Source: Candidatus Limnocylindrales bacterium
GTDB taxonomy: Bacteria; Chloroflexota; Limnocylindria; Limnocylindrales; CSP1-4
DNA length: 64,000 nucleotides
Direction: 5' to 3'
NCBI GenBank assembly: GCA_036392215.1
Contig: DASVYJ010000091.1
Location: 1,115-65,114 of the forward strand
This document shows positions 1 through 64,000 of the stretch, piece by piece. Numbering within the stretch: position 1 is the stretch's first letter; each line of letters begins with the position of its first letter. The notes beneath the pieces are model-generated. The model did no database searches, was not told the DNA's origin, and was given only the letters and a program-made list of their open reading frames with translations. The translations under genes were made by a program, and so were the position numbers.

Positions 1-61
1 TCTTGCGCACGTGCCGTACGCTACCCAGCCATCCGATCCGCCGACACCCGGAGGCCACCCG

Positions 62-490
62 ATGCCCGCCGCCATACACACCGTCACCATCCAGCGGCCC
101 GTCGAGGAAGTGTTCGCGTTCATCGCCGACGGCGAGCAGAGTCCGCGGTGGCGCTCGGGCGTTCTCGACATCAAGCGGGTCTCGGGCGAGGGTGTCGGCG
201 CCCGCTACGCGCAGGGCGTGGCGGGTCCGATGGGTCGCCGGGTCGCCGCTGACTACGTGATCACGGTGTTCGAACCGAACCGCCGCATCGACTTCCAGAC
301 CACGGCCGGGCCGGTCCGTCCGCGGGGCCGGTATGACTTCGAGCCGACCGCCGACGGGACGCGGCTGACGTTCGCCCTGGAGGCCGAGGTCACGGGCTTG
401 CGCGGGCTGCTCATGGGCTCGATGGTCCAGCGAACCATGGACGCCGAGGTGGCCGCCCTCGACAGCGTCAGGCGGATCCTCGAGAGCTGA
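62..490 (+). CDS. SRPBCC-superfamily protein (polyketide-cyclase / AHSA1-like fold)
   Basis: ORF 11..490. Internal ATG at 62 (MPAAIHTVTIQRPVEEVFAFIADGE...) gives a ~143 aa product of typical SRPBCC size and pattern. The N-terminal 17 codons of the track ORF are Pro-rich and look like a non-coding extension. Confidence 0.55.
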   Translation: MPAAIHTVTIQRPVEEVFAFIADGEQSPRWRSGVLDIKRVSGEGVGARYAQGVAGPMGRRVAADYVITVFEPNRRIDFQTTAGPVRPRGRYDFEPTADGTRLTFALEAEVTGLRGLLMGSMVQRTMDAEVAALDSVRRILES

Positions 491-727
491 CGTGGCGGGC
501 CCGCGCCGGGCCGGATCCATACCTTCGCTCGTCCGTCATGGGCGAGGCAGTCGGCCGCTATCGGTCCGCGCAGCGGGAGAAACGGCGCAGCCTTGAGGCC
601 GCGCCGCTTCTCCGGGACGACCTCGAGATCCTGGGGTCAGGCTCGTCGCAAATCCCGGCCCGCCATTCGTGAGCGAGCTGGCATCCCCCGGGAGCGCGGC
701 AGCGTCCGCCGCCGGCCGGATCAGGCC

Positions 728-1192
728 TCAGTACTCGCCCTTGATGACGAAGAACGAGCCGCGGATCGTCCCGGCGAGCTTCGACTTCTGCCTGGCGAAC
801 TTGAAGCGCGAGCCGAGCTCGGCCGGCACCTCCATCCCGTCCGAGAGCTTGAAGCCGACGGCTCGCTTGCCGGCATCGTCGAGGGTGTAGAGCACGTTGA
901 TCGACAGGCCGTTCTCGTAGAAGACGTAGGCCCACTTGATGTTCTCGACCTGGAAGACGGTCGCCTCGAGCGGACGCGACGAGATGGCCAGGTCGCGCTC
1001 CTCGCGGAGGATCCGGTGGACCCAGTCGATGATGTCCCGGGCCTCGCTCGCCTGCAGGACGGTGAAGTCGTGGCCGTACTTGTTCTTGAAGTAGCGGGCC
1101 TCGTTCGCCCGCAGGCCGGCCAGGGCGGGAGCGACCGGCGAGGACTCCAGGCCGACCGTCGAGACGTCGGTGAAGTCCACCACGTAGGCCAT
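728..1192 (-). CDS. hypothetical protein (154 aa), family not recognised
   Basis: ATG at 1192 (MAYVVDFTDV...) is preceded by a perfect SD: AAGGAGGAGTG then ATG. Codon usage and GC are lower than the flanks. The longer track ORF 728..1303 has a junk N-terminus. Confidence 0.6.
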   Translation of the reverse strand: MAYVVDFTDVSTVGLESSPVAPALAGLRANEARYFKNKYGHDFTVLQASEARDIIDWVHRILREERDLAISSRPLEATVFQVENIKWAYVFYENGLSINVLYTLDDAGKRAVGFKLSDGMEVPAELGSRFKFARQKSKLAGTIRGSFFVIKGEY

Positions 1193-1520
1193 CACTCCTC
1201 CTTGTGCCCGAGCCTTCCGACCACACGATCGGACGCCTTCGTGTCGTCCCCACCAGTCGGTGACGGTCTCATGATGGGCCAACGACGCGGCGGTGGCCTC
1301 CATGGTGGCTCCGGAACCCAGGCTGGTGCATCCGGCGAGGCGGCGAGTGATCCGCCGACGACGGTTCGGTCACGGGCTGCGAACTGCACACCGCGCGTGC
1401 GGGCCTCGGACCGGAAGCCCTGCGCCATCGGGGGCCCCGACCGGTGAGAATGCAGCGGTGCAGCGGCCGGCGGAGGCCGTCACCGCCTCGGCGCCCGATG
1501 CACCGCCACGCGTGGAGGAG

Positions 1521-1970
1521 ATGATGAGCCTCGCCTTCCGGCATGCCCCCCATCCGCACATCGCCGCGAGGCGAAGTGCGGGACCGCCGAAGACGACCGA
1601 CGAGCACGTGGGTCTCAACGGCAGGATCGCCGTCGTGCTGACCACCGTGGTCGGCACGATGTGGTGCGCCTATGCCTTCGCGGTGCTCGCGCTCGTCGTC
1701 CTGCCCCAGGCCATCCAGGGTGGGCTCCTGACCCTGGTCCAGTGGATCAGCCAGACGTTCATCCAGCTGGTCATGCTGTCGGTGATCATGGTCGGCCAGA
1801 ACGTCCTCGCTCGCGCCTCCGACAAGCGCGCCGACATGACGTACAAGGACGCCGAGGCGACGTTCCACGAGTCGGAGCAGATCCAGGCCCACCTGCAGGA
1901 GCAGGATCAAGCGCTCAACGATCTGCTCGACAAGGTCGCCAGGCTCGAGGCCGCGCTGCAGCGAGCCTGA
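1521..1970 (+). CDS. DUF1003-like membrane protein
   Basis: Start at the MMSLAF ATG (aa 77 of ORF 1293..1970), with GGAGGAG just upstream. Two TM helices followed by a charged coiled-coil tail (TYKDAEATFHESEQIQAHLQEQ...), typical of DUF1003. Upstream ORF residues are Arg/Pro junk. Confidence 0.6.
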   Translation: MMSLAFRHAPHPHIAARRSAGPPKTTDEHVGLNGRIAVVLTTVVGTMWCAYAFAVLALVVLPQAIQGGLLTLVQWISQTFIQLVMLSVIMVGQNVLARASDKRADMTYKDAEATFHESEQIQAHLQEQDQALNDLLDKVARLEAALQRA

Positions 1971-2010
1971 CGGGGCCGCCGCCCTCGGCCCGGCGCGCTC
2001 GGACGGAACG

Positions 2011-3201
2011 GTGATGTTCGACACGCTCCTGGTCATCGTCGTCGCCGGGCTCGTCGGCCCCCTCCTCGCCGCGGGCCGCCGGCCGCTCCTGCCCGCCATC
2101 GTCGGCGAGCTCACGGCCGGCGCCATCCTGGGACGAAGCGGCATCGGGCTGATCGACGCAGCCTCGCCGACCGCGGCGTTCCTCTACGCCCTTGGCTTCG
2201 CGATGCTCATGCTCGTCGCCGGGTCGCGCGTGCAGCTCCGTGGCCCCGGCCTCGCTGCGGGGCTCCGTTCGGCCGCGATCGCCTTCGCGGTGGTCGCCCT
2301 GCTCGCCGTGCTCGCCGGCTTCGCGATCGGGCGGCTGCTCGCCCCCTCGGCGCCGCTGGCCCTGTGGCCGGTCCTGCTCGCGGGCAGCTCCGCCGCGGTC
2401 GCCTTTCCCATCCTGGAGGAGCGCGGCCTGCTGGGCCCCGCGACAGCGATGCTCCTGGCCTGGATCCCGATCGCCGACGCGGCGACCGTCCTGCTGATGC
2501 CGCTCACCCTCATCGGTCCCGAGCGGATCCCGGGCGCGCTCGCGGGCGACGCGGCGATCGTGCTCGTCACGGGCGCGGCGCTCACGGGCGGCCGCTGGAT
2601 CGAGCGGTTCGGCTGGGTGGTGACGCTCAGCGAGCGCTCGCGGTCGCGCGGCTGGGCGCTCCAGCTCCGGGTCACGCTGCTGCTGCTCCTCGTCCTCTCG
2701 ATCGTCGCCGACCGCTCGGGCGGCTCCCTGCTGCTGGCCGGGTTCGGGGCAGGCCTCGTCCTTGCCCGGCTCCGGGAGCCGGAGCGGCTCGAGGTCCAGC
2801 TCTCCGGCCTCGCCGAGGGTTTCTTCGTCCCGGCGTTCTTCGTCCTGCTCGGGGCGAGGCTCGACTTCCGCGCGCTCGCCGGCGATCCGGGCGCCATCGG
2901 GCTGGCCGTCGTGCTCGCCGGCGTCGCGATCGCGATCCACCTCGCCGGCGCGCTCGTGGCGGCGCCGCGGCCGAAGGTCCCGTTCGGGCTCGCCGCCTCC
3001 GCGCAGCTCGGGCTGCCCGCCGCCGCCGCGGCCCTGGGGGCGTCCACCGGGCATCTGTCGCCGGCCGCTGCCGCGGCCATCGTCGCCGCCGGCTGCCTCA
3101 CCGTCGTCCCCTCGTCGATCGGGACCCGCCGCCTCGCGGACGCGGTCCTCGCCACTCCGGCGGCGTCCGGCCAGCCGGCCACGCAGGAGGTCGGGCCATG
3201 A
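2011..3201 (+). CDS. cation:proton antiporter (CPA family, Na+/H+ exchanger-like)
   Basis: 396 aa, 10-12 hydrophobic segments, Gly/Ala-rich antiporter-type helices. GTG at 2011 or ATG at 2014. Confidence 0.75.
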   Translation: MMFDTLLVIVVAGLVGPLLAAGRRPLLPAIVGELTAGAILGRSGIGLIDAASPTAAFLYALGFAMLMLVAGSRVQLRGPGLAAGLRSAAIAFAVVALLAVLAGFAIGRLLAPSAPLALWPVLLAGSSAAVAFPILEERGLLGPATAMLLAWIPIADAATVLLMPLTLIGPERIPGALAGDAAIVLVTGAALTGGRWIERFGWVVTLSERSRSRGWALQLRVTLLLLLVLSIVADRSGGSLLLAGFGAGLVLARLREPERLEVQLSGLAEGFFVPAFFVLLGARLDFRALAGDPGAIGLAVVLAGVAIAIHLAGALVAAPRPKVPFGLAASAQLGLPAAAAALGASTGHLSPAAAAAIVAAGCLTVVPSSIGTRRLADAVLATPAASGQPATQEVGP

Positions 3202-4142
3202 CGCGCCAGACGGAGGCGATCGCCGCGATCGACATCGGCAGCGACACGATCCACCTGCTCGTCGGGGTCCCGTCCGCGGCGGAGGTCGGCGTCGTCGAGC
3301 GGCTCGTCCAGCGGGGCGAGCTCATCGAGCTCGGGCGGCAGGTCGCCCGGAAGGCCCGGGTCGGCCGGCGCCGCGGACGGGCGGTCGAAGCGCTGCTGCT
3401 CGACTACGTCCGGACCGCTCGTCGCCACGCGAGCCGCGTCGTCGTCGGCGCGACCGAGGCGCTCCGGCGGGCGACCGACGGGCCGGCCCTCGTCGAGCGG
3501 CTCGAAGCGGCGGCCGGCGTCCCCGTCCGGGTGCTCTCGGGTCGGCGGGAGGCGGAGCTCGGGCTGGCCGGGATGGCGCACCGCCTCGACGAGGCGGGAT
3601 CGCAGCTCGTCATCGACTCGGGCGGCGCCTCGACCGAGCTGTCACTGTGCGAGGGTCGGGCGAGGGTCGCGGCGGCGTCGCTGCCCGTCGGGGCGGCGCT
3701 GCTCGCGGCGAGCCTTCAGGGCGATCCCCCGGAGGCCCTGTCTTGGGCCCTGGGGGCGGGCCGGATCGGCCGCGCCCTGGCGATCGCCCCCGCGGGCTCG
3801 CCCGTGCGCGCGTTCGCGACCGGAGGCTCGGCCCACAACCTGGCCGGGCTCGAGGACGGCCGGGAAGGGCCCGGCCGGCGGACGCTCACCCTGGACGAGC
3901 TGCGGCAGCTGGCGGAGGCGCTGCTCTCGACGCCCTCGGCGAAGCTGGCCAGGCGCAGCGGCGAGGATCCGCGGCGGGTCGCCCTCCTCCCGCCGGGCCT
4001 CCTCATCGTCGCCAGCGTCCTCGACCACTACGCGCTCGACCGGGTGACGGTCGTCCCGGAGGGCCTCCGCGAGGGCATGATCCGGGCGGCGGCGCAGCTT
4101 GGCGAGGACTGGTGGCGCGAGGGCAGGCCGATCGCCGGCTGA
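3198..4142 (+). CDS. Ppx/GppA-family phosphatase (exopolyphosphatase / guanosine pentaphosphate phosphohydrolase-like)
   Basis: Start MTRQTEAIAAIDIGSDTIHLLVG. The ATG overlaps the antiporter stop (ATGA) and AGGAGG lies upstream. ASKHA-fold N-terminal motifs (DIGS..., DSGGASTEL) are present. The longer track ORF 2364..4142 is a frame extension. Confidence 0.75.
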   Translation: MTRQTEAIAAIDIGSDTIHLLVGVPSAAEVGVVERLVQRGELIELGRQVARKARVGRRRGRAVEALLLDYVRTARRHASRVVVGATEALRRATDGPALVERLEAAAGVPVRVLSGRREAELGLAGMAHRLDEAGSQLVIDSGGASTELSLCEGRARVAAASLPVGAALLAASLQGDPPEALSWALGAGRIGRALAIAPAGSPVRAFATGGSAHNLAGLEDGREGPGRRTLTLDELRQLAEALLSTPSAKLARRSGEDPRRVALLPPGLLIVASVLDHYALDRVTVVPEGLREGMIRAAAQLGEDWWREGRPIAG

Positions 4143-4315
4143 TCCTGCCCGCGCGGCGCGCCGCGGCCACGCCGCCTCCCGCGCCGCCGAAAGATCGCGC
4201 CGATGGTCCCGTGATCAGGGGACCATCGGCCATCGGAGGCGTGCGCCGAACTGACCACCATTGGCCTTTCTTCGTCGGTCGCCCGGGCGGCGATGGAGCG
4301 AGGGTGGTGTCTGGC

Positions 4316-6904
4316 ATGAGTCACGAGCCGTCGGCCGGGCAGGTGCCCGACCTCTTCCATCCGCTGTCTCCCCTGACCCACGCCGCGGCGCGGACCGAGG
4401 CGGAGCGCTGCCTGTACTGCTTCGACGCAGCCTGTGCCCGCGCCTGCCCCACGGGCATCGACGTGCCGTCGTTCATCCGAAAGATCGCGACGGACGACCT
4501 GGAGGGGAGCGCCCGGACGATCCTCGCGGCGAACCCGCTCGGCGGGACGTGCGGCGCGGCCTGCCCCGTGGAGCGACTCTGCGAGGCGGCCTGCGTCCGC
4601 GGCGGCCTGGACCGGCCCGTCGCCATCGGCCGGCTCCAGCGCCATGCGGTCCAGGCCTACGCGGCGACCGGCCGGCCGTTCTTCGCTCCGGGCCCCGAGA
4701 GCGGCCGCCGCGCCGCTGTCGTCGGGGCAGGACCGGGCGGGCTCGCCTGCGCGGCGGAGCTCCGGCGGGCGGGCGTCGCGGTGACGGTCTACGACGGGCG
4801 GCCGCGCGCCGGCGGCCTGGCGGACCACGGCATCGTGCCCTGGCGGCTGCCCCGGGACCTCGTGGCGAGGGAGGCAGCCGAGGTCGAGCGGGCGGGCGCC
4901 CGCTTCGAGCTTGGCGCGAGCGTCGGTGAGGCGGTCCGGCCCGCCGACCTGCTGGCCGACCACGATGCGGTCGTTCTGGCGACCGGGCTCGGCCATTGCA
5001 AGCGGCTGGGCATCGCGGGCGAGGACCTGCCGGGCGTCATCGACGCGCTCGAGCTGGTCGAGCGGGCGATCGACCCGACCCAGGCCGCCCCACTGGTCGG
5101 GCGGCGCGTCGGCGTCGTCGGCGGCGGCAGCACGGCCTTCGACGCGGCGGCGGCGGCGGTCCGGCTCGGCGCGGAGGAGGTGACGGTCTTCTACCGGCGG
5201 ACCGCGGCCGAATGCCCGGCCTACCCCCACGCCATCGACCTGGCGCGGTCGCTCGGCATCGCGATCCGCTGGCTGACGGCGCCGGTCGAGATCCACGGCG
5301 GGGACGTCCTCCGCGCGGTCGTCTTCGAGGCGAATACCCTCGGCGAGCCCGACGCCTCGGGTCGTCGCCGGCCGCTCGCCCTGCCCGACAGTCGCTTTAC
5401 GGTCGAGCTCGACACGCTCGTCCGGGCGGTCGGCCAGGAAGGCCGCTCGGAGCTCCTCGCCGCGTTCGGCATCGCGGACCAGCGCGGCCTCGCCGGCGCT
5501 GACCGAGCAGACGGCCGGACCGCGAACCCGAAGGTCTGGGCGGTCGGCGACGTGACGAGCGGCGGCCGCGAGGTGGTCGATGCCGTCCGGGCCGGCATGC
5601 TCGCCGCCCGCTCCATCGTCGCGGCGCTCGGCCTCGCCAACGCGGCCATCGTCCCCGTCCGGACGGCCGACGCGACCGTCCCCGGCGTCGACCTCTTCAC
5701 CGACATGGCGGGCATCCGCAGCCCGAACCCGTTCTGGCTCGCTAGCTGCCCGATCTCCAACACCGGCGAGATGGTGGCCCGCGCCTTCGACGCGGGCTGG
5801 GGCGGCGCCGTCTGGAAGACGGTCGGCGAGCCGATCCGCAACGTCACCTCCCGCCTCGCGGCGCTCGACGTCGACGGTCGACGCATCGTCGGCCTCTCGA
5901 ACATCGAGCTCATCAGCGACCGGCCCATCGAGGTCAACCTCGCGGAGGTCGCCGAGGTCAAGCGGCGCCACCCCGACCGGGCGGTCGTCGTCTCGCTGAT
6001 GGTCGAGGCCAGGCCGGAGGCCTGGCACGACATCGTGGGGCGGGTCAACGACACCGGCGCCGACGGCATCGAGCTGAACTTCGGCTGCCCGCACGGGATG
6101 AGCGAGCGCGGCATGGGCGCGGCGGTCGGCCAGGTGCCGGACTACGTCCGGATGATCACCGAGTGGGCGGTCGAGGCGAGCCGCGTCCCCGTCCTCGTCA
6201 AGCTGACACCCAACGTCACCGACATCCGGCCGCCGGCCCGGGCGGCCCGGGCCGGCGGCGCCCACGGCGTCGCCCTCATCAATACGATCAGCTCGCTCAT
6301 CGGGGTCGACCTCGACAGCTGGGCACCGCTGCCCGACGTCCGCGGCAAGGGCAGCCATGGCGGCTACTCTGGGCCGGCCGTCAAGCCCGTGGCCCTCAAC
6401 ATGGTCTCGGCCGTGGCCGCCGACCCGGAAGTCCGCCTGCCGGTCTCGGGCATCGGTGGGGTGGCCGACTGGCGGGACGCGGTCCAGTTCCTCCTCGTCG
6501 GGGCGACGACCGTCCAGGTCGGGACGGGCGTGATGCACCTCGGCTTCCGGATGGTCGACGACCTCGTCGACGGGCTCTCCACGTACCTCCGCTCGAAGGG
6601 CCTCCACAGCCCGGCGGAGCTCGTCGGGCGGGCGCTGCCGGCGCTGACCGACTGGGGCCAGCTCGATCAGTCGTTCCGGCTCCTCGCCCACATCGACGAC
6701 GCCCGCTGCATCCACTGCAACCTGTGCTACGCGGCCTGCAACGACGGCGCCCACCAGGCGATCCGCCTCGAGCGCTCGAACGGGACGTCGCACGTCGCGG
6801 TGGACGCGGACCACTGCGTCGGCTGCCACCTCTGCCAGTACGTCTGCCCGGTCGAGGACTGCATCACGATGGAGGAGCTCGAGGGGCCGGCCCTGGTCCA
6901 CTGA
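4316..6904 (+). CDS. NADPH-dependent dihydropyrimidine dehydrogenase, fused PreT-PreA type (GltD-like reductase + DHOD-like TIM barrel + 2x[4Fe-4S])
   Basis: Start MSHEPSAG, in frame with track ORF 2762..6904 (check 4316-2762=1554). The N-terminus has a CxxC Fe-S motif and a GAGPGG FAD/NAD(P) fold. The middle is DHOD-like (NFGCPHGM, GIGGV...). The C-terminus carries CIHCNLCYAAC and CVGCHLCQYVCP ferredoxin motifs. Confidence 0.85.
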   Translation: MSHEPSAGQVPDLFHPLSPLTHAAARTEAERCLYCFDAACARACPTGIDVPSFIRKIATDDLEGSARTILAANPLGGTCGAACPVERLCEAACVRGGLDRPVAIGRLQRHAVQAYAATGRPFFAPGPESGRRAAVVGAGPGGLACAAELRRAGVAVTVYDGRPRAGGLADHGIVPWRLPRDLVAREAAEVERAGARFELGASVGEAVRPADLLADHDAVVLATGLGHCKRLGIAGEDLPGVIDALELVERAIDPTQAAPLVGRRVGVVGGGSTAFDAAAAAVRLGAEEVTVFYRRTAAECPAYPHAIDLARSLGIAIRWLTAPVEIHGGDVLRAVVFEANTLGEPDASGRRRPLALPDSRFTVELDTLVRAVGQEGRSELLAAFGIADQRGLAGADRADGRTANPKVWAVGDVTSGGREVVDAVRAGMLAARSIVAALGLANAAIVPVRTADATVPGVDLFTDMAGIRSPNPFWLASCPISNTGEMVARAFDAGWGGAVWKTVGEPIRNVTSRLAALDVDGRRIVGLSNIELISDRPIEVNLAEVAEVKRRHPDRAVVVSLMVEARPEAWHDIVGRVNDTGADGIELNFGCPHGMSERGMGAAVGQVPDYVRMITEWAVEASRVPVLVKLTPNVTDIRPPARAARAGGAHGVALINTISSLIGVDLDSWAPLPDVRGKGSHGGYSGPAVKPVALNMVSAVAADPEVRLPVSGIGGVADWRDAVQFLLVGATTVQVGTGVMHLGFRMVDDLVDGLSTYLRSKGLHSPAELVGRALPALTDWGQLDQSFRLLAHIDDARCIHCNLCYAACNDGAHQAIRLERSNGTSHVAVDADHCVGCHLCQYVCPVEDCITMEELEGPALVH

Positions 6905-7011
6905 CGGCGGCCGACCCGGGGAGGGCGGCGCAACACCGGCGGCACCATCGCGTCCTCAGCGGTGGATGCGGGACCGCCCGGCTCCCGCCCATCGAAACGA
7001 GGAGCGTCCCC

Positions 7012-7557
7012 ATGCGACTCAGGCTCGTTCTCGCGGCCGCCGTGGCCGTCGCCTCCGCCCTGGCCCTGCCCGCGGCGACTCTGGCCGCCGGCCAGGCGAC
7101 CGTCCAGCAGGTCAGGTTCGAAGCCACGACGCAGACCGACCTGGGCTGCGGCGGCACGCCATTCACGGACCACGTCGTGGCCCACTTCACCTTCGTCAGC
7201 GGCGCGGACGGCTCGCTGCCGATGCAGCTGACCGTCCAACTCGACGCGACGGACACGAACGCGGCGGGAGCCAGCCTGGTCACCTTCGTCCGGAACATCG
7301 ATCGGGTGACGAGCGTGGTCCAGAACGCCGACGGGACGACGACCATGACCGACGATGTCGCGGGCGTGCCCGAGCGGATCACGACGCCCGACGGGACGGT
7401 GGTGACGGAGGACGTCGGCCTCGTGGTGTTCAGCAGCACCTGGGACGCGCAGGGGAACCAGCTGAGCCAGACCGTCGTCCGGGAGGCTGGTCCGCACCCC
7501 GAGGCCGACAGTGGCAGGACCCTCTTCTGCCAGCTCGTGCTGCGCTACCTGGGCTGA
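7012..7557 (+). CDS. secreted hypothetical protein
   Basis: ATG with GAGGAG upstream. N-terminal signal peptide MRLRLVLAAAVAVASALALPAATLAAGQA. Two Cys residues. No recognisable family. Confidence 0.55.
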   Translation: MRLRLVLAAAVAVASALALPAATLAAGQATVQQVRFEATTQTDLGCGGTPFTDHVVAHFTFVSGADGSLPMQLTVQLDATDTNAAGASLVTFVRNIDRVTSVVQNADGTTTMTDDVAGVPERITTPDGTVVTEDVGLVVFSSTWDAQGNQLSQTVVREAGPHPEADSGRTLFCQLVLRYLG

Positions 7558-7589
7558 GCGTCGCGCCGGCAGGTCGGTGATCGCGGAGG

Positions 7590-8255
7590 TCAGGCCGAGG
7601 CTGAGGCCACGGCTTCCTGGGCGCTCCGAGCCAGCGCGACGGCCTCGGCGGCGTTGCGCCGGATCTCATCCCAGCGGCCCGCCGCGATCGCCGCCGTCGT
7701 CGCGATCCACGTCCCGCCGCAGGCCGCGACCTGTGGCAGGGCGAGCCAGTCCGCCAGGTTCGCCGGCCCGATGCCGCCCGTCGGCATGAAACGCAGGCCG
7801 CGATACGGGGCGGCGATCGCGGCCAGGTAGCGCGGGCCGCCGAGGGCCTCGGCCGGGAACAGCTTGAGCAGGCGCAGACCCCGGCCGAGGCCCGCCTCGA
7901 TCTCGCTCGGGGTCGCGACGCCCGGCACCACGGCCATGCCGCGCTCCTGGCAGCGCTCCACGACGGCCGGGTTGAGGCCCGGGGCGACGATGAACTCCGC
8001 CCCCGCGTCGAGGGCGCGGTCCACGGTCGCCGGATCGAGGACCGTGCCCGCGCCGACGAGGACGTCGGGTCGGGCCGCCCGCATCGCGGCGATGGCCGCG
8101 GCCGCGGCGTCGGTCCGGAACGTCACCTCGGCGAGCGGCAGGCCGCCCTCGGCGAGGGCCGCGGCGAGCGGGGCCGCGCCCGCCGCGTCGTCGATGACCA
8201 CGACGGGCACGACTCGCAGCGCCCCGAGGCGTGCGGCGAGGGTCTCGCTGTCCAC
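7590..8255 (-). CDS. eda: 2-dehydro-3-deoxyphosphogluconate (KDPG) / KHG aldolase
   Basis: 221 aa with the Eda-family pattern (VVPVVVIDD...GAGTVL...GPANLADWL). Confidence 0.8.
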   Translation of the reverse strand: MDSETLAARLGALRVVPVVVIDDAAGAAPLAAALAEGGLPLAEVTFRTDAAAAAIAAMRAARPDVLVGAGTVLDPATVDRALDAGAEFIVAPGLNPAVVERCQERGMAVVPGVATPSEIEAGLGRGLRLLKLFPAEALGGPRYLAAIAAPYRGLRFMPTGGIGPANLADWLALPQVAACGGTWIATTAAIAAGRWDEIRRNAAEAVALARSAQEAVASASA

Positions 8256-8264
8256 GGTCGCAGC

Positions 8265-9257
8265 CTACGCCGCCAGGACGCGGTCGAGGTAGGCCGCATC
8301 GAGCCTGCCCGCCGCCAGCGCCGCGCGGTAGGTCTCGATCGTCCGCCGGACCCCGTCCTCGAGCGGCGTCAGCGGGAGCGCGCCCACGGCCGCCTCGAAC
8401 GGCGCCCCGTCGAACGCGGCGGGGAAGGGGAGTCGCCGGTCGTCGAAGGTGAGGCTGCCGCGCGCCGTGGGCTCGACGGCCGCGACCGCGGCCAGCACCT
8501 CGTCCACCCCGATGGCGGGGCCAGGCAGGCTGAAGACACTGGCGCCGGGCAGTTCGGCGCGGGTCGCGGCGATGAAGGCGCGGGCCACGTCGTCGGCGAA
8601 CTGGAACTGGTAGCGGCCGCCGAAGTCGATGTGGAAGGGCCGGCCGACGGCCGCGGCGAGCATCGCCAGGGTCGGCTTGGAGGTCACGCCCTGGTCCCGT
8701 CCCGGCCCATAGACCGAGTGGGGGCGCAGCCCGACGCTGGCGATGCCTCCGGTCTCCCAGGCCACCCGGGCGCCCTGCTCGTTGGCCACCTTGTAGACCC
8801 CGTAGTGCGAGACCGGGAACAGCTCCGCGTCGGCGGGCAGGACCTCGTCGGCGTAGCGCGTCCGCGGCCCGTAGACGGCGGCGCTGCTGGCGTAGACGAG
8901 GCGGCCGATGCCGAGACGGCGGGCCAGCTCGAACATCGTGACCGTGCCCTGGACGTTGACGCGCGCCCCGGCGACGGGGTCCGCGGCGCAGAAGGGGAAC
9001 TGCAGGGCGGCGAGGTGGACGAGATGCGTCACGCGGCGCGCGCGGCCCACCGCCTCGAGCGCGTCGAGGTCGGTCACGTCGCCCTCGACCAGGTCGAGCC
9101 CGGCGAGCTCGGCATCGTCGAGGAGCAGCGCGAGCCGGTCCAGGCGGCGATGCGCCGTGAGGACCGTGACCGGGACGCCCGCGCGGACCAGGTCGCGGAC
9201 GACCCACGAGCCGATGCAGCCCGTCCCGCCGGTCACCAGGAACCGCTCGTCAGCCAC
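8265..9257 (-). CDS. NAD-dependent epimerase/dehydratase family protein
   Basis: GTG start (VADERFLVTGGTGCIGSW...) with a GGAGGAGG SD. Rossmann GxxGxxG motif and a YxxxK catalytic dyad (YGVYK). The longer track ORF N-terminus is overlap junk. Confidence 0.75.
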   Translation of the reverse strand: MADERFLVTGGTGCIGSWVVRDLVRAGVPVTVLTAHRRLDRLALLLDDAELAGLDLVEGDVTDLDALEAVGRARRVTHLVHLAALQFPFCAADPVAGARVNVQGTVTMFELARRLGIGRLVYASSAAVYGPRTRYADEVLPADAELFPVSHYGVYKVANEQGARVAWETGGIASVGLRPHSVYGPGRDQGVTSKPTLAMLAAAVGRPFHIDFGGRYQFQFADDVARAFIAATRAELPGASVFSLPGPAIGVDEVLAAVAAVEPTARGSLTFDDRRLPFPAAFDGAPFEAAVGALPLTPLEDGVRRTIETYRAALAAGRLDAAYLDRVLAA

Positions 9258-9291
9258 CGCTGCCTCCTCCGCCCGGATGCCTCGTCGCGCC

Positions 9292-9588
9292 TCAGCCGAC
9301 CGAGCTGTAGGCCACGATCTCCATCCCGCCGTGCAGCTCGTTGAGGGCCGGCTGGAGGGCCTGGTGGACATCGCTCGTCCGCCAGGCGGCGGCCTGCTCG
9401 GCCGACTCCCAGCGGAACACCATCTGGTAGCGCTCCGGGTGCTCGAGCTCGCGCAGAAGCGAGCATTCGATGAGGCCGGGCATCTGCAGGACGGGCGGCC
9501 GGTACGACTCGGCGAAGAACCGCTCGAAGTCGACGGTCCGGCCGGGATGGACCTGGTAGGTGATATGGCGCTCGATCATCCTCGCACC
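9292..9588 (-). CDS. antibiotic-biosynthesis-monooxygenase (ABM) domain protein
   Basis: 98 aa, MIERHITYQVHPGRTVDFERFF..., a Dabb/ABM ferredoxin-like fold. This is the tail of the long track ORF 9292..10785, whose remainder is antisense junk. Confidence 0.6.
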   Translation of the reverse strand, partial: GARMIERHITYQVHPGRTVDFERFFAESYRPPVLQMPGLIECSLLRELEHPERYQMVFRWESAEQAAAWRTSDVHQALQPALNELHGGMEIVAYSSVG

Positions 9589-9715
9589 CTCGGGACATGA
9601 CTGGTCTGACCAGTTGACGACTTTAGCAGACGGCCATAGCATCGGGGCGACGGGGTCGTCGAGCGTCCGCGGCGATCGAGGGGCGGGGAGCAGTCGCGGG
9701 AGGCGAGCGGAGCGG

Positions 9716-10492
9716 GTGGGCACCGACAGGCCTGGCGCCGCGGGCGCGGTCGGCGACGGGCTGCCCGCCTGGCCCCAGTTCGCGGTCGTCCACCGCAGCA
9801 CGCTGCCCGAGGAGATCGCCGGCCGCCTGCTCGACCTCATCCGGGCCGAGCGCCTGCGGCCCGGCGACAAGCTGCCGGCGGAGCGCGAGCTCGCGGCCTC
9901 GATGCGGGTCAGCCGGCCGGTCCTGCGCGAGGCCCTGCGGGCGCTTGCCATCATGAAGGTCGTCGAGATCCGCCAGGGCGCCGGGACGTTCGTCACCGCC
10001 CTCGAGCCGCAGCAGCTCGTCTCGCACCTGGAGTTCGTCTTCTCGAAGGACACCGTGGCCCTGGCCCAGGTCCTGGAGACGCGGCGGGTCGTCGAACTCG
10101 GCAACGTCCGCCTCGCCGCCCAGCGCATCACGCCGGAGCAGCTCGCCGGCCTCGAGGCCATCCTGGCCGACCTGCGCGGCGCGCTCGAGGACGCCGACCG
10201 GTTCAGCAGTCTGGATATCGCCTTCCACGACGCGGTCTGCGACGCCGCGGACAACTTCCTGCTCGGCCAGTTCATGCGGATCATCGACACGATGGCCAAG
10301 GTGAGCCGCGAGCGGACGGGCGGGGCCCGCTCGTTCCGGGCGCGTGCCCTGGCCGACCACGGGCCGATCGTGGAGGCCCTCCGCCGGCACGACCAGGAGG
10401 CGGCCGTCGGGGCCATGCGGGCCCACCTGGACCACGTCGAGGCAGCTCTCGCCGGCGCGGCCCGGGACGCGGCTGGGGAGGCGGGCCGGTGA
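9716..10492 (+). CDS. GntR-family transcriptional regulator (FadR/FCD subfamily)
   Basis: wHTH region (LPEEIAGRLLDLIRAERLRPGDKLPAERELAASMRVSRPVLREAL) followed by an FCD C-terminal domain. Start tentatively GTG at 9716; the start codon is uncertain. Confidence 0.7.
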   Translation: MGTDRPGAAGAVGDGLPAWPQFAVVHRSTLPEEIAGRLLDLIRAERLRPGDKLPAERELAASMRVSRPVLREALRALAIMKVVEIRQGAGTFVTALEPQQLVSHLEFVFSKDTVALAQVLETRRVVELGNVRLAAQRITPEQLAGLEAILADLRGALEDADRFSSLDIAFHDAVCDAADNFLLGQFMRIIDTMAKVSRERTGGARSFRARALADHGPIVEALRRHDQEAAVGAMRAHLDHVEAALAGAARDAAGEAGR

Positions 10493-10938
10493 ACGTGCGC
10501 GGCAGCCACCGCTTCGCTGCGCCCCGAGCCGGCGTCTTCGACGCGATCCGTGATCCCCGGACGCTGCTCGCCGTCATCCCCGGCTGCCAGGCGGTCGAGG
10601 AGATCGGGCCGGGCGAGTACGAGGGCCGGATCGCGCTGCGCCTGCCGGGCGCCGCGGGGAGCTACCGGACACACGTCCGCCTCGTCGACGTCGAGCCGCC
10701 CGAACGGGCGGGACTGGAGGGCGAGGTCGAGGGGGCGATGGGCTCGATCGCCGGTCGCGCGGACCTCGTCCTGCGGGAGGCGCATGGCGGGACCGTCATG
10801 GACTACGAAGGCCGGGCCACGATCCAGGGTCCGCTCGCCCGGCTCGACTCGCGCTTCGCCGAACGACTCGCCGGCTCGCTCATCGACCAGGGCCTCGAGG
10901 CCCTCGCATCCCGTCTCGCCACGGAGGGTGCCACGTGA
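10489..10938 (+). CDS. CoxG-family SRPBCC protein (carbon-monoxide dehydrogenase subunit G-like)
   Basis: GTG start overlaps the GntR stop. 149 aa with the CoxG pattern, and located immediately upstream of Mo-hydroxylase subunits. Confidence 0.7.
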   Translation: MNVRGSHRFAAPRAGVFDAIRDPRTLLAVIPGCQAVEEIGPGEYEGRIALRLPGAAGSYRTHVRLVDVEPPERAGLEGEVEGAMGSIAGRADLVLREAHGGTVMDYEGRATIQGPLARLDSRFAERLAGSLIDQGLEALASRLATEGAT

Positions 10939-11786
10939 CCGTCACCGACTACTTCCAACCACGCTCCCTGCCGGAGGCGCTCGACCTGCTCGGGACGCAC
11001 GGGCCGGAGTTGCTGGTCATGGCCGGCGGCACGGTCGCGATGCCGCTCATCAACGAGGGGATCTCGCTGCCGCGCCAGGTGCTGGGCCTCCGCCATGCCG
11101 GCCTGGATCGGCTCGAGCGGGTCGGCGACGAGCTGCGGATCGGGGCGACGGCGACGCTGAGCAGCCTCGCCGCGCAGGACGACGTCCCGCTGCTTCGCGA
11201 GGCGGCCCGCCGGACGGCGAGCTGGGCGGTCCGCAACATGGGCACCGTCGGCGGCAACCTCTTCACGCCCCCGCCGGGCGGCGACGTCGCGACCGCCCTC
11301 CTCGCCCTCGACGCTCGGGTCGTCCTCGCGGGGCGGCGCGGCGAGCGGAGCGTCCCGCTGGCCGGCTTCTTCACCGGCTTCCTGACGACCGAGCTCGGCC
11401 CCGACGAGCTGGTCGCCGAGGTGGTCGTGCCGCTCGGCGCGGCCCGGACGGCGTTCCGCAAGTTCGGCCGGAAGGCCGCCAACACGCCAGCGGTCGTGAC
11501 CGTCGCGACGGTTGCGACCCTCGACGGCGGGGTGGTCCGCGAGGTCCGGATCGCCCTCGGGGCGGCCGGCCCGCACCCGTTCCGGGCCGTCGCCGCGGAG
11601 CAGGCGATCGTCGGCCGCGCCCTCGACGACGCGGCGATCACGGCTGCCGCGGACGCCGCGGTCGAGGCCTGCGACCCGCTCACGGACGCGGTCGCGAGCG
11701 CCTGGTACCGCCGGCGGATGGTCCGCCTGTTCGTCAGGCGGGCGCTCGAGGACCTGGCTCGCCCGGCGAGCGGAAGGGAGGCCTAG
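10935..11786 (+). CDS. molybdenum hydroxylase FAD-binding subunit (CoxM/XdhB-like)
   Basis: FAD-binding PCMH motifs (MAGGT..., GTVGGNL). GTG start overlaps the upstream stop. Confidence 0.8.
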   Translation: MTVTDYFQPRSLPEALDLLGTHGPELLVMAGGTVAMPLINEGISLPRQVLGLRHAGLDRLERVGDELRIGATATLSSLAAQDDVPLLREAARRTASWAVRNMGTVGGNLFTPPPGGDVATALLALDARVVLAGRRGERSVPLAGFFTGFLTTELGPDELVAEVVVPLGAARTAFRKFGRKAANTPAVVTVATVATLDGGVVREVRIALGAAGPHPFRAVAAEQAIVGRALDDAAITAAADAAVEACDPLTDAVASAWYRRRMVRLFVRRALEDLARPASGREA

Positions 11787-11787
11787 G

Positions 11788-12285
11788 GTGGGCTCGGCGA
11801 TCGTGATCCTGGAGGTCGACGGCCGCGAGGTCGAGGTGCTGGCCAGCCCGCTGGCCACCCTCCAGGCGGTGCTGCGGACGCAGCTCGGGCGGACCGGCGT
11901 GAAGGACGGCTGCCGGCAGGGCGGCTGCGGGAGCTGCACCGTCCTCGTCGACGGCGAGCCCATGCTGTCGTGCCTGCTGCCGGTCCGCGACGTGGCCGGA
12001 CGGCGGGTGACCACGATCGAGGGGCTGGGCGCCGAGGCCGACCTGCACCCGGTCCAGGCGGCGTTCCTCGACCACAACGGCTTCCAGTGCGGCTACTGCA
12101 CGCCGGGCATGGAGCTCGTCGCCGCGGCCCTGCTGGAGCACGACCCCCGGCCGAGCCGCGAGGCGATCGGCGAGGCGCTGAGCGGCAACGTCTGCCGCTG
12201 CACCGGCTACCTGCCCATCGTCGAGGCGATCGAAGCGGCGGTCGCGCAGCCCGCCGGCCGGGAGGGAGGCAGCCCCGATGCCTGA
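11788..12285 (+). CDS. molybdenum hydroxylase (2Fe-2S) small subunit (CoxS-like)
   Basis: GTG start after GGAAGGGAGG. Contains CRQGGCGSCTV and CGYCTPGM...CRCTGY cluster motifs. Confidence 0.85.
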   Translation: MGSAIVILEVDGREVEVLASPLATLQAVLRTQLGRTGVKDGCRQGGCGSCTVLVDGEPMLSCLLPVRDVAGRRVTTIEGLGAEADLHPVQAAFLDHNGFQCGYCTPGMELVAAALLEHDPRPSREAIGEALSGNVCRCTGYLPIVEAIEAAVAQPAGREGGSPDA

Positions 12286-13621
12286 GGCGCTCCATGTCGT
12301 CGGCCACTCCGTCGGACGGGCCGACGGCCTCGGCCACGTGACAGGCCGGACGGTCTTCACCGGGGACCGCGTCTTCCCGGGGATGCTCCACCTCAAGGTC
12401 GTCCGCAGCCCGCTCCACCACGCCCGCGTCCGCGGCGTCGACCTGTCCGAGGCCGAGCGGGTGCCCGGCTTCGTCCGGGCGCTCACCCACCGCGACGTGC
12501 CCCACAACGTCTACACGATCCTCGGCCTCATCGGCGTGGAGCCGGAAGAGGAGTTCGTCCTGGCCGAGGACCGGGTCCGCTACAAGGGCGAGCCCATCGT
12601 CGCGATCCTCGCCGAGACGGAGGCGGCCGCCTACGAGGCCGTCTCGAAGGTCCGCCTGGACCTCGAGGAACTGCCCGCCGTCTTCGACGTCGAGGAGGCG
12701 CTCGCGCCGGGCGCGCCGATCGTCACCCACTGGGGGACGAACACCTTCACCTTCGAGGGCGGCAGCCCCTGCCGCCGCGTGCGCTTCGGCGACGTGAAGG
12801 CCGGCTTCGCCGCGGCCGACCACATCGTCGAGGCGGTCTACGACACGAGCCCGATCGAGCACGCCCCGACCGAGACGACCGGGGCGATCGCCGTCCCCGA
12901 GGCGAACGGCCGGTACACGGTCTACACCAACACCCAGGCGCTCTACTTCAGCCTCGACAACACCTCGATCATCCTCCAGGTCCCCGGCCGGCAGCTCCAC
13001 TTCGTGGGCGGCACCGTCGGCGGCGGTTTCGGTGGCAAGGTGGACGTCATCGTCGAGCCGCTGGCCACGCTCGCCGCGATGCGGACGGGGCGGCCGGTCC
13101 GCTACGTCTACAGCCGCTCGGAGGAGATGCAGGTCTCCTCGACCCGCAGCGCCTGGCGGATCCGGATCAGGGACGGCGTGATGGCGGACGGCCGCCTCGT
13201 CGCCCGCCAGGTCACCAGCTACGCCGACTGCGGGGCCTACAGCCGCCAGACGCCGTACGCCCTGACCAAGCACGCCGCCAACGCCTCGGGCCCGTACCGC
13301 ATCCCCAACGTCTCGATCGACGCGTACTGCGTCTACACCAACCGCACCCCGACGAGCGCGATGCGCGGCTTCGGGGTCACCATGGCCTCGTTCGCGGTGG
13401 AGGTCCAGATGGACCGCATCGCCGAGCGGCTCGGCCTGGACCCCTGGGCGGTGCGGTTCATCAACGCCTACCGCAACGGCGATCCGCGGCCGCACCGGAA
13501 GCTGGCCGAGGACGCGACACTCATCGAGACGATGCAGGCCGCGGCCGCCCTCGTCGGCCACGAGCTGCCGGCCGAGTTCCGGGCGATGACGTCGGCTCCG
13601 CGCGACGAAGGAGGGCGCTAG
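12278..13621 (+). CDS. molybdenum hydroxylase large (MoCo) subunit, N-terminal polypeptide of a split L subunit
   Basis: a/b-hammerhead and first MoCo-binding domains (GLGHVTG..., GGGFGGK). Ends DEGGR*, followed 2 nt later by the ATG of the next polypeptide. Confidence 0.8.
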   Translation: MPEALHVVGHSVGRADGLGHVTGRTVFTGDRVFPGMLHLKVVRSPLHHARVRGVDLSEAERVPGFVRALTHRDVPHNVYTILGLIGVEPEEEFVLAEDRVRYKGEPIVAILAETEAAAYEAVSKVRLDLEELPAVFDVEEALAPGAPIVTHWGTNTFTFEGGSPCRRVRFGDVKAGFAAADHIVEAVYDTSPIEHAPTETTGAIAVPEANGRYTVYTNTQALYFSLDNTSIILQVPGRQLHFVGGTVGGGFGGKVDVIVEPLATLAAMRTGRPVRYVYSRSEEMQVSSTRSAWRIRIRDGVMADGRLVARQVTSYADCGAYSRQTPYALTKHAANASGPYRIPNVSIDAYCVYTNRTPTSAMRGFGVTMASFAVEVQMDRIAERLGLDPWAVRFINAYRNGDPRPHRKLAEDATLIETMQAAAALVGHELPAEFRAMTSAPRDEGGR

Positions 13622-13623
13622 CG

Positions 13624-14652
13624 ATGGCACGGCTGCGCGGCACCGGCATCGCCGCGGTCAACTACCCGACCGGCATGAACCTGGGCGGCGATCCCTCGCA
13701 GGCCCTCGTCCACGCCTCGACGAGCGGCTCGTTCGTGGTCACCCTCTCCGCGACTGATCTCGGCCAGGGTCTCCGCACGGTCATCGCCCAGATCGCGGCG
13801 GAGACGCTCGGCGTCGCCTACGACCAGGTGTGGATCGACACGGCCGACACCGACACCGGCCCGCACGACATGGGCACCTTCGCCAGCCGGGCCACGCACC
13901 GGGTCGGCAACGCGGTGAAGGCGGCCGCCATCGAGGCCCGCGCGGCCGTCCTCCAGCTCGCCGCGGAGGAGCTCGAGGCCTCCCTCGACGACCTGGTCCT
14001 GGACGGCCAGGGCCACGTCCTCGTGGCCGGCTCGCCCGACGTGTCGCTCGACATCGCCGACCTGGCGTCGCGGGCCCAGTTCCAGTACGGCCGCACGATC
14101 TCGGGCCGGGGCGCCTTCATGAAGCCGAAGAGCCCGGTGGACCCGGAGACGGGGGCGATGGACCCCGACTCGACGGAGGCCCATGCCTGCACGGTGGCGG
14201 AGGTGGAGGTCGACACCGAGACCGGCGAGGTCGCCGTCCTGAGCATCCGCAGCGCCTACGAGGTCGGCCGCCAGGTGAACCCCGCCCTCGTCCGCGGCCA
14301 GATCGTGGGCGGCGCCTGGATGGGCATGTCCCACGCCCTGTACGAGACGACGGAGCCCTACTACCCGCAGCCGGATCACAGTCCCAAGGACTTCGCGGAG
14401 TACCTCATGCCGGGGCCCGCGGAGGTGCCCGAGATCGACTGCGTCGTCCTGGAGCTGCCGTCCTCGAACGGGCCGTACGGCGTCAAGGGCGTCGGCGAGA
14501 TGACCGCGAACTCGCCGATCCCGGCCATCGTCAACGCCATCCACGACGCCTGCGGCATCCGCATCGACCAGCTCCCTGTGACCCCGGAGCGGGTCCTGCG
14601 GGCGCTCGAGGCGAAGGCGGCGGCCGAGGCGGCGGCGGAGGCCCGGCCATGA
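13624..14652 (+). CDS. molybdenum hydroxylase large (MoCo) subunit, C-terminal polypeptide of a split L subunit
   Basis: Begins MARLRGTGIAAVNYPTG, the conserved GxGxA segment that lies mid-protein in unsplit enzymes. Carries the C-terminal dimerisation and MoCo domain motifs. Confidence 0.8.
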   Translation: MARLRGTGIAAVNYPTGMNLGGDPSQALVHASTSGSFVVTLSATDLGQGLRTVIAQIAAETLGVAYDQVWIDTADTDTGPHDMGTFASRATHRVGNAVKAAAIEARAAVLQLAAEELEASLDDLVLDGQGHVLVAGSPDVSLDIADLASRAQFQYGRTISGRGAFMKPKSPVDPETGAMDPDSTEAHACTVAEVEVDTETGEVAVLSIRSAYEVGRQVNPALVRGQIVGGAWMGMSHALYETTEPYYPQPDHSPKDFAEYLMPGPAEVPEIDCVVLELPSSNGPYGVKGVGEMTANSPIPAIVNAIHDACGIRIDQLPVTPERVLRALEAKAAAEAAAEARP

Positions 14653-15068
14653 GCCAGATCACGAGCTGGGACGAGTTCCCCACCGTCGAGTACGTGAAGG
14701 GCGTCCATCGCCAGGCGGTCTCGGGCGAGAAGGTGATGCTCACCCGGATCGTCTACCGCGGCGGCGTCGTGATCCCGGAGCACTCGCATGGGGCCGAGCA
14801 GATCATGCTCGTCGAGGCCGGCCGGCTGTGGGCCAGGGTGGGCGAGGAGGAGCGCGAGGTCGGACCGGGCAGCCTGCTCGTCATCCCCTCGGACTGGGTC
14901 CACGCGTTCCGCCAGCTGGGCGACGAGGATGTCGTCTTCTACGAGGCGTTCGCCCCGATCCGGCTCGAGTACCTGGTCGGCTTCAAGGGCCCGGACCCCT
15001 CGCTGGCGATGATGCAGCGCGCCTTCGAGGCGGCGGACGGGGCCGACGGCGCCGACGGGCAGCGCTGA
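14649..15068 (+). CDS. cupin-domain protein
   Basis: 139 aa. ATG overlaps the upstream stop. Cupin motifs (PEHSHGAEQIMLV.G, P..VHAF). Confidence 0.55.
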   Translation: MSQITSWDEFPTVEYVKGVHRQAVSGEKVMLTRIVYRGGVVIPEHSHGAEQIMLVEAGRLWARVGEEEREVGPGSLLVIPSDWVHAFRQLGDEDVVFYEAFAPIRLEYLVGFKGPDPSLAMMQRAFEAADGADGADGQR

Positions 15069-15072
15069 GGTC

Positions 15073-16173
15073 ATGGATCCCCTCGAGCTCCGTCCCGTCG
15101 AGGCCTGCCGCTGGGACCTCGTCGCCCTCGGCGAGGTCATGCTCCGCCTCGACCCGGGCGAGGGCCGCATCGCGACGACCCGCCACTTCACGGCCTGGGA
15201 GGGCGGCGGCGAGTACAACGTCGCCCGCGGTCTCGCTCGGTGCTTCGGGCTGCGCACGGCGATCGTGACCGCCTTCGCCGACAACGCCGTCGGCCGCCTC
15301 GTCGAGGACCTCGTCCGGCAGGGCGGCGTGGACCAGACGCTCGTCCGCTGGGTGCCCTACGACGGCGTGGGCCGGAGCGTCCGCAACGGCCTGAACTTCA
15401 CCGAGCGGGGGTTCGGCGTCCGGGCGGGCCTGGGCGTCTCGGACCGCGGCCACACCGCCGCCTCGCAGCTCCGTCCCGGCGAGGTGGACTGGGAGGTCGT
15501 CTTCCGCGACCTCGGGGCGCGCTGGTTCCACACCGGCGGCATCTTCGCGGGCCTGTCCCAGACGACTCCCGAGGTCGCCCGCGAGGCGATGGCCGCTGCC
15601 CGCGCCCACGGCACGCTCGTCTCGTACGACCTCAACTACCGGCCCTCTCTGTGGGCCGACGCCGGTGGGGCGGTGCGGGCCCGCGAGGTGAACCGCGAGC
15701 TCGTCAGCCTGACCGACGTGCTGCTCGGGAACGAGGAGGACTTCGCGGCCGCGCTCGGCTTCGAGGACGGCGGATCGGACGCCAGCTACGGCCGGCTCGA
15801 CCGCGACGGCTACGCTCGCCTGCTCGAGCGCGTCGCGGCGGCATACCCGGACCTGCGGGTCGTGGCGACGACCCTGCGGACGGCCCGGACCGCGACGCGC
15901 AACGACTGGGGCGCGCTGGCCTGGATCGATGGCACGCTGTACGAGGCGACGCTGCGGGAGGACCTCGAGGTCATGGATCGCGTCGGCGGGGGCGACTCGT
16001 TCGCAGCCGGCCTGATCTACGGCTTCCTGGCCGGCCTCGAACGCGCCGCGGCCGTGGAGTACGGGGCTGCCCACGGCGCGCTGGCGATGACGACGCCGGG
16101 CGACACCTCGATGGCCACCCTGGCGGAGGTGGAGCGCGTCGTCCGCGGCGGCCTCGCCCGGATGGCCCGCTAG
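15073..16173 (+). CDS. PfkB-family carbohydrate kinase, 2-dehydro-3-deoxygluconokinase-like
   Basis: Ribokinase-like fold with the C-terminal DxxGAGD-type anion-hole motif (DRVGGGDSFAAG). Genomic context with eda and gntK supports the KDG-kinase assignment. Confidence 0.7.
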   Translation: MDPLELRPVEACRWDLVALGEVMLRLDPGEGRIATTRHFTAWEGGGEYNVARGLARCFGLRTAIVTAFADNAVGRLVEDLVRQGGVDQTLVRWVPYDGVGRSVRNGLNFTERGFGVRAGLGVSDRGHTAASQLRPGEVDWEVVFRDLGARWFHTGGIFAGLSQTTPEVAREAMAAARAHGTLVSYDLNYRPSLWADAGGAVRAREVNRELVSLTDVLLGNEEDFAAALGFEDGGSDASYGRLDRDGYARLLERVAAAYPDLRVVATTLRTARTATRNDWGALAWIDGTLYEATLREDLEVMDRVGGGDSFAAGLIYGFLAGLERAAAVEYGAAHGALAMTTPGDTSMATLAEVERVVRGGLARMAR

Positions 16174-16193
16174 GCACGAGGACCCGACACCAG

Positions 16194-17126
16194 ATGGCCT
16201 ATCCCGGCATCGCGCCCGTCACCGTCCCCGACTCCTGGACGGTCTGGGCCGCCAGCGACGTCCACGGCCAGCGGGCGGCCTTCGACCGGCTCCTCGCCCA
16301 GGCCGGCCTCACCGACGGCGCCGACACCTGGATCGCCCCGCCCCGGACCGCCCTGGTCATGACCGGCGACATGGTCGACCGCGGTCCCGACTCGGTCGGC
16401 CTCGTCCGCCGCCTCGTCTCGCTCCGGGCGCAGGCGCCCGCCCGGGAGGGCCTCGTCGTCCTGCTCGAGGGCAACCACGAGGTCCAGGTGCTGGGCGGGC
16501 TCGCCGCCGAGCCCGACATCTTCCGGGCCTTCCTGACCTTCGGCGGGGCGGCCACGCTGCTCGCCGCGGGGATGACGCCGGACGAGTGGGAGGGGCGCCC
16601 GGCGGAGGAGATCGCGGCCCGCTTCGACGCCCTCGTCCCGGACCTCCGGCGGGCCATGGCCTCGTTCGCGCCGTACGCCCGCTGGGGCGACGTCCTCCTC
16701 GTCCACGGCGGCCCCGTCCCGTTCATGGACCTGGCGACGTGGGAGAGCGGCGCCGAGCGTCTCTGGATCCGCGACCGCTTCTTCGCCGCGCCGGAGCCGT
16801 TCCCCCGGGACGACGCCTGGAGGCCGTTCCGCGCCGCCGGTCTCGAGCAGGTCGTCTTCGGCCACACGCCGGTCGCCGAGCCGACGCTGGCCCATCGCGG
16901 GCGGGCGGTCAACCTCGACACGTGGCGGGGCCAGGTGGTCACCCTCGCCCAGCTCGAGCCGGGCCGCGGCCTGACCGCCGCTCGCTTCCTCGCCGAGCCG
17001 ACCGCGCCGCGGGCCATCGCCGACGCGCCGGTCACGCCGGAGGAGGTGCGGGCCATCGACGCCGCGCTGCCGCCGGTCGTCCGCGCCTGGTGGCGCTCGC
17101 TCCGGGAGGCGGACAGCCGGCCCTGA
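16194..17126 (+). CDS. metallophosphoesterase (calcineurin/ApaH-like Ser/Thr phosphatase family)
   Basis: Start MAYPGIAPV, in frame with track ORF 15240..17126. Motifs GDMVDRG and GNHE. Confidence 0.7.
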   Translation: MAYPGIAPVTVPDSWTVWAASDVHGQRAAFDRLLAQAGLTDGADTWIAPPRTALVMTGDMVDRGPDSVGLVRRLVSLRAQAPAREGLVVLLEGNHEVQVLGGLAAEPDIFRAFLTFGGAATLLAAGMTPDEWEGRPAEEIAARFDALVPDLRRAMASFAPYARWGDVLLVHGGPVPFMDLATWESGAERLWIRDRFFAAPEPFPRDDAWRPFRAAGLEQVVFGHTPVAEPTLAHRGRAVNLDTWRGQVVTLAQLEPGRGLTAARFLAEPTAPRAIADAPVTPEEVRAIDAALPPVVRAWWRSLREADSRP

Positions 17127-17173
17127 GTCGGCTCCAGCGCCATCCCCCCACCCGCGGCACGCTGCCGGCTCGG

Positions 17174-18967
17174 TCAGGCCTCGGCGATGACCCCGATGGA
17201 GACGCGGAAGCCGGCCCGCCGCTGGCCCGGCGGCATCAGCGTCCCCTGCCCGATCGGCTGGTCGCCGGGGAACCAGCGGGCCCACTCGGCGTTGAAGGCG
17301 TCGAACTCGGAGGCGTCGCGCAGTGACCAGTTCGCCCAGACGATCTTCTCGAGCGAGCTGCCCGCCGCCTCGAGCTTCGCCTTCAGGTTCGTCAGGCAGA
17401 GCCGGGTGTGGTCCTTGGTCGAGCCCGGGACGACCTTGCCCGTCTCCGGGTCGAGCGGTCCGACGGAGGAGACATAGACCATGCCGCCGGCGACCACGAC
17501 GCGGCCGGTCCCGACCGGGACGGGGGCCGCCTCCGCCCCGCCCTGGCGCGCCCCGAAGCGCGACTTCTGCGGTCGGATGGGCTTCTTGCGGTCCTCGGGC
17601 GGGATCCCGAACTCGCCCGGTGGGAGCTCCACGCCGGCGGCCCGGAACTGGCCCATGAAGGTCGGCCGGACGCCGGTCGGCCGCAGCGTGCCCTGGATCC
17701 GGCCGTCCTCGCCGACGCCGGTCTGCTCGAAGACGAAGATGTCCTGGGTCAGGATCTCGTCGTCCTCGATGCCGTAGACCTCGGTGATGTTGACCACCTT
17801 GCGGCTGCCGTCCTTGAGCCGGGCGGTGTGGACGATGAGGTCGACGGCCGAGGCCATCTGCTCGCGGATGGCCCGCAGCGGCAGCTCGTAGCCGGTCATC
17901 AGGACCATCGTCTCGAGGCGGCGGAGCATGTCCTTCGGGCTGTTGGCGTGGCCGGTCGAGAGCGAGCCATCGTGGCCGGTCGTCATGGCCTGGAGCATGT
18001 CGAGCGCTTCGCCGGCGCGGCACTCGCCGACGATGATCCGGTCGGGCCGCATGTGCAGGGCGTTCCGCAGCAGGTTGCGGATCGTGATCTCGCCCTCGCC
18101 CTCCAGGTTCGGCGGCCGCGACTCGAGGGTCACCACGTGCTCCTGGCGGAGCTGCAGCTCGGCGGCGTCCTCGATCGTCACGATGCGCTCGTCGTTGGGG
18201 ATGAACGACGAGAGGACGTTGAGGGTCGTCGTCTTGCCGGAGCCCGTCCCGCCGGAGACGAAGACGTTGAGCCGCGCCTCGATGCAGCAGCGCAGGAAGT
18301 CGAACATCTCCGGGGTCGCCGTCCCGAAGCGGATGAGGTCATCGACCGTGTACGGCTTGGCCGCGAACTTGCGGACGGTGATGACGGGGCCGACGAGCGA
18401 GAGCGGCTCGATGATGGCGTTGACACGGGACCCGTCGGGCAGCCGCGCGTCCACCCGCGGGCTCGACTCGTCGAGGCGGCGGCCCATCGGGCTGATGATC
18501 CGGTCGATCACCCGCAGGACGTGCTCCTCGTTGAGGAAGCTGCTCTCGACCCGCTGGATCTTGCCCGCCCGCTCGATGTAGATGCGGTTCGGGCCGTTGA
18601 CCATGACCTCGGTGATGGTCTCGTCGCGCAGGAGCGGCTCCAGGGGCCCGAACCCGGTGATGTCGTCGACCATCTCCTCGACGAGGCGCAGCCGCTCCTC
18701 CCGCGTGACGGGGAACGAGTTGCGGCTGATGATCGAGTCGACGATCCCCTCGATCCGCTCCCGGACATCCGTCGTGGAGCCGTCGAGGAGCGAGTCGAAG
18801 GCCCCGATGATCTCGTCCTGGAGGCGGAGGCGGACGTCGTGGAGGAGATCGGCGCGGGAAGGGACGCGGCCGGCCGGCGCCCCGCCCGCCGCCGCGGGCG
18901 TGGCGACCTTGGCAGCGGCGGCGTCGGCCGCCTGTTGGGCCCGCTCGACTCGACGGAGCAGCGACAC
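17174..18967 (-). CDS. CpaF/TadA-family secretion ATPase fused in-frame to a C-terminal RidA (YjgF/TdcF) domain
   Basis: GTG start (VSLLRRVERAQQ...) preceded by GGGGGAGG. Walker A FVSGGTGSGKTTTLNVL. Walker B / His box region GECRAGEALDMLQAMTTGHDGSLSTGHANS. The C-terminal ~125 aa (VVVAGGMVYVSSVGPLDP...AGFRVSIGVIAEA) is a RidA domain with no intervening stop. Confidence 0.8.
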   Translation of the reverse strand: MSLLRRVERAQQAADAAAAKVATPAAAGGAPAGRVPSRADLLHDVRLRLQDEIIGAFDSLLDGSTTDVRERIEGIVDSIISRNSFPVTREERLRLVEEMVDDITGFGPLEPLLRDETITEVMVNGPNRIYIERAGKIQRVESSFLNEEHVLRVIDRIISPMGRRLDESSPRVDARLPDGSRVNAIIEPLSLVGPVITVRKFAAKPYTVDDLIRFGTATPEMFDFLRCCIEARLNVFVSGGTGSGKTTTLNVLSSFIPNDERIVTIEDAAELQLRQEHVVTLESRPPNLEGEGEITIRNLLRNALHMRPDRIIVGECRAGEALDMLQAMTTGHDGSLSTGHANSPKDMLRRLETMVLMTGYELPLRAIREQMASAVDLIVHTARLKDGSRKVVNITEVYGIEDDEILTQDIFVFEQTGVGEDGRIQGTLRPTGVRPTFMGQFRAAGVELPPGEFGIPPEDRKKPIRPQKSRFGARQGGAEAAPVPVGTGRVVVAGGMVYVSSVGPLDPETGKVVPGSTKDHTRLCLTNLKAKLEAAGSSLEKIVWANWSLRDASEFDAFNAEWARWFPGDQPIGQGTLMPPGQRRAGFRVSIGVIAEA

Positions 18968-19185
18968 GCGTGGACCTCCCCCGGTGACCCGCTCATGCGA
19001 GGCGGCCACCAGCGCCGGCTGTCGCGCGACGGCCCCCGTCGCCGCGCACCGCAGACGATACCGCCCCGGGGCCATGTCGTGAGCGGGCGCGGTGTGGTCG
19101 GTGCGGCTCGGCACCGCCTCGGTGCGCCTCGGCCGCCGACCGGCGATCGCGCCGCGGCGGCGAGCGGCGATGCGACGCGATGTCG

Positions 19186-19755
19186 TCAGGCTCGCCCGTA
19201 GGTGAGGACGACCACGCCGTCCGGGCCCACGGGCTGGCTCGAGACGAGCCGGAAGCTGCGCTCGGCCGTCCCCTCGAACAGCCGGCGGCCCTGGCCGAGG
19301 ACGACGGGAAACACCATCAGGCGCAGCTCGTCGACGAGGTCGTGCTCGACCAGGCTCCGCACGAGACGGCCGCTGCCGGCGACGAGGACATCACCGGGAT
19401 GGCTCGTCCGCAGCTCGCCGAGCCGCTCCGGCAGGTCGCCGCGGATCACGGTCGCCGGCCCCCAGCTCGGGGTCTGCAGCGTCGTCGAGACGACGTATTT
19501 GGGCAACGAGTTCATCCGCTCGGCGAAGCCGGCCTCGTCGCGCATCGTCGGCCAGGCGCGGGCGAAGCCCTCGTAGGTCACTCGACCGAGCAGCTGCGCG
19601 TCGGCCGCGCGGAGCTCGGCGAGCTTGAACCGCCGGCCCTCCTCGCCCTGGTCGAAGCGGAACGTCCAGCCGGCGATCGGCGTGCCCTCGGCACCGCCCG
19701 GGTCTTCGAACACGCCGTCGAGCGAGATGAACTCGGTGACGACGACCTTTCCCAT
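19186..19755 (-). CDS. dihydrofolate-reductase-family protein (RibD C-terminal/YwjB-like)
   Basis: ATG (MGKVVVTEFISLDGVFEDPGG...) with a GGGAGGA SD. 189 aa. The rest of track ORF 19186..20121 is junk. Confidence 0.65.
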   Translation of the reverse strand: MGKVVVTEFISLDGVFEDPGGAEGTPIAGWTFRFDQGEEGRRFKLAELRAADAQLLGRVTYEGFARAWPTMRDEAGFAERMNSLPKYVVSTTLQTPSWGPATVIRGDLPERLGELRTSHPGDVLVAGSGRLVRSLVEHDLVDELRLMVFPVVLGQGRRLFEGTAERSFRLVSSQPVGPDGVVVLTYGRA

Positions 19756-19861
19756 GACGTCCTCCCTGGCGTGGCTGGACCGTCGCGGCCCGACCGAGCG
19801 CGGGCTGCCGGGACCGCGGCGGCCGCGCGACGCTCGGCCGAGCATAGGGCCGGGAATGGGC

Positions 19862-19886
19862 GAGGCCCCTCCGGGGGAGGAGCCTC
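19862..19886 (-). terminator. stem-loop downstream of the NCS1 permease gene (putative intrinsic terminator; no U-tract)
   Basis: gaggcccctcc-ggg-ggaggagcctc, an ~11-bp stem with one mismatch, located between the NCS1 stop at 19928 and the next gene. Confidence 0.35.
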
Positions 19887-19927
19887 GCGGTCCTGATCGA
19901 CGGCCGGCGAAGCCGGCACGAGGAGAC

Positions 19928-21547
19928 TCAGGCGGGCTGGGCCGCCGCCTCCCGGGTCGCCTCGCGCTGCGGGACGAAGCGGGTGAAGGCCCAGTAGAGG
20001 ACGAACGACACCAGCAGGCCGAGGACCCAGCTGTAGTCGTAGAGGTAGCCGCCCCACGGCAGCTGGACGTGCAGGAAGCCGACGATCCCGCCGGGCGGGA
20101 ACGGTCCGCCGGGCGACCCATCGGTGTTCGGCGCCGAGTACGCTCCGCCGCACGCGACGAAGATGCCGATCAGGAGGGCCGCCACGGCCCGCCAGTTCCA
20201 GCCGCTCGCGTAGCGGTAGATGCCGCTCGCCCGGTAGAGGTCGGCCAGCCGGAGGTTCGTCCGGCGGATGAACCAGTAGTCGGCGATGAGCACGCCGGCG
20301 ATTGCGCCGGTCGCGCCGCCGTAGAAGCCGAGCCAGGTGAAGATGTAGATCTTCGGGTCGTGGTAGAGCAGCCACGGCTGGATGAGGATGCCCACGACGC
20401 CGGTGATGAGGCCGCCCGTCCGGAAGCTGATCCGGCGCGGCCAGGCGTTCGAGAAGTCGTACGACGGGCTGACGATGTTCGCCGCCACGTTGACCGACAG
20501 GGTCGCCACGCCGAGGGTGATCAGGGCGAGGACGACGACGATCGCTCCGCCGATCGAGCCGTCACCGAACTTGCCGGTGAGGACGACCGGGTCCCAGATG
20601 TAGGCGCCGTAGACCGTCTTGGTCGCCGAGGTGACGAGCACCGCGATCAGCGGGAAGAGCGTCATCGTCGTCGGCAGGCCGAGGGTCTGGCCGATCGCCT
20701 GGGTCCGCTGACTCATCCCGAACCGGGTGAAGTCCGGCATGTTCAGCGACAGTGTCGACCAGAAGGCGATCATGCCCATCAGCGAGGGGAAGAAGAGCAG
20801 CCAGAAGCTCGAGCCCCAGCCGAGGCTGCCGTTGTCCTGGACGAGCGGGCCGAAGCCGCCGGCCTGGGCGGTCATCCAGATGAGCAGGAAGAAGGCGACG
20901 ATCAGGACGAACGGGGCGGCCCAGTTCTCGAACCGCCGGACGGCGTCCATGCCGCGCATGATGATCACGATGTTGAGGGCCCAGAAGATGGCGAAGCTGA
21001 CCCACAGCGTCCATGGCTGCGGGTCGCCCAGGCCGATCTGGATCTTGCTGGCCGTGATCCACCACGAGTCCTTGCCGAACAGGGCCCCGACCACGGTCCA
21101 GACGGCCTCGCCGCCGATCCACGTCTGGATGCCGAACCAGCCACAGGCGATGCCCGCGCGCAGGAGAGCCGCCAGGTTGGCCCCGAACACCCCGAACGAG
21201 GCTCGGGCGAAGACGGGGTAGGGGATGCCGTACTTGGTCCCGGCGTGGCTGTTGAGCAGCATCGGGATCAGGACGATGACGTTCGCCAGCATGATCGTCA
21301 GGATCGCCTGGTACCAGGCCATCCCGATCGCCACCAGGCCGGCGGCAAGGCCCCAGGTCGGGATGTTGTGCGACATCCCGATCCAGAGGGCCACGTAGTT
21401 GTAGGTCGTCCAGGTGCGCCGGCTGATCGGGACCGGCGCGAGGTCCGCGTTGTGCAGCGGCGAGCCTTCCAGGCTCGCGTCCGTCTGGGGGGTGAGTTCG
21501 TGCCTCCCGTCCGGGTACGTGATCTCCTCGTTGAACGCCGCAGTCAT
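19928..21547 (-). CDS. NCS1-family nucleobase:cation symporter (uracil/dihydrouracil/hydantoin/allantoin permease-like)
   Basis: 539 aa, 12 TM helices, NCS1 signature regions. GAGGGAGG SD upstream of the ATG at 21547. Confidence 0.85.
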   Translation of the reverse strand: MTAAFNEEITYPDGRHELTPQTDASLEGSPLHNADLAPVPISRRTWTTYNYVALWIGMSHNIPTWGLAAGLVAIGMAWYQAILTIMLANVIVLIPMLLNSHAGTKYGIPYPVFARASFGVFGANLAALLRAGIACGWFGIQTWIGGEAVWTVVGALFGKDSWWITASKIQIGLGDPQPWTLWVSFAIFWALNIVIIMRGMDAVRRFENWAAPFVLIVAFFLLIWMTAQAGGFGPLVQDNGSLGWGSSFWLLFFPSLMGMIAFWSTLSLNMPDFTRFGMSQRTQAIGQTLGLPTTMTLFPLIAVLVTSATKTVYGAYIWDPVVLTGKFGDGSIGGAIVVVLALITLGVATLSVNVAANIVSPSYDFSNAWPRRISFRTGGLITGVVGILIQPWLLYHDPKIYIFTWLGFYGGATGAIAGVLIADYWFIRRTNLRLADLYRASGIYRYASGWNWRAVAALLIGIFVACGGAYSAPNTDGSPGGPFPPGGIVGFLHVQLPWGGYLYDYSWVLGLLVSFVLYWAFTRFVPQREATREAAAQPA

Positions 21548-21665
21548 GAGCCTCCCTCTCTTGTAGCTGCTGACTCGGACGACGAGTTGGACCTACGGCT
21601 GGCTGCTTCCTCTCCTCAGGGCGCTCCTCCTCTGGCCGATGCTGCGCCGTCGGCGCTCCGAGGCC

Positions 21666-22994
21666 TCAGGCGACGATCGCGTCCGTCTCCTCCAGGGCGC
21701 GATCGATGATGGCGAAGCCCTCCCGCAGCTGCTCCTCGGTGATGCAGAGCGGCGGATTGGTGAAGAATGCGTTCCAGTGGGTCATCGTGTACAGCCCCCC
21801 GGCGCGGAGCCGGCCGTCGAGGGCGGCCATCTCCGGTGACGTCACGTTGAAGGCCGACAGCGGCTCGCGCGTCTTCCGGTCGCGGATCAGCTCCACGATC
21901 CCGAACAGGCCGATGTTGCGGACCGCCCCGACGCTCGGGTGGCGGGCTTGGAGGTCCTGGAGCAGGCCGCGCAGGACCGGGTCCAGGCGGGCCGAGTTGC
22001 CGACCAGATCGTCGTCGCGCAGGACGTCGACGGCGGCGATGGCCGCCGCGCAGCTGACGGGGTGGGCGGAGTAGGTGAGGCCGCCGAAGTAGGTCCGCTC
22101 GGCGAAGAACTGGGCGACCTGGTGGCTCATGGCGACCGCGCCGAGCGGCAGGTACGAGCTCGTCAGGCCCTTGGCCATCGTCATCAGATCCGGCACCACA
22201 CCCCAGTGGTCGACCGCGAACCAGCGACCGGTTCGGCCGAAGCCTGCCATCACCTCGTCGGCGATGAGCAGGATCCCGTACTTCGTGCACAGCTCGCGCA
22301 CGCCCTCGAGGTAGCCGTCAGGCGGGATGAGGATGCCGTTCGTGCCGGTCACCGTCTCCACGATGAAGGCGGCGATCGTCTGCGGGCCCTCGTACTGGAT
22401 GACCTCCTCGAGGTAGGCCAGGTGCTCGTCGACCGGCTCGGGCTCCTCGCGGCCCCAGCGCCAGGGGTCGAGGACCCGGATGACGCCCGGCACCGCCGGC
22501 TCGCTCGCCCAGCGGCGTGGGTCGCCGGTCACGCTGATCGCGCCGGCCGTCGCCCCGTGGTAGGAGCGGAAGCGGGCGATGACCTTCTGGCGGCCCGTCA
22601 CCATCCGGGCCATCCGGAGCGCGTTCTCGTTGGCCTCGGCCCCGCCGAGCGTGAAGAAGAACGTGTCGAGGTCGCCCGGCGTCAGCTCGGCGAGCTTCTG
22701 CCCCAGCCGGCCGCGCACCTCCGTGGCGAACTGGGGAGCCGCGAAGGCGAGCTGGTGGGCCTGCTTGGCGATGGCATCGGCCACCCGGCGGTCGCCGTGG
22801 CCGATGTTGACGCTCATGAGCTGACTGTTGAAGTCGATGTACCGCTTGCCGTCAGGGTCCCAGAAGTAGACGCCCTCGGCCCGGTCGATGACGATCGGGT
22901 TGACCTTGGATTGGGCCGACCAGGAGAAGAAGGTGTACTGGCGGTTGAGGGCGACGATCTCCTCGGTCGTCAGCCGATCGCGGGTCAGGGTCAT
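21666..22994 (-). CDS. class-III (PLP-dependent) aminotransferase, beta-alanine/omega-amino acid:pyruvate transaminase-like
   Basis: Start MTLTRDRLTTEEIVALNRQYTFFSW (aa 65 of the track ORF). Contains the PLP-lysine region. The overall pattern resembles omega-aminotransferases. Context lies in a pyrimidine/beta-alanine catabolism gene set. Confidence 0.85.
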   Translation of the reverse strand: MTLTRDRLTTEEIVALNRQYTFFSWSAQSKVNPIVIDRAEGVYFWDPDGKRYIDFNSQLMSVNIGHGDRRVADAIAKQAHQLAFAAPQFATEVRGRLGQKLAELTPGDLDTFFFTLGGAEANENALRMARMVTGRQKVIARFRSYHGATAGAISVTGDPRRWASEPAVPGVIRVLDPWRWGREEPEPVDEHLAYLEEVIQYEGPQTIAAFIVETVTGTNGILIPPDGYLEGVRELCTKYGILLIADEVMAGFGRTGRWFAVDHWGVVPDLMTMAKGLTSSYLPLGAVAMSHQVAQFFAERTYFGGLTYSAHPVSCAAAIAAVDVLRDDDLVGNSARLDPVLRGLLQDLQARHPSVGAVRNIGLFGIVELIRDRKTREPLSAFNVTSPEMAALDGRLRAGGLYTMTHWNAFFTNPPLCITEEQLREGFAIIDRALEETDAIVA

Positions 22995-23521
22995 GGCTGC
23001 GGCAGGACCTCCGGCGATGGGTACAGAGGATGGCCGATTAGACCACACCGGCGCACGGCTCGCAGAGGGTCCGATGGCCCGAATCGCCCCCCTGCGCCCG
23101 GGTGGGCGGACCCGGCGACCGCGCGACGCGATCCGGCGTCCCCGGTGCTTCCCGTCGGATCCTGTCGGGTCCTCGCCCCGTGGCAAGCGCGCGGATCGGC
23201 TCGCCGCTGGCCCGGCCCGGACCCCGCGTTTCCTGTCCGATCCTCGCCCCGTGGCACAGCGCCCGGATCAGCGTCGAGCAACGGCGGCCCTGGCGCGAGC
23301 CGGACCGTCGCCCCGTGCCGCCCGACGGCAGGATGACAGGAAAGCCGGCCGGCCCGATCCGCGCGCCGCCACTCGCCGGCGAGCCGGAGCGGGCACCAAC
23401 CGGCGGCAGCGGGCACCAACCGGCGGCAGCGGGAACCGACCGCCAGACCTGGCAGTTCTGCCGCGATCGACGGCCCGAGGCGTACGGCGACCTCGTCCGG
23501 CCCTAGCTGTGGTCACCACAC

Positions 23522-24646
23522 CTAGACGCCGGCCGGCTGCGGCTCCTCCTCGACCGACCCGCCGTAGCCCCCGTGGTAGTCGGCCGCATCGGGCCGCCGG
23601 ATCGCGGAGTGGGGGACGATGCTGTCGCGGCGCAGACCGCGGAAGTCGGCCAGCGATTGCCAGCCCCGCTCCGCGTTGCGCTCGAGGAACTCGCTCATGC
23701 CAGCCGTCAGGCCGCGGATCACGTCTGGGCCGATGGCGTGGTCGAGCATCGCCGCGGTCGCGACCTGGACCGTCCCGCAGCCGAGCAGGAAGTAGTTGAG
23801 GGCCTGCTCGAACGTCGAGACGCCGCCGATGCCGCTGAACTCCCGGTCCGGGAAGGCCTGCGTCATCTGGGCCATCTTGGCCAGCGACTGGGCCAGGATC
23901 GCCGGCCCGCCGAGCCCTCCCGACGAGACGAGCCCGTCGACGTTCACCTCGAACTCGAGCGTCGCGGGGTCGACCAGCGGCAGGGCGGGGAACGTGTTCG
24001 ACGAGGAGATCGCGTCCGCGCCGCCGCGGAACGTGGCCGCTGCCTCCTCGACGATGTTGGCCGTGGCCGGGGTGAGCTTGACCCAGACCGGTACGCGGGC
24101 GACCTCCTTGACGACCTCCGTCGTGGTCGAGACGAGGACGCTGTCCTTGCCGACGTTCGAGCCCATGTCGACGCGGTCCATGTGGGGGCACGAGAAGTTC
24201 AGCTCGATGGCGTCCACGCCCTCGTCCTGGACGCCGCGGACGAGGGTCTGCCAGTTGACAAGCTCGCGGTCGTTGCCGGAGCCGGCCATGATCGAGGCGA
24301 CGAGGACCTTCGTCGGGTGCGCCCGCTTGATCGCCGACAGCCGGCCGATCCACCAGTCGAGCGGCTTGTCCGAGATGAGCTCCCAGTTCCACGAGGCGAC
24401 GAGGGTGCTCTCCGACCGCTTCGCCATCGAGAGGCGGCTGCCGCCGTTGTCCACGCTGAGGAACTTCGTCTTGGGGCCCTTGACGTTGACGACGGGGTGG
24501 AGCCCGATCGTCTTGGTCACGACCCCGCCCCAGCCGGCCTCGAACGCCCGCAGGATGTTCGTCTCCGACTCCGTCGGCGGGGCCGACGCGAGCAGGAACG
24601 GGTTCTCGAAGCGGATGCCCGTGAAGACGGTCGACAGGTCGGCCAC
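23522..24646 (-). CDS. dihydroorotate-dehydrogenase-family protein, PreA-like (dihydropyrimidine dehydrogenase catalytic-subunit-like, no ferredoxin domain)
   Basis: GTG start with a GGAGGAG SD. Motifs FENPFLLASAPP and ELNFSCPHM. Paralogous to the DHOD-like part of CDS 4316..6904 but lacks the C-terminal 2x[4Fe-4S] domain. Confidence 0.75.
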   Translation of the reverse strand: MADLSTVFTGIRFENPFLLASAPPTESETNILRAFEAGWGGVVTKTIGLHPVVNVKGPKTKFLSVDNGGSRLSMAKRSESTLVASWNWELISDKPLDWWIGRLSAIKRAHPTKVLVASIMAGSGNDRELVNWQTLVRGVQDEGVDAIELNFSCPHMDRVDMGSNVGKDSVLVSTTTEVVKEVARVPVWVKLTPATANIVEEAAATFRGGADAISSSNTFPALPLVDPATLEFEVNVDGLVSSGGLGGPAILAQSLAKMAQMTQAFPDREFSGIGGVSTFEQALNYFLLGCGTVQVATAAMLDHAIGPDVIRGLTAGMSEFLERNAERGWQSLADFRGLRRDSIVPHSAIRRPDAADYHGGYGGSVEEEPQPAGV

Positions 24647-24902
24647 CGGCGTCTCCTCCGTAAATGTTCACGGAAAGTGCGCATGATTGGCGACCGACGG
24701 GCGCGGCACTAGGGCCGGTCGGCCCGTTCTCCGGCGCGCCGAGCCGCCGCGGGCCGTTCAGCCCGATTCGGCGTGACCGTCCGGACCTTGCGCCTGCGCG
24801 GACGCGCTTCCCACGATGCCCCGGCAACGCTCCCGGAGGTCGTCGTTCGCGGGGCAGGACTGGGCACGCGGACCCGGCCATCCGTGCCGACAGGAGGCAC
24901 CC

Positions 24903-26447
24903 GTGACCATCGACGCGCGTCCATCGGAGGCCGAGGCGGCCCCCGCCACCCTCCCAATCCTCTCCCACTGGATCGACGGCCGGCCGGTCGAGGTCCTCCC
25001 GGAGCAGACCGGGCCCGTGTTCGACCCGGCCAGCGGCCAGGTCATCGGCCGCGTCCCGCGCGGCGGCAAGGCCGAGGTGGATGCCGCGGTCGCGGCCGCG
25101 CGACGCGCCTTCCCGGCCTGGCGCGACACCCCGCTCATCGCCCGGAGCCAGATCTTCTTCGCCTTCCGCGAGCTGATGTTCCGCCACCGCGAGGAGCTCG
25201 CGCGGCTCATCACCCGCGACCACGGCAAGACCTACCCGGACGCCCTGACCGAGGTGATGCGCGGCCTCGAGACGGTCGAGTACGCCTGCGGCCTGCCGAC
25301 CCTGATGGCCGGCCTCAACACGCCCAGCGTCTCCACGGCCGTCGACGTCCACACCCTCCGCCAGCCGCTCGGCGTCGTCGCCGGCATCACCCCGTTCAAC
25401 TTCCCGGTCATGGTCCCGACCTGGATCTACCCGATCGCCCTGGCCTGCGGCAACACCTTCGTCATGAAGCCGTCCTCGCACACGCCGGGCGCGACCCAGC
25501 TCCAGGCCGAGCTGTGGACCGAGGCCGGCCTGCCGGACGGCGTCTTCAACGTCGTGTACGGCGGCCGCGAGGCCGTCCAGGCGATCGTCGAGCACCCGGA
25601 CATCGAGGCCATCCAGTTCGTCGGCTCGACGCCGGTCGGGCGCTACGTCTACGAGACCGGCACCCGGACCGGCAAGCGGGTGACGGCGTTCACGTCGGCC
25701 AAGAACGCGATGGTCGTCCTGCCGGATGCGGACATGGAGCTCGCGGCCGACGCCGCCGTCGCCTCCGGATACGGCTCGGCCGGCGAGCGGTGCATGGCCC
25801 AGACGCTGCTCGTCGCCGTCGGGGACGCCGCCGACCGCCTCCGGCCGCTCATCGAGGAGCGCATCGGCCGCCTGAAGATCGGTCCCGGGATGGAGCCCGG
25901 CGTGGACATGGGCCCGATCTACTCGGCCGAGCACCGCGAGTCGGTGATGGGCTGGATCGACCGGGGCGTCGCGGAAGGCGCGGAGCTCGTCGCCGACGGC
26001 CGGCCATTCCGTCATCCCGACCGGCCGGACGGCTTCTTCCTCGGCGTCACGCTCTTCGACCACGTCACGCCCGACATGACGATCTACCAGGAGGAGATCT
26101 TCGGCCCGGTCCTGGGCATCGTCCGGACCGCGACGTACGGCGATGCACTGGCCCTGGTCAACGGCCACCAGTACGCCAACGGGACGGCCATCTTCACGAC
26201 GGACGGCGGCGCCGCCCGGCGCTACGAGCTCGAGGTCGACGTGCCGATGGTCGGCATCAACGTCCCGATCCCCGTCCCGGTCGGTTACCTGAGCTTCGGC
26301 GGGTCGAAGCTGTCCGCCTTCGGCGACCTGAAGATGCGGGGCGAGGACAGCATCCGCTTCTTCAGCCGCCAGAAGGAGGTCACGGTCCGCTGGCCGGAGC
26401 CCGGCCGGCGGCCCGCGCTCAGCCTCGTCTTCCCCAGCAACAGCTGA
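24903..26447 (+). CDS. mmsA: CoA-acylating methylmalonate/malonate-semialdehyde dehydrogenase
   Basis: GTG start after AGGAGG. ALDH superfamily with a catalytic Cys region (GERCMA) and an MmsA-type N-terminus (ILSHWIDGRPVE). 514 aa. Confidence 0.85.
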   Translation: MTIDARPSEAEAAPATLPILSHWIDGRPVEVLPEQTGPVFDPASGQVIGRVPRGGKAEVDAAVAAARRAFPAWRDTPLIARSQIFFAFRELMFRHREELARLITRDHGKTYPDALTEVMRGLETVEYACGLPTLMAGLNTPSVSTAVDVHTLRQPLGVVAGITPFNFPVMVPTWIYPIALACGNTFVMKPSSHTPGATQLQAELWTEAGLPDGVFNVVYGGREAVQAIVEHPDIEAIQFVGSTPVGRYVYETGTRTGKRVTAFTSAKNAMVVLPDADMELAADAAVASGYGSAGERCMAQTLLVAVGDAADRLRPLIEERIGRLKIGPGMEPGVDMGPIYSAEHRESVMGWIDRGVAEGAELVADGRPFRHPDRPDGFFLGVTLFDHVTPDMTIYQEEIFGPVLGIVRTATYGDALALVNGHQYANGTAIFTTDGGAARRYELEVDVPMVGINVPIPVPVGYLSFGGSKLSAFGDLKMRGEDSIRFFSRQKEVTVRWPEPGRRPALSLVFPSNS

Positions 26448-26465
26448 TCTCCCTCGGCGCGTCCT

Positions 26466-26497
26466 GGAGCCGGGGTGGCGGGAGCCGCCCCGGCTCC
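26466..26497 (+). terminator. stem-loop downstream of mmsA copy 1 (putative terminator)
   Basis: ggagccgggg-N12-ccccggctcc, a 10-bp perfect stem located 19 nt after the mmsA stop. Confidence 0.4.
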
Positions 26498-26558
26498 TTG
26501 CATGCCGCGTCCCGGCCCGGGCCCAGTCGCCACTCCCCCGCCACCGGAGATCCATCGC

Positions 26559-26954
26559 GTGCAGTACCTGCTCGGCCTCTTCCTCGCCGCCCACGGCCTG
26601 ATCCACGCCTCGTACCTCAGTCGCGTCCCGCCGGACGCCGGCTGGAACTGGCCGTTCGACATGTCGCGCTCGTGGCTCGTGGCGAGCCTCGGCCTGGACA
26701 CCGGGCTGGTCCGGGTCCTGGGGATCGTCCTCATCGCCATCACCGTCGTCGGCTACCTCGTCGCCGCGGCGGCCGCCGTCGGGCTGGCGGGCTCGCTCTG
26801 GCAGCCGGCCGTCGTCCTCGCCTCCGTCGCCTCGGTCGCCCTGCTGGTGCTCTGCTTCCATCCGTGGATCGTGCTCGGCTTCGCCATCGACGCCGTCCTC
26901 CTGTGGGCGGTCCTTGCGGCGGCCTTCCATCCCTCGAGCCTGCTCGGGCGGTAG
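26559..26954 (+). CDS. small integral membrane protein (about 4 TM)
   Basis: GTG at 26559 with a GGAGA SD. The earlier ATG in the track ORF overlaps the terminator hairpin. Hydrophobic throughout; family not recognised. Confidence 0.45.
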   Translation: MQYLLGLFLAAHGLIHASYLSRVPPDAGWNWPFDMSRSWLVASLGLDTGLVRVLGIVLIAITVVGYLVAAAAAVGLAGSLWQPAVVLASVASVALLVLCFHPWIVLGFAIDAVLLWAVLAAAFHPSSLLGR

Positions 26955-27867
26955 GCCGGTCTGGCGCCAGCCGCGTCCTCGCTTCGGGACGAACGGCCCT
27001 CCGGTCCCGCGAGGTCGGCCGATAAGGTCGGGGCCATCCACGAGCCCCACCCAAAGGCGAGCCACGACCGCCACGCCCTTCGCCGACCTGGGCCTCGCCG
27101 GCGCGCCGAACCTGCGCGACGTCGGCGGCCACGTCACCGCCGACGGCCGTCGCGTCCGCCGCGGCCTCCTCTACCGCTCCGGCAGCCTCCACCGCCTCGC
27201 GGGCCCCGACGCCGCCCGGTTCGCCGAGCTCGGCGTCCGGACCGTGTACGACCTGCGGACCGAGGCGGAACGGGCGGCGGAGCCCGACCACCTCCCGCCG
27301 GGGACACGGCAGGTCGCGGTCGACGTCCTGGGCGTCCATGTCCCGACCCATCCGTCGCGGCTGATGCGCCTGTTCGACGATCCGGCTGCGGCCGCCGCCG
27401 ACCTCGGGGACGGGGGCTCGGAGGCACTCTGGCGCGCGCAGTACGCCGACTTCGTCCGCCTGCCGCACGCCCGGGCCGCCTTCGGCCGGCTGTTCCGCGA
27501 CGTCGCCGAGACAGCCAACCGGCCCGCCCTGCTGCACTGCTCGACCGGCAAGGACCGCACCGGCTGGGCGGCCGCGGCGCTGCTGCTTCTGCTCGGGGTG
27601 CCCGAGGCGACGGTCGTCGCGGACTACCTGGCCAGCCGCGACCACCTCGCCCCGCTCGTGGGCCCGCTCCTGGAGCGGTTCGCCGCCCGCGGCGGCGACC
27701 CCGCGCTGCTCGAGCCGATGCTCGGCGTCCGGCCGGCGTACCTCGAGACGGCGCTGGCCGAGGTCGACCGGCGGTTCGGCTCGATCGCGGCGTACTTCGC
27801 GGACGGGCTCGGCGTCGGCGCCGCGGTTCAGACCGCCCTCCGGGCCGCGTTCGTCGAGGCGGCCTGA
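26914..27867 (+). CDS. protein-tyrosine/Ser phosphatase, Y_phosphatase3 family (CX5R active site HCSTGKDRTG)
   Basis: Conserved N-terminal RDVGG...LYRSG block and a CSTGKDRTG P-loop. The only in-frame ATG/GTG upstream of the domain is at 26914, which overlaps the previous CDS by 41 nt and adds an Arg/Pro-rich 60-aa N-terminus. The true start is uncertain. Confidence 0.6.
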   Translation: MRRPSIPRACSGGRPVWRQPRPRFGTNGPPVPRGRPIRSGPSTSPTQRRATTATPFADLGLAGAPNLRDVGGHVTADGRRVRRGLLYRSGSLHRLAGPDAARFAELGVRTVYDLRTEAERAAEPDHLPPGTRQVAVDVLGVHVPTHPSRLMRLFDDPAAAAADLGDGGSEALWRAQYADFVRLPHARAAFGRLFRDVAETANRPALLHCSTGKDRTGWAAAALLLLLGVPEATVVADYLASRDHLAPLVGPLLERFAARGGDPALLEPMLGVRPAYLETALAEVDRRFGSIAAYFADGLGVGAAVQTALRAAFVEAA

Positions 27868-27869
27868 CC

Positions 27870-28205
27870 CTACCGGCCCTGGGCCATGCTGCCGACCGGC
27901 ACGAGGTGCGTCGCGACGCCGTACGTCTCGCCGGTCTCCGGATCACGGCGGGCGACGACGACCAAGCGCCGCTCGCCGCGCTCGGTTCGGATCCGCGCGG
28001 CGAGATGCCGCCCCTCCCGGTAGACGAGGTCCATCAGCTCGAACGCCCCGGCCGGCAGGTCGAGCATCGCCTCGCGCGCCGGCTGGCCGAGGCACGCGGG
28101 GCCGTAGGCGGCCACGAACGCTGGGTTCGCGTGGACGATGCGGTGGGCCCGGCCGAGGTGGAACGCGGCAGGGCTGGGGGAGGCGGGCGCGGCCATCATC
28201 GACAC
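27870..28205 (-). CDS. small PAS-like domain protein (hypothetical)
   Basis: 111 aa, convergent with the phosphatase gene. A PAS-like pattern (IVHANPAFVAAYG...G.FELMDLVYREGRHLAARI...RRDPETGETYGVATHLV) and plausible codon usage. Confidence 0.4.
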   Translation of the reverse strand: MSMMAAPASPSPAAFHLGRAHRIVHANPAFVAAYGPACLGQPAREAMLDLPAGAFELMDLVYREGRHLAARIRTERGERRLVVVARRDPETGETYGVATHLVPVGSMAQGR

Positions 28206-28252
28206 ACTACCGCAGGCCGCCGCGGGCAGCCCGGAAGAACCCCGGGTCCGCG

Positions 28253-29515
28253 TCAGGCCCGCTTCACGGCGTGGCTGGCGGGCTCCGGGCCCTCGGCCAG
28301 CGTCTCGATCAGGAACGCGGCGGCGGCGACGGCAGCCCGGAACCGGCCGTGGGCGCCGTGCTGGAAGAGGCGGAGCTCGAGGCGCCGCGACCAGTCGCGG
28401 TCCGGCCGCGCGACGGCGACGCGGACGACGGTGCCCGCGTCGGCGGGTCGGGCGACGAGGGCCAGCCCGAGCGCTGTCCCGGCGCCCCGCGCCGCCGCGA
28501 CGGCGGCCTCGGCGAGGCCGGCCTCGAGGGCGGCGGCGGCCTCCCCGGCCCGCGCCTCGCTCCGTGCCAGCGCGACGACGTCGGCGAGGAGCCGGCCCAG
28601 CTCGCCGTTCGAACCCGCCTCGACCGTCGCGAGGTCGGGGCCGGCGTCAGCCAGGGCGCCGGCCACGAGCTCCGCCCAGCTCGTCTCGCCCTCGGCCCAG
28701 ACGTGACCGGACAGGCCGGCTCGGATGTGCTCGGCCGTCTCGGCGACGATCGCTGCCGCCGGCCGCGCCCGCCGCCCGTCGGTCGCGGGCTCGTCCACCG
28801 CCGAGATGCGGATGTCGAGCCAGTCGGCCCGGGCGTACGTGGCGACGACCGGGTTCGACTGCCGGAAGAGCGCCTCGCCGAGCCGGTCCACGACCATCGA
28901 TTCGCCGATGCCGTACGTCCGCAGCGTGCGGACGAGGCGGCCGTCGCCGAGGCCCCGCTCGCGGAGTCTGGGCAGGACCCAGTCGCGCCACATGGGCCGC
29001 ATCTCCCGCGGCGGCCCGGGCAGCAGGACGACGACACGCCCGTCCATCGCGTCCACCCACCAGCCCGGCGCCGTCCCGTTCGGGTTCGGGATGGCCGTCG
29101 CGGACGGGATCCGCCAGGCCTGCTTGAGGTTGACCTCGGCGAGCCGCATCCCGCGCCGCTCGAACAGGGCCCGCAGCCAGGCCTCGAGCTCGGGGTCGAC
29201 CGTCGGCTCCTCGCCGAGCGCCGCGGCGACGGCCTCGCGGGTCAGGTCGTCCGGGGTGGGCCCGAGCCCGCCGGTGGCGAGGACGAGGTCCACCGCGCCC
29301 AGCGCTTCGCGGAAGCGGTCCGTCACCAGCGGCAGGTCGTCGGGCAGGGCGAAGATGCCGCGGATGGCGACGCCGGCCTCGGTCAGCGCGGCGGCGAGCT
29401 CCGGGCCATTCGTGTCGCGCGTCTCGCCCGTCGTCAGCTCGCTGCCGACGGCGAGGAGCTCGGCCGTCCGGATGGCGCGCGTTAGCCCCTCGGGAGTGGC
29501 GTGACCGGTCCGCAT
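28253..29515 (-). CDS. cinA: CinA-family competence/damage-inducible protein (MoCF-binding + CinA C-terminal domain)
   Basis: N-terminal AELLAVGSELTTGETRDTNG MoaB/MogA-like domain and a C-terminal CinA deamidase-like domain. Start at MRTGHAT (29515) or at the ATG at 29563. Confidence 0.75.
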   Translation of the reverse strand: MRTGHATPEGLTRAIRTAELLAVGSELTTGETRDTNGPELAAALTEAGVAIRGIFALPDDLPLVTDRFREALGAVDLVLATGGLGPTPDDLTREAVAAALGEEPTVDPELEAWLRALFERRGMRLAEVNLKQAWRIPSATAIPNPNGTAPGWWVDAMDGRVVVLLPGPPREMRPMWRDWVLPRLRERGLGDGRLVRTLRTYGIGESMVVDRLGEALFRQSNPVVATYARADWLDIRISAVDEPATDGRRARPAAAIVAETAEHIRAGLSGHVWAEGETSWAELVAGALADAGPDLATVEAGSNGELGRLLADVVALARSEARAGEAAAALEAGLAEAAVAAARGAGTALGLALVARPADAGTVVRVAVARPDRDWSRRLELRLFQHGAHGRFRAAVAAAAFLIETLAEGPEPASHAVKRA

Positions 29516-29663
29516 GGAGCAGAGCCTAGCGAGCGCGGCGGAAACAGGCGCCGCGGGCGTCATGCGAGCCCGGGGCGGACGGGACACGGCGCGGGGCCGC
29601 CCAGCGATGCGCGCATCGTGCGGGCGCCCCGCGACGGGAGCGCGCGCATCGACGGCCGGCGGG

Positions 29664-30608
29664 TCAGGCGGCGGCGAGGATCGCGGCGACCTGCTCGGCG
29701 ACGCGAGCCGCCGAGAGGCCGTAGATGTCGAGCAGGTCCTCGTTCGAGGCCGACTGGCCGAAGACGTCCTGGAGGCCGAGCCGGCGGACCCGCGTCGGGC
29801 GGTGCTCGGAGAGCGCCTCGGCGACCGCGCCGCCCAGGCCCCCGATCACGCTGTGCTCCTCGACCGTGACGACGAGGTCCGTCCGTTCCGCAGCCGCGAC
29901 GACCGCGGCGACGTCCAGCGGCTTGATCGTCGGGACGTGCAGGACGTGGGCCCGGATCCCCCGCGCCGCGAGCAGCTCGGCCGCGTCCACGACCCGCGGC
30001 GTCTGCGAGCCGGTCGTCATCAGCGTGACGTCGCCACCCTCGCGGACGACCGTGGCCCGGCCGAACTCGAAGCGATGGTCCGGCCCGAAGAGGTGCTGCG
30101 TCGCGTCGCGGACGAGCCGGACGTAGACGGGGCCGTCGTAGGCCGCCGCCCAGCGCAGGACCTGGCCCGTCTCCTCGTCGTCGGCCGGGGCGACCGTGAC
30201 CATGTTCGGCATGGCCCGCATGATCGCGACGTCGTCCACGATCTGGTGCGTCTTGCCGGCCCGGCCCGTGAACAGCCCGGCGTAGCCGCCGGTGATCTTC
30301 ACGTTGAGCCGCGGCTGCGCGATCAGGACCCGGATCTGGTCGAGCGGTCGGACGACGGCGAAGGCGACGAACGTGCTGATGAACGGCAGCAGCCCGACGC
30401 TCGCCATGCCGGCCGCCATGCCCAGCATGTTCTGCTCGGCGATGCCCGTCTGGATGTAGCGCTCGGGATGGGCCTTCTGGAAGATGTCGCCCTTCGTCGA
30501 GACGCCGAGGTCGCCGTCGAGCATGACGACCCGCGGGTCCTCGTCGGCCAGGGCGGTCACGGTCTCACCGAACACCTCGCGCATCGCGCGACCCAGCGGC
30601 AGGCTCAT
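29664..30608 (-). CDS. transketolase-family protein, C-terminal (pyrimidine-binding) subunit
   Basis: 314 aa. Its ATG overlaps the stop of the upstream N-terminal subunit (ATGA). Pattern: GIAEQNMLGMAAGMA... Confidence 0.85.
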   Translation of the reverse strand: MSLPLGRAMREVFGETVTALADEDPRVVMLDGDLGVSTKGDIFQKAHPERYIQTGIAEQNMLGMAAGMASVGLLPFISTFVAFAVVRPLDQIRVLIAQPRLNVKITGGYAGLFTGRAGKTHQIVDDVAIMRAMPNMVTVAPADDEETGQVLRWAAAYDGPVYVRLVRDATQHLFGPDHRFEFGRATVVREGGDVTLMTTGSQTPRVVDAAELLAARGIRAHVLHVPTIKPLDVAAVVAAAERTDLVVTVEEHSVIGGLGGAVAEALSEHRPTRVRRLGLQDVFGQSASNEDLLDIYGLSAARVAEQVAAILAAA

Positions 30609-31528
30609 CGGGCGGCCTCCCCCTCGCTCGCCGGTTCGCCGAGCTCGACCAGGCCGCGGGCGTACTCCTCGGCGTTCGGGATCCTGGTGTGCCACAGGTA
30701 GCGGTCCTCGGCGAAGGAGAGACCGCGGCCCTTCACCGTGTTGGCGACGATGACGGTCGGTCGACCGTCGCCCTCGGCCGCGGTGGCCAGGGCGCCGACG
30801 ATGGCCGCCATGTCGTGGCCGTCGATGTCGAGGACGCGCCAGCCGAAGGCGGCCCATTTCGCGACCAGCTCGCCGGGCGCCTCCGGCGGCAGGCGGTCCT
30901 CGTGGTCGGCGCCCTGCCAGCCGTACTGCTGGAGGCGGTTGTGGTCGACGATGGCCACGAGCCGGTCGAGCTCGTAGCGGGCGGCGACGAAGGCGGCCTC
31001 CCAGACTTCGCCCTCCTGGCACTCCCCGTCGCCGACGAGCACGTACGTGCGGGCGTCGCGGCCCTGGAGGCGCAGGCCGAGGGCGATGCCGACCGCGGCC
31101 GAGATGCCCATCCCGAGCGAGCCCGTCGACATGTCGAGCCCGGGCAGGCGGGTCATGTCGGGGTGCCCCTGGAGGCGCGATCCGGCGCTGTCGAACGTGG
31201 GCAGCTCGTCGAGCAGGAAGTAGCCACGCAGGGCGAGCGTCGCGTACAGACCGACGCTGGCGTGGCCCTTCGACAGGACGAAGCGGTCGCGGTCGGGCCA
31301 CTCCGGCTCCGCCGGGCGGATGCGCAGGACGCCGAAGTACAGGGCGGCCAGGATGTCAGCCTCGGAGAGGGAGCCGCCGAGGTGGCCGACGCCGCTGGCG
31401 TAGACGGTGCGGAACGTCTCGACGCGGATGCGGCGGGCGGCCTCGGTCAGGCGGGCGAGCTCGGGCTCGGTGGCGAGTCCTGCGAGGTCGTCGGGTGCGG
31501 CGGGAACGGGCGCGAGCGAGGCGGTCAT
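30605..31528 (-). CDS. transketolase-family protein, N-terminal (TPP-binding) subunit
   Basis: 307 aa with TPP motifs (GHLGGSLS, GDGECQEG). Confidence 0.85.
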   Translation of the reverse strand: MTASLAPVPAAPDDLAGLATEPELARLTEAARRIRVETFRTVYASGVGHLGGSLSEADILAALYFGVLRIRPAEPEWPDRDRFVLSKGHASVGLYATLALRGYFLLDELPTFDSAGSRLQGHPDMTRLPGLDMSTGSLGMGISAAVGIALGLRLQGRDARTYVLVGDGECQEGEVWEAAFVAARYELDRLVAIVDHNRLQQYGWQGADHEDRLPPEAPGELVAKWAAFGWRVLDIDGHDMAAIVGALATAAEGDGRPTVIVANTVKGRGLSFAEDRYLWHTRIPNAEEYARGLVELGEPASEGEAAR

Positions 31529-31529
31529 G

Positions 31530-31898
31530 TCAGGCCTTCGCGCCCTGCTCGTACGAGCCCGGAACGACCGGGGGGGTGAAGACGCAGAGCAGCTCGAGCT
31601 CGGCGTCGGCGTAGGCCTCCGTCTCGTGGAAGGTGCCGACGGGGATGAAGACGGCGACGCCCGGCTCGAGCTCCGCGTCGCCCTCGGAGCAGATGAGGCG
31701 GCCGCGTCCGCGAACGCAGTAGACGGTCTCCTCCTCCGCCTCGTGGACGTGGCCCGCGGGATGGCTGCCCGGCTCGTAGACCGAGACGCCCATCGAGAGG
31801 TGGTCGGTCGGGACGGTGGCGGGACTGACGTAGGTGTGCCAGTCGCGGCCCGGCAGCGGCGTCACGGCCGCGTCGGCCCGGGTCACTCGTGTGAACAT
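31530..31898 (-). CDS. cupin-domain protein
   Basis: 122 aa (MFTRVTRADAAV...). Cupin His motifs G.H.H..EE and P.G.FHE. A GGGAG SD is present. Confidence 0.55.
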   Translation of the reverse strand: MFTRVTRADAAVTPLPGRDWHTYVSPATVPTDHLSMGVSVYEPGSHPAGHVHEAEEETVYCVRGRGRLICSEGDAELEPGVAVFIPVGTFHETEAYADAELELLCVFTPPVVPGSYEQGAKA

Positions 31899-31971
31899 CG
31901 CTGCTCCCTCGTGTGGCGAGGGGCGCGGCAGCCGCGCCGGGCGCCCCTGCTCGCTCGTCCGATCGGTCGGT

Positions 31972-34134
31972 TCACGCTCGGCCCGCGGCCGCCTCGTCCG
32001 AGCGGCGGCGGCCCGCCAGGCGGATGAGGTCCTCGTGCAGCTCGAACCAGACGTTGTGGTAGCTGTCGACGCGCGGCGAGGCGACGAAGCGGACGTCGCC
32101 CGCCCGGGCCTGGCGGAGCGCCTCGCCGAGGCGGCCGCAGTACGTCTCCAGTCGCCCGAGCCGGCCGCAGAGCGGGCCGAGCCAGGCGATCGTGTCGGCG
32201 TGGATGGCCGACAGGCGGTCCAGGACGCCGGCGTCATACGCCGCGTCCGCATGGTCATTGATGGTCTGCTGGCCGTCGACCTCCCGGAGCTGCCAGGCGG
32301 TGACGGTCTCCTTCATCCGTGCGTCGAGGACGAGGAACGCATCGAGCGCCTCGACGCAGGGGGCCTCGCCGCCCAGTCGCCCGCCGTCGGCGGTGAAGAC
32401 CTCCAGGGCGCGCAGCTTCCCGGTCGGCGTGAGGCGGAAGGCCCCGGCGGTCGTCTCGGCGAGCCCGTCGGCGACGAGGCCATCGACGAGCGGCCGGACC
32501 TCGTCGAGGGGCGCCGCCAGGCTCACGGCGAGGCCGTCGAGCGGGACGAGGCCCTTGACCAGGAGGCCGCGCAGGAGATCCTGGGCGGCGAGCGGGTGGC
32601 TTGGCGCGGCGGCGGTCGGAGCGGGCGTCGCGGACGCAGCTTGTGGCTCGGCGTCGGCCGGGTCCGGCCGCGGCTCGCCGACCTCGATCCCGAGCTCGCG
32701 GGCCCAGCCGAGCAGCGTCTCGGCCTCGGGGACGACGGTGAGGCCGCCCTCCACGACGCCGCTGAAGACCTCGCCGCTGCTCCCGTCGATCGTGATCCGC
32801 TCGCCCGCGGCCATGCGCCGGCCGGCGACGACGATCCCGTCCGCGCCGACCTCGACCTCGCTCGCACCGACGACGGCCGGGATCCCCCAGCCGCGGGCGA
32901 CGACCGCCGCGTGGCTCGCGATGCCGCCGCGCGCGGTCAGGATGCCGGCCGCGCGGGCCATCCCGTGGACGTCGTCGGGGGAGGTCTCGGACCGGACGAG
33001 GATCACCGCCCGGCCCGCTTCGGCGGCCGCCTGCGCGTCGTCCGGCGACGTCACGATCTCGCCGTTGGCGACGCCCGGGGAGGCGGCCAGGCCGACCGTC
33101 AGCGGCGTCGCGCCGTCGGCCCGTCGCCCCGCTGCCCGGGGCGGGTCCGCCAGCAGGTCGGCGACGCGACGGACCGCTTCGGCCCGGGTCAGCGGGAAGT
33201 CGGGATCCTCGGCCATCTCGACGGCCATCCGCAGGGCGGCCTGCGGGCTGCGCTTGCCGACGCGGACCTGGAGCATCCACAGCCGGCCCTGCTCGACCGT
33301 GAACTCGATGTCGCAGAGGTCCGCGTAGCGGCGCTCGAGGGTCGTCGCGTGGCCGCGGAGCTCGGCCGCGACGCCCGGGAGGCGCTCGTCGAGGGCTGAG
33401 AGGTGCTCCGTGGCGTGCGTCCCCGCCACGACGTCCTCGCCCTGGGCCTGGAACATCACGTCGCCGTAGAGCGTCGCCTCGCCCGTCGCCGGGTTGCGGG
33501 TGAAGAGGACGCCCGTGCCCGAGTCGGCGCCGCGGTTGCCGAAGACCATGGTCTGGACCGTGACGGCCGTGCCGAGGTCGCCGGGGATCCCCTCGTGCTC
33601 GCGGTACGCCTTCGCCCGCTCGCTGTTCCACGAGCGGAAGACAGCCTCGACCGCGCCGCGGAGCTGGAGCCAGGGATCGTCGGGCGCGTCCGACCCGACG
33701 ATGTCGCGGTACATCGCCCGGAAGCGGCGGAGGCAGTCGGCCGCGAAGCCGGGATCGCCGGCCGTCGCGCCGAGCCCGGCGGCCGTCGTCTCGTTCAGGC
33801 CGAGGTCGAGGATGGTGTCCATCATCCCCGGCATCGAGACGGGCGCGCCGGAGCGGACGCTGACGAGGAGCGGGTCGCTCGCGTCGCCGAAGCGGCGACC
33901 GACGACGGCCTCGACGCGGGCCATGTGGGCCCGCAGCTGCTCGTCGAGCCCGGCCGGCCAACCCTCGGCCAGGAAGGCCCGGCAGGCGGCCGTGGTCACG
34001 ACGAAGCCGGGGGGGACGGGCAGGCCGAGCTCGGTGGCCATCACGTTGAGGTTGGCAGCCTTGCCGCCGACGAGCGCCTTGAGCTCGGGCAGCGGCAGAC
34101 CGTGCTGGTGGTCGAGGTCGTAGACGAGGGTCAC
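31972..34134 (-). CDS. PEP-utilizing-enzyme family protein: pyruvate-phosphate-dikinase-type ATP-grasp N-domain + phospho-His swivel domain + C-terminal ~200-aa HTH-like domain (no PEP/pyruvate TIM-barrel domain)
   Basis: GTG start (VTLVYDLDHQHG...) with an AGGAAAGGA SD. PPDK_N motifs (LVGGKAANLNVMATELGLPVPPGFVVTTAAC). His-domain motif (GGIASHAAVVARGWGIPAVVG). The C-terminus (LLRGLLVKGLVPLDGLAVSLAAPLDEVRPLVDGLVADGLAE...) resembles a winged helix plus a helical domain. Confidence 0.75.
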   Translation of the reverse strand: MTLVYDLDHQHGLPLPELKALVGGKAANLNVMATELGLPVPPGFVVTTAACRAFLAEGWPAGLDEQLRAHMARVEAVVGRRFGDASDPLLVSVRSGAPVSMPGMMDTILDLGLNETTAAGLGATAGDPGFAADCLRRFRAMYRDIVGSDAPDDPWLQLRGAVEAVFRSWNSERAKAYREHEGIPGDLGTAVTVQTMVFGNRGADSGTGVLFTRNPATGEATLYGDVMFQAQGEDVVAGTHATEHLSALDERLPGVAAELRGHATTLERRYADLCDIEFTVEQGRLWMLQVRVGKRSPQAALRMAVEMAEDPDFPLTRAEAVRRVADLLADPPRAAGRRADGATPLTVGLAASPGVANGEIVTSPDDAQAAAEAGRAVILVRSETSPDDVHGMARAAGILTARGGIASHAAVVARGWGIPAVVGASEVEVGADGIVVAGRRMAAGERITIDGSSGEVFSGVVEGGLTVVPEAETLLGWARELGIEVGEPRPDPADAEPQAASATPAPTAAAPSHPLAAQDLLRGLLVKGLVPLDGLAVSLAAPLDEVRPLVDGLVADGLAETTAGAFRLTPTGKLRALEVFTADGGRLGGEAPCVEALDAFLVLDARMKETVTAWQLREVDGQQTINDHADAAYDAGVLDRLSAIHADTIAWLGPLCGRLGRLETYCGRLGEALRQARAGDVRFVASPRVDSYHNVWFELHEDLIRLAGRRRSDEAAAGRA

Positions 34135-34202
34135 GTCGCGAGGGGTCCTTTCCTGCCCCGGCCTCTCCCGGGGCCGCCTGCCGTGGATGCCTTGCGCTCG
34201 AC

Positions 34203-35093
34203 TCAGCGCGACGGCGTGGAGACCCTGGCGGACCGGGCGACGGCGGTCAGCTTGTCCCACAGCGAGCCGGCGTTGAGCGTCTGGATGTGCTCCATCATGT
34301 AGCCCTGCCCGATGTCGACCGGGTAGCGCTCGGCGAAGTCGACCCGGGCGACCGTCTCCTCGCGCGACCAGCCCTTGGCGACGGCGACCGCGACGGCCGT
34401 CTTCCACTCGAGGAGCATGGCCCGCTGGACGTCCAGGTACTTCGGCGTCGTCACCGGGCCGTGGCCGGGGACCAGGATGTCGACGTCCAGGGCGCGGATC
34501 CGGTCGAGCGAGGCGAGCCACTGGTCGACGTCCGACGTCATCAGCCAGGTCTGGCACTCACAGAAGACGGTGTCGCCGGTGAAGACGACGCGCTCCTCGG
34601 GCACGTGCACGGCGACCTGGCCGGGCGTGTGGCCCGGCGTGTGGAGCAGGTGGAAGGTGTGGTCGCCGACGCGGAGGGTGAGGTCGCCGGTGAAGACGAC
34701 CGTGCCCTTGTTCGGGTCGCGGTAGTACTCGTCCCGGTCGGGGATGAGGGGGGCGGCCTCGGGGTCGTCGGTCGGGACGGCCTCCAGGGCGTAGGCGAAG
34801 GGGTCCAGGTCCGGCGTCGGGACCATGAAGTTGTCGTACAGGCCCTGGTGCTCGACGACGGTGACGCCCTTGAACCAGTAGTTGCCGAAGATATGGTCGA
34901 CGTGGTGCTCGGTGTTGATGAGGTAGCGGAGCGCCCCGTGCGACTCCGCCTCCTGGCGCATCGCGACGGCCCTCGTCGGCAGCTGCGGGGTGTCGATGAC
35001 GACGACGCCGTCCGAGGTGGTGACGAAGCTGGGGTTGCAGCCGCGCAGCCGGGTCGTCGTCCGGACGTTCGGGGTGACCTGCTCCAAGTCCAT
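34203..35093 (-). CDS. MBL-fold metallo-hydrolase
   Basis: Start MDLEQVTP (aa 93 of the track ORF). Motifs HVDH, HTPGHTPG, GD and GHG. Confidence 0.75.
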   Translation of the reverse strand: MDLEQVTPNVRTTTRLRGCNPSFVTTSDGVVVIDTPQLPTRAVAMRQEAESHGALRYLINTEHHVDHIFGNYWFKGVTVVEHQGLYDNFMVPTPDLDPFAYALEAVPTDDPEAAPLIPDRDEYYRDPNKGTVVFTGDLTLRVGDHTFHLLHTPGHTPGQVAVHVPEERVVFTGDTVFCECQTWLMTSDVDQWLASLDRIRALDVDILVPGHGPVTTPKYLDVQRAMLLEWKTAVAVAVAKGWSREETVARVDFAERYPVDIGQGYMMEHIQTLNAGSLWDKLTAVARSARVSTPSR

Positions 35094-35116
35094 CGAGTTC
35101 GTCTCCGGGGCTGCGG

Positions 35117-35902
35117 CTACTGGGTCGCGGTGAGGCCGCCGTCGATCGTGAGGATCTGGCCGGTCACGAACGAGGAGGCGGGCGAGGCGAAGAAGATGAC
35201 CGGCCCGACCAGGTCGCGTGTCTCGCCGACGCGGCCGAGGGGGACCCGGCTGACGATGCCGGCCTTGAAGTCCGGGTCGCCGAGGAGCATCGCCACCTGG
35301 GGCGTGTCCACGAAGGTGGGGGCGATGGCGTTCACGGTGATGCGGTGCTTGGCCCACTCCGTCGCCCACTGGCGGGTGAGCGAGCTGACCGCGCCCTTCG
35401 CCGCGACGTAGGCGGAGTAGCCGGCGTTGATGCCGAGCTGGGCCCGGACCGAGCTGATGTTGATGACCCGGCCGCCCTCACCCTGGGCGATCATCGCCCG
35501 GGCCGCGGCCTGGGTCGCGACGAGCGTGGAGCGTAGGTTGAGCTCCATGATCCAGTCCCAGGCGTCGCGGGGATAGGCCTCCGCGTCGAACAGGACCTTG
35601 CCGGCGCCGCCCCCGACGGCGTTGACGACGATGTCGAGCCGCCCGAAGCGCTCCCGGCCGGCCGACACGATCCGCTCGGCCTCGGCCTCGCTGGTCAGGT
35701 CGCCCGACAGGGCGAGGGACTCCGCGCCGACTGCCCGGACCTGCTCGGCCGCCGCCTCCGCCCGGCCCTGGTCCACGTCGGCCACGAAGACCTTCGCCCC
35801 CGCCGCCCCGAGGGCGGTCGCCAGGGCCGAGCCGATGGCGCCGCCGCCGCCGGAGACGAAGGCCACCCGGCCGGTGAGCCTGAACGTGTCGATCGGATCC
35901 AT
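35117..35902 (-). CDS. SDR-family oxidoreductase
   Basis: TGxxxGIG-type Rossmann motif (SGGGGAIG), NAVG, S...YxxxK (YVAAK). AGGGAGAG SD. Confidence 0.85.
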   Translation of the reverse strand: MDPIDTFRLTGRVAFVSGGGGAIGSALATALGAAGAKVFVADVDQGRAEAAAEQVRAVGAESLALSGDLTSEAEAERIVSAGRERFGRLDIVVNAVGGGAGKVLFDAEAYPRDAWDWIMELNLRSTLVATQAAARAMIAQGEGGRVINISSVRAQLGINAGYSAYVAAKGAVSSLTRQWATEWAKHRITVNAIAPTFVDTPQVAMLLGDPDFKAGIVSRVPLGRVGETRDLVGPVIFFASPASSFVTGQILTIDGGLTATQ

Positions 35903-35949
35903 GCTGTCTCTCCCTCTGGGATGGGGCGCCGGGTGGCGGGACTTCCCGC

Positions 35950-37479
35950 CTAGTTCCCTGGGAAGACCAGGCTCAGGGTGCCGCGCTTGCCGGGCTCGGG
36001 CCAGCGGATCGTGACCTCCTTCTGCTTGGTGAAGAAGCGGATGCTGTCCTCGCCGCGCATCTGGAGGTCGGCGAAGGCCGAGCCGCGCGTGCCGCCGAAG
36101 CTGAGGTAGCCGGCCGGCACCGGGATCGGCACGTTGATGCCGATCATCGGCACGTCGACCTCGAGCTCGAAGCGCCGGGCGGCGCCGCCGTCGGTCGTGA
36201 AGATCGCCGTACCGTTGCCGTACTGGTGGGCGTTGATGAGGCTGACCGCCTCGTCGAAGGTCGCCGCCCGGACCATGCCCAGGACGGGCCCGAAGATCTC
36301 CTCCTGGTAGATCGTCATGTCGGGCGTGACGTGGTCGAAGAGCGTGACCCCAAGGTAGAAGCCGTCGGGGAACTCGGGGTGACGGAACGGCCGGCCGTCA
36401 TGGACCAGCTCGGCGCCCTCGGCCTCGCCCCGCTCGATCCACTCGACGATCGACGCCCGATGCTCGGCGGAGTAGATCGGGCCCATGTCCACGCCGGGCT
36501 CCATCCCGGGGCCGATCTTCAGGCGGGCGATCCGCTCCTCGAGCATCGGCCGGAGGCGGTCGCCGGCGTCGCCGACGGTGATGACGAGAGCCTGGGCCAT
36601 GCAGCGCTCGCCGGCCGAGCCGAAGCCCGCCGCGACGGCCGAGTCGGCCGCGAGCTCCATGTCCGCGTCGGGCAGGACGATCATGGCGTTCTTCGCGCCC
36701 GTGTACGCGCCGACGCGCTTGCCGGCCGCGGTGCCCTTCTGGTGGACCATCCGGCCGACGGCGGTCGAGCCGACGAACTGGATGGCGGCGATGCCGGGAT
36801 GCTCGAGGATGGCCTCGACCGCTTCGCGGCCGCCGTAGACGACGTTGAAGACGCCGTCCGGGAGCCCAGCCTCCCGCCACAGCTCGGCCTGGAGCTGGGT
36901 CGCGCCCGGCGTGTGCGAGGACGGCTTCCAGACCAGGGTGTTGCCGGTCATCAGGGCCAGCGGGTAGATCCACATCGGGACCATCGCCGGGAAGTTGAAG
37001 GGCGTGATGGCCGCGGCCACGCCGAGCGGCTGGCGGAGTGTCCGCGCGTCGACCTTGGTCGAGACATTCGGCGTGTTCAGGCCGGCCAGGTGGGTCGGCA
37101 GGCCGCAGGCGAACTCGACCGTCTCCAGGCCGCGCATCACCTCGGCCAGGGCGTCCGGGAACGTCTTGCCGTGGTCGCGGGTGATGAGGCGGGCCATCTC
37201 CTCGCGGTGCTCGTAGACCAGGGCCCGGTAGTTGAACAGGATCTGGCTCCGGGCGATGAGGGGCGTGTCCCGCCAGGCCGGGAACGCGGCCGCGGCCGCC
37301 GCGACAGCGGCGTCGACCTCGGCGGCGCCGCCGCGCGGGACCCGGGCGATGACCTGGCCGGTCGCGGGATCGAAGACAGGCCCGGTCTGCTCGGGCAGGA
37401 CCTCGACCGGGCGGCCGGCGATCCAGTGCGACAGGATCGGCAGGACCGCCGTCGGCGCAGCCGGGACCTGGGTCGTCAT
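35950..37479 (-). CDS. mmsA: CoA-acylating methylmalonate/malonate-semialdehyde dehydrogenase (second paralog)
   Basis: 509 aa, highly similar along its whole length to CDS 24903..26447 (for example LPILSHWIAGRPVEVLPEQTGPVFDP). Confidence 0.85.
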   Translation of the reverse strand: MTTQVPAAPTAVLPILSHWIAGRPVEVLPEQTGPVFDPATGQVIARVPRGGAAEVDAAVAAAAAAFPAWRDTPLIARSQILFNYRALVYEHREEMARLITRDHGKTFPDALAEVMRGLETVEFACGLPTHLAGLNTPNVSTKVDARTLRQPLGVAAAITPFNFPAMVPMWIYPLALMTGNTLVWKPSSHTPGATQLQAELWREAGLPDGVFNVVYGGREAVEAILEHPGIAAIQFVGSTAVGRMVHQKGTAAGKRVGAYTGAKNAMIVLPDADMELAADSAVAAGFGSAGERCMAQALVITVGDAGDRLRPMLEERIARLKIGPGMEPGVDMGPIYSAEHRASIVEWIERGEAEGAELVHDGRPFRHPEFPDGFYLGVTLFDHVTPDMTIYQEEIFGPVLGMVRAATFDEAVSLINAHQYGNGTAIFTTDGGAARRFELEVDVPMIGINVPIPVPAGYLSFGGTRGSAFADLQMRGEDSIRFFTKQKEVTIRWPEPGKRGTLSLVFPGN

Positions 37480-37547
37480 CGTGTTCGTTCTCCCTCTCTG
37501 GCAGCCGTCGCCTCGGCGACGAGCGTGGTGACGGTGGGGCGGCGCGT

Positions 37548-38642
37548 TCAGGCCGGTCGGACGTCGGGGTTGGGGAGCAGCACGTCGCGGACGGCTGCCA
37601 TCAGGTCGTGGTACGAGCCGACGAACGCGCGCAGCGTGCGGACGGCAGGCCCGAAGGTGTCGAACTCGGCCGGCGTGAGCCCGTCCGGCTCGTAGGCCCG
37701 CCGGAAGTCGGGAAAGCGCGCCTCGAGCTCGGCCACGATCGCCGGGTCGACGGGGCGGTCCATCCTAGGTTCGGGGACGATGCCGCTCCCGTTGAAGCGG
37801 ACCTGCCACTGGTGGGTCAGGGTCATCGCCACATCGCCGCCGACGAGCTCCGTCCAGTGGAGCGGGTGGCGGTAGGCGGCCGAGAGCAGGCGGCTGCGGT
37901 AGCCGCGGGCCTGGAACAGCTCGTAGGCTCGCTTGAAGACGGCGATGCCAGCCCAGTTCGGGGCGGTCGGGTCGACCGCCAGGTCGTCCCGCTCGACGAG
38001 GACCTTCAGCCAGTCGTCGAGGCGGCCGATCATGATCGTGACGATCGGGGTCATCGCCGAGGTGTCCTGGCCCGCCCCTTCCCGGCGCGCCAGGCCACGC
38101 TCGACCGCCTCCGCCGCGGCGAGGGCCTGCGGGACGCTGAAGGAGACCGTGGCGTTGATGTTCACGCCGCGCGCGGTCGCCTCCTCGATCGCCTCGATGC
38201 CGGCCGAGGTCGCCGGGAACTTCACCTGGATGTTCGGGCCGAGCCCGGCGAAGCGGACGGCCTGCTCGACCATCCGGCCGGGGTCGCGGTAGTTGGCCGG
38301 GTTGGTCTGCACGGACAGGCGGCCCTTGCGGCCGCCCTCGCGCTCGAAGACGGGCTCGAGCACGGCGGCGCCGCGGACCGCCATCTCCTCGATGACCTGC
38401 CAGGCGATCTCCACCTCGGACGCGGTCGGCCGGGCGTCGGCGATCTCGCGCACCCGCGGCAGCCACGTCGCCCGGTCCTTCTTCATCACCTCGAGGACGA
38501 TGGACGGGTTGGACGTTGCGCCGGTCGCCCCCCGCGCGACGGCGTAGGCCAGCTCATCGACGTCGCAGGAGTCGTTCCAGTAGTCGGTCGGCGTCTGCTC
38601 GGTCATCCGCAGGAGCGGACTGTCCACCAGCGTGGTCGCCAT
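37548..38642 (-). CDS. tal: transaldolase
   Basis: Start MATTLVDSPLL (aa 18 of the track ORF; a later M is possible). Motif GATGATSNPSI and the Schiff-base lysine region. Confidence 0.8.
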   Translation of the reverse strand: MATTLVDSPLLRMTEQTPTDYWNDSCDVDELAYAVARGATGATSNPSIVLEVMKKDRATWLPRVREIADARPTASEVEIAWQVIEEMAVRGAAVLEPVFEREGGRKGRLSVQTNPANYRDPGRMVEQAVRFAGLGPNIQVKFPATSAGIEAIEEATARGVNINATVSFSVPQALAAAEAVERGLARREGAGQDTSAMTPIVTIMIGRLDDWLKVLVERDDLAVDPTAPNWAGIAVFKRAYELFQARGYRSRLLSAAYRHPLHWTELVGGDVAMTLTHQWQVRFNGSGIVPEPRMDRPVDPAIVAELEARFPDFRRAYEPDGLTPAEFDTFGPAVRTLRAFVGSYHDLMAAVRDVLLPNPDVRPA

Positions 38643-38691
38643 CTCTTCGGGGATACCTCCGGCACTCGTGCTCGCCGTATGAGACCAAATC

Positions 38692-38722
38692 ATCGATCAT
38701 CGATGATAGGGCCGAACGGCCC
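38692..38722 (+). promoter_or_regulatory. 31-bp composite palindromic motif, copy 1 (ATCGATCATCGATGAT-A-GGGCCGAACGGCCC)
   Basis: A relatively AT-rich palindromic half next to a GC-only palindrome (GGGCCG-AA-CGGCCC). It lies in the divergent promoter region between tal (start 38642) and the GNAT gene (start 38921). Confidence 0.5.
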
Positions 38723-38920
38723 GTGGAGCGCGCGTCGGCCGCGATCCCCTCGGCCTTCGGCGACCTCCGCCGCGCCCGTCGACGACGGGGTCCGCCAGCC
38801 GCTCCGTCCGTCCCGACAACGGGCCGTTCAGCCCTGAGCCGCCCGCTGAGGCGTCCATACGATAGCCCGACCGAGCGCCCCGGGCGCGCGAGCCGGGGAC
38901 GAGGGAGCGGGAGGACGGCG

Positions 38921-39823
38921 ATGGACGTGCTGGTCGGCGAGCGGGCGTCGGGAACGGACGGCGGGCAGGGGTTCATCATCCGCGAGGCGGTCCTCGAGGA
39001 CTGGTGGGAGTGCGGCCGGATCTGCTACGAGGCGTTCGGGACCGTCGCCCGAGCCCACGGCTTCCCGGAGGACTTCCCCTCGGTCGAGGCCGCTGCGGAG
39101 CCGATCCGGGGCATGATCCTCAGCCCCTCCTTCTACGGCGTCGTGGCCGAGTCGGACGGCCGGGTCATCGGCAGCAGCTTCCTCGACGAGCGAGCCGCGA
39201 TCCGAGCCATCGGCCCCGTCACCGTCGATCCGAAGACCCAGGACGTCGGCGTGGGCCGGGCCCTGATGCAGGCGATGCTCGACCGTGTCGAGGCCTGCGC
39301 TGCCCCCGGCGTCCGGCTCGTCCAGATCGCCTACCACAACCGCTCGCTCAGCCTCTACACCAAGCTCGGCTTCCAGGTCCGGACCGCGCTGGCCGCCATG
39401 CACGGGCCCGCGATCGCCCTGCGGCTGCCGGGCTACGACGTCCGCCCGGCGACCGCCGCGGACGAGGCCGCCTGCAACGCGCTCTGCCGCCGCGTGCATG
39501 GGTTCGCCCGTGCCGGCGAGGTGGGCGACGCCATCGCGGCGGGGAGTGCCCTCGTCGTTGAGCGGCTCGGTCGCATCACCGGCTACACGACCGGTGTCAC
39601 GTACTGGACCCATTCGGTGGCCGAGACAAACGACGACATGCGGGCGCTGATCGGGGCGACCGCCGACTACGGGACGCCGGGCTTCCTCGTCCCGACCGGC
39701 AACGCCGAGCTCTTCCGCTGGTGCCTCGAGCAGGGTCTGCGGGTCTTCTTCGTGACGACCCTCATGACGGTCGGGATGTACCACGAGCCCGAGGGCGTCT
39801 ACTTCCCGTCCGTCGGCTACTGA
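38921..39823 (+). CDS. GNAT-family N-acetyltransferase
   Basis: ATG after GGGAGGACGGCG. 300 aa with acetyl-CoA-binding motif regions (VGVGRALM, RSLSLYTKLGF). Confidence 0.7.
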   Translation: MDVLVGERASGTDGGQGFIIREAVLEDWWECGRICYEAFGTVARAHGFPEDFPSVEAAAEPIRGMILSPSFYGVVAESDGRVIGSSFLDERAAIRAIGPVTVDPKTQDVGVGRALMQAMLDRVEACAAPGVRLVQIAYHNRSLSLYTKLGFQVRTALAAMHGPAIALRLPGYDVRPATAADEAACNALCRRVHGFARAGEVGDAIAAGSALVVERLGRITGYTTGVTYWTHSVAETNDDMRALIGATADYGTPGFLVPTGNAELFRWCLEQGLRVFFVTTLMTVGMYHEPEGVYFPSVGY

Positions 39824-39946
39824 CCCTTCGCAAGGCTGGTCCTCGCGCGCCCCGGCCGCCTGGCGCCCGGCGGACGCGGACCGCGTTTCGCCGCCGCCCT
39901 CCGGCCGGTCCGACGGCCCCTTGCGCCCGGCTGCGCGTGCCCCATA

Positions 39947-39977
39947 ATCGATGATCGATGAACGGGCCGAACGGCCC
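39947..39977 (+). promoter_or_regulatory. 31-bp composite palindromic motif, copy 2 (ATCGATGATCGATGAA-C-GGGCCGAACGGCCC)
   Basis: 28 of 31 positions identical to copy 1, in the same orientation, 1.25 kb downstream and immediately after the GNAT gene. It sits upstream of the membrane-protein gene at 40085. Confidence 0.5.
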
Positions 39978-40084
39978 TTGCCCCTCCCCGGGAAGCCCGC
40001 CGAGTCTGTCGCCCGGCAGGCCCGCCTGCCCGAGTCGTGCGACCGATCCGCTGGAGGGCGCGATCGGACAGTCGGAGGTGTTCG

Positions 40085-40699
40085 GTGGAGACGGAAACCA
40101 GGAACACGATCCCGCTCTGGTTGGCGGTGGCCATCACGGTCTGTGTCTCGTTGCCGTTCGGCATCTGGCTCGGCAACTACAACCTGCCGATCTGGGCCTC
40201 GTTCATCGTGTGGGCCGAGTACTTCGCCCTCGGCGCGAAGCCCTCGGCGCTCAAGATCATGGTCCCGGCCTTCATCCTCGGGGTGATCGTGGCCGAGATC
40301 ATCATGACCGGCTACATGCTCGGCTCGAAGGGGATCGGGACCGGGACGATCCTGTCGGTCGGGGACTGGGCCTTCACGCTCGACAACCTGGTCCTGTTCA
40401 TCGCGTGCTTCATCGGGTTCTGCATCTTCATCTACGCCATGAAGTACTTCCCGGTCACCCAGACGGGCTCCCTGCCGTTCTTCAACGGGATCTCGATGGG
40501 CCTGGCCGTCTTCTTCACCGGCGCCTTCAACAAGGCCGTCGGGGCGGGCATCGACCCCAATCTGCTCCCCGCGGTCGCGGGCGTCGGGGCGGTCCTGGCC
40601 GGCCTGCTCGGCGCGTTCCTCGGGTGGTTCAACATCGTGATCATGTTCCCGCGGCAGGTCCCGTCCGCCTCCGCAGGCCGCGAGCCGGCCAAGGTCTGA
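40085..40699 (+). CDS. integral membrane protein (possibly DUF1097-like)
   Basis: GTG at 40085 with a GGAGG SD. The track ORF start at 40037 is Arg-rich. 4-5 TM helices. Lower GC and different codon usage than the flanks. Confidence 0.55.
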   Translation: METETRNTIPLWLAVAITVCVSLPFGIWLGNYNLPIWASFIVWAEYFALGAKPSALKIMVPAFILGVIVAEIIMTGYMLGSKGIGTGTILSVGDWAFTLDNLVLFIACFIGFCIFIYAMKYFPVTQTGSLPFFNGISMGLAVFFTGAFNKAVGAGIDPNLLPAVAGVGAVLAGLLGAFLGWFNIVIMFPRQVPSASAGREPAKV

Positions 40700-40837
40700 T
40701 CGACGCCACGTCGGGTCCGGAGCCGGGCGTGCCGAGGACGGCTGGAGGAGCCGTCCGGCACCCTGCGGCGCCGCGCAACGGGGAAGGGGGTGCATCGGGC
40801 AGACCTTGGACCTGACGTAGCGGCCCCGCTGGAGTGA

Positions 40838-40866
40838 CGGGTCCTCGTCGCTCGGACGAGGACCCG
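40838..40866 (+). terminator. stem-loop terminator candidate (12-bp perfect stem, 5-nt loop)
   Basis: cgggtcctcgtc-gctcg-gacgaggacccg, about 140 nt downstream of the 40085..40699 stop and upstream of the 40937 gene. Confidence 0.45.
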
Positions 40867-40936
40867 TGCCCGACCGGCACACGGCGTCGGGAGACGCCGA
40901 CCAACGCGCGAGCATGCACCCTGGAGGTCATGTCGA

Positions 40937-42721
40937 ATGGCAGTCGCCATGAAGGAAGAAGTCCTGGGCCAGTTCCTGGGCAGTGAGGACTTCCCGGTCG
41001 ACTGGAAGTCCGAGGCCGAGAAGGAACTCTTCTGGGTCTACGACGATCTGCACTGCCCGCACCCCCTCAGCCCGATGTACTTCGACATCGGCGGCTGGTG
41101 GCTGAGCTGCGACCACATGTTCCGGCGGTTCGGCACGCCGTTCGCGACCGACTGGATCGCCAAGAACGTCAACGGCTACCTGTACACCGCGGCCATCCCG
41201 GCCGACGCCTCGTTCAAGGTCGAGGCCTCCGAGTACGACAGCCAGATCCAGGCCGTCGTGCCAGTCGATCCGGGCTATGCCGGCAAGATCGGGACGTACC
41301 TCGGGGCCGTCCTGCCGACCTACGGCAACGAGTTCACGGCCTGGTGGCGGGACCGACTGCGCCCCGAGATGGAGCGCAACTTCGCCTACCTCGAGGACAA
41401 GTTCGACGAGGTCGAGCGCGACGACTGGAGCCTGCCCCAGCGGGCCGTCCTGCTCGAGGACGCGATCGACATCCACGATCGCCACTGGAAGATCCACTGG
41501 ATGCTGAACTTCGCCCAGCTGTCCGCGACGCTCAACCTGCGGGCGGTCATGGAGAAGACCCACGGCAAGATCGACGAGGTCCTCCTGGGGCGCCTCCAGA
41601 ACTCGGCCAAGGACCGCAACTGGGATTCCATCGAGGCCCTCTGGAAGATGAAGGAGGAGGCCAAGGCCGATCCGGTCCTGGCGCCCGCCTTCAAGCACGA
41701 GACGGCCCACGAGATCATCGCTGCCCTCAAGGAGACCGAGCGCGGACGCCAGTTCATCGCCGATCGGGTCGTGCCGTACCAGAAGGAGTATGGCTGGCAC
41801 GCGGTCTGGAGCCACGAGTTCATCTTCCCCAGCGTTCGCGAGCACATGGAGCCCGTGATCGAGCTGGTCCGCGGCTACATCGAGACGGACTACGACTACC
41901 CGAAGACGGTCGCCGCGCTGGCCGCCGACATCGACGCCGCCGCCCGCGAGATCCTCGAGGGGCTCGAGGGCGAGGCGCTCGAGGAGATGCGGGCCGCCAA
42001 CGACATCAACCTCAAGATGGCCCCGCTCACCCCGGACCATCACTTCTACATCGACCAGGGGGCGAACGCGCATCTCCGGATGGCGCTCATCCTCTGCGGT
42101 CGCAAGCTCGTCGAGCTCGGTGCGCTGGACGACGCCGGCGACGTCGTCTTCTTCCAGTACAACGAGCTGCGGGTCTTCATGGGCGACCCGTCGGCGATGG
42201 ATGGCAAGGCCCTCGTCGCGGAGCGCAAGGCCGAGCGTGAGAATGCCTACACCTTCCGGCCGAAGGAGTGGATCGGCACCTGCACGCCGACGCAGCTCGC
42301 CTTCCCGTACCTGAACCTGTGGGGCTTCCCCGACAAGTTCTACCGGAAGGAGAGCACCGTCGCCGGCCAGATCAACGGCATCGGCGGCTCGCCGGGCGTG
42401 GTCGAGGGCGTGGCCCGGGTCGTCCTCCGCGAGGACCAGTTCGACGACGTCCGCGCCGGCGACATCCTGGTCTGCCAGATGACGAACCCGGCCTGGGTCG
42501 TCCTCTTCACGAAGATCGTCGGCCTCGTGACCGACGCCGGCGGCACGGTCTCGCACCCGGCCGTCCTGTCGCGCGAGTTCGGCATCCCGGCCGTCGTCGG
42601 GACGTCCGTGGCCACCCAGCAGATCAAGAACGGCGACCGGGTCCGCATCAACGGGACCACGGGCCTGGTCGAGGTCCTCGAGGCGGCAGTCCAGTCGTCC
42701 AAGGCCGAGTTCGGGATCTAG
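40937..42721 (+). CDS. PEP-utilizing-enzyme mobile (phospho-His) domain protein with a ~470-aa N-terminal domain of unrecognised family (rifampin-phosphotransferase / PpsA-like architecture without an ATP-grasp domain)
   Basis: ATG with a GGAGG SD. C-terminal 110 aa = PEP-utilizers domain (GSPGVVEGVARVV...CQMTNPAWVVLFTKIVGLVTDAGGTVSHPAVLSREFGIPAVVG). The N-terminal domain lacks the GGK ATP-grasp motifs. Markedly lower GC than its neighbours. Confidence 0.75.
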   Translation: MAVAMKEEVLGQFLGSEDFPVDWKSEAEKELFWVYDDLHCPHPLSPMYFDIGGWWLSCDHMFRRFGTPFATDWIAKNVNGYLYTAAIPADASFKVEASEYDSQIQAVVPVDPGYAGKIGTYLGAVLPTYGNEFTAWWRDRLRPEMERNFAYLEDKFDEVERDDWSLPQRAVLLEDAIDIHDRHWKIHWMLNFAQLSATLNLRAVMEKTHGKIDEVLLGRLQNSAKDRNWDSIEALWKMKEEAKADPVLAPAFKHETAHEIIAALKETERGRQFIADRVVPYQKEYGWHAVWSHEFIFPSVREHMEPVIELVRGYIETDYDYPKTVAALAADIDAAAREILEGLEGEALEEMRAANDINLKMAPLTPDHHFYIDQGANAHLRMALILCGRKLVELGALDDAGDVVFFQYNELRVFMGDPSAMDGKALVAERKAERENAYTFRPKEWIGTCTPTQLAFPYLNLWGFPDKFYRKESTVAGQINGIGGSPGVVEGVARVVLREDQFDDVRAGDILVCQMTNPAWVVLFTKIVGLVTDAGGTVSHPAVLSREFGIPAVVGTSVATQQIKNGDRVRINGTTGLVEVLEAAVQSSKAEFGI

Positions 42722-42733
42722 GGAACCATCGAG

Positions 42734-43447
42734 ATGCGCCGCAGCGCCCCGATCTCACGCAGCACCCTCAGCGACCAGGTCAAGGAGTACCTGCTCCAGG
42801 CGATCATGGCCGGGGAGTTCGCTCCCGGGTCGCGGATCGTCGAGACCCGCGTCGCCCGGGACCTCGGCATCAGCCAGGGCCCCGTCCGCGAGGCGCTGCG
42901 GGACCTCGAGGCGCTCGGCGTGATCGAGAGCACCGCCTTCCAGGGCGCCCGCGTCCGGCACCCGAGCAAGGCCGAGCTGCTGGAGGCGTACGGGATCCGA
43001 GCCGAGCTCGAATCCCTCGGCGCCCGGCTCGCCCTGCCCCGGGTGACGGACGCGGACCTGGAGGAGCTCCAGGACCTCGTGTCGGAGATGCTCCGGGCGG
43101 CGACGCTCGGGGACACCCGCGCGGAGGCCCGCATCGACGCCACCTTTCACACCCGGGTGATCGAGATCGCCGGGAACACGACGCTGCAGCGGGTCTGGCG
43201 CTACCTCGAGCCGGTCTCGCGGACCTACATCACCTTCGTCACCCCCGGCATCGACGCACGTCGGATCGCCGACGTCCACGGCCCGATCGTCGAGGCGCTC
43301 CGGCGCCGCGACCCGGAGCAGGCGGTCGAGGCCGTCCACCGCCACTTCCAGGTCGCCGGGGCACAATTCGTGGCGGGCTTCCGGGACGACCCGGAGGCCG
43401 CGCCCGGGGCCGCGCTCGCGGCGCCAGCCGAGCTGGCCGCAGGCTAG
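42734..43447 (+). CDS. GntR-family transcriptional regulator (FadR/FCD subfamily)
   Basis: HTH region (VARDLGISQGPVREALRDLEALGVIES) followed by an FCD domain. Confidence 0.75.
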   Translation: MRRSAPISRSTLSDQVKEYLLQAIMAGEFAPGSRIVETRVARDLGISQGPVREALRDLEALGVIESTAFQGARVRHPSKAELLEAYGIRAELESLGARLALPRVTDADLEELQDLVSEMLRAATLGDTRAEARIDATFHTRVIEIAGNTTLQRVWRYLEPVSRTYITFVTPGIDARRIADVHGPIVEALRRRDPEQAVEAVHRHFQVAGAQFVAGFRDDPEAAPGAALAAPAELAAG

Positions 43448-43597
43448 GCCGCGGCTGCCAGACCGCCGGGAGGTCCTTCGGGCACTCGGACCGTCCCGTC
43501 GCCGGCCCTGCCCGCGCCGACCGGACCTGCACGCACAGCCACCACGCCGCCACGACACCACCCCGCCGGGCGTTCCGGCGACCGGAGCAAGGAGCAC

Positions 43598-44485
43598 ATG
43601 GACCAGCAGCTGCGACTGTCAGAGGAGATGTCGGCCGGGAGCGCGCGGCTGCGCGTGGACGTGTTCGGCGGTGAGCCGCGCGAGCACGTCCTGGAGGACA
43701 TGAACTTCCTCAACTACCGTCTCGCCGATGTCCGCCTCGAGCCGGCAGTCACCCTCCCCGAGCCTGACATCGTCTGGCACCAGGACGGCGAGAAGGACAT
43801 CTGCTACGAGCAGGGCCGGATGCGCTTCACTGGCCCGTGGCCGGCCGGCCCGATCCAGAAGGTCATCGTCGCCATGCTCGCCCTGCGGATGGAGGCGACC
43901 GGCCTGCATCCCTTCCACGCCTCGGCCGTCCGCTACCGCGACCGGACCGTGATGTTCCTTGGCGGCGAGTCGAACCACGGCAAGAGCATGGCCCAGCTCG
44001 AGGCCTGCCGCCGCGGAGCCCTCCTGGTCTCGACCGAGACGACAGTGGTCGACGAGGCGGCTCGGGCGGTCATGGGCTCGAAGGAGCCGTTCATCAAGAA
44101 GCGCACCGAGGGGACCGAGCGGGCCGACAAGGCCGCCCCCGAGCGCGGCGTCCAGAAGTTCTTCGAGGCGATGCCGACCTGGGAGCTGTACCCGGAGGTG
44201 AGCCCGGTCGACGTCGTCGTCGTGCCGGCGATCGACGGCAACTTCGACCCCACACTGAGCGAGATGATCCCCTTCGAGCGCCAGTTCCAGACGCTCCACT
44301 CGCTCCAGAACTACTTCCTGCTGAACGAGCTGCTGGCGCCGGGCTTCCCGATGCCGATGGTCGACACGGAGGCCCTCCGGCGGACCCGGGCCGGCTTCGT
44401 GGCCCGCTTCAGCGAGCGGCCCTACTACTTCGTCCGCGCAGCGACCCCCCAGGTCCTGATGGACGAGGTCGACAAGGTCATCTGA
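43598..44485 (+). CDS. HPr-kinase-C-terminal-domain-like P-loop protein (putative small-molecule/protein kinase)
   Basis: AAGGAGC SD. The motif LHPFHASAVRYRDRTVMFLGGESNHGKSMAQLEACRRGALLVSTETTVVDE matches the HprK-like Walker A region. 295 aa. The first Mo-hydroxylase gene starts 19 nt after its stop. Confidence 0.5.
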   Translation: MDQQLRLSEEMSAGSARLRVDVFGGEPREHVLEDMNFLNYRLADVRLEPAVTLPEPDIVWHQDGEKDICYEQGRMRFTGPWPAGPIQKVIVAMLALRMEATGLHPFHASAVRYRDRTVMFLGGESNHGKSMAQLEACRRGALLVSTETTVVDEAARAVMGSKEPFIKKRTEGTERADKAAPERGVQKFFEAMPTWELYPEVSPVDVVVVPAIDGNFDPTLSEMIPFERQFQTLHSLQNYFLLNELLAPGFPMPMVDTEALRRTRAGFVARFSERPYYFVRAATPQVLMDEVDKVI

Positions 44486-44504
44486 GCGGAGGCGCGGCAG
44501 CGCG

Positions 44505-45365
44505 ATGCAGACCTTCGCCTACGAGCGGCCGACGACGCTCGCCGAGGCCGTCGCCCTCCTCGAGCGCCACGGCCCAGACGCTCGGCCGCTGGCCGGCGGC
44601 ACGGACCTCGTCATCGGCCTCCGCGACCGGAGCGTGAGCCCGGCGGTGGTCGTCGACCTCAAGCGGGTGGCCGAGCTCTGCTCGGACATCCGGGCGGCGG
44701 ACGGCTGCCTCGTCATCGGGGCGCGGACGGTCATGACCGACGTGATCGCCGACGAGCGGGTGCGGCGGCATTTCCCGGCCCTGGCCGAGGCGGCCAACGT
44801 CGTTGGCTCGATCCAGATCCGCAACCGGGCCACAGTGGCCGGCAACATCTGCAACGGCTCGCCCGCCGCGGACACCACCCCGCCGCTCCTCGTCTACGGG
44901 GCGGTCGTGGTCGTCGCCGGCCCGGCCGGGTCGCGCCGCATCCCGATCGACGACTTCGTCGTCGGGCCGGGCGTCACGGACCTCCGGCGGGGCGAGCTCG
45001 TCACCGCCATCGAGCTGCCGCTGCCGACGGCGCACCAGGGCTCCGCCTACACCCGCCTGACGCGGCGGCGGGGGACCGACCTCGCCTCCGTGACCCTCTG
45101 CGTGTCCGTCGACGAGGCGGGCGTGACCCGCCTGGCCTACGGCAGCGTCGGGCCGCGGGCGTTCCTCGTGACCGACGAGAGCGGTGTCCTGGCCGACCCG
45201 GCCGCGTCGGCCGAGGCGAAGGCGACGGTCCTCGACGGCCTGTTCGCGGCCGCGAGCCCGTCCCCCCGCTCGCTGCGGGCCGGGCCGGAGTACCGCCGGG
45301 CCATGCTCCGCGTCCTCGGAGCGCGGGCGTTGCAGACCGCCGTCGAGCGGCTGGCGAAGGGATGA
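44505..45365 (+). CDS. molybdenum hydroxylase FAD-binding subunit (CoxM/XdhB-like), set 2
   Basis: Motifs LAGGTDL and VAGNICNGSPAADT. 286 aa. Confidence 0.8.
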   Translation: MQTFAYERPTTLAEAVALLERHGPDARPLAGGTDLVIGLRDRSVSPAVVVDLKRVAELCSDIRAADGCLVIGARTVMTDVIADERVRRHFPALAEAANVVGSIQIRNRATVAGNICNGSPAADTTPPLLVYGAVVVVAGPAGSRRIPIDDFVVGPGVTDLRRGELVTAIELPLPTAHQGSAYTRLTRRRGTDLASVTLCVSVDEAGVTRLAYGSVGPRAFLVTDESGVLADPAASAEAKATVLDGLFAAASPSPRSLRAGPEYRRAMLRVLGARALQTAVERLAKG

Positions 45366-45850
45366 CGACGATGCCATCGAGCCTGCCCATCGAGCTCACC
45401 GTCAACGGGCGGCGCCGGTCGATCGAGGTCGAGGTCAACCACACCCTCCTCGACGTCCTCCGCGACGACCTCGGCCTGGCCGGCACCAAGGAGTGCTGCG
45501 ACGTCGGCGAGTGCGGCGCCTGCACGGTCGAGGTCGATGGCCGGGCGGTCAACTCCTGCCTGATGCTGGCGGTCGAGGCCGACGGCGCCGCGGTCACGAC
45601 CGTGGAGGGCCTGGCGACCGACGGGCGGCTGAGCCTGCTGCAGGACGAGTTCCTGGCCAAGGGCGCGGTGCAGTGCGGCTTCTGCATCCCGGGCCAGCTG
45701 ATGGCCGCCCACGCCCTGCTGGCCGGCAACGCCCACCCCAGCGTGGCGGACGTCCACGAGGCGCTGGCCGGCAACCTCTGCCGCTGCGCGGGCTACGAGC
45801 AGATCACCGAGGCGGTCCTGGCCGCCGCGGCCGCAGAGGCGGAGCGATGA
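45362..45850 (+). CDS. molybdenum hydroxylase (2Fe-2S) subunit, set 2
   Basis: Cluster motifs CDVGECGACTV and CGFCIPG...CRCAGY. ATG overlaps the upstream stop. Confidence 0.85.
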   Translation: MTTMPSSLPIELTVNGRRRSIEVEVNHTLLDVLRDDLGLAGTKECCDVGECGACTVEVDGRAVNSCLMLAVEADGAAVTTVEGLATDGRLSLLQDEFLAKGAVQCGFCIPGQLMAAHALLAGNAHPSVADVHEALAGNLCRCAGYEQITEAVLAAAAAEAER

Positions 45851-48117
45851 GCAGCCACGGCAGCGGCATCGGCGCCTCGCCGAAGCGCGTCGGCGGCTAC
45901 GACCGGGTCACCGGGCAGCATGCCTACGTCGCCGACGTCCGGCTGGCCGACGCGCTCCACGCCAAGCTCGTCACGGTCCCGGTCGCCCGGGCCCGGATCA
46001 TCGCCATCGACACGTCGGCCGCCCTGGCCGTACCAGGGGTCCGCTGCGTCCTCACCGCGGCCGACCTGCCCCAGCCGGTGCCCCGCTTCGGCCCCCAGCA
46101 CGAGGACCGGCCGGTCATCGCCGTCGGCGAGACGAAGTACCACGGCGACCCCGTGGCCGCGGTCGCGGCCGAGACGAAGGACGCCGCCGAAGAAGCGGCC
46201 GGTCTCGTCCGCATCGAATACGAGGAGCTGCCCGCGGTCTTCACCGTGGCGGCCGCCCTGGCGCCGGACGCGCCGCTCGTCCAGGACCCGGTCCTCCGGC
46301 CCGGCGACCCGCTGGCAAGCACCAACGTCTTCAATCAGCACCTCGTCGGCTGGGGCGACGTGGAGGCCGCGGAGGCCGACCTCGTCGTCGAGCACGACTA
46401 CTCGTTCCCGATGGTCACCCATTTCGCCATCGAGCCGCACGGCTTCATCGCCGCGCCCGACGGCGACGGGATCGCGGTGTGGAGCTCGATCCAGCACCCC
46501 AACTGGCTCCAGAAGGTCCTCGCCCGGATCCTGGGGCTGCCGCTCTCCAAGGTCCGCGTCCGCGCCCCGGACCCGGGCGGCGGTTTCGGCGGCAAGCAGC
46601 ACGCCAAGTACGAGCCGCTCGTCGCCTTCCTCGCCCTCCGGACCGGGCGGCCCGTCCGCCTCGTCCTGACCCTCGACGAGACGTTCCAGGCCGTCCGGCG
46701 CGCCGCGGCCGCGATCCACGTCCGGACCGGCCTGCGGTCCGACGGCCGGATCGCCTTCCAGGACATCCGGGCGGACTACCTCGTCGGCGCCTACGTCGAC
46801 ATCGCCGACCGCGTCGTCAACAAGGGCAGCTACCCGGGCGCCGGGCCGTACGGCATCCCGGCCGTCCGCATCGTCGCCCGGACCGTCCTGTCGCACACCG
46901 TGCCCTCCACCGCGTTCCGCGGCTTCGGCAACCCCCAGGTCAACTGGGCCGTGGAGTCGAACCTCGACGACGCGGCCCGCCAGCTCGGCCTCGACCCGCT
47001 GGAGCTGCGGCTGCGCAACCTGGCCCACCGCGGCGACGCCTTCATCCCATTCGACACCCACGCCGACGGCGACTGGGAGCAGACCGTCCGCCGGGCGGCC
47101 GAGCTGATCGGCTGGGACAGTCCTGTCCCGCCGGGCCACGGCCGGGGCATCGCCCTCGGCATCAAGTCCGGGCCGACGACCGGTCTTTCGTACTCGACGG
47201 TCCGCCTGCTCGCCGACGGCAGCGTCATCGTCTACGCCGGGACCTCCGACATGGGCCAGGGCGCCCGGACCGTGCTCGCTCAGATCGCCGCCCAGGAGCT
47301 CGGCGCGCCGCTCGACTGGGTGACCGTGGTGATGGGCGACACGGCCGTCGTGCCGTACGATCAGCAGACCTCGGCGAGCCGCTCGACCGTGCTGATGGGC
47401 AACTCCGTCCTGCGGGCCTGCCGCGACGTCCAGCGCCAGCTGGCCGAGATGGCCGCTCGCGTCCACGGTGTGGCCCTCGAGCAGGTCAGCGTGGCCGACG
47501 GCTTCGTCCGCCTGCCGGACCGCGAGCTGCCGATCGTCGAGGTGCTGAAGGCGGGCCTCGGCCGCCTCGGCGGCGAGGTCATCGGCAACGGGGTGATGCG
47601 CAAGGAGATGGAGCCCGAGCATCCCCTCGGCGGCAGCGCGGCCTTCTTCGAGTTCAACTGCACCGCCGTCGAGGTGACGGTCGACGAGGGGACGGGCGAG
47701 ATCACGATCGTCCGCCACGTCACCGTCTCCGACGTGGGCCGGGCCATCAATCCGCTCCAGGTCCGGATGCAGGACGAGGGCGCGGCGATCATGGGCCTCG
47801 GCCACACCCTCATGGAGCACTACATCTTCGACGAGGCCGGCCGCATCCGGAACCTGGGCGCCATCGACTATCGCGTCCCGACGAGCCTCGACCTCCCGGT
47901 CCGCCTGGAGAGCGCGATCGTCGAGAACGCCGACGGGCCGGGGCCCTACGGCTCGAAGGGGATGAGCGAGGGCGCCCTGCTCTGCGTCGCCCCGGCGGTC
48001 GCCGCTGCCGTCCGCGACGCGACGGGGGCCGTCATCCGCGACCTGCCGCTCAGCCCGGAGCGCGTCTGGCACGCCCTCCAGGAGCGGCCGGCGCGCGTCC
48101 CGCTGGAGGTGCCCTGA
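45847..48117 (+). CDS. molybdenum hydroxylase large MoCo-binding subunit (xanthine-dehydrogenase family), unsplit, set 2
   Basis: Start MSSHGSGIG, in frame with track ORF 45184..48117 and overlapping the FeS-subunit stop (ATGA). 756 aa with hammerhead and MoCo domains (GGGFGGK, GQGARTVLAQIAA). Confidence 0.85.
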   Translation: MSSHGSGIGASPKRVGGYDRVTGQHAYVADVRLADALHAKLVTVPVARARIIAIDTSAALAVPGVRCVLTAADLPQPVPRFGPQHEDRPVIAVGETKYHGDPVAAVAAETKDAAEEAAGLVRIEYEELPAVFTVAAALAPDAPLVQDPVLRPGDPLASTNVFNQHLVGWGDVEAAEADLVVEHDYSFPMVTHFAIEPHGFIAAPDGDGIAVWSSIQHPNWLQKVLARILGLPLSKVRVRAPDPGGGFGGKQHAKYEPLVAFLALRTGRPVRLVLTLDETFQAVRRAAAAIHVRTGLRSDGRIAFQDIRADYLVGAYVDIADRVVNKGSYPGAGPYGIPAVRIVARTVLSHTVPSTAFRGFGNPQVNWAVESNLDDAARQLGLDPLELRLRNLAHRGDAFIPFDTHADGDWEQTVRRAAELIGWDSPVPPGHGRGIALGIKSGPTTGLSYSTVRLLADGSVIVYAGTSDMGQGARTVLAQIAAQELGAPLDWVTVVMGDTAVVPYDQQTSASRSTVLMGNSVLRACRDVQRQLAEMAARVHGVALEQVSVADGFVRLPDRELPIVEVLKAGLGRLGGEVIGNGVMRKEMEPEHPLGGSAAFFEFNCTAVEVTVDEGTGEITIVRHVTVSDVGRAINPLQVRMQDEGAAIMGLGHTLMEHYIFDEAGRIRNLGAIDYRVPTSLDLPVRLESAIVENADGPGPYGSKGMSEGALLCVAPAVAAAVRDATGAVIRDLPLSPERVWHALQERPARVPLEVP

Positions 48118-49007
48118 TGCTCACCCGCTCCGAGGTCGGTCCCGTCGCCGGGCTGCCGGCCGAGCAGGTCGTCCGCGCGGCGGGCCTCGTCCGCGAGGGT
48201 CGCACCTACTCGCTCGCTGCGGCGCGCTACCCGGGCATGCCACTGTTCCCCGGCCACCCGCCGTTCCAGGTCCTCAACTACCGCACGCCCCGCGGCATCC
48301 GGGTCAGCGGCGCGAAGCCGTGGGGTCCCGTCAACGACGCCGGGCTCGGCTACATGGCCGAGTACGTCATGGCGACCTCACATTCCGGCGCCCATGTCGA
48401 CGCGCTGGCCCACATGACCGTCGGCGACGACATGCACTGGTACGGCGGGGGGAGGCCGGACGAGCACCTGACCGACTTCGGGCCGACCTTCGGCGACGCG
48501 GAGAAGCTGCCGCCGTTCTTCACCCGCGGCGTCCTCCTCGACGTGCCGGCGCATCGCGGCCTCGAGGTCCTGCCGGCCGGCTCGCCGGTCGGCGCCGCCG
48601 AGCTCGAGGCGATCTGCGAGGCGCAGGGCGTGACCGTCGAGCCGTGGGACGTCGTCCTCATCCGGACCGGCTACATGGGCCTCTGGCCCGACGCCGAGCG
48701 GATGGCGGCCCACAAGACGGCGGGCCCGGACATCTCGGCCGCGCGCTGGCTCCTGGAGCGCGGCGTCGTCGCCAGCGGCACGGACACCGAGACCTACGAG
48801 GTCCAGCCGGCGCCCGACCCCGGGCCGGCGGGCAACCCGCAGCCGGTCCACACCCTGCTCCTCATCGAACACGGCATCTATCTCATGGAGAGCCTCGACC
48901 TGGAGGCCCTCGCCCGCGACCGCATCCACGAGTTCCTGTTCGTCGCCCTGCCGCTCAAGATCCGGGGCGCGACGGGCTCGATGATCGACCCGCTCGCCGT
49001 CATCTAG
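48117..49007 (+). CDS. cyclase-family protein (kynurenine-formamidase-like metal-dependent hydrolase, PF04199)
   Basis: TGATG overlap with the MoCo subunit and a GGAGG SD. HxGxH-type region (SHSGAHVDALAHM). 296 aa. Confidence 0.75.
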   Translation: MLTRSEVGPVAGLPAEQVVRAAGLVREGRTYSLAAARYPGMPLFPGHPPFQVLNYRTPRGIRVSGAKPWGPVNDAGLGYMAEYVMATSHSGAHVDALAHMTVGDDMHWYGGGRPDEHLTDFGPTFGDAEKLPPFFTRGVLLDVPAHRGLEVLPAGSPVGAAELEAICEAQGVTVEPWDVVLIRTGYMGLWPDAERMAAHKTAGPDISAARWLLERGVVASGTDTETYEVQPAPDPGPAGNPQPVHTLLLIEHGIYLMESLDLEALARDRIHEFLFVALPLKIRGATGSMIDPLAVI

Positions 49008-49016
49008 GAGGCCTCC

Positions 49017-50111
49017 GTGACCCTCGCCGCCGTGCCCCAGCCCGCCAGCCCCGCCCTGCCGGCGACGATGGAGGCCCTCGTCGTGCTCGAGCCCGAGCGC
49101 TTCGAGATCCGCGAGGTGCCGGTCCCGACGCCCGGGCCCGACCAGGTCCTGGCTCGTGTCGGGGCGGTCAGCATCTGCGGCACCGACAGCCACCTGGTCC
49201 ACGGCGACTACCCGGGCTTCTGGCCGCCGGCCTTCCCCTTCACCCCTGGGCACGAGTGGGCCGGCGAGCTCGTCGCCCTGGGTCCCGGGGCCGAGCGCCA
49301 CGGCTGGCGGGTCGGCGACCGCGTCGCGGGCACGAGCCATGACGCCTGCGGGGTCTGCCAGGCCTGCGTCGAGGGCCGCTACAACCTCTGCGCCAACTAT
49401 GGGGTGCCGGGCCTCCACCGCCAGTACGGCCACACGGTCCAGGGCGCGGACGCGACGTACGTCGTGCAGGGCGTCAAGACGATCTTCCGGCTACCCGAGG
49501 CCCTGAGCTTCGCCGAGGGCGCCGTCGTCGACCCGGCGTCCATCGCGCTCCACGTCGCGAACCGCGCCGAGGTCCGCCCGGGTGACACGGTCGCGGTCAC
49601 CGGCGCAGGAGCGATCGGGCTCTTGGCGGCCCAGGCCGCGCAGGTCCGGGGCGCGGCCCGCGTCCTGGTGGTGGGCCGGGGACGGCGGCTGCAGGTCGCC
49701 GCCACGTTCGGCTTCGAGACGATCGACACTGCGGACGGCGACCCGGTGGCCGAGCTGCGGGCGCGGACCGAGGGCGTCGGGGTCGACCGCGTCCTCGAGT
49801 GCGCCGGGGTCCCGGCGACGCTCTCCTGGGCCCTGGCGATGCTCCGCCGGGGCGGCCGCTGCGCCGTGGTCGGCATCCCCACCGAGCCGGTCGGCCTCGA
49901 ACTCCAGCGGCTCGTCCTCGACGAGCTGGAGCTCGTCGGGGTCCGGGCCAGCGCCGGCGAGATGCGCCACGTCCTGCCGCTCGTCGCCCAGCGCCGCATC
50001 GACGTCGGGCGGATCATCACCCACCGCTTCCCGCTGGCCGCGTACGGCGAGGCGCTCCGGACGTTCCGCGACCCCGGGGCGGGTGCGATCAAGATCGTCC
50101 TGGAGCCCTGA
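49017..50111 (+). CDS. zinc-binding alcohol dehydrogenase (MDR family)
   Basis: GTG at 49017 after GGAGG; an alternative ATG lies at 49068. Catalytic and structural Zn motifs (ICGTDSH, GHEWAG, CGVCQAC) and the GAGAIG NAD fold. Confidence 0.8.
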   Translation: MTLAAVPQPASPALPATMEALVVLEPERFEIREVPVPTPGPDQVLARVGAVSICGTDSHLVHGDYPGFWPPAFPFTPGHEWAGELVALGPGAERHGWRVGDRVAGTSHDACGVCQACVEGRYNLCANYGVPGLHRQYGHTVQGADATYVVQGVKTIFRLPEALSFAEGAVVDPASIALHVANRAEVRPGDTVAVTGAGAIGLLAAQAAQVRGAARVLVVGRGRRLQVAATFGFETIDTADGDPVAELRARTEGVGVDRVLECAGVPATLSWALAMLRRGGRCAVVGIPTEPVGLELQRLVLDELELVGVRASAGEMRHVLPLVAQRRIDVGRIITHRFPLAAYGEALRTFRDPGAGAIKIVLEP

Positions 50112-50166
50112 GGCGAGGCGGCGTCGGTCACGGCCGGCGGCGGGCCGGGCGCGAGTCGGGCGGGCT

Positions 50167-50172
50167 TTGACA
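50167..50172 (+). promoter_or_regulatory. TTGACA-like -35 hexamer in the AT-richer spacer upstream of the DeoR gene
   Basis: The sequence tttgacagaatgtgcgcgaacgtgcaaggatatgacgtg is a local AT-rich island in an otherwise ~72% GC region. Coordinates are approximate (+/-1). It may place the true DeoR start at the downstream GTG. Confidence 0.3.
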
Positions 50173-50174
50173 GA

Positions 50175-50996
50175 ATGTGCGCGAACGTGCAAGGATATGA
50201 CGTGACGCGCAATATCCTGAGCGAAGACGGCGCGCGGGCGCTCGCCGCAGAGCGCCGGCGACGGCTGCGGGACCTGGTCGAGACGCGCCACGCCGCCCGC
50301 CTCGAGGAACTCAGCGTCGCGCTCGGCGTCTCGCAGGCGACGGTCCGGCGGGACCTGGACCAGCTGGCCGCCGAGGGCAAGCTCCGTCGCGTCCACGGTG
50401 GCGCGGTGGTCGTCGACGAGCGGCCGAGCGAGGTCCACTTCGACGTCAAGGCCGGCGAGGCGGCCGAGGCCAAGGAGCGGATCGCCGCCCGGGCCATCCA
50501 GCTCCTCGCCCCGGACGACACCGTCTACCTCGACAGCGGCAGCACCGTCCTCGCGGCCGCCCGCCTGCTTCGCGACTGGGAGCGCCTGACAGTGGTGACG
50601 AACAGCCTCCCGGTCGCGACGACGCTGATGGGCCGCGGGCCGCGGGTCATCGTCGTCGGCGGCGAGCTGCGAGCCACCAGCCAGGCCCTCGTCGGGCCGC
50701 TCAGCCGGCTCATGCTCGAGGGGCTCCACCTCGACCGGGCGCTGCTCGGGACATTCGCCCTGTCGCTCGAAGGCGGCCTGATGACGACCGAGCCGGCGGA
50801 GGCCTACACCAAGGAGCTCGTCCTGGGCCGGGCGCGCGAGGTGATCCTGCTGGCCGACAGCCGCAAGGTCGGCACGAGCTCGTTCGTGGGGGCCGGGCGA
50901 CTCGAGGCCGTCGACATCCTGGTGACCGACGCCGGCATCGCCGACGGCGCGGTCCGCAGCCTCGAGCGGCGGGGCATCAAGGTGATCAAGGCATGA
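50175..50996 (+). CDS. DeoR/GlpR-family transcriptional regulator
   Basis: N-terminal HTH (ERRRRLRDLVETRHAARLEELSVALGVSQATVRRDLDQLAAEGKLRRVHGG) followed by a DeoR C-terminal sugar-binding domain. The start may be the downstream GTG near 50202. Confidence 0.75.
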   Translation: MCANVQGYDVTRNILSEDGARALAAERRRRLRDLVETRHAARLEELSVALGVSQATVRRDLDQLAAEGKLRRVHGGAVVVDERPSEVHFDVKAGEAAEAKERIAARAIQLLAPDDTVYLDSGSTVLAAARLLRDWERLTVVTNSLPVATTLMGRGPRVIVVGGELRATSQALVGPLSRLMLEGLHLDRALLGTFALSLEGGLMTTEPAEAYTKELVLGRAREVILLADSRKVGTSSFVGAGRLEAVDILVTDAGIADGAVRSLERRGIKVIKA

Positions 50997-51046
50997 GCGT
51001 CGGACCGACCGTCACGCGCCGGGGACGACGGAGCACGGAGGCCCCG

Positions 51047-53350
51047 ATGGTGGCGGATGCGGTCTACCACAGCGACACCCGCCCGGATTTCGAGCCGTTC
51101 GAGACGTCGCTCGGCGCGATCCGCGGCTTCGAGGCGCGGCCCGACCTGGCCGAGCTGCTGGCCGCCGGCCGCCTCAGCCGCGAGGCGGCGCTCGGCCTGC
51201 TCGACGACATGCTCGCCATCCGCGAGCTGGAGGAGATGATCGTCCGGCTCCGCTCCGGCGGCTACGAGCCGCTCCCCGGCTACGACTACCGCGGCCCCAC
51301 CCACGTCTCGATCGGCCAGGAGGGCTCGCCGGTCGGCGCCTGCACCGCCCTCCGGCCGGACGACCACATCACCAGCTCGCACCGGGGGCACGGCGACGCG
51401 GTCGCCAAAGGCTTCGCGGCCATCCGCCGGATGAGCGACGAGGAGCTCCGCGCGCGTGTGCCCGGGTCGACCGCCGGGGACCATGATGGGCTCGTCGCCG
51501 AGGCCCTCGAGGAGCACGTCTACCGGGTCATCGCCGAGCTGTTCGGCAAGGAGGAGGGCTACTGCCGGGGCCGGGGTGGCGGGATGCACATCGGCGACTT
51601 CGCGACCGGTAACCTGGGGGCCAACGCGATCGTCGGCGGCAGCGTGCCGATCGCGACGGGAGCGGCGATGGCCCTCCGCTACCGGCGCTCCGACCGCGTC
51701 GTCTGCTGCTTCGCCGGCGACGGTGCCTACGCCAACGGTGTCGTCCTCGAGTCGCTCAACTGGGCCGCCCAGGCGCAATGGACCAACCACCTGGCCGGCG
51801 ATCGGCCGTTCGGGCTGCCGATCATCTACTTCATCCAGAACAACCACTACGGGATGACCCACCGGACGGACGACGAGGTGATGGGCGTCCGCCACCTGGC
51901 CCGGCGGGCGGCCGGCTTCGCCGACGACAACATGCACGCCGAGGTCGTCAACGGCATGGACGCCCTCGCGGTCCACGAGGCCATCGGCCGCGCGGCGGCG
52001 CTCTGCCGCCAGGGTCGCGGCCCGGTCCTCATCGAGGCGAGCACGTACCGCTACTACGGCCACTCCCTGTCGGACCCCCGGAATGAGTACAGGACGCGGG
52101 ACGAGGAGGCGGCCTGGCGCGCCGCGGACCCGATCGAGCGGCTGGAGCACGAGCTCGTGGCCGCGGGCGTGGCCGACGAGGCCGGTATCGCGGCGCTCGA
52201 GGCCGCGGCGCGGGAGCGGAACGCGCGGGCGGCGCGCCGCGCAGCTGCGGCGACCGACCCCGAGCCCGTCGACGTGCTGCGCTACCTCTACGCGGGGACG
52301 GTCGCGGACGTCGTGCCGCTCGGCGACGGCGACGTCGAGACCCTCGCCGAGCCGCCCGTCGCCACCCGGGACGCCGCGGGCGGGATCAGCTACCGGGACG
52401 CCATCCGCGAGGCGCTCGTCGGCGAGATGCTGCGCGACCGCCGGGTCATCCACTACGGCGAGGACGTCGCCGACTACGGCGGCGCGTTCAAGCTGACCAA
52501 GGGGCTCCTGGAGGCGTTCGGCCGCGACCGCGTCTTCAACACGCCGATCAGCGAGGCCTGCATCATCGGCACGGGAGTCGGCGCGGCCATGGTCGGGCTG
52601 CGACCCGTCGTCGAGCTGATGTACATGGACTTCGCCCTGATGGCCTCGGACCAGATCGCCAACCAGGCCGCCAAGTGGCACTACATGAGCGGCGCCCAGG
52701 TCACCGTCCCGCTCGTCATCCGCGCCTCCGTCGGCGCCGGCAAGGGCTACGGCGGGCAGCATTCGCAATCGCTCGAGAGCATCTTCACCCACACCCCGGG
52801 CCTGAAGGTCGTCTACCCGGCCACCCCGGCGGACGCGAAGGGCCTCCTCGCGGCGGCGATCCGCTCCGACGACCCGGTGCTCTTCGTGGAAAGCCAGGGT
52901 CTCTACGGGACGAAGGGGCCGGTGCCGGAGGGCGAGCACGTCGTCCCGCTCGGCGTCTCCCGCGTCGCCCGCGAGGGCTCGGACGCGACGATCGTCGCCT
53001 GGGGCCCCGCCGTCCCCGATGCCCTCGTCGCGGCAGAGCGGCTGGCGGCCGAGCACGGCATCTCGGCCGAGGTGATCGACCTGCGGACGCTCGTCCCGCT
53101 GGACATCGAGACGGTCCTCGACTCGGTCCGCCGGACGGGCCGCTGCGTGGTGGCCAGTCAGGCGGTCCTGATCGGCAGCTACGTCAACGAGATCGTGGCC
53201 CGCATCCAGGCCGAGGCGTTCGACTTCCTCGACGGCCCCGTCGGCCGCGTGGGCGCCGCCAACGGCATCTCGCCCCAGGCCGAGGCGCTCGAACGGGCCT
53301 TCCTGCCCGATGCGAGCTCCATCCTCGACGCCGTGCTCGCGCTCATCTGA
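51047..53350 (+). CDS. fused E1 alpha-beta subunit of a TPP-dependent 2-oxoacid (acetoin/pyruvate/branched-chain type) dehydrogenase complex
   Basis: ATG at 51047 with a GGAGG SD; an alternative ATG at 50993 overlaps the DeoR stop. The alpha part has the TPP motif (GDGAYANG...N). The beta part carries transketolase-like Pyr and C-terminal domains. 767 aa single polypeptide. Confidence 0.8.
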   Translation: MVADAVYHSDTRPDFEPFETSLGAIRGFEARPDLAELLAAGRLSREAALGLLDDMLAIRELEEMIVRLRSGGYEPLPGYDYRGPTHVSIGQEGSPVGACTALRPDDHITSSHRGHGDAVAKGFAAIRRMSDEELRARVPGSTAGDHDGLVAEALEEHVYRVIAELFGKEEGYCRGRGGGMHIGDFATGNLGANAIVGGSVPIATGAAMALRYRRSDRVVCCFAGDGAYANGVVLESLNWAAQAQWTNHLAGDRPFGLPIIYFIQNNHYGMTHRTDDEVMGVRHLARRAAGFADDNMHAEVVNGMDALAVHEAIGRAAALCRQGRGPVLIEASTYRYYGHSLSDPRNEYRTRDEEAAWRAADPIERLEHELVAAGVADEAGIAALEAAARERNARAARRAAAATDPEPVDVLRYLYAGTVADVVPLGDGDVETLAEPPVATRDAAGGISYRDAIREALVGEMLRDRRVIHYGEDVADYGGAFKLTKGLLEAFGRDRVFNTPISEACIIGTGVGAAMVGLRPVVELMYMDFALMASDQIANQAAKWHYMSGAQVTVPLVIRASVGAGKGYGGQHSQSLESIFTHTPGLKVVYPATPADAKGLLAAAIRSDDPVLFVESQGLYGTKGPVPEGEHVVPLGVSRVAREGSDATIVAWGPAVPDALVAAERLAAEHGISAEVIDLRTLVPLDIETVLDSVRRTGRCVVASQAVLIGSYVNEIVARIQAEAFDFLDGPVGRVGAANGISPQAEALERAFLPDASSILDAVLALI

Positions 53351-53394
53351 CCGACTCGCCGCAGGCCGGCGCCGCCGGCGACCAGAGGGAACCG

Positions 53395-54735
53395 ATGGCC
53401 CACCCGATCCTGATGCCCAAGCCCGGTCAGATGACCGAGGAATGCGTCGTCGTGGCCTGGCGCAAGCGCGAAGGCGATCCCGTGCGCAAGGGCGACGTCC
53501 TGTTCGAGATCGAGACCGACAAGTCGGTGATGGACGTCGAGGCCTTCGACGAGGGCATCCTCCTGAGGCGCCTGGTCGAGGAGGGACAGACCGTCCCGGT
53601 GAACGCGGTCTGCGCCTACGTCGGCGAGCCCGGCGAGGCGGTCCCGGAGGTCGAGGCGGGGCAGCCCTTCACCCTGGCCGCCGAGCAGGCCGCAGCGCCC
53701 GTCTCGTCGCCCGTCGTCGCGGCGCCGGCGGGGTCCGCCGAGTCGACGGCATCGCGGCGGGCTGCGACGCCGACGGCGCCGGTCCCGTCCTCCACGTCGC
53801 TCGCGCCGCCGTCCGGAAGGCGGGCGATCAGCCCGCGCGCCAGCCGCCTCGCGGCCGAGGCGGGGATCGACCCGCGCGGCCTCGCGGGGAGCGGTCCGGG
53901 TGGCCGGATCGTCGAGCGTGACGTGCGGGCCGCCGTCGCGGCGGCAGACCCGGTTGCAGCGCCCGGTGCGGCATCGTCCGCGCCGCCGCCCGCCCCGCCC
54001 GCTGCGCCCGCGTCCGCCCCGCCGGCCCTTCCGGCCTGGGACGGCGAGGAGGAGCCGCGGCCGCTCAGCCGGATGCGCCGGGTCATCGCCGAGCGCCTCA
54101 GCTGGAGCACCTCGACGATCCCGCACTTCAGCGTCACCGTCAGCGTCGACATGACCCGCCTCCTCGCCCTGCGGAGCGAGCTGAAGGCGGCCGGCACGCA
54201 GCTCAGCGTCACCGACTTCGTCCTGGCGGCCACGGCCCAGACCCTCGCCGAGTTCCCCGAGGTGAACTCGCGGACCGACGGGAGCCAGCTCTGGCTGCGC
54301 CGCCGCGTCCACCTCGGCCTGGCCGTCTCGGTCCCCAACGGCCTCGTCGTGCCGGTCCTGCGCGACGCCGACCGGCGCTCCCTGGTGGAGCTCCACGAGC
54401 GGGCCGTCGCCCTCGCCGACGCCGCCCGCAACGGGACGCTGCCGCCCGACGAGCTCATCGGCAGCACGTTCACGGTCTCGAACCTCGGCATGTTCGGGGT
54501 CGACGAGTTCCGGGCCATCATCAACCCCGGCGAAGCGGCGATCCTTGCCGTCGGCAGCGTCCTGCCGACCGCGGTCGCCGTCGGCGAGGGGCTTGCCGTG
54601 CGGCAGATGATGAAGCTGACCCTCTCGGCCGATCACCGCCTCGTGGACGGCGAGCTGGGGGCGCGATTCCTCAACGCGCTCCGGCGCCGGCTGCAGGACG
54701 TCGAGGCGTTCCGGGCCGAGGTGCGGATGGCCTGA
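53395..54735 (+). CDS. dihydrolipoamide acyltransferase (E2) with lipoyl, E3-binding and catalytic domains
   Basis: Start MAHPILMPKPGQMTEE, in frame with track ORF 52675..54735. Lipoyl-lysine motif EIETDKS. Ala/Pro linkers. The SxxDHRxxDG catalytic motif is present as SADHRLVDG. Confidence 0.8.
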   Translation: MAHPILMPKPGQMTEECVVVAWRKREGDPVRKGDVLFEIETDKSVMDVEAFDEGILLRRLVEEGQTVPVNAVCAYVGEPGEAVPEVEAGQPFTLAAEQAAAPVSSPVVAAPAGSAESTASRRAATPTAPVPSSTSLAPPSGRRAISPRASRLAAEAGIDPRGLAGSGPGGRIVERDVRAAVAAADPVAAPGAASSAPPPAPPAAPASAPPALPAWDGEEEPRPLSRMRRVIAERLSWSTSTIPHFSVTVSVDMTRLLALRSELKAAGTQLSVTDFVLAATAQTLAEFPEVNSRTDGSQLWLRRRVHLGLAVSVPNGLVVPVLRDADRRSLVELHERAVALADAARNGTLPPDELIGSTFTVSNLGMFGVDEFRAIINPGEAAILAVGSVLPTAVAVGEGLAVRQMMKLTLSADHRLVDGELGARFLNALRRRLQDVEAFRAEVRMA

Positions 54736-54925
54736 CGCCCAGCGGCGTCGGTCGAGTTCGGGGAAGGAGGCAGGGCTGGCTAGCTGAACGGGATGGGGCT
54801 TCCGTCGCCCGCGTTCCCGAGCGTGTCGCACCGGGTCCCGACCCGGCCGTCGCTCGGGCCCGGAAGCCAGGCACGGCCGGCCGTCGCCGGCCGCTGGCAG
54901 CTGCGAACGGGCAAAGGAGCCAGAG

Positions 54926-56170
54926 ATGGGCAGGACGATCCTCCTGATCGGCACCCTCGACACCAAGGGCCACGAGTACGCCTATGTCCGTGACCTGATC
55001 ACGGCCCGCGGCCATCGGGCGTTCATGCTCGACGCTGGGGTGCTGGGCGAGCCACCGCCGGGCTTCGTTCCCGACAGCGCCGCGGCCCGGACCGCTGACG
55101 CCGGCGGCGAGTCGCTCGCCGCGCTCCGCGAGCGGCACGACCGCGGTCACGCCCTGGAGGTCATGGGCAAGGGCGCCCGCGCGCTCGCCCTCGAGCTCCT
55201 CGCGGATGGTGGCTTCGACGCGGTCCTGACGATGGGCGGCTCGGGCAACACCTCGATCGGCGCGACCGCGATGCAGGCCCTGCCCGTCGGGCTGCCCAAG
55301 CTCATCGTCTCGACGATGGCCTCCGGCAACGTCGGCCCGTACGTCGACGTGAAGGACATCTCCATGATGTACTCCGTCGTCGACGTGGCCGGCCTCAACC
55401 GCATCGGCCGGCGGATCCTGGCGAACGCCGCCGGGGCCGTCTGCGGGATGGCCGAGCAGGTGGTCCCCGAGGCCGAGGAGAAGCCGCTCGTCGCGGCGAC
55501 GATGTTCGGCGTCACCACGCCCTGCGTCGACCGCTTCCGTGAGCGGCTCGAGTCGGCCGGCTTCGAGCTCCTCGTCTTCCACGCCGTCGGGTCCGGCGGC
55601 CGGGCGATGGAATCGCTCGTCAGCGACGGCTTCATCACCGCCCTCGGCGACATCACCACGACGGAGTGGTGCGACGAGCTGGTCGGCGGCGTCCTCTCCG
55701 CGGGCCCGACCCGCCTCGACGCGGCCGCCGCCAGGGGCATCCCCCAGGTCGTCTCGCTCGGCGCCCTCGACATGGTGAACTTCGGGCCGATGGAGACCGT
55801 CCCGGAGCGATTCCGCGGCCGGAAGCTCTACGTCCACAACCCCCAGGTCACCCTGATGCGGACGACCCCGCAGGAGTGCGCCCAGCTCGGCGAGATCATC
55901 GCCGCCAAGCTCAACCGCTCGACCGGTCCCGTCGCCCTGTTCGTGCCCCTGCGGGGCGTCAGCGCGATCGACGTCGAGGGCACGCCGTTCTTCGATCCCG
56001 AGGCCGACGCCGCGCTCTTCGAGGCCATCCGCGCCCACCTCGACCGCTCCGTCGTCGACCTCGTGGAGCTGGACCTTGCCATCAACGACCCGGTCTTCGC
56101 CGACGCGATGGCCGACCGCCTGCTGGCGATGCTCGGCGCCCGCCAGCCCGTCGCCGCCGCCAGCCACTAG
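54926..56170 (+). CDS. Tm-1-like ATP-binding protein (UPF0261 family)
   Basis: 414 aa with an N-terminal MGRTILLIGTLDTKGHEY pattern typical of UPF0261. Paired with the next gene as in other genomes. Confidence 0.7.
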   Translation: MGRTILLIGTLDTKGHEYAYVRDLITARGHRAFMLDAGVLGEPPPGFVPDSAAARTADAGGESLAALRERHDRGHALEVMGKGARALALELLADGGFDAVLTMGGSGNTSIGATAMQALPVGLPKLIVSTMASGNVGPYVDVKDISMMYSVVDVAGLNRIGRRILANAAGAVCGMAEQVVPEAEEKPLVAATMFGVTTPCVDRFRERLESAGFELLVFHAVGSGGRAMESLVSDGFITALGDITTTEWCDELVGGVLSAGPTRLDAAAARGIPQVVSLGALDMVNFGPMETVPERFRGRKLYVHNPQVTLMRTTPQECAQLGEIIAAKLNRSTGPVALFVPLRGVSAIDVEGTPFFDPEADAALFEAIRAHLDRSVVDLVELDLAINDPVFADAMADRLLAMLGARQPVAAASH

Positions 56171-56179
56171 GAGCCTGTC

Positions 56180-57031
56180 ATGCCGTTCATCCCGCGCCAG
56201 GAGATCGTCCGCCGCCTCCGCGCCCAGATCGACGCCGGCCGACCCATCGTCGGCTGCGGCGCCGGCACCGGCATCTCGGCCAAGATGGCCGAAGCCGGTG
56301 GGGCGGACCTGATGATCATCTACAACAGTGGCCGCTACCGGATGGCGGGCCGCGGTTCGCTGGCGGGCCTGCTCGCCTACGGCGACGCCAACGGCATCGT
56401 CGTGGAGATGGCCGCCGAGGTCCTGCCGGTGGTCCGGGACACCCCGGTCCTCGCCGGCATCAACGGCACGGACCCGTTCCGGCTGCCGCGCGTCTTCCTC
56501 CGCCAGCTCAAGGAGCTCGGCTTCGACGGCGTCCAGAACTTCCCCACGGTCGGCCTCATCGACGGCAGCTTCCGGGCGAACCTGGAGGCCACCGGGATGG
56601 GCTACGGCAAGGAGGTCGAGTGGATCGCGATCGCCCACGAGCTCGACATGTTCACCTCGCCGTACGTCTTCGACGCTGACGACGCGCGGGCGATGGCCGA
56701 GGCGGGGGCCGACCAGCTCGTCGCCCACGTCGGGCTCACGACGGCGGGCACGATCGGCGCCGGCGTCGCGCTGACGCTCGACGAGGCCATCGAGCGGGTC
56801 ATGACGATCGCCGAGGCGGGCCGCTCGGTCCGCTCCGACATCATCGTCATCTGCCATGGCGGGCCGTTCGACGAGCCCGAGAACGTCGGGGAGGCGCTCC
56901 GGCGGATGCCGGGCGTCCAGGGCTTCTTCGGTGCGTCCAGCATCGAGCGCCTGCCCACGGAGCGGGCGATCCGCGGCCAGGTCGAGGAGTTCAAGCGACT
57001 CGCGGTGGCCCAGCCGGCCGGCGTTGCCTGA
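56180..57031 (+). CDS. phosphoenolpyruvate-hydrolase-like TIM-barrel protein (partner of the Tm-1-like protein)
   Basis: 283 aa ([27 protein letters not shown]...). PEP-mutase / isocitrate-lyase superfamily-like. Confidence 0.65.
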
Positions 57032-57107
57032 CGCGCGCCACTCGAGTCCATTCCCAGCGGGGCCCGCTCCGGCGGGCCCCGCTCCCCTTCGCCATCCCGG
57101 AGCCACG

Positions 57108-57911
57108 ATGACCGAGTCCCGCCGCGCCGCGCCACGCACCGCCGTCCCGTCCGCCGGCGGGGCGGCGATGGTGCTCGACGTCGCCCTGGTGCCGGCCGCC
57201 GCGCGCACCTGGCCGGAGACCGTCTGCGTCGTCGTCGACGAGCTGCGGGCGAGCTCGACGATCACGACCTGGCTCGACCTGGGCTGCTCGACGCTGTACC
57301 TGACCCGCGGCCTGGCGGAGGCGCGCCGGCTGGCCGGGCAGCACGGCGCCCTGCTGGCGGGCGAGCGACGGGGACTGACGCCGCGCGGTTTCGACGTCAA
57401 CAACTCGCCCGCGGCGCTGGCCCGCCTCGAGGTGGCCGGCCGCCCCGGTGTGCTCTCCACGTCCAATGGGACGGCGGTCCTCTCGCGGCTCCGCCACATG
57501 CCCGCGGTCCTCGTCGGCTGCCTGCTGAACGCCTCCGCGGTCGCGGTCGCGGCTCTCGAGCTGGCGGTCGCCCTGGACCGGCCCGTCGGCATCGTCTGCG
57601 CGGGGGTCCTCGGCCGGTTCGCCTTCGACGACGCCTACGCGGCCGGCGTGATCGCGGATCGGCTCCTGGCCGCCGCGGCCGCGGCCGGGACCGCGCTCGA
57701 GAGGACGGACGCGACGCTCGCGGTCCGCAGGCTCGCGGCGTCCTGGCCCGACCCCATCGCCGCGCTCGAGGCCTCGGCGAGCGGGCACCTCGTCCACGCC
57801 ATCGGCCAGGGCGAGGACGTCGCCTTCTGCGGGCGGGTCGACGTGAGCTCGACGGTGCCGGTGCTGTGGCCGGACCTGCCGTTGCGCGTGGAGCCGCTCG
57901 AGCGGCCGTAG
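57108..57911 (+). CDS. 2-phosphosulfolactate-phosphatase (ComB)-family protein
   Basis: ComB-like pattern (VDELRASSTI..., NGT, ...). Start at 57108 or at the ATG at 57168 (MVLDVALV). Confidence 0.6.
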   Translation: MTESRRAAPRTAVPSAGGAAMVLDVALVPAAARTWPETVCVVVDELRASSTITTWLDLGCSTLYLTRGLAEARRLAGQHGALLAGERRGLTPRGFDVNNSPAALARLEVAGRPGVLSTSNGTAVLSRLRHMPAVLVGCLLNASAVAVAALELAVALDRPVGIVCAGVLGRFAFDDAYAAGVIADRLLAAAAAAGTALERTDATLAVRRLAASWPDPIAALEASASGHLVHAIGQGEDVAFCGRVDVSSTVPVLWPDLPLRVEPLERP

Positions 57912-57935
57912 CGCGCGGCCGGCGGCGCGGCCGGT

Positions 57936-58472
57936 TCAGGCGCGCGCTGCGAGGGCCCGCAGAACGGCCGCGGCGACCTCGGCCGGCGCCGCGTCGGCGT
58001 CGATCTCCGCGCCTGGCTCGTCGGGCTCGAGCGGCTCGAGCGTGTCGAGCTGGCTGGGCAGGAGCGAGGCGGGCATGTAGTGGCCGGTCCGCCGGGCCAG
58101 CCGCGCCGCGAGCACCGCCTCCGGCACGACGAGGTGGGCGAACCAGACCGACGGATGGCCGACCCGTAGCAGGTCGCGGTACGCCCGCCGGAGGGCGGAG
58201 CAGGTCGCGAGCGCATCCTGGGCCGCCTGCTCGCGCTCGCCGATCCAGGTTGCGAGGGCCTCGAGCCACGGCCGCCGGTCCGCCTCGGTCAGGGCGTGGC
58301 CGGCGTGCATCTTGGCGACGTTGGCCGCGGGATGGAAGTCGTCGCCCTCCGCCGCCGGCCAGCCGAGGCGGGCGACGAGCTCGGCCATCACGGTCGACTT
58401 GCCGCAGCCGGAGACGCCCATCAGGACGACCGTCGTCGTGCGGAGCGGGGCGACGTCGGGCTGTGGCTGCAC
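57936..58472 (-). CDS. gntK: gluconokinase (shikimate-kinase-like, thermoresistant GntK type)
   Basis: P-loop VVLMGVSGCGKST and the motif CSALRRAYRDLLR, typical of GntK. Start tentatively GTG at 58472; the ATG of MGVSG... is also possible. The long track ORF N-terminus is junk. Confidence 0.7.
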   Translation of the reverse strand: MQPQPDVAPLRTTTVVLMGVSGCGKSTVMAELVARLGWPAAEGDDFHPAANVAKMHAGHALTEADRRPWLEALATWIGEREQAAQDALATCSALRRAYRDLLRVGHPSVWFAHLVVPEAVLAARLARRTGHYMPASLLPSQLDTLEPLEPDEPGAEIDADAAPAEVAAAVLRALAARA

Positions 58473-58616
58473 AGTGCCAAGGCTAGCGCGCCGGGGCGGC
58501 GAGCCGTTTCGGGACGTCCGTCCCTTGACGCATCCGCCTGCGCCGCCGGAGGCTTGGGCTCCGCGTCCCGATTCACCTCCGGAAGATTCATCCCCGGATC
58601 CAGAGGGAGCGGCGAC

Positions 58617-59090
58617 GTGGCGACGAGCAAGCGGCAGATCGACGAGTTCTGGGAGCTGCGGCGACTGGCCGTGGTCGGGGTCTCGCGGGATCCCAAGCAC
58701 TTCTCCAACACGATCTGGCAGGAGCTCCGCCAGCGGCGGTACGAGGCTGTCCCGGTCAACCCGAACACGGAGCTGCTCGACGGGCAGCGCTGCTACGCCC
58801 GCGTCGGCGACATCGAGCCGCCGGTCCAGGGAGCCGTGATCCTGACCCCGGCCGCGGCCAGCGAGCAGGTCGTTCGCGACTGCGCAGCCGCGGGCATCCG
58901 CCGCGTGTGGCTGCACAGGGGCGCGGGCGGCGGCCTCGGGGCGGTCAGCCCCGCCGCCGTGGCCGCCTGCGAGGAGCTCGGGATCGAGGCCGTCGTCGGC
59001 TTCTGCCCGTTCATGTTCCTGCCGGGCACGCCGTTCTTCCACGGCCTCCACGCCTTCGCCAAGAAGGTCACCGGGAGCTACCCGCGATGA
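58617..59090 (+). CDS. CoA-binding-domain protein (YccU/YneT-like)
   Basis: GTG after GAGGGAG. 157 aa with motif VAVVGVSRDPKHFSNTIWQEL...YEAVPVNP. Confidence 0.6.
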   Translation: MATSKRQIDEFWELRRLAVVGVSRDPKHFSNTIWQELRQRRYEAVPVNPNTELLDGQRCYARVGDIEPPVQGAVILTPAAASEQVVRDCAAAGIRRVWLHRGAGGGLGAVSPAAVAACEELGIEAVVGFCPFMFLPGTPFFHGLHAFAKKVTGSYPR

Positions 59091-59560
59091 GCGTGGGGAC
59101 CGGCGGGGCCGACAAGGCGGCCGCCGGCGAGGGGCAGCGGACCGCGGTCGTCGTCTACCGCAGCGCGACCGGGACCACGCGCCGGTACGCGGAGGCCATC
59201 GGTGCCCACCTGGCCTCGCGCGGCCTCGCCGTCACGGTCCGCTCCGTCGGCGACTGCGAGATGACGGCCCTGCCGACCGCCGACTTCGTGCTGTTCGGCT
59301 GCTGGACGAGCGGGCTCTTTGTGGTGGGCCAGCACCCGGACCGGCCGTGGCTCGATTTCGCCCGCGACCTGCCACGCCTGGAGCGGCCGAGGATCGGGCT
59401 GTTCACGACGTACAAGCTGCTGACCGGCAGCATGTTCGGGCGGATGCGCGAGCGGCTGGCGGGTCGCACGGCGGAGCCCGAGCTCGAGTTGAAGTCGCGC
59501 GATGGGAGTCTGTCGCCGGCCGACCGAGGCGCCCTCGACCGGTTCGTCGGGCTCGCCTGA
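59087..59560 (+). CDS. flavodoxin-like fold protein
   Basis: ATG overlaps the upstream stop. 157 aa with motif VVVYRSATGTTRRYAEAIGAHL. Confidence 0.5.
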   Translation: MSVGTGGADKAAAGEGQRTAVVVYRSATGTTRRYAEAIGAHLASRGLAVTVRSVGDCEMTALPTADFVLFGCWTSGLFVVGQHPDRPWLDFARDLPRLERPRIGLFTTYKLLTGSMFGRMRERLAGRTAEPELELKSRDGSLSPADRGALDRFVGLA

Positions 59561-59676
59561 CGGCTGCCGCGCCGGGTCGCGCGGTCGCCGCCTCGCGGCC
59601 TGCGGCCCGCGCTACGCTGACGCTCGCGCCGCACGCGTAACCGGGGCGAAAGGTACGGGCCACGAGCATCTCCGCC

Positions 59677-60012
59677 ATGGACACGCTGCGAACCCCCACC
59701 GCGATCGACCGCGATCGCGCCATCGCCCGCCTCCGCCGGCTGACCCTCTCGACTGCCGCCGCAGCCCTCGCCGGGACGCTCGGCTTCGGCGCCCTCACCG
59801 CCGCGACGGGCCATGCCTCGAGCGGCGGCACGTCCGCCGCCGGCACGGCCCAGGCGGCCTCGACCACGACGGCCTCGACCACCACCGGCTCGGCGGCCTC
59901 GTCGCGGACCACGACAGGCTCGACCTCTACGAGCTCGACCCCCCAGACCATCGTCGGCAGCCTCACCGGCGCCGGCTCCGGCTCGGCGCAGGTCTCCTCC
60001 GGCGGCTCGTGA
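59677..60012 (+). CDS. small membrane-anchored protein with Ser/Thr/Gly/Ala-rich low-complexity tail (paralog A)
   Basis: 111 aa: conserved N-terminus MDTLRTPTAIDRDRAIARLRRLTLS, one TM helix, then a low-complexity tail. Its stop overlaps the apbE GTG start (GTGA). Confidence 0.5.
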   Translation: MDTLRTPTAIDRDRAIARLRRLTLSTAAAALAGTLGFGALTAATGHASSGGTSAAGTAQAASTTTASTTTGSAASSRTTTGSTSTSSTPQTIVGSLTGAGSGSAQVSSGGS

Positions 60013-61001
60013 CGGAGGCGCCGCCGTCCCGCTCCTGGCGTGCCATCGGCACGTCCGTCCACGTCCTGGTGACCGCGCAGCCCGACCTCGAGCCCGCGGC
60101 CCGCGCCGTCGCCCGCGTCCTCGACGACGTCGACCTCGCCTACAGCCGGTTCCGCCCCGACAGCGAGCTGCGCCGGCTCGACGTCCGGCCTGGCCGCCCC
60201 GCGGTCGTGAGCCCGCTCCTCGGGCTGGCCGTCGGGACCGCCCTGCGCGCGGCCCGCCTGACCGGCGGTGCCGTGGACCCGACCGTCGGCCGCGCGATGC
60301 GCCTGGCCGGCTACGACCTCGATTTCGCCTCGCTCGCCCGCGTCGGCGGACAGCTCGAGGTGCGCCTCGAGCCGGTGCCGGGCTGGCAGGCGGTTCGGTT
60401 CGACCCGCGGACCCGCGAGCTCTCGATGGCCGAGGGCGTCGAGCTCGACCTGGGCTCGACCGGCAAAGCCCTGGCGGCCGACCTCGCGGCCGAGGCGGCC
60501 CTGATCGCGATCGACGGCGAGCGCGCCGCCGCGGCCGAGCCCTTGACCCCCGACGGTGGGGCGCTGCCCGAGCCCGGCGTCCTGGTGAGTCTCGGCGGGG
60601 ACATCGCGATGGCCGGCACGGCCCCCGAGGGCGGCTGGCGGATCCTGGCCGCCGAGGACAGCGACACGCCGCCGGACGCGCCGGGCGAGGTCATCGCCCT
60701 GGCCCACGGCGCGGTCGCGACCTCCAGCACCACCGTCCGCCGCTGGGAGCGCGGCGACGTACACCTCCACCACCTCCTCGACCCGGCGACCGGCCGGCCC
60801 GCCGAGAGCCCCTGGCGGACGGTGAGCGTCGTCGCCGTGACGTGCGTGGACGCGAACGCGGCGGCGACGGCCACGATCGTCAAGGGTGCCGCGGGGCTCG
60901 ACTGGCTCACGGCGCAGAGGCTGCCGGCGCGCCTCGTCGGCCGCGACGGAGGGGTCGTCCGGATCGGCGGCTGGCCGGAGCCCGTCGCCTCGCGGGCATA
61001 G
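60009..61001 (+). CDS. apbE: FAD:protein FMN transferase (ApbE family)
   Basis: GTG start in frame with track ORF 59502..61001. ApbE motifs (WRAIGTSVHVLV, LDLGSTGKALAADLAA, VSLGGDIAMAG). The ORF N-terminus upstream of 60009 is junk. Confidence 0.8.
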   Translation: MTEAPPSRSWRAIGTSVHVLVTAQPDLEPAARAVARVLDDVDLAYSRFRPDSELRRLDVRPGRPAVVSPLLGLAVGTALRAARLTGGAVDPTVGRAMRLAGYDLDFASLARVGGQLEVRLEPVPGWQAVRFDPRTRELSMAEGVELDLGSTGKALAADLAAEAALIAIDGERAAAAEPLTPDGGALPEPGVLVSLGGDIAMAGTAPEGGWRILAAEDSDTPPDAPGEVIALAHGAVATSSTTVRRWERGDVHLHHLLDPATGRPAESPWRTVSVVAVTCVDANAAATATIVKGAAGLDWLTAQRLPARLVGRDGGVVRIGGWPEPVASRA

Positions 61002-61061
61002 CCGCCCGGACCCCGGGACGGGACCCGGGGGCCGGGCGACGGTCACGCGGCCCCGGACGTG

Positions 61062-61445
61062 TCAGGCGCCGCGCGGGAAGAGGCGGGCGACGCGCGAGCT
61101 GTAGCGGGTGATGGACTCGTTGACCAGCGGCCAGCAGTCCAGCGCCAGCCGCTCCGCCTCGCGGCGGCCGGCGGCCGTCACCTCGTAGCGCGGCGGCGCC
61201 TCCGCCGAGGCCGCCAGGAAGCCGTCGTCCTGGAGCTGGTGGAGGAGGGGATAGGACGCCGGCGGCACCCGCAGCGGACGGACGAGCGGCGAGATCCGGT
61301 CGAGGACGTCCAGGCCGGTGAGGGCGCCAGCGTCCTCGAGCTCGCGGAGGACGAGGAGGCTGACCAGCTCGCGTTCGAGCCGGCCGGCGGTCCGGCGGGT
61401 CGGTCGAGGCAGCGCCAGCGTCGGCGCGTCGAGGAGGGCGGTCAT
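61062..61445 (-). CDS. PadR-family transcriptional regulator
   Basis: 127 aa with a winged-helix region (LVSLLVLRELEDAGALTGLDVLDRISPL...YPLLHQLQDDGFL). Confidence 0.65.
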   Translation of the reverse strand: MTALLDAPTLALPRPTRRTAGRLERELVSLLVLRELEDAGALTGLDVLDRISPLVRPLRVPPASYPLLHQLQDDGFLAASAEAPPRYEVTAAGRREAERLALDCWPLVNESITRYSSRVARLFPRGA

Positions 61446-61602
61446 GGTCGGCTCCTTGCTGCGGCCGGGCGGTGCGAGCCCGGCGCCAGCGACCGTAGCG
61501 ACGCCGTCTGTCGGTCCGGTTACGGACGCGGCACGCCGCTACCCGTAAATGGACAGTGACTTCGTAATCGTTCCGAAAGGGAATGCCGGCGAGACTCGTT
61601 CC

Positions 61603-61983
61603 ATGGACAGCCTTCGCATCCCCAGCCCCACCGACCGCGAGGTCGGCCTGCGCCGGCTGCGCGACCTGACCCTGAGTGTCGCCGTCGCGGGCACTGCGGG
61701 CGCGATCGCCTTCGGGGCGATCGCGGCCTTCTCGAACCCCGGCCAGCCGCGGAACGCGACGAGCGCGACCGGCGGCACGCTCGACGGCCTGCAGGGTGCC
61801 GTGGGCGCCGCCGCGACCCCCCTGTCGGGCGACGACGGCACCACCCTCGAGGATGGCGGCGGCCAGGCTGCTGTCGGCCAGGCGCCGGCCTTCCAGGCCC
61901 CCGCGTTCCAGGCGCCCCAGCAGCTCCCCTTCGGCTTCTCCGGCGGCGGCCACGCCGCGTCCGGCGGCTCGGCCGTCCGCTGA
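61603..61983 (+). CDS. small membrane-anchored protein with Ser/Thr/Gly/Ala-rich tail (paralog B)
   Basis: Start MDSLRIPSPTDREVGLRRLRDLTLS (aa 19 of the track ORF), aligning with the paralog A N-terminus. One TM helix followed by a Gly/Ala/Thr/Gln-rich tail. Confidence 0.5.
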   Translation: MDSLRIPSPTDREVGLRRLRDLTLSVAVAGTAGAIAFGAIAAFSNPGQPRNATSATGGTLDGLQGAVGAAATPLSGDDGTTLEDGGGQAAVGQAPAFQAPAFQAPQQLPFGFSGGGHAASGGSAVR

Positions 61984-62026
61984 CAGCGCCGCCGGACACC
62001 GCCCGCAGGCCCCCGAGGATCGACCC

Positions 62027-62629
62027 GTGAACGACACCGTCCTGTGGTACGCGACCCGCGGCGCGGGCATCGTCTCGCTGCTCCTGTTCACCGCGGTCGT
62101 CGTCCTCGGCATCCTCCAGACGCTGCGCTGGCAGACCGCCTCGTGGCCGCGCTTCCTGACGGCCGGCCTGCACCGCAACCTCGCCCTCCTCTCGGTCGCC
62201 TTCCTGGCCGTCCACATCGTCACGGCGGTCGTCGACCCGTACACCGCCCTCGGCCCGCTGGCCGCCCTGGTCCCCTTCTCGTCGCCGTACCGCCGGCTCT
62301 GGCTCGGCCTCGGCGTCGTCGCCTTCGACCTGCTGCTCGCCCTCGTCCTGACCAGCCTCGTCCGCGTCCGCCTCGGCCACCGCGCATGGCGGGCCGTCCA
62401 CTGGCTGGCCTACGCCGCCTGGCCTGTCGCGCTCCTGCACGGGGCCGGGACCGGCAGCGACACCGGGGCGCTCTGGATGCGACTGCTCGACGCCACCTGC
62501 GTGGTCCTCGTCGTCGGGGCCACGACGATGCGCCTGACCTTCGAGCGGCAGGCCCTCGATCGGCCGCCGGCCGCGCCCGCCTGGGTCGGCTCGACCGGCC
62601 GGGCTCGCGCGAACGGCCGGGAGGACTGA
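62027..62629 (+). CDS. ferric-reductase-like transmembrane domain protein (MsrQ/YedZ-like, 6 TM, bis-His heme sites)
   Basis: GTG start (VNDTVLWYATRGAG...). Conserved His residues in TM helices (LHRNLALLSVAFLAVH, HWLAYAAWPVALLH). Confidence 0.6.
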   Translation: MNDTVLWYATRGAGIVSLLLFTAVVVLGILQTLRWQTASWPRFLTAGLHRNLALLSVAFLAVHIVTAVVDPYTALGPLAALVPFSSPYRRLWLGLGVVAFDLLLALVLTSLVRVRLGHRAWRAVHWLAYAAWPVALLHGAGTGSDTGALWMRLLDATCVVLVVGATTMRLTFERQALDRPPAAPAWVGSTGRARANGRED

Positions 62630-62630
62630 G

Positions 62631-63890
62631 GTGAACGGCCCCATCCTGCCCCGCCTGCTGGCTGGCCCGCCGCTGGGCGCCGGCACCGAATCCCTGGCCG
62701 ACCACGTCGCCCGGATCGGGCGCGCCCCCGTCGGCGGCCCGTGGCTCGTGGACGAGCTCGACGCGAGCGGCCTGCTCGGTCGCGGCGGCGCCGGCTTCCC
62801 CGTCGGGCGCAAGTGGCGCAGCGTCGCCGAGCGACCGGCGGGGCCGGCGGTCGTCGTCGTGAACGGCGCCGAGGGCGAGCCGGGCAGCGCGAAGGATCGG
62901 GCGCTCATGACCCTCCGGCCGCACCTCGTCCTGGACGGGGCCGTGCTCGCGGCCGAGACGATCGGCGCTGAGGTGGTCCACGTCTACGTCGGCGCCGAGC
63001 ACGTCGCGGCGCTGCGGACGATGCACGCTGCGATCCTCGAGCGGGGCGCCGGCTGGCGGGTCCCCGTCTTCCTCGTCGCGGCACCCCGCGGCTACGTCGC
63101 CGGGGAGCAGTCGGCCGTGATCCACTACATCGAGGCCGGCGACGCCCGGCCGACGACCCCCTACCGGCCCTGGGAGCGGGGTGTCGACGGCGCGCCGACC
63201 CTCGTCCAGAACGTCGAGAGCCTCGCCCACGTCGCGCTCATCTCCCGCCACGGCGCGGGGTGGTTCGCAGAGGCCGGCCGAGCCCACTCCCCCGGGACGG
63301 CGCTCGTCACCCTCAGCGGCGCCGGGCTGCGGCTCGGCGTCCGCGAGATCGAGCTCGGCACGCCCCTCGGCGAGGTGCTCGACTCGGCCGGCGTGGACCG
63401 CGACGCGCTGCGAGGCGTCCTGCTCGGCGGCTACTTCGGGACGTGGGCCCGCCTCGACGACGGGACCGCGGCGCTGCCGCTGGACCCGGTCGGCCTGCGC
63501 GAGCGCGGCCTCGCCTTCGGAGCCGGCGTCCTGACCCTCCTCGGCCGGGACGAGTGCGGCGTGGACGCGACGGCCCGGATCATGGCCTTCCTGGCCGGCG
63601 AGAGCGCCGCCCAGTGCGGGCCGTGCGTCTTCGGCCTGCGGGCGCTCGCCGATGCGACCGCGCGCCTTGCGGTCGGCCGCGCCGAGCCGGGCGACCTCGG
63701 CCGCATCGAGCGCTGGGCCGCGATGGTCCAGGGCCGCGGCGCCTGTGCCCATCCGGACGGCGCCGTCGGCCTGCTCGCCAGCTCCTTCGTCGCGTTCGGC
63801 GACGAGTACGCCCGCCACGCCGAGCGAGGTGACTGCTCGGCGACGCCGGGTCCGGCGATGGCCGCGCGCCCGGCCGGGGCAGCCGCGTGA
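62631..63890 (+). CDS. NuoF-like NADH-binding flavo-iron-sulfur protein (51-kDa-subunit family)
   Basis: GTG after GGGAGGA. Motif GRGGAGFP (FMN/NADH site) and a C-terminal 4Fe-4S Cys cluster (CGPCVFG...C). Confidence 0.7.
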   Translation: MNGPILPRLLAGPPLGAGTESLADHVARIGRAPVGGPWLVDELDASGLLGRGGAGFPVGRKWRSVAERPAGPAVVVVNGAEGEPGSAKDRALMTLRPHLVLDGAVLAAETIGAEVVHVYVGAEHVAALRTMHAAILERGAGWRVPVFLVAAPRGYVAGEQSAVIHYIEAGDARPTTPYRPWERGVDGAPTLVQNVESLAHVALISRHGAGWFAEAGRAHSPGTALVTLSGAGLRLGVREIELGTPLGEVLDSAGVDRDALRGVLLGGYFGTWARLDDGTAALPLDPVGLRERGLAFGAGVLTLLGRDECGVDATARIMAFLAGESAAQCGPCVFGLRALADATARLAVGRAEPGDLGRIERWAAMVQGRGACAHPDGAVGLLASSFVAFGDEYARHAERGDCSATPGPAMAARPAGAAA

Positions 63891-64000
63891 TGGCGCGCCT
63901 CGAGCTCCGGGTCGACCGCATCCGCTGCGACGGCGCGGGGCTGTGCGCCGAGCTGCTGCCCGAGATCGTCAGCCTCGACGACTGGGGCTACCCCATCGTG
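63890..64000 (+). CDS. ferredoxin (partial, continues beyond window)
   Basis: MARLELRVDRIRCDGAGLCAELLPEIVSLDDWGYPIV resembles small 3Fe/4Fe ferredoxins. TGATG overlap with the NuoF-like gene. Confidence 0.5.
   Translation, partial: MARLELRVDRIRCDGAGLCAELLPEIVSLDDWGYPIV

Follow-up and report, generated by a model that had tools for sequence, protein, structure and literature searches.

Class II activator sites of the CRP/FNR type are centred near -41.5. Operators of the GntR family follow the consensus NyGT-Nx-ACNy, with TKGT-N2-3-ACMA for the FadR subfamily (PMC4494728). Our analysis of a 64,000-nucleotide stretch of DNA (hereafter the window) points to a control region which recalls both types of site and departs from each of them. 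Two 31-bp direct repeats, at 38692-38722 (copy 1) and 39947-39977 (copy 2), are probably two copies of the control region of a conserved catabolic cluster, in which a putative repressor palindrome is joined to a GC-rich promoter element, so that each copy would be a composite cis-regulatory element with two predicted protein-binding modules. We place the probability of this reading at roughly 0.7.

The two copies described in the first-pass annotation were indeed recovered with the same sequences and positions, in direct orientation and identical at 28 of 31 positions, and inspection of the ORF list confirmed that only a GNAT acetyltransferase gene (38921-39823, plus strand, 300 aa, assigned by Pfam) lies between them. 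A degenerate 31-bp pattern, searched with up to three mismatches, matched the window at these two sites only, against 0 matches expected from 100 shuffles. Repeat search stretched the pair to 37 nt (86% identity, spacing of 1255 bp). Outside these 37 nt, where the remnant of a larger duplication was sought, the similarity of the flanks was not above that of shuffled controls, and the duplicated unit is sharply bounded, at 31-37 bp. The three differences between the copies concern the palindrome centre and the linker, which are precisely the columns that vary among orthologues, and all the invariant columns are identical in both. Regarding the GC-rich part, exact GGGCCGNNCGGCCC occurs three times in the window for 0.18 expected, close to the chance rate of about 0.3 given earlier, and none of 100 shuffles reached three. 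With one mismatch allowed, 11 sites were found for 5.3 expected, and since 3 of 100 shuffles reached 11, this looser family of GC palindromes is weakly enriched by count alone. The related GC palindromes at 24712, 24751 and 38821 are present as previously described, and the ORF opening with MIDERAERPL (39951-40286), which overlaps the DUF1097 gene in a different frame, was rightly judged spurious. Within 1.7 kb, 25 inverted pairs were counted.

The surrounding genes were compared with approximately 90 related loci from Chloroflexota-like metagenomes, anchored on a gene of the PEP-utilising-enzyme family, 82 of these loci serving for the tally of GNAT presence; at least 584 metagenome stretches encode a relative of this PEP-utiliser. 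The order of the cluster is conserved, with a leftward operon running from TAL through MmsA and SDR to MBL, and a divergent rightward one running from DUF1097, which is not always present, through the PEP-utiliser and GntR to Cox-like genes. In the window, the leftward operon begins with the transaldolase-family gene TAL (37548-38642, minus strand), followed by MmsA (35950-37479), SDR (35117-35902) and MBL (34203-35369), and the rightward operon begins with a gene for a DUF1097 membrane protein (40085-40699, plus strand), followed by the PEP-utiliser gene used as anchor (40937-42721, plus strand) and by a gene for a GntR-family regulator of the FCD subfamily (42734-43447, plus strand; Pfam GntR and FCD), the candidate repressor for the palindrome. 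As the TAL start is most likely 38642 (MATTLV; Logan gene call), copy 1 lies about 50 bp upstream of TAL and does not touch its start codon. GntR is the sole regulator conserved in the cluster among the related loci. The DeoR gene of the window, by contrast, has a homologue in none of them, and DeoR was accordingly dropped as a regulator of the palindrome.

The first module is the AT-containing palindrome. In copy 1, the 19-bp palindrome ATCATCGAT-C-ATCGATGAT (38689-38707) is the predicted operator of the leftward TAL-MmsA-SDR-MBL operon; in copy 2, ATAATCGAT-G-ATCGATGAA (39944-39962) is that predicted upstream of the DUF1097-PEP-utiliser-GntR operon. A symmetrised matrix built from 90 intergenic sites reads ATnATCGAT-N-ATCGATnAT over 19 bp. 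From the palindrome centre to the gene start, the distance is 56 bp for TAL in copy 1 (42-61 bp in relatives) and 132 bp for DUF1097 in copy 2 (127-212 bp in relatives). Of 80 metagenome loci (66-84% protein identity), most carry the ATCGAT-N-ATCGAT core among the control sequences of the PEP-utiliser operon, as do two Chloroflexi MAGs; dyad sites occupy orthologous promoter regions, of both the GntR-encoding and the divergent TAL operons, in the window and in approximately 60 related loci, counts which overstate the number of independent observations since many of the sites are orthologous. At 17 independent loci, a canonical TTGAC-N16-18-TAnnnT promoter is followed by the palindrome 0-8 nt downstream, and at 13 loci a second palindrome lies 6-10 nt from GCAA[GC], that is, from a TTGC -35 on the TAL strand. 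The palindrome thus sits on, or immediately past, predicted -10 boxes. Where ABC-transporter or UPF0261 genes have been added in front of the operon (L041, L057, L106), it lies at the new operon head, and it also occurs upstream of a separate SDR-MBL pair (L080, L096, L114-119).

The presence of the palindrome followed that of the GntR gene. Both were observed together at about 42 distinct loci of adequate coverage and both were absent from six (L047, L050, L066, L079, L081, L092), the exceptions being two distinct loci (L055/56 and L083) where the palindrome is present and the GntR gene absent within the available sequence; these co-occurrence counts ignore phylogeny. It should be noted that the palindrome has no GT/AC pair and fits neither the family consensus nor that of the FadR subfamily and, because this GT..AC signature (PMC4494728) is lacking, it is co-occurrence that assigns the palindrome to GntR. 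The site also admits a reading as ATCGATN heptads in tandem, three to five of them in L039, L054 and L071; such an arrangement is unusual for FCD regulators, though direct repeats of the NanR type are known. A literature search with the 13-mers, and with ATCGAT together with GntR and operator, returned only unrelated CpG oligonucleotides and primers. A further match at 48977 (CTCGATGATCGAC) was discarded as an operator, being conserved coding sequence at the end of a CoxL-like gene. The palindrome might instead be the operator of another regulator, for example a trans-encoded one, the adjacent GntR binding something else. The departure of the motif from the family consensus, the sites without a nearby GntR at the two exceptional loci and the heptad reading would all suit such a regulator. 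We nevertheless consider it unlikely, in view of the strong co-occurrence of palindrome and GntR gene with joint loss in several clades, of a cluster without any other conserved regulator, and of the presence of the site at the very operon that encodes GntR, which is typical of autoregulation. An operator of the cluster's FCD-type GntR repressor is most likely what the palindrome represents. The shared operator proposed in the first-pass annotation is supported as regards the AT palindrome, which is conserved at about 60 loci, lies at predicted -10/+1 positions and co-occurs with GntR/FCD, and falls as regards DeoR, which has no homologues there.

The second module is a GC-rich 14-mer, GGGCC-N4-GGCCC. 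At the DUF1097 and GNAT promoters and at two other promoters of the window it covers about -49 to -36, immediately next to the predicted -35 hexamer. In copy 2, GGGCCGAACGGCCC (39964-39977, plus strand) directly precedes the predicted promoter of the DUF1097 operon (39978-40007, plus strand), which comprises the -35 TTGCCC (39978-39983), an 18-nt spacer and a -10-like GAGTCT (40002-40007). The GNAT promoter region (38821-38863, plus strand) is arranged alike, with the 14-mer GGGCCGTTCAGCCC (38821-38834), TGAGCC, a 17-nt spacer and the -10 TACGAT (38858-38863). The same geometry was found at the promoter of the dihydroorotate-dehydrogenase-like (preA-like) gene (24683-24725, minus strand), which reads GGGCCGACCGGCCC, TAGTGC, N17 and AATCAT, and, with a one-mismatch 14-mer, upstream of a tyrosine-phosphatase-family gene (26986-27028, plus strand), which reads GGGACGAACGGCCC, TCCGGT, N17 and TAAGGT. 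The 14-mer of the GNAT promoter, GGGCCGTTCAGCCC, also lies upstream of the first mmsA-like gene (24751-24764, plus strand), there without the fixed -10 geometry. The earlier remark that GC palindromes recur in promoter regions can thus be sharpened: the spacing between them and a downstream -10-like hexamer is fixed. All 12 loci of the DUF1097-promoter clade indeed show the 14-mer, TTGnnn, N17-18 and GAnnnT at fixed spacing, and GNAT genes in six contexts (L109, L110, L113, L114, L119 and the window) are all preceded by the GNAT-type arrangement in identical form.

All promoters mentioned here are predictions from hexamer patterns and, because a strict scan of 38600-40120 for sigma-70 promoters and terminators returned 0 matches, they were derived from conservation. 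A hexamer starting with T, followed by N16-18 and nAnnnT, comes after four of the six intergenic 14-mers of the window vs none of the five coding ones; the background of the geometry is 5.6% per strand, and 0.76% when the T is also required. Across loci, where starts were predicted from hexamers, the geometry was found at 40 of 456 14-mer sites vs 9 at control offsets. A GC3-based coding mask labelled known intergenic sites as coding and was left out of these statistics. In copy 1, the 14-mer GGGCCGAACGGCCC (38709-38722) is followed by GTGGAG, with no -35-like TTG, and has the promoter geometry on neither strand, so that we can only infer why it is perfectly retained. Since loci without GntR keep the 14-mer and lack the ATCGAT palindrome, the 14-mer and the GntR operator appear to be separate elements.

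The GC-rich part could also be read as an RNA or DNA hairpin, acting as a 5'-UTR stabiliser, an attenuator or a terminator, and not as a protein site. In line with such a structure, 90% of cells are paired over 13 sequences, with one compensatory pair (U:A 5, G:C 4, G:U 1), and the observed pairing values were reached in 13-15 of 500 shuffles. This covarying pair is, however, a single one and is broken in 3 of the 13 sequences, the 14-mer of the GNAT promoter has the same C/A mismatch in four distant loci, and other instances break different pairs. Moreover, a conserved TTG -35 directly follows the 14-mer on its 3' side, which places the 14-mer upstream of the predicted transcript, and neither a T-run nor a terminator-like site was found in 38600-40120. 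Rfam gave nothing relevant, either over the whole window at gathering thresholds or over 38600-40120 at E<=5, and the fold of the DUF1097 leader (39990-40090) was not more stable than shuffles (z = -0.37). We thus regard the hairpin as improbable, and the 14-mer is predicted to behave like a promoter-proximal protein site. Concerning the TAL promoter of the hairpin clade, three models are possible: a -10 GATTAT/GATGAT with the -35 inside the 14-mer, a -10 TATCAT, or the 14-mer followed by TTTTCA, N16 and GATGCT.

The GNAT gene, absent from all 82 related loci compared, is indeed a lineage-specific occupant of the site. In the relatives, the TAL operon and the divergent DUF1097/PEP-utiliser operon are separated by a single composite element, with no GNAT there; in the window, GNAT lies between these operons with its own promoter, and each operon retains its own copy of the element. 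Homologues of GNAT occur in several other neighbourhoods, and repeatedly adjoin the SDR-MBL genes of the same pathway (L114-119). In a rival reading, GNAT was brought in by a small mobile cassette, either MITE-like or inserted at the motif by site-specific or Campbell-type recombination, and the repeats are its ends or attachment sites. Sharply bounded direct repeats around exactly one gene, the lack of GNAT at this site in all related loci and the variety of neighbourhoods where its homologues are found would be expected of such a cassette. The idea is nevertheless rejected: relatives without GNAT already have a single composite copy, identically placed in the intergenic region and pointing the same way, so that the element is older than the insertion and is part of the host promoters. 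As a unit the cassette fares no better, GNAT homologues in four other contexts not being flanked by the 31-mer, including those of 74-75% identity (L109, L110, L113). In addition, no terminal inverted repeats bound the unit, the copies being direct and of 31-37 bp; none of the 49 window ORFs scanned encodes a recombinase, integrase or transposase; and when 185,579 species genomes were scanned with a pattern that required the GGGCC/GGCCC arms, none showed dispersed copies and only two MAGs matched, each with a single orthologous copy. The proximity of GNAT to SDR-MBL suggests functional linkage over random mobility, and a cassette is, all in all, highly improbable. An att/dif-like recombination site was likewise discarded, since the element is already present at "empty" loci, those lacking GNAT, and none of the scanned ORFs encodes a recombinase. 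That the similarity reflects chance, or a recent neutral duplication without function, is barely credible: only two copies exist in the window and short palindromes abound in GC-rich genomes, but 0 matches were expected, both modules are conserved across loci of 66-84% protein identity, and the constrained positions are identical between copies whose flanks have fully diverged.

Returning to two copies of a control region, the binding proteins and the direction of regulation that we infer would operate as follows. A dimer of the FCD-type GntR encoded by the rightward operon would bind the 19-bp palindrome and block RNA polymerase, until a metabolite of the pathway releases it. The 14-mer, with its centre near -42.5, would be bound by another dimeric factor encoded in trans, or by some part of RNA polymerase, which would aid promoters with a weak -35. 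As the modules are 1-3 bp apart, the bound repressor could also exclude the factor of the 14-mer. A single ancestral element between the divergent operons would have controlled both and, once GNAT with its own 14-mer promoter came to lie between them, each operon would have ended with its own copy, this being the presumed origin of the duplication. More tentatively, and as a possibility we would hold loosely, the 14-mer may be the site of a new trans-encoded activator or RNA-polymerase-associated factor of Limnocylindria-like Chloroflexota, with a regulon that includes GNAT, the pyrimidine-catabolic preA promoter and the cluster; fused to the non-canonical GntR operator, it would form a compact 31-bp switch, in which an activator site is paired with an anti-activator operator. 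Such a switch could drive two divergent promoters, and would have been duplicated whole as these promoters were parted.

Judging from these comparisons of sequence, the locus is a case of ordinary gene regulation, with a binding motif not described before, and the general principles of gene regulation are unchanged. This work offers a motif for the operator, together with a candidate regulator, for a catabolic cluster that is widespread and uncharacterised, in an uncultured lineage of Chloroflexota-like bacteria where hardly any transcription-factor sites are known. If true, the ATCGAT palindrome would represent a non-canonical specificity for an FCD-type GntR regulator, and the GC 14-mer, with its fixed position, may reflect a further promoter signal of wider use in the lineage. 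The locus also suggests how a control region shared by divergent operons can be split by the arrival of a gene between them, both promoters retaining a copy.

Among described systems, the operators of FadR/FCD-subfamily GntR regulators such as PdhR, LldR and GntR (PMC4494728) similarly have a palindrome within the promoter region of the regulator's own operon, one site or two between divergent operons, and extra adjacent half-site boxes about 7 nt away; overlap with the predicted -10/+1 region, as expected for a repressor, is also shared. Unlike them, the predicted half-site is here ATCGAT around a 1-nt centre, with no conserved GT..AC. As in class II activator sites, the 14-mer is dyad-symmetric, abuts or overlaps the predicted -35 at promoters with poor -35 hexamers, is common to several operons and can serve divergent promoters; its sequence differs, with GGGCC-N4-GGCCC over 14 bp instead of TGTGA-N6-TCACA, its position is deduced from predicted -10 boxes, and no candidate activator gene is conserved nearby in the window and related loci. 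With REP/MITE-like GC-rich palindromic repeats, finally, the 14-mer shares the character of a short, intergenic, GC-rich inverted repeat. By contrast with these repeats, it is neither dispersed in the available data nor located at gene 3' ends, and it stands at a fixed distance from -10 boxes, with orthologous positions kept in distant relatives.

Both 31-mers were recovered at 38692-38722 and 39947-39977, where the first-pass annotation had placed them, and a degenerate 31-bp pattern allowing up to 3 mismatches matched only these two copies in the window, none being expected by chance. A repeat search lengthened the pair to 37 nt (86% identity), outside which the similarity between the flanks was not above that of shuffled sequence. 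In the window, whose G+C content is 73%, exact GGGCCGNNCGGCCC occurred 3 times for 0.18 expected, and 11 sites were found with one mismatch for 5.3 expected. A local map was built from Pfam and NCBIfam scans and from the genes called on two near-identical Logan contigs. In this map, copy 1 precedes by about 50 bp the likely start of the transaldolase-family gene (TAL, 37548-38642), which forms a leftward, minus-strand operon with an MmsA-type aldehyde dehydrogenase (35950-37479), SDR (35117-35902) and MBL (34203-35369). Copy 2 stands about 108 bp before the start of DUF1097 (40085-40699), which opens a rightward, plus-strand operon continuing with a PEP-utilising-enzyme family protein (40937-42721), a GntR/FCD regulator (42734-43447), a 295-aa protein (43598-44485), CoxM/S/L-like molybdenum hydroxylase subunits and then a zinc alcohol dehydrogenase. 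The GNAT gene (38921-39823, plus strand) stands between the two copies. The 295-aa protein has no Pfam or NCBIfam match, yet it is 63-87% identical across related loci, better conserved than the adjoining GntR, and is probably a pathway enzyme. Left of the cluster (29664-31528) are transketolase-like genes split into N- and C-terminal parts, a CinA/MoCF-type gene and a cupin; on its right (50993-53350), the DeoR gene is followed by a fused E1-dehydrogenase/transketolase-like gene. Taken with the transaldolase-like gene, these genes suggest that the pathway involves the transfer of sugar or ketol units.

When 185,579 species genomes were scanned once with a pattern, most matches were due to chance, but a nearly identical composite element was retrieved in two Chloroflexi MAGs. 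In one (L015), it lies upstream of DUF1097 and the PEP-utiliser, next to an unrelated gene further upstream; in the other (L020), the TAL and PEP-utiliser-GntR genes are divergent and have a single copy between them. GNAT was absent from the element site in both. A protein-anchored metagenome scan with the PEP-utiliser added 80 loci (66-84% identity), and the tblastn synteny map showed the cluster to be retained throughout the 82 related loci, none of which had a GNAT match. It follows that GNAT occupies this intergenic region in a lineage-specific manner and that the composite element was there before it. The cluster (34203-50111; L029-L108), running from MBL, SDR, MmsA and the transaldolase-like gene to the divergent DUF1097, 594-aa PEP-utiliser-domain protein, GntR, 295-aa protein, CoxM/S/L-like and Zn-ADH genes, is common in soil, peat and sediment metagenomes (at least 584 stretches, as 584 of 600 candidates were confirmed) and apparently uncharacterised. 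In some loci, an ABC transporter and a UPF0261 and PEP-hydrolase-like pair, the latter at 54926-57031 in the window, are inserted at the operon head.

The first-pass proposal of a shared operator was supported for the AT-containing half of the element. Most related loci have ATCGAT-N-ATCGAT, with up to 2 mismatches, in their regulatory region, and 90 intergenic sites gave the 19-bp dyad ATnATCGAT-N-ATCGATnAT, whose 13-bp core was selected by the search itself, so that only the flanking A/T at +/-8 and +/-9 is independent information. At 17 independent loci the palindrome follows a canonical TTGAC-N16-18-TAnnnT promoter within 0-8 nt, often with an additional upstream heptad (ATCGACA ATCGATT ATCGA). 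At 13 loci there is a second palindrome near TAL and, 6-10 nt beyond it, GCAA[GC], which on the TAL strand reads as a predicted promoter, TTGC(-35)-N17-GATTAT(-10), overlapping the palindrome. The most distant group has a TAnnnT box directly next to the palindrome, some 50 bp ahead of the PEP-utiliser start. The palindrome shifts with the operon head where genes are added upstream (L041, L057, L106), and also precedes SDR-MBL where this pair stands apart (L080, L096, L114-119). Such positions point to the behaviour of a repressor operator. A natural variant occurs in one clade, at L054 7009-7110 and its equivalents in L071, L072 and L063, where the control region has grown to 3-5 tandem ATCGATN/ATCAATN heptads and each divergent promoter has its own, oppositely used GC 14-mer. 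An operator-like match, CTCGATGATCGAC (48977-48989), was rejected; it is coding sequence just before the CoxL-like gene stop, conserved for that reason in about 15 related loci, and would be a false positive in a motif scan.

The GntR/FCD gene is the sole regulator conserved in the cluster; the window's DeoR gene (50175-50996) had no homologue in any related locus, many of which reach that far. GntR and palindrome were both present in about 42 distinct loci with adequate coverage and both absent from six (L047, L050, L066, L079, L081, L092); L055/56 and L083 have the palindrome with no GntR within the locus DNA compared, and L049, whose operon head lies outside the locus, was left out as uninformative. 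From this conservation and co-occurrence, we assign the palindrome with moderate confidence as the operator of the cluster's GntR. None of the papers in the library searched has the motif in such a setting.

The GC half is a separate promoter-proximal element. Indeed, three loci without GntR (L047, L050, L066) keep the 14-mer and lack the palindrome, which indicates that the two modules are independent. In the DUF1097 clade (alignment of 13 sequences), G[G/T]GCC-N4-GGC[C/A]C begins 1-3 nt after the palindrome and is directly followed by an invariant TTG, 17-18 nt and GAnnnT, so that it adjoins the predicted -35 of the DUF1097 promoter. GNAT homologues in six gene contexts are preceded by GGGCCGTTC[A/G]GC[C/T]C, a T-hexamer, N17-18 and TA[C/G]GAT; the same arrangement identifies the site noted earlier at 38821 as GNAT's own promoter element. 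This geometry recurs at the preA-like promoter (24725 to 24683, minus strand) and, ahead of a tyrosine-phosphatase-family gene, at 26986-27028. L029 has the 14-mer in place of TTGAC before a TATCCT-and-operator promoter, and in L054, L071, L072 and L063 the ATCGAT heptad array lies between two 14-mers, one per divergent promoter. In the window, 4 of 6 intergenic 14-mers showed the promoter geometry versus 0 of 5 coding ones, for a background of 5.6% per strand (0.76% when the T that follows is required as well); across loci, it was found at 40 of 456 sites versus 9 at control offsets. That the 14-mer acts as a hairpin is unlikely, since covariation was seen in one pair only and is broken in 3 of 13 sequences, a C/A mismatch is retained in the GNAT version across distant loci, and the 14-mer lies upstream of the predicted transcripts. 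It may even mark an undescribed promoter-level regulator in this lineage, the most novel of the readings that survive. At the preA-like gene, the interval from the predicted -10 (AATCAT) to the ribosome-binding site contains an imperfect AT-containing palindrome, CCGTAAATGTTCACGG (24655-24682), which may be an operator for the catabolism of pyrimidine/beta-alanine, with the genes (DHO-dehydrogenase-like, class-III aminotransferase, cytosine/uracil permease). The DUF1097 leader (39999-40036) carries CGAGTC..GGCAGG-N4-CCTGCC-CGAGTC, also conserved in L015, L032 and L064, with the first CGAGTC overlapping the predicted -10; the whole leader fold showed no unusual stability (z = -0.37), and this arrangement could be a further regulatory site.

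In relatives, TAL and DUF1097 diverge from an operator that is followed, on the DUF1097 side, by the 14-mer; the distance from the operator centre is 42-61 bp to TAL and 127-212 bp to DUF1097. Copy 1 retains the TAL-side spacing (56 bp) and has GTGGAG in place of the lost TTG; in copy 2, the spacing on the DUF1097 side (132 bp) is retained, as is the promoter downstream. The copies differ at three bases, the free one at the centre and two in the linker, exactly those that vary among orthologues, and all invariant columns of the orthologue alignment are identical in both, a pattern that speaks for purifying selection on both as functional copies. The sharply bounded duplication could be a precise one at insertion, or a larger one whose unconstrained parts have decayed. 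The suggestion that the repeats are the ends of a cassette or MITE carrying GNAT is rejected by the criterion that the first-pass annotation itself had set, as GNAT orthologues occur without the repeats and the repeat without GNAT. GNAT is also found on L114-119, from a Limnocylindrales MAG and a further metagenome contig, where it diverges from the SDR-MBL pair of this pathway and a ATCGATAATCGAT site and a 14-mer lie between them. Its presence in the window is probably linked functionally to the pathway, and not random. An 18-nt inverted repeat, GCGCCCCGGGCGCGCGAG (38875-38892) and CTCGCGCGCCCCGGCCGC (39842-39859), 89% complementary, closely surrounds the GNAT ORF, 29 bp before its start and 19 bp after its stop, and may be due to chance in GC-rich DNA.

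With regard to known systems, the 14-mer is centred near -42.5 of the predicted promoters, the position occupied by class II activator sites, although its binding protein is only putative. The main caveat to the GntR assignment, weighed in its grading, is that operators of the FadR/FCD subfamily normally match TKGT-N2-3-ACMA, with exceptions such as BioR and NanR (PMC4494728), whereas the ATCGAT palindrome has no such match. Its heptad extensions resemble the extra half-site boxes that the same survey notes 7-12 nt from the main site. The composite element as a whole is a known kind of system, a transcription-factor operator combined with promoter architecture.

Follow-up and report, generated by a model that had tools for sequence, protein, structure and literature searches.

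A UPF0261–TIM-barrel gene pair followed by a ComB-family phosphatase homologue in a Candidatus Limnocylindrales genome

Genes and hairpins of the locus

The window, the whole stretch of 64,000 nucleotides analysed here, originates from a metagenome-assembled genome (MAG) of Candidatus Limnocylindrales (Chloroflexota; GC 73%), and its proteins are 70–100% identical to Candidatus Limnocylindrales MAG proteins. On the strength of these identities a Streptomyces or other actinomycete source, which the GC content might suggest, was rejected. Three plus-strand open reading frames (ORFs) named in an earlier note, encoding UPF0261, PEP_hydrolase-like and ComB-family proteins, are present at their coordinates and match the Pfam families UPF0261, PEP_hydrolase (PF09370) and 2-ph_phosp (PF04029). 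Third-position GC of 0.9–1.0 in the correct frame backs all three. A long antisense ORF (54671-57592) was rejected as spurious. The trio and the genes around it are as follows.

29664..38693, − strand: operon of a divergent transaldolase, a CoA-acylating (methyl)malonate-semialdehyde-type dehydrogenase, an SDR, an MBL hydrolase, a truncated PPDK, a cupin and a split transketolase (N and C subunits) (Pfam, NCBIfam)
42734..50111, + strand: GntR/FCD regulator, unknown conserved 295-aa P-loop protein, Mo-hydroxylase (FAD, 2Fe-2S and Moco subunits), cyclase-family hydrolase and Zn-ADH (Pfam)
50175..54735, + strand: 2-oxo-acid/acetoin-type dehydrogenase module of a DeoR regulator, fused E1 alpha/beta (785 aa) and E2 (446 aa) (Pfam, NCBIfam), made up of the next three genes
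50175-50996, + strand: DeoR regulator, overlapping the E1 gene by 4 bp
50993-53350, + strand: fused E1 alpha/beta (TPP) (Pfam)
53395-54735, + strand: separate, complete E2 with lipoyl, E3-binding and catalytic domains (Pfam)
54875..54892, + strand: small hairpin GGCCGGC-CGTC-GCCGGCC, ~35 nt 5' of the UPF0261 start
54926..56170, + strand: UPF0261/Tm-1-like protein, 414 aa, predicted ADP-forming kinase (Pfam, NCBIfam and PDB matches)
56180..57031, + strand: PEP_hydrolase-like (TBST) TIM-barrel partner, 283 aa (Pfam PF09370)
57056..57083, + strand: GC-rich stem-loop with a 12-bp perfect stem and loop TCCG, putative terminator, attenuator or 3' stabiliser (folding)
57168..57911, + strand: ComB-family (PF04029) phosphatase homologue, 247 aa (267 aa if the start is 57108) (Pfam 2-ph_phosp)

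Both Pfam domains of the UPF0261 protein are matched over their full length (PF06792, N-terminal, 202 bits; PF23189, UPF0261_C, 325 bits), and its score for the NCBIfam subfamily NF002674 is 574 bits against a cut-off of 335. Matches in the PDB include Tm-1 (E 4e-82) and MarK (9MPY; E 2e-69), the bit score being higher with plant Tm-1 (280) than with MarK (238). MarK is a UPF0261 protein described in 2025 as an ATP-to-ADP small-molecule kinase that acts on a phenol and is partnered by a carboxylase and a separate phosphatase; within the family, ATP-dependent, ADP-forming phosphorylation was demonstrated for MarK E16K only (PMC12624787). Residues D12-T13-K14, G195, H219 and H304 of the window protein occupy the positions of MarK D14-T15-K16, G195, H219 and H304, and T13, K14, G195 and H219 are invariant among the seven diverse UPF0261 members compared. 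The "acceptor" residues are retained family-wide, plant Tm-1 included. The label "ATP-binding", given to the protein in the earlier note, is too weak for a family that includes ADP-forming small-molecule kinases (MarK, PMC12624787).

The TIM-barrel gene begins after a gap of 9 bp. Its product matches PF09370 over the full length (406 bits), has a 100% identical counterpart among NCBI proteins, from a Candidatus Limnocylindrales MAG, and shows 82–89% identity across phyla. It aligns over its full length with Mll9387 (2P10; E 1e-106; ~60% identity by structural alignment; Foldseek TM 0.80) and has conserved CHGGP and GASS loops, as in a phosphate-binding barrel. The AF2 model (pLDDT 77.6) has low-confidence active-site loops. 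Beyond 2P10, a Foldseek search found mixed, generic phosphate-binding TIM barrels only, methylisocitrate lyase and KPHMT scoring as weakly (TM 0.45–0.52) as PdxS, thiamin-phosphate synthase, TIM and class II FBP aldolase. A PDB profile search with a diverse PF09370 alignment returned nothing except 2P10. "PEP-hydrolase-like" is a family label only. The name implies the PEP mutase/isocitrate lyase (PEP/pyruvate-binding) superfamily, and kinship with PEP mutase, phosphonopyruvate hydrolase or ICL in particular, as distinct from TIM barrels in general, is no more than possible on these matches.

The ComB-family ORF matches PF04029 with 183 bits. The mechanical ORF start at 56856 was rejected; the public gene call uses ATG 57108 with a GGAG ribosome-binding site, and all 36 aligned homologues start at the position of ATG 57168 with M-x-[ILV]-D-V-A-L-V-P. 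Since the true start lies downstream of 56856, the PEP_hydrolase stop is separated from ComB by 76–136 bp, depending on whether ATG 57108 or 57168 is used. In the earlier description of ComB as following directly, "directly" therefore stands for a gap of this length, which contains the perfect hairpin at 57056-57083. The motifs DxLRAS, GE, NSP, TxNGT and CAG..G.F..(D/E)D recur in all 37 sequences compared and line up with those of 2Z0J and 2YYV, the best PDB match being TTHA1438 (2Z0J, E 3e-31). The closest relatives are at most 64% identical. The protein falls below all NCBIfam ComB equivalog cut-offs (best score 146 bits against 332; TIGR00298, 119 against 175).

The hairpin at 57056-57083 has a dG of −31 kcal/mol (z −4.1; matched in 0 of 200 shuffles), and each of the 16 related loci examined has an equivalent hairpin, with a different stem sequence, 3' of the PEP_hydrolase stop. 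Because so strong and conserved a hairpin separates the pair from ComB, co-transcription is uncertain; a single transcription unit is doubtful and, given the hairpin and the gap, ComB may form a unit of its own. On the other side of the pair, the 190-bp gap between E2 and UPF0261 does not fold significantly over its whole length (z +1.1), and a GC hairpin at the same relative site 5' of UPF0261 is kept in transketolase-type relatives. An Rfam scan of the 28–64 kb part of the window gave no match, and sigma-70 promoter and intrinsic-terminator pattern scans gave none above shuffle expectation, as expected for such composition.

Genomic linkage and the surrounding supercluster

The PEP_hydrolase-like gene adjoins the UPF0261 gene in the window and in all loci examined. 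This agrees with the earlier note, which calls the two a widely conserved two-gene unit, and with the description of UPF0261 and TBST as co-evolving (PMC5028733). The pair is a widespread "conserved unknown" of bacteria, archaea and fungi, and its plant fusion, Tm-1, is a virus-resistance protein. A literature search found neither a function for the pair nor a link between ComB and UPF0261.

Neighbourhood counts, a check on ComB linkage that the earlier note had named beforehand, came out in its favour among related genomes. Scoring as linked a PEP_hydrolase gene or UPF0261 paralogue no more than 400 bp upstream on the same strand, we found 26 of 29 close ComB relatives in GTDB species representatives directly 3' of the pair or of a long UPF0261 paralogue, compared with none of 19 distant ComB loci beside the pair. 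All close relatives belong to Chloroflexota or Dormibacterota MAGs, which come from peat, fen and soil. The order and orientation of the trio are kept in species of the two phyla and behind three distinct upstream contexts (E1/E2, transketolase and IclR-phosphatase). Both ComB copies of Dormibacterota lie behind a UPF0261-family gene, the second copy ~40–140 bp after a second, different UPF0261 gene. At one locus (L031) no ComB follows the pair, in one Limnocylindria genome none follows the long UPF0261 paralogue, and at four loci (L019, L023, L030 and L035) a ComB-clade gene stands beside other supercluster genes, the pair not being directly upstream. The long paralogue was rejected as specifically MarK-like (130 bits against MarK, 123 against Tm-1).

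Beyond this lineage the linkage does not hold. The pair is found in many unrelated gene contexts elsewhere; ComB is missing both from pairs of other phyla whose TIM-barrel proteins are 82–87% identical and from the pairs carried by 243 plasmids. ComB is therefore a lineage-specific addition, not intrinsic to the reaction of the pair. Two ComB-less pairs (L077 and R. etli) have an Ldh_2 (ComC-family) gene beside them, and Petroclostridium has a paralogous pair within an operon of the order DeoR | RpiB-TIM-RuBisCO-like-Amidohydro_2-pair-DUF1097-MBL. Among other PF04029 genes, one closes the Allomeiothermus cbb operon, where a phosphoglycolate phosphatase is expected, and another overlaps a PfkB kinase gene in a sugar-acid operon; a ComA-ComB pair was found in Brevibacillus only, where the UPF0261 pair is absent.

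The earlier note had also placed the trio downstream of a DeoR-controlled, fused-E1 and E2 module lacking E3. Coordinates and Pfam scanning of the window genes agree with this, no E3 being found among the genes scanned; in the homologous Dormibacterota cluster, E3 sits between E2 and E1. The module is syntenic with the trio in L001, L010 and L062, and the actual context is broader, including transketolase, transaldolase, a methylmalonate-semialdehyde-type dehydrogenase, a Mo-hydroxylase and a truncated PPDK. The gene order of 42734..50111 is repeated in L010, L029 and L085 at 70–86% identity, and in 11 related loci a gene series of the 29664..38693 type leads straight into UPF0261-PEP_hydrolase-ComB. 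The trio lies at the distal end of a larger conserved, putatively catabolic supercluster specific to Limnocylindria (Chloroflexota) and Dormibacterota. Within it, the semialdehyde dehydrogenase is of the CoA-acylating MMSDH type (618 bits against a cut-off of 448), the divergent transaldolase is a TAL/FSA-family enzyme, and the score of the dikinase-like protein marks it as PPDK rather than phenylphosphate synthase. The large subunit of the Mo enzyme lacks the CO-dehydrogenase active-site motif, and that assignment was rejected. The window cupin is only 24% identical to the cupin beside the pair in rhizobia and haloarchaea and hence is not the same protein.

An inositol-type route was considered as a speculation, in which the transaldolase would cleave 2-deoxy-5-keto-gluconate or 5-keto-gluconate and MMSDH would take the semialdehyde; its hints are an IolM-like ADH, an IolA-type dehydrogenase, a KduI/IolB gene beside the transaldolase in L062, and PfkB.

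A possible reaction sequence and its alternatives

We tentatively propose, with confidence not quite reaching even, that the trio is a conserved functional module that would phosphorylate, transform and dephosphorylate a sugar-derived keto or hydroxy acid. UPF0261 would transfer phosphate from ATP, releasing ADP, to a hydroxyl or enol oxygen on a small acid of this kind; its obligate TIM-barrel partner would bind the acceptor or transform the phospho-intermediate; and the phosphate ester, most likely a 2-O-phospho-carboxylate (2-phosphoglycolate, 2-phospholactate or a 2-phospho-C3/C4 acid), would later be cleaved by the ComB-family enzyme, whether it sits on the product or on a dead-end by-product. 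It counts against the scheme that phosphorylating and dephosphorylating a single compound would be futile unless another step came between. The conserved hairpin may give the phosphatase an expression level that differs from that of the kinase and is probably lower, so that a futile cycle would be avoided.

The module as a whole is backed by the linkage counts. The kinase step is consistent with the MarK precedent (PMC12624787) and with the ATP-site and acceptor-site residues kept in the window protein, and the phosphatase step with the full set of PF04029 motifs and with relatives placed where a phospho-acid phosphatase is expected. The DeoR and GntR regulators, the split transketolase, the TAL/FSA-family enzyme, the MMSDH-type dehydrogenase and the E1/E2 neighbours make up a sugar/keto-acid context, as do the RpiB, TIM and RuBisCO-like genes of the paralogous Petroclostridium pair. 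Against a sugar-acid substrate counts the acceptor of MarK, which is a phenol; against a three-gene module count the ComB-less pairs elsewhere, the hairpin with its gap, L031, and the long paralogue without ComB in one Limnocylindria genome.

Alternatively, ComB could be an independent housekeeping or metabolite-repair phosphatase (acting, for example, on 2-phosphoglycolate or 2-phospholactate) that serves the transketolase/transaldolase/E1 pathway and not the pair, which it would adjoin through a shared pathway or regulon rather than as an enzyme for its product. The hairpin and gap set ComB apart from the pair, the pair elsewhere works without ComB, a PF04029 gene fills the phosphoglycolate-phosphatase slot at the end of the Allomeiothermus cbb operon, and four ComB-clade genes lack the pair directly upstream. 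Nevertheless, the 26 linked ComB genes stand immediately behind a UPF0261-family unit whichever module precedes it, and the second Dormibacterota ComB follows a different UPF0261 gene; we consider independence unlikely, though by no means negligible. Chance adjacency of three unrelated genes would fit the many unrelated contexts of the pair; order and orientation kept in two phyla and three upstream contexts, together with the neighbourhood counts, contradict it and make it the most improbable reading of all.

Two further readings concern the substrate. As in MarK, the trio could be an aromatic activation module, UPF0261 acting on a phenolic ketone or aldehyde of lignin or peat and ComB replacing the HAD phosphatase: phenol phosphorylation, with a dedicated phosphatase acting afterwards, is the one activity known for UPF0261 (PMC12624787). 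The MAGs of the relatives are from peat, fen and soil, and the MarK acceptor-site residues are conserved, although these are family-wide and extend to plant Tm-1. The supercluster's MBL hydrolase, SDR, aldehyde dehydrogenase and dikinase-like protein also recall the phosphorylation-initiated cresol pathway; the last of these, however, has the PPDK score noted above. Moreover, there is no biotin carboxylase (AcvCDE), ring-cleavage dioxygenase or CoA ligase, MarK acts alone whereas the window protein has a TIM-barrel partner, and DeoR and GntR regulators, transketolase and transaldolase are present, so that phenol activation is improbable. Slightly more improbable still is a sulfonated or phosphorylated C3 acid, that is, phosphosulfolactate, sulfolactate (coenzyme M/sulfolactate metabolism) or sulfoquinovose products formed by sulfo-transaldolase or sulfo-transketolase, as the earlier note had partly suggested. 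The founding member of PF04029 is 2-phosphosulfolactate phosphatase; the transaldolase-family enzyme, split transketolase and aldehyde dehydrogenase superficially recall the sulfo-TAL and sulfo-TK pathways; a TauE/SafE gene adjoins the pair in Streptomyces sp. SAT1, and in L085 the long UPF0261 paralogue has a sulfite-oxidase-family gene ~8 kb away. Yet the window ComB scores far under every equivalog cut-off, the aldehyde dehydrogenase is of the CoA-acylating type, the sole ComA-ComB pair found lacks the UPF0261 pair, and the annotated genes of the window, like those within ±10 kb of the annotated related triad loci, include no member of the ComA, ComC, ComDE, SuyAB, Xsc or TauE families, sulfoquinovosidase and sulfite exporter likewise being absent from the window and triad loci. 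The sulfo idea is thus without support.

Returning to a sugar-derived acid as the substrate, it is possible, if rather doubtful, that an undescribed catabolic route operates in two abundant uncultured soil phyla, in which a Tm-1-type kinase and its TIM-barrel partner would make and transform a phosphorylated keto-acid sugar that feeds transketolase, transaldolase and E1/E2 cleavage, a ComB-type enzyme clearing residual 2-phospho-acid. Once worked out, such a route would for the first time assign the UPF0261–TBST pair a physiological role. The pair extends from bacteria and archaea to fungi and, as Tm-1, plants, and MarK is the only stand-alone relative whose activity is known. The consistent set of a phospho-acid phosphatase and C–C cleaving enzymes narrows the search for the pair's substrate, and the trio is a concrete, expressible three-protein system for testing. 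The island itself is large and conserved in Limnocylindria and Dormibacterota, groups common in peat and soil metagenomes with no cultured members carrying the cluster.

Comparison with known systems

In the DUF1537 acid-sugar kinase pathways (threonate, erythronate and apiose), a two-domain kinase phosphorylates a keto-acid sugar for C–C cleaving or decarboxylating enzymes under DeoR/GntR control, some with RuBisCO-like proteins. The likeness is one of context, namely DeoR/GntR control and the paralogous Petroclostridium pair with a RuBisCO-like protein, RpiB and TIM; the kinase family is different and neither a DUF1537 protein nor a class II aldolase is present here. ComB of coenzyme M biosynthesis (EC 3.1.3.71) shares PF04029, all motifs, a similar length and the fold family of 1VR0, 2YYV and 2Z0J with the window protein, which is, however, ~30% identical to it and under all equivalog cut-offs; the window has no ComA, ComC or ComDE, its host is a non-methanogenic member of Chloroflexota, and a kinase-like pair is linked instead.

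The described Tm-1/UPF0261 and TBST pairs (PMC5028733; PDB 3WRV-3WRY, 2P10) comprise the same two adjacent, co-evolving families, but have no ComB-family neighbour and are fused in plants. The MarK-AcvCDE-AcvF system of Novosphingobium aromaticivorans, which acts on acetovanillone, differs in that MarK is a stand-alone homodimer, the phosphatase AcvF is a HAD enzyme rather than a PF04029 protein, and a biotin carboxylase provides the intervening step, no carboxylase or HAD gene being present in the cluster of the trio. AcvF/HpeD was accordingly rejected as ComB-like. Nevertheless, both systems combine a UPF0261 ATP-to-ADP kinase (predicted here) with a phosphatase gene in the cluster; the D-T-K ATP-site motif, G195, H219 and H304 are conserved, and the logic of phosphorylating a substrate, transforming the phospho-intermediate and dephosphorylating it (PMC12624787) is the one proposed for the trio.

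Three adjacent genes in the window

Long spurious ORFs are common in the window because its G+C content is ~73%. A third-position GC frame plot indicated plus-strand coding in one frame from 54.9 to 57.0 kb and in another from 57.05 to 57.9 kb. Together with Pfam matches, this bore out the trio of UPF0261, PEP_hydrolase-like and ComB-family genes proposed in an earlier note:

54926-56170, plus strand, UPF0261 gene, with both UPF0261 domains (Pfam)
56180-57031, plus strand, PEP_hydrolase-like TIM-barrel gene, PF09370 over its full length (406 bits, Pfam)
57056-57083, hairpin with a 12-bp perfect stem
57108 or 57168 to 57911, plus strand, ComB-family gene, 2-ph_phosp PF04029 (183 bits, Pfam)

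The mechanical ORF start of the ComB-family gene is not its true start. In the public gene call the start is ATG 57108, and the equivalent of ATG 57168 is the start in all 36 aligned ComB homologues (36/36). The intergenic gaps are -4 bp between DeoR and E1, 44 bp between E1 and E2, 190 bp between E2 and UPF0261 and 9 bp between UPF0261 and PEP_hydrolase; the gap between PEP_hydrolase and ComB is 136 bp, or 76 bp if the earlier ComB start is used. The PEP_hydrolase-like protein has a 100% identical NCBI counterpart, encoded on an 84-kb contig of a Candidatus Limnocylindrales MAG, and the remaining window proteins show 70-88% identity to Limnocylindria proteins. The window is thus assigned to a MAG of this Chloroflexota group; an actinomycete source, which the high G+C content could have suggested, is rejected. 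The exact ComB sequence was found elsewhere only in short Logan contigs of two sequencing projects, and its homologues, from soil and peat MAGs, are at most 64% identical. Runs SRR10159347-55 contain the exact sequence.

Linkage of ComB to the pair and the intervening hairpin

A ComB-alignment scan with one genome per GTDB species yielded 51 loci. All those with ComB of at least 54% identity were Chloroflexota or Dormibacterota MAGs, except one with the title 'bacterium' (L031). The earlier note had set linkage in related genomes as a check, counting an unlinked ComB against the trio. Searches with the window proteins (tblastn) covered 29 ComB-clade genes for which the upstream sequence was long enough; for 26 of them they placed a PEP_hydrolase gene (triad) or a long UPF0261 paralogue upstream, on the same strand and within 400 bp. 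The pair was found at 0/19 loci of more distant ComB homologues, including Paenibacillus and Methanosphaera. The triad order was also borne out by the Pfam-annotated contexts of related loci; the linkage of ComB to the pair is thus conserved, and the check came out in favour of the trio.

The pair itself has a much wider distribution. The barrel is extraordinarily conserved, with 82-89% identity across phyla, and it matches Mesorhizobium Mll9387 at an E-value of 1e-106. Three other genomes, with barrels 82-87% identical, carry the pair alone, usually with a TetR gene alongside and without ComB. In a plasmid collection, the barrel gene was present in 243 records and a ComB-like gene in 10; only one record had both, 120 kb apart. 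In rhizobia and haloarchaea, a conserved cupin adjoins the pair (L060 8869-9282, L061 8825-9262 and L065 8873-9286; 47% identity between Rhizobium and haloarchaeon) and is a further conserved partner, independent of ComB. Because such ComB-less pairs occur elsewhere, with the cupin in rhizobia and haloarchaea, the pair is a generic cassette and ComB a lineage-specific addition.

The window shares with every one of 16 related loci examined (16/16: L002, L004, L009-L012, L016-L018, L021, L025, L026, L028, L029, L032 and L034) a GC-rich stem-loop that lies 15-35 nt 3' of the barrel stop codon. The window hairpin has a predicted energy of -31 kcal/mol (z -4.1) and was matched by 0/200 shuffles. 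Stem sequences vary among loci while the pairing is kept, a T-rich tail comes after the stem-loop in the Dormibacterota versions, and some pair-only loci carry a terminator-like hairpin at the equivalent site. The element probably serves as a terminator, as an attenuator or to stabilise the mRNA 3' end. Since it precedes ComB and is conserved, ComB is probably attenuated or transcribed separately, which bears on the earlier view that separate transcription units would refute the trio.

A supercluster around the trio

Three arrangements, each conserved, end in the triad:

Type A (L001, L010/L062, L029; window 42.7-57.9 kb, plus strand): GntR, unknown 295-aa protein, Mo-hydroxylase (three subunits), cyclase-family hydrolase, Zn-ADH, E1, E2, triad
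Type B (11 loci; same genes in the window at 29.7-38.7 kb, minus strand): aldehyde dehydrogenase, SDR, MBL hydrolase, truncated PPDK, cupin, transketolase N, transketolase C, triad
Type C (Dormibacterota): cyclase, ADH, E2, E3, E1, long UPF0261, ComB, aldehyde dehydrogenase, transaldolase, IclR, Y_phosphatase3, triad

Types B and C are flanked by molybdate transport and Moco biosynthesis genes. The aldehyde dehydrogenase, which scores 618 bits where the cut-off is 448, is of the CoA-acylating methylmalonate-semialdehyde type; the transaldolase, at 108 bits against 367, is divergent. In the window (35950-38693, minus strand), the divergent TAL/FSA-family gene adjoins that of the CoA-acylating (methyl)malonate-semialdehyde-type dehydrogenase, a pairing kept in both phyla; the TAL/FSA-family product may be a transaldolase that acts on a keto-acid sugar and frees an aldehyde of the 3-oxopropanoate type. 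The PPDK-like protein (31972-34260, minus strand; ~720-760 aa) passes NCBIfam PRK05878; its matches are confined to the ATP-grasp and phospho-histidine parts, with no PEP/pyruvate TIM-barrel domain recognisable in the window copy. This truncated PPDK is kept in transketolase-type clusters, just 5' of the stand-alone TIM-barrel gene. The Dormibacterota module has a gene for E3 (dihydrolipoamide dehydrogenase) between E2 and E1 (L025 4647-6062); no such gene was found with E1/E2 in the window genes scanned or in the Limnocylindria type A loci. The 295-aa protein (43598-44485, plus strand) has no Pfam or NCBIfam match, contains a P-loop-like GGESNHGKS motif, has relatives 82-86% identical and is always encoded between the GntR and Mo-hydroxylase genes.

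Elsewhere in the window, regions 4262-6904, 12278-14652 and 19928-26447 contain genes resembling those of pyrimidine catabolism (a fused dihydropyrimidine dehydrogenase, an NCS1 permease, a DHO_dh-like protein, a class III aminotransferase and an aldehyde dehydrogenase), together with a second Mo-hydroxylase, its large subunit split, and CoxG. A Y_phosphatase3 gene (26914-27867, plus strand) and a DUF1097 membrane protein gene (40037-40699, plus strand) belong to families that recur in the Dormibacterota cluster and in a Petroclostridium operon, respectively. The sole domain recognised in a 594-aa protein (40937-42721, plus strand) is a PEP-utilising mobile (phospho-histidine) domain at the C-terminus; the N-terminal 500 aa match no family.

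Predicted roles of the trio

The stand-alone UPF0261 protein MarK phosphorylates phenolic ketones, turning ATP into ADP, and a carboxylase and then a HAD phosphatase act after it (PMC12624787). The window UPF0261 protein retains the key residues of MarK. A second, longer UPF0261 subfamily (~457 aa), with insertions and an N-T-K motif, occurs in Dormibacterota (L018, L020, L024, L025, L027, L031, L014, L064), in Petroclostridium (L084) and at L085. In Dormibacterota, a second ComB copy lies directly 3' of it. The long UPF0261 of the cultured Petroclostridium sp. X23 has a divergent barrel (37% identity) as its partner, and this pair belongs to an operon with DeoR beside RpiB-TIM-RuBisCO-like-Amidohydro_2-pair-DUF1097-MBL, which has the families DeoR, DUF1097 and MBL in common with the window.

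A profile search of the PDB found no remote sequence relatives of the barrel other than 2P10, the structure of Mll9387. Its AF2 model (pLDDT 77.6; the loops that are most conserved are modelled with low confidence) matches 2P10 and, beyond it, only generic TIM barrels at TM 0.45-0.56 (PdxS, thiamin-phosphate synthase, TIM, class II aldolase, methylisocitrate lyase and KPHMT); the name 'PEP hydrolase' thus labels the family and does not describe a function. The window ComB homologue retains all family motifs. Members of its family end a Calvin-cycle operon on Allomeiothermus pMESIL01, in the usual slot of phosphoglycolate phosphatase (L082 6977-7711), and, in a sugar-acid operon of Mesorhizobium (L083 7001-7762), overlap the gene of a PfkB kinase, positions that suggest broader phospho-acid phosphatase roles for PF04029.

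The best-supported reading of the trio is a phosphorylate-transform-dephosphorylate unit. The analysis establishes what the genes are, their conserved motifs and linkage, the hairpin and the supercluster; we infer all enzyme activities, the substrate and the order of steps. The trio would phosphorylate, transform and then dephosphorylate a keto or hydroxy acid derived from a sugar. The part of ComB would be to remove a 2-O-phosphate from the product or a by-product, and the ratio of kinase to phosphatase expression would be set by the hairpin. The main rival makes ComB an independent phospho-acid repair phosphatase serving the neighbouring pathway. A sulfonate version, raised in the earlier note with phosphosulfolactate as a candidate substrate, finds little support, the window ComB homologue falling below every ComB equivalog cut-off (NCBIfam) and no ComA, ComC or ComDE partner being present among the annotated window genes. 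An aromatic version, in which the trio would act on compounds such as those phosphorylated by MarK, likewise finds little support.

The co-evolution of the pair has already been described (PMC5028733). The literature searched, which also covers MarK, describes neither the linkage of ComB to the pair nor such a supercluster.

Follow-up and report, generated by a model that had tools for sequence, protein, structure and literature searches.

Small single-pass membrane proteins encoded with a signal-less ApbE and an MsrQ-like module in Limnocylindrales are candidate natural flavin-tags

MsrQ-like clusters in which apbE occurs with NuoF-like genes have been described as a class (Meheust et al. 2021, eLife, PMC8238504). 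In them, ApbE is accompanied by a six-helix di-heme membrane protein (PF01794) and by a cytosolic partner that oxidises NAD(P)H, and 31 MsrQ-like clusters were reported to include a NuoF-like PF10589 protein. These systems are mainly actinobacterial, have an FMN_bind substrate, and were chosen on the criterion that ApbE or the substrate has a signal peptide or lipobox; the same survey acknowledges apbE-bearing genomes in which apbE is an orphan and the substrates are not known (PMC8238504). In the PplA/FmnB/Ndh2/EetAB system of Listeria, covalent FMN tethered at the surface relays electrons from a quinone-based membrane module to acceptors outside. The FMN_bind domains of PplA, a lipoprotein, are folded, and FmnB, which works outside the cytosol, depends on a system that exports FAD. 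The ApbE of Klebsiella pneumoniae has no signal peptide, is cytoplasmic and matures a soluble fumarate reductase, a cytoplasmic flavoenzyme with an FMN-binding domain (PMC12052999). Finally, with the engineered Flavin-tag (Tong et al. 2021; PMC12052999; PMC9400968), an artificial sequence with a canonical DGLSGAT core, a short unstructured terminal peptide suffices for FMN attachment by ApbE, and the tag functions in the cytoplasm with a signal-less ApbE.

The window analysed here, a stretch of 64,000 nucleotides, comes from a Candidatus Limnocylindrales MAG (Chloroflexota), a soil genome, and not from an actinobacterium as the initial annotation had claimed. The genes, coordinates and domains given in that annotation were all borne out, the domains by Pfam or TIGR profile matches. 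The features are as follows.

58617..59090, plus strand: CoA_binding_2 protein, a neighbour outside the conserved core.
59090..59560, plus strand: flavodoxin-like protein, also outside the conserved core.
59636..59676, plus strand: promoter/operator-like element upstream of small A (positional conservation, 26 loci).
59677..60012, plus strand: small A, 111 aa, class-1-type family member (family profile, AlphaFold, GC3 92.9%).
59989..60009, plus strand: small A C-terminal motif QVSSGGS (residues 105-111), candidate FMN attachment site Ser111.
60009..61001, plus strand: ApbE-family FAD:protein FMN transferase, 330 aa (PF02424, E=4e-44).
61062..61445, minus strand: divergent PadR-like winged-helix putative regulator (PF03551, E=6e-5, weak).
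61562..61602, plus strand: promoter/operator-like element upstream of small B (positional conservation, 26 loci).
61603..61983, plus strand: small B, 126 aa, paralogous family member (family profile, GC3 93.7%).
61951..61971, plus strand: small B C-terminal motif HAASGGS (residues 117-123, then AVR), candidate FMN attachment site.
62027..62629, plus strand: MsrQ-like membrane protein with a ferric-reductase (Ferric_reduct) domain, 200 aa (PF01794, E=3e-10).
62631..63890, plus strand: NuoF-like NADH/FMN/4Fe-4S protein, 419 aa (PF01512, E=2e-32; PF10589, E=2e-17).
63890..64000, running past the window end, plus strand: Fer4_15 single-cluster ferredoxin (Pfam match; 99 aa in full).

The locus resembles the published MsrQ-like systems (PMC8238504) in its enzymes. 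In contrast to them, it has no FMN_bind gene, its ApbE carries no signal, its host belongs to Limnocylindria (Chloroflexota), and a small membrane protein that has no domain and bears a non-canonical motif at its C-terminus is the putative substrate; the published selection rule would probably have filtered out clusters of this type. We propose, with a probability of roughly 0.45, that the small proteins are natural flavin-tags, that is, acceptors of FMN, held on a tether, in an MsrQ-like module that uses NADH to export electrons, and that the locus may be, as part of the same proposal and just as tentatively, a Limnocylindria-type version of the MsrQ-like module for transmembrane electron transfer that accompanies ApbE.

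With regard to gene content, the order small gene, apbE (with a GTGA or ATGA overlap), MsrQ-like di-heme protein, NuoF-like protein and Fer4_15 ferredoxin was found in every related locus that was long enough, among 12 genome loci and several metagenome loci. The association of the small proteins with apbE, Ferric_reduct and NuoF-like genes in other genomes, a check the initial annotation had called for, is tight. FMN_bind, DUF2271 and DUF3570 genes were absent from this locus and from the related loci according to Pfam, and a flavinylation-like motif was not seen in any other protein of the cluster. The di-heme assignment of the MsrQ-like protein was upheld by a bis-heme signature that is invariant in four orthologues, H49/H63 (H-x13-H) and H125/H138 (H-x12-H). 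The NuoF-like protein scored 219 bits against the TIGR01959 cutoff of 559, which excludes it as the NuoF equivalog of complex I. The PadR-like gene, with a sub-threshold Pfam match (23.3 bits, cutoff 27), was found in this organism only and was absent from the long related loci examined in other organisms; it is a lineage-specific insertion rather than a general part of the system. The CoA_binding_2 and flavodoxin-like genes adjoin the cluster in locus L001 only, other loci carrying different upstream genes. The complete Fer4_15 gene, followed by GtrA and a PMT_2/YkcB_C glycosyltransferase, lies on the same contig, an arrangement seen in loci L003 and L007.

ApbE matches TM1553 in the PDB at 2e-23, as well as V. 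cholerae ApbE and T. pallidum Ftp, and it retains the catalytic motifs, including HHLLDPxTGRP. In this locus and 16 others that were examined, the ApbE fold begins near residue 12, and no signal peptide, lipobox or TM segment was found in any cluster ApbE across the orthologous loci. This missing export signal, which had escaped the initial annotation, conflicts with simple extracytoplasmic flavinylation.

Small A and small B are paralogous, as had been claimed: BLASTP aligns their first 37 residues at E=7e-7, and a family profile matches both at about 1e-20. This profile retrieved 310 representatives at 50% identity (E<=1e-3), nearly all of 95-130 aa and matched end to end, the closest relative of small B being P0005 of GCA_936417055.1. 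The two proteins are members of an unannotated, previously undescribed family, and their GC3 in the annotated frames (93-94%) is like that of neighbouring genes. The family architecture consists of a basic N-terminal helix running into one TM helix, followed by a disordered tail of ~67 residues rich in Ser, Thr, Ala and Gly. In the AlphaFold model of small A, a single helix spans residues 9-44 (pLDDT 94-96), residues 50-105 have a pLDDT below 50, and there is neither a flavin-binding fold nor any other folded domain; the best 19-residue hydrophobic window begins at residue 22. The N-terminal flank is richer in Lys and Arg in 123/123 members, as expected from the positive-inside rule. The N-in, C-out topology suggested previously is in agreement with this, and the tails are predicted, from charge and hydrophobicity, to be extracytoplasmic.

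This topology bears on where a flavin would reside. If the small proteins were flavinylated with the flavin on the cytoplasmic face, it could serve as a tethered mediator linking the NuoF-like protein or ferredoxin with the inner MsrQ-like heme, much the part that FAD or free flavin plays for STEAP and MsrQ. The signal-less ApbE, the lack of any FAD exporter gene seen in the clusters and a conserved G-F-G mid-way along the hydrophobic segment would suit such an arrangement. It would require a re-entrant or C-in anchor, however, and the continuous helix predicted by AlphaFold contains no hairpin, the charge bias of a single span points strongly to N-in, and T, S, A, G and P make up 74% of the tail with only 2.7% K+R, a composition typical of exported linkers. 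We consider a cytoplasmic flavin improbable. The preferred reading, with tails outside and an ApbE without export signal, needs modification to precede export, which is without precedent for ApbE.

The tails had been put forward as candidate flavinylation substrates or tethers, with internal SGGTS and SATGGT sequences pointed out and the canonical motif noted as missing. The tail remains the candidate region, but a better site than these internal sequences is a family-wide C-terminal heptad, overlooked at the time, which reads QVSSGGS in small A and HAASGGS in small B. The motif is [H/Q]-[A/V]-x-[S/T]-G-[G>S>A]-S-COOH, or in longer form G-x-[AG]-[HQ]-[VA]-[TS]-[TS]-G-G-S-COOH; among 138 sequences, H/Q was counted 124 times, V/A 126, T/S 121 and 136, and G 123, and 97/138 terminate exactly at the motif Ser. 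The heptad is in register with the 7-residue ApbE motif D-x-x-[S/T]-G-A-[S/T], and some members show canonical TGAS or SGAS at that same position; the tag resembles the site at which ApbE adds flavin. It departs from the canonical motif at two defining positions, with H/Q or other residues for D and G or S for A. In published work, replacement of D by A had only a minor effect and Ser was accepted; engineered flavinylation tags also perform best at the protein terminus. The family would be a candidate natural counterpart of the artificial tag, with [H/Q]xx[S/T]G[G/S]S placed at the very C-terminal end.

When loci were ascertained from ApbE alone, an upstream ORF ending in the motif was present in 34/43, versus 3/1958 control ORFs, the -6 position in this set frequently being T, M, R, S, P or V. 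Even distant ApbE genes (34-47% identity) are preceded by a protein with a basic helix, a TM segment and a Ser/Thr tail, ending in ..VTSGGS, ..TSGSTAGG or ..ATSSS. apbE begins at a GTG within a GTGA that is shared with the stop of small A, and this 4-nt GTGA/ATGA overlap of class-1 small genes with apbE is near-universal across loci. The Gly-Gly and terminal Ser codons coincide with the SD/start region of apbE, which could add to their conservation in class-1 genes, although the motif also persists in paralogs that have no apbE after them.

In all loci, the reading frame of apbE, which is offset by -1 from that of the small gene, continues open upstream. A -1 frameshift might join the two, and the small protein would then hold ApbE outside the cell as its membrane anchor and linker. 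Such a fusion would resolve the absence of a signal peptide. We judge it extremely unlikely, given that an open alternative frame is no surprise at 73% GC, a slippery heptamer was absent from the 18 loci examined, no fused protein occurred among the top 150 family representatives, and paralogs without a downstream apbE still carry this C-terminal motif.

Class-2 paralogs stand first in GtrA-PMT_2 or LiaF-TM/Toastrack-PspC-LiaF gene sets, neighbourhoods that hint at an envelope function unrelated to flavin, and their N-termini weakly match PF25587 (Rv2743c/PspM), below the Pfam cutoff. Many clusters also contain an OmpR-type response regulator and a histidine kinase. Together with the non-canonical motif and an ApbE whose sequence places it in the cytoplasm, apart from tails predicted to be outside, these observations could be explained by unflavinylated accessory, sensor or scaffold proteins that are anchored in the membrane and belong to an envelope-homeostasis island (MsrQ/NuoF, the two-component system, GtrA-PMT_2 and LiaF/PspC/Toastrack). 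The tails would then be O-glycosylated or sensed and the motif would serve as a signal for docking or processing, with ApbE acting on an unlinked cytoplasmic target or as an FAD pyrophosphatase. The adjacency to LiaF/PspC/Toastrack recalls PspM and LiaI-type partners; PspM, however, has two TM helices and is confined to mycobacteria and corynebacteria, and no PspA gene was seen in the loci. Nor does an accessory role account for the near-universal overlap with apbE, the exact register with the ApbE motif and its TGAS/SGAS variants, or the lack of another ApbE substrate gene nearby. On balance, we regard it as somewhat unlikely.

Upstream of both small genes lies a similar element: GTAACC..CGAAAGG at -41..-23 with a -10-like GAGCAT at about -13..-8 from the ATG for small A, and GTAATCGTTCCGAAAGG at -41..-23 with GAGACT at -12..-7 for small B. 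The resemblance noted previously extends to orthologues, the element being conserved gap-free and anchored to the ATG across 26 loci. AT enrichment, claimed for both leaders, is evident for B (54% GC at 61555-61602, against 73% for the window) and not clear for A (70%). A(-11) and T(-7) each occur in 21/26 loci and C(-1) in 25/26, a pattern that gives the geometry of a -10 box with the transcript starting at the ATG; no SD-like tetramer was found at -16..-5 in any of the 26. The element looks like a promoter/operator for leaderless mRNAs, judging by this positional pattern. A structured RNA in the 5' UTR, such as a riboswitch or sRNA target, could also account for a leader conserved ahead of both paralogs and across loci, with the GAAA core forming a tetraloop, and class-1 genes are preceded by an inverted repeat, GATGAC-N4-9-GTCATC. 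Yet RNAalifold returned 0 consensus pairs on the 26 sequences and Rfam gave no match at E<=1, so that the earlier small-RNA proposal is not supported; with the ATG-anchored conservation and the missing SD-like tetramers, we find an RNA structure decidedly improbable.

According to the flavin-tag reading, small single-pass proteins of about 100-125 aa would replace the usual FMN-binding-domain substrate. The signal-less ApbE, translationally coupled to the small gene, would move FMN from FAD onto the terminal Ser of the heptad, most likely in the cytoplasm, on the released small protein and ahead of translocation of the uncharged tail. This enzyme would resemble that of K. pneumoniae in location, its substrate differing in being a membrane protein whose tail is predicted to lie outside the cytoplasm. 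We infer that the NuoF-like protein oxidises NADH and hands the electrons on, by way of the Fer4_15 ferredoxin and both MsrQ-like hemes, to the tethered FMN outside the membrane, where the flexible leash would let FMN reach an extracytoplasmic acceptor. As in Listeria, likewise monoderm, surface-tethered FMN would link the membrane module to outside acceptors, the module here being MsrQ/NuoF-based. An ancestral small-apbE-msrQ-nuoF-fdx operon may have been split in this genome by the PadR-like gene and a second paralog ahead of msrQ, each small gene then heading a transcription unit with the conserved element as promoter/operator and a probably leaderless mRNA. If this is true, the organism would possess a membrane electron-export system with its flavin on a leash.

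The comparative data suggest that small A and small B, the paralogous small membrane proteins of the window, may be flavinylated acceptors of an MsrQ-like, NADH-driven electron export system, a model to which we assign a probability of about 45%. The locus belongs to a known class, the MsrQ-like flavinylation-associated clusters; what is new is the small-protein family as putative substrate. The original observation is confirmed and has become stronger with the comparative data. The gene map of 58500-64000 in the initial annotation was recovered both by reading the sequence and from an ORF listing, and Pfam and NCBIfam backed all of its domain calls, the PadR match being weak. The genes are the following:

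59677-60012, plus strand: small A, 111 aa, from the ORF listing; no Pfam or NCBIfam family matched
60009-61001, plus strand: ApbE, PF02424 (E=4e-44); its GTG start overlaps the stop of small A as GTGA
61062-61445, minus strand: PadR-like gene, weak Pfam match (23.3 bits versus a cutoff of 27)
61603-61983, plus strand: small B, 126 aa; no Pfam or NCBIfam family matched
62027-62629, plus strand: Ferric_reduct membrane protein, MsrQ-like, PF01794 (E=3e-10)
62631-63890, plus strand: NuoF-like protein, Complex1_51K (PF01512, 2e-32) and NADH_4Fe-4S (PF10589, 2e-17)
63890 to past the window end, plus strand: Fer4_15 ferredoxin (E=7e-6)

Exact-sequence matches gave the locus tags VF763_10420 and VF763_10435 for small A and small B. 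Their reading frames are right, since the GC3 of both genes (93-94%) equals that of their neighbours. Opposite-strand and alternative-frame ORFs of up to 973 aa at 54671-63921 are the usual artefact of a 73% GC content and not genes. Beyond the ferredoxin, the same contig encodes GtrA and then a PMT_2/YkcB_C glycosyltransferase (related loci L003 and L007). The host, represented by a MAG of Candidatus Limnocylindrales, had been placed among the Actinobacteria, which was incorrect, as the order Limnocylindrales belongs to the Chloroflexota.

Small A and small B are paralogous, as had been proposed, with homology over the first 37 residues (E=7e-7). Word-based searches with the two proteins yielded few relatives. 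A family profile built from five sequences and searched against 1.84 billion representatives returned 310 proteins at E<=1e-3 and 56 at E<=1e-10, nearly all of them 95-130 aa long and matching the profile end to end. All are annotated as "hypothetical", all are of MAG or metagenome origin, and they constitute a real, unannotated family. Its members begin with a basic stretch in which R-x-R-A-x-x-R-L-R-x-L-T is conserved. A hydrophobic segment (A-x-A-G-x-A-A-x-x-G-F-G-x-L-A-A; median Kyte-Doolittle value of 1.67 for the best 19-residue window) follows, and then a tail of median 67 residues composed of 21% Thr, 18% Ser, 14% Ala, 14% Gly and 7% Pro, with only 2.7% Lys+Arg. An N-in, C-out topology is predicted because all 123 full-length members carry an excess of Lys/Arg on the N-terminal flank relative to the C-terminal one (median 4 versus 0). 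The AlphaFold model, obtained from a 75-sequence alignment, comprises a single continuous helix at residues 9-44 (pLDDT 94-96 over 11-30), has a pLDDT below 50 at residues 50-105 and shows no folded domain able to hold a flavin. A re-entrant anchor that would keep both the C-terminus and the tail inside the cell fits less well, as this helix is single and straight. Tat export of the small protein was not supported, the conserved R-L-R-x-L-T not being a twin arginine at the n/h boundary.

The Ser/Thr-rich tails had been put forward as candidate ApbE flavinylation substrates or tethers. ApbE substrates remain the best reading, but the candidate site is a conserved C-terminal heptad that had been missed. 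The family C-terminus follows G-x-[A/G]-[H/Q]-[V/A]-[T/S]-[T/S]-G-G-S, and its heptad is in register with the ApbE motif D-x-x-[S/T]-G-A-[S/T]. Among 138 members anchored on x-G-x-S within the last 12 residues, a pattern that fixes G and S and makes their counts not independent in this set, H/Q occurred in 124, V/A in 126 and T/S in 121 and then 136. The -6 position is H in 88 and Q in 36 members, the -1 position is G in 123, S in 9 and A in 5, and the chain ends exactly at the motif Ser in 97. Small A ends in QVSSGGS, and small B in HAASGGS followed by AVR. Both thus have Ser at the last, FMN-receiving position of the ApbE motif, and a terminal Ser likewise closes the ORFs that the profile-independent search from ApbE recovered at 34 of 43 loci. 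The [S/T]-G at -3 and -2 is likewise retained, with T/S in 136 of the 138 members and G in all ApbE-side variants.

Two positions depart from the canon. The Ala at -1 is found in a minority only, namely as SGAS or TGAS in the family members P0022, P0038, P0053, P0078 and P0141 and as HAVTGASR, with the canonical core at the motif position, in L049, L050 and L058. The Asp at -6 is not retained, and in the ApbE-side set T, M, R, S, P, V and K also occur there. According to a 2025 review (PMC12052999), the recognition motif of ApbE comprises only seven residues, Ser is accepted, the D to A exchange causes a minor loss, and the engineered Flavin-tag performs best at a protein terminus. An A to V exchange retains about 50% of flavinylation, and published work contains no report of A to G. 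The off-canon positions and the cytoplasmic location that the sequence of ApbE indicates weigh against the full model; that there is no flavinylation at all fits less well. The codons for Gly-Gly and for the terminal Ser (TCG/TCA) coincide with the apbE start and SD region; the motif is nevertheless kept in paralogs without a downstream apbE, namely small B and the class-2 genes ending in ..HASTGGSH. A search for [S/T]GA[S/T] or D..[S/T]G[A/G/S][S/T] in the other cluster proteins found no motif-like sequence, and other ApbE targets within the cluster were rejected. Small A contains a second motif-like heptad, HASSGGT, right after the helix (59812-59832, residues 46-52), which is not conserved across the family.

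The ApbE of the window retains the hallmark motifs DLGSTGKA, ATSS and HHLLDPxTGRP and aligns with T. maritima TM1553 (E=2e-23), V. cholerae ApbE and T. pallidum Ftp. In the window and 16 other loci, the N-terminus reads V/M-T-E-P-R-T-A-D-W-R-A-L-G-T-G-V and the fold starts at about residue 12, which is also the query residue at which the TM1553 alignment starts. No hydrophobic segment, lipobox or twin arginine was found at these loci or in the upstream in-frame sequence; in contrast, a distant NosX-like ApbE in L089, our positive control, has an obvious Tat signal. As far as its sequence tells, the cluster ApbE is cytoplasmic. Cytoplasmic ApbEs are already known (PMC12052999). The clusters show no FAD exporter gene. 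Nearly everywhere, the stop codon of the small gene and the start codon of apbE overlap as GTGA or ATGA. A -1 frameshift fusing the two products, which would anchor ApbE outside, fits less well, given that the 18 loci examined have no slippery site and that no fused proteins occur among the top 150 family representatives. We infer that modification before export is the most economical way to combine a cytoplasmic ApbE with outside tails. The small protein, of about 110 residues, would probably be released from the ribosome before membrane targeting, its C-terminus would be tagged by the co-translated ApbE, and translocation of the tail, which carries almost no charge, would come afterwards.

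The co-occurrence of the small-protein family with apbE and the Ferric_reduct and NuoF-like genes was recovered in other genomes by scans from both sides. The small-protein-side scan, which covered one genome per species and used a 12-sequence query subset representing the DRDRA[IV]xRLR subfamily only, returned 12 loci, ten in MAGs labelled Limnocylindrales, Chloroflexia or Chloroflexi and two labelled Verrucomicrobiia. Every locus long enough to show it has the order small gene, ApbE, Ferric_reduct, NuoF-like, Fer4_15, and longer metagenome contigs show the same order with a second paralog further downstream. An ApbE-side metagenome scan yielded 62 loci, most of them with the same synteny. 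When the profile was set aside and an ORF of at least 60 aa ending in [S/T]G[G/S/T/A]S was sought within 140 nt upstream of apbE, one was present at 34 of 43 distinct evaluable loci versus 3 of 1958 other ORFs in the same DNA. Some loci without a profile match have an ApbE 34-47% identical to that of the window and a comparable small gene upstream, encoding a basic helix, a transmembrane segment and a Ser/Thr/Pro-rich tail; these products end in ..GKVTSGGS (L069), ..TSGSKSGG or ..TSGSTAGG (L068, L074, L075) and ..GAATSSS (L087).

Other gene orders were also observed. L045 and L059 have NuoF-Fer4-ApbE, and L049, L050 and L058 have ApbE-NuoF-Fer4-small. The latter arrangement, with the HAVTGASR ending, characterizes a sublineage (L049:1-6910, L050, L057, L058) with hybrid histidine kinase and response-regulator genes upstream and without a tblastn match to the Ferric_reduct protein. 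The two Verrucomicrobiia-labelled loci, L011 and L016 (DATNBW010000152.1, DATLVO010000200.1), also contain this cluster, and its proteins there share about 57-60% identity with those of the window, which points to misbinned Limnocylindria contigs or horizontal transfer. On a low-GC metagenome contig (L088:1466-3420), an FNR-like protein (FAD_binding_6 + NAD_binding_1, 343 aa) with a Thr-rich tail ending in ..QQPVSTVS adjoins an ApbE 26% identical to that of the window, a possibly independent instance of a Ser/Thr tail beside ApbE.

With regard to the electron path, an H-x13-H and an H-x12-H pair in two transmembrane helices are the bis-heme signature of NOX/FRD proteins. The Ferric_reduct protein carries this FRD signature in its sequence: H49/H63 and H125/H138, as well as H118, are invariant among four orthologues of 48-80% identity. 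The NuoF-like protein combines FMN/NADH and 4Fe-4S domains and scores 218.7 bits against the NuoF equivalog TIGR01959, versus a cutoff of 558.65. Neither nuoE nor nuoG lies beside its gene, the neighbours being those of the MsrQ-like protein and the ferredoxin. Electrons may pass from NADH through the NuoF-like protein, the ferredoxin and two hemes to an extracytoplasmic acceptor. This path agrees with the one initially proposed and with the model of Meheust et al. (2021), the acceptor being the point of difference.

Meheust et al. (2021, PMC8238504) described "MsrQ-like" flavinylation clusters, mainly actinobacterial, which comprise apbE, an FMN_bind gene and PF01794, and found a NuoF-like protein in 31 of them. 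The clusters studied here resemble these systems in uniting a PF01794 gene with apbE, in the window and more than 40 related loci, and in retaining a cytosolic NAD(P)H-oxidising partner (PF01512 + PF10589) across loci. They differ in that they lack a recognised substrate gene, since Pfam found no FMN_bind (PF04205), DUF2271 or DUF3570 among the window genes or in L001, L003-L008, L022, L024 and L027, and in that neither ApbE nor the putative substrate has a recognizable signal peptide or lipidation site. The published pipeline demanded that ApbE or a known substrate carry a signal peptide or lipobox (PMC8238504), so that clusters such as the present ones would probably have been filtered out. 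The survey reported orphan apbE genes without a known substrate in 4% of genomes (PMC8238504). We found no literature on domain-less or disordered ApbE substrates.

The family comprises two main groups of paralogs. Class-1 proteins start with MKTAxRRSPxDRDRAVARLR.. and end in TGSS/TGGS, and their genes always precede apbE. Class-2 proteins start with MNHDPRPHIHRRRRAIxRLRSLT.. and end in TGGSH/TGGSG, and their genes follow the ferredoxin or an OmpR-type response regulator and histidine kinase. A third type, located directly before the Ferric_reduct gene, is made up of small B and P0005 (GCA_936417055.1), its nearest relative at 49% identity. In the window, the ancestral operon seems to have been split by a PadR-like gene specific to the lineage and by a paralog that was relocated; none of the long related loci examined in other organisms contains PadR. 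At L001 (GCA_936417055.1), the closest relative of the small B-msrQ-nuoF-fdx unit, a gene for a 125-aa DUF8412 protein (7563-7940) replaces small A-apbE-padR, and there is no apbE within 8 kb.

A less likely alternative is that the small proteins have a non-flavin envelope role. The neighbours of the class-2 genes favour this alternative: such a gene heads GtrA-PMT_2 in L012, L016, L018 and L022, and a LiaF-TM/Toastrack, PspC and LiaF set, which is an envelope-stress sensory set, in L019, L021, L024 and L027. A weak PspM-like match of class-2 N-termini to PF25587 (Rv2743c/PspM) points in the same direction. This match is sub-threshold (at best 24.6 versus 27.7 bits, for one partial class-2 member, with no match for small A and small B), and PspM homology was rejected on these scores and on the single AlphaFold helix versus the two transmembrane helices of PspM. 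Beyond the cluster, GtrA and a PMT_2/YkcB_C GT-C glycosyltransferase are encoded at L022:8001-11169, L012:12714-14180, L018:13043-14290 and L003:3872-6387, the last belonging to the organism of the window and lying just beyond 64000; in L022, the class-2 gene is 1 nt from the pair it heads. The Ser/Thr-rich tails could be O-glycosylation substrates of this pair. The LiaF-TM/Toastrack, PspC-domain and LiaF-like genes lie at L021:10924-13477, from L019:10947 onwards, and at L024:8767-11314 and L027:10463-13100.

All paralogs share a conserved leader of about 41 nt directly upstream of the gene. When 26 upstream regions were aligned gap-free on the ATG, which is present in 26/26 by construction as start picking was limited to ATG, the initial expectation that the leader is conserved in orthologous loci was borne out. 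The conserved blocks are GT[A/C]A[T/C]C at -39 to -34, C[C/G]GAAAGG at -30 to -23 (central A in 25 of 26), A(-11) and T(-7), each in 21 of 26 and separated by variable bases, and C(-1) in 25 of 26. No SD-like tetramer occurs at -16 to -5 in any of the 26 loci; in contrast, the window has GAGGA, GGGAGGA and GAGGGAG upstream of its Ferric_reduct, NuoF-like and CoA-binding genes. A box of the form N-A-N-N-N-T whose last base lies 7 nt before the ATG, together with C(-1)/A(+1), has the geometry to be expected of leaderless transcripts by comparison with actinobacterial and Deinococcus promoters. The leader is best read as a putative promoter and operator common to all paralogs.

The suggestion of a small RNA structure did not hold up: RNAalifold found 0 consensus pairs in the 26 leaders, Rfam 15 gave no match at E<=1 in 59400-61750, and the hairpin registers around GAAA are inconsistent between loci. 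An ECF-type -35/-10 reading of GGAAC..CGT[AC] was rejected because the spacings misfit, and a GTG-CGG-CCA-TGA uORF overlapping the ATG exists in some class-1 loci only. A sigma-70 consensus scan of 59450-62100, with a consensus too strict for a 73% GC host, returned 0 promoters and 0 intrinsic terminators. Class-1 genes alone possess an extra upstream inverted repeat, GATGAC-N4-9-GTCATC (approximately L015:6355-6385, L022:2180-2205 and L024:2255-2280), just upstream of and overlapping GTCATC..GAAAGG; it is absent at both window genes. The OmpR-type regulator of the cluster is, by position, a candidate for binding the operator, whereas PadR cannot be the general regulator.

Taken to its full extent, flavinylation of this family would amount to the first natural flavin-tags without a flavin-binding fold, a possibility that we put forward only tentatively. 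The signal-less ApbE would attach FMN in the cytoplasm to the terminal Ser of [S/T]-G-G-S-COOH, after which the tail would be exported, and the GtrA/PMT_2 pair encoded nearby might O-glycosylate it. A leash with a contour length of about 20 nm (about 67 residues) would carry the FMN, and the NADH-fed MsrQ-like cytochrome would reduce this flavin, so that electrons could be shuttled through the cell wall.

ApbE flavinylation is thought to need a folded, flavin-holding acceptor domain and, where the target is extracytosolic, the export of both ApbE and FAD. Both assumptions would fall if a natural terminal tag without a domain proved true. Such a tag would also widen the motif, since the Asp could be dispensed with and the Ala position would admit G or S, and would supply a substrate for part of the "orphan apbE" genomes of the 2021 survey. 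If the small proteins instead have a non-flavin envelope role, the family is nevertheless the marker of an envelope island, conserved and co-regulated, in which an NADH-driven MsrQ-like module is linked to glycosyltransferase and Psp/Lia-type genes. Limnocylindria are a widespread class of Chloroflexota, abundant in soils and in lakes and other freshwater, and to our knowledge they have no well-studied cultured representative. For these bacteria, the flavin-tag reading, if true, would provide a minimal natural design for tethered-flavin electron export and a function for a 310-cluster family of "hypothetical proteins".
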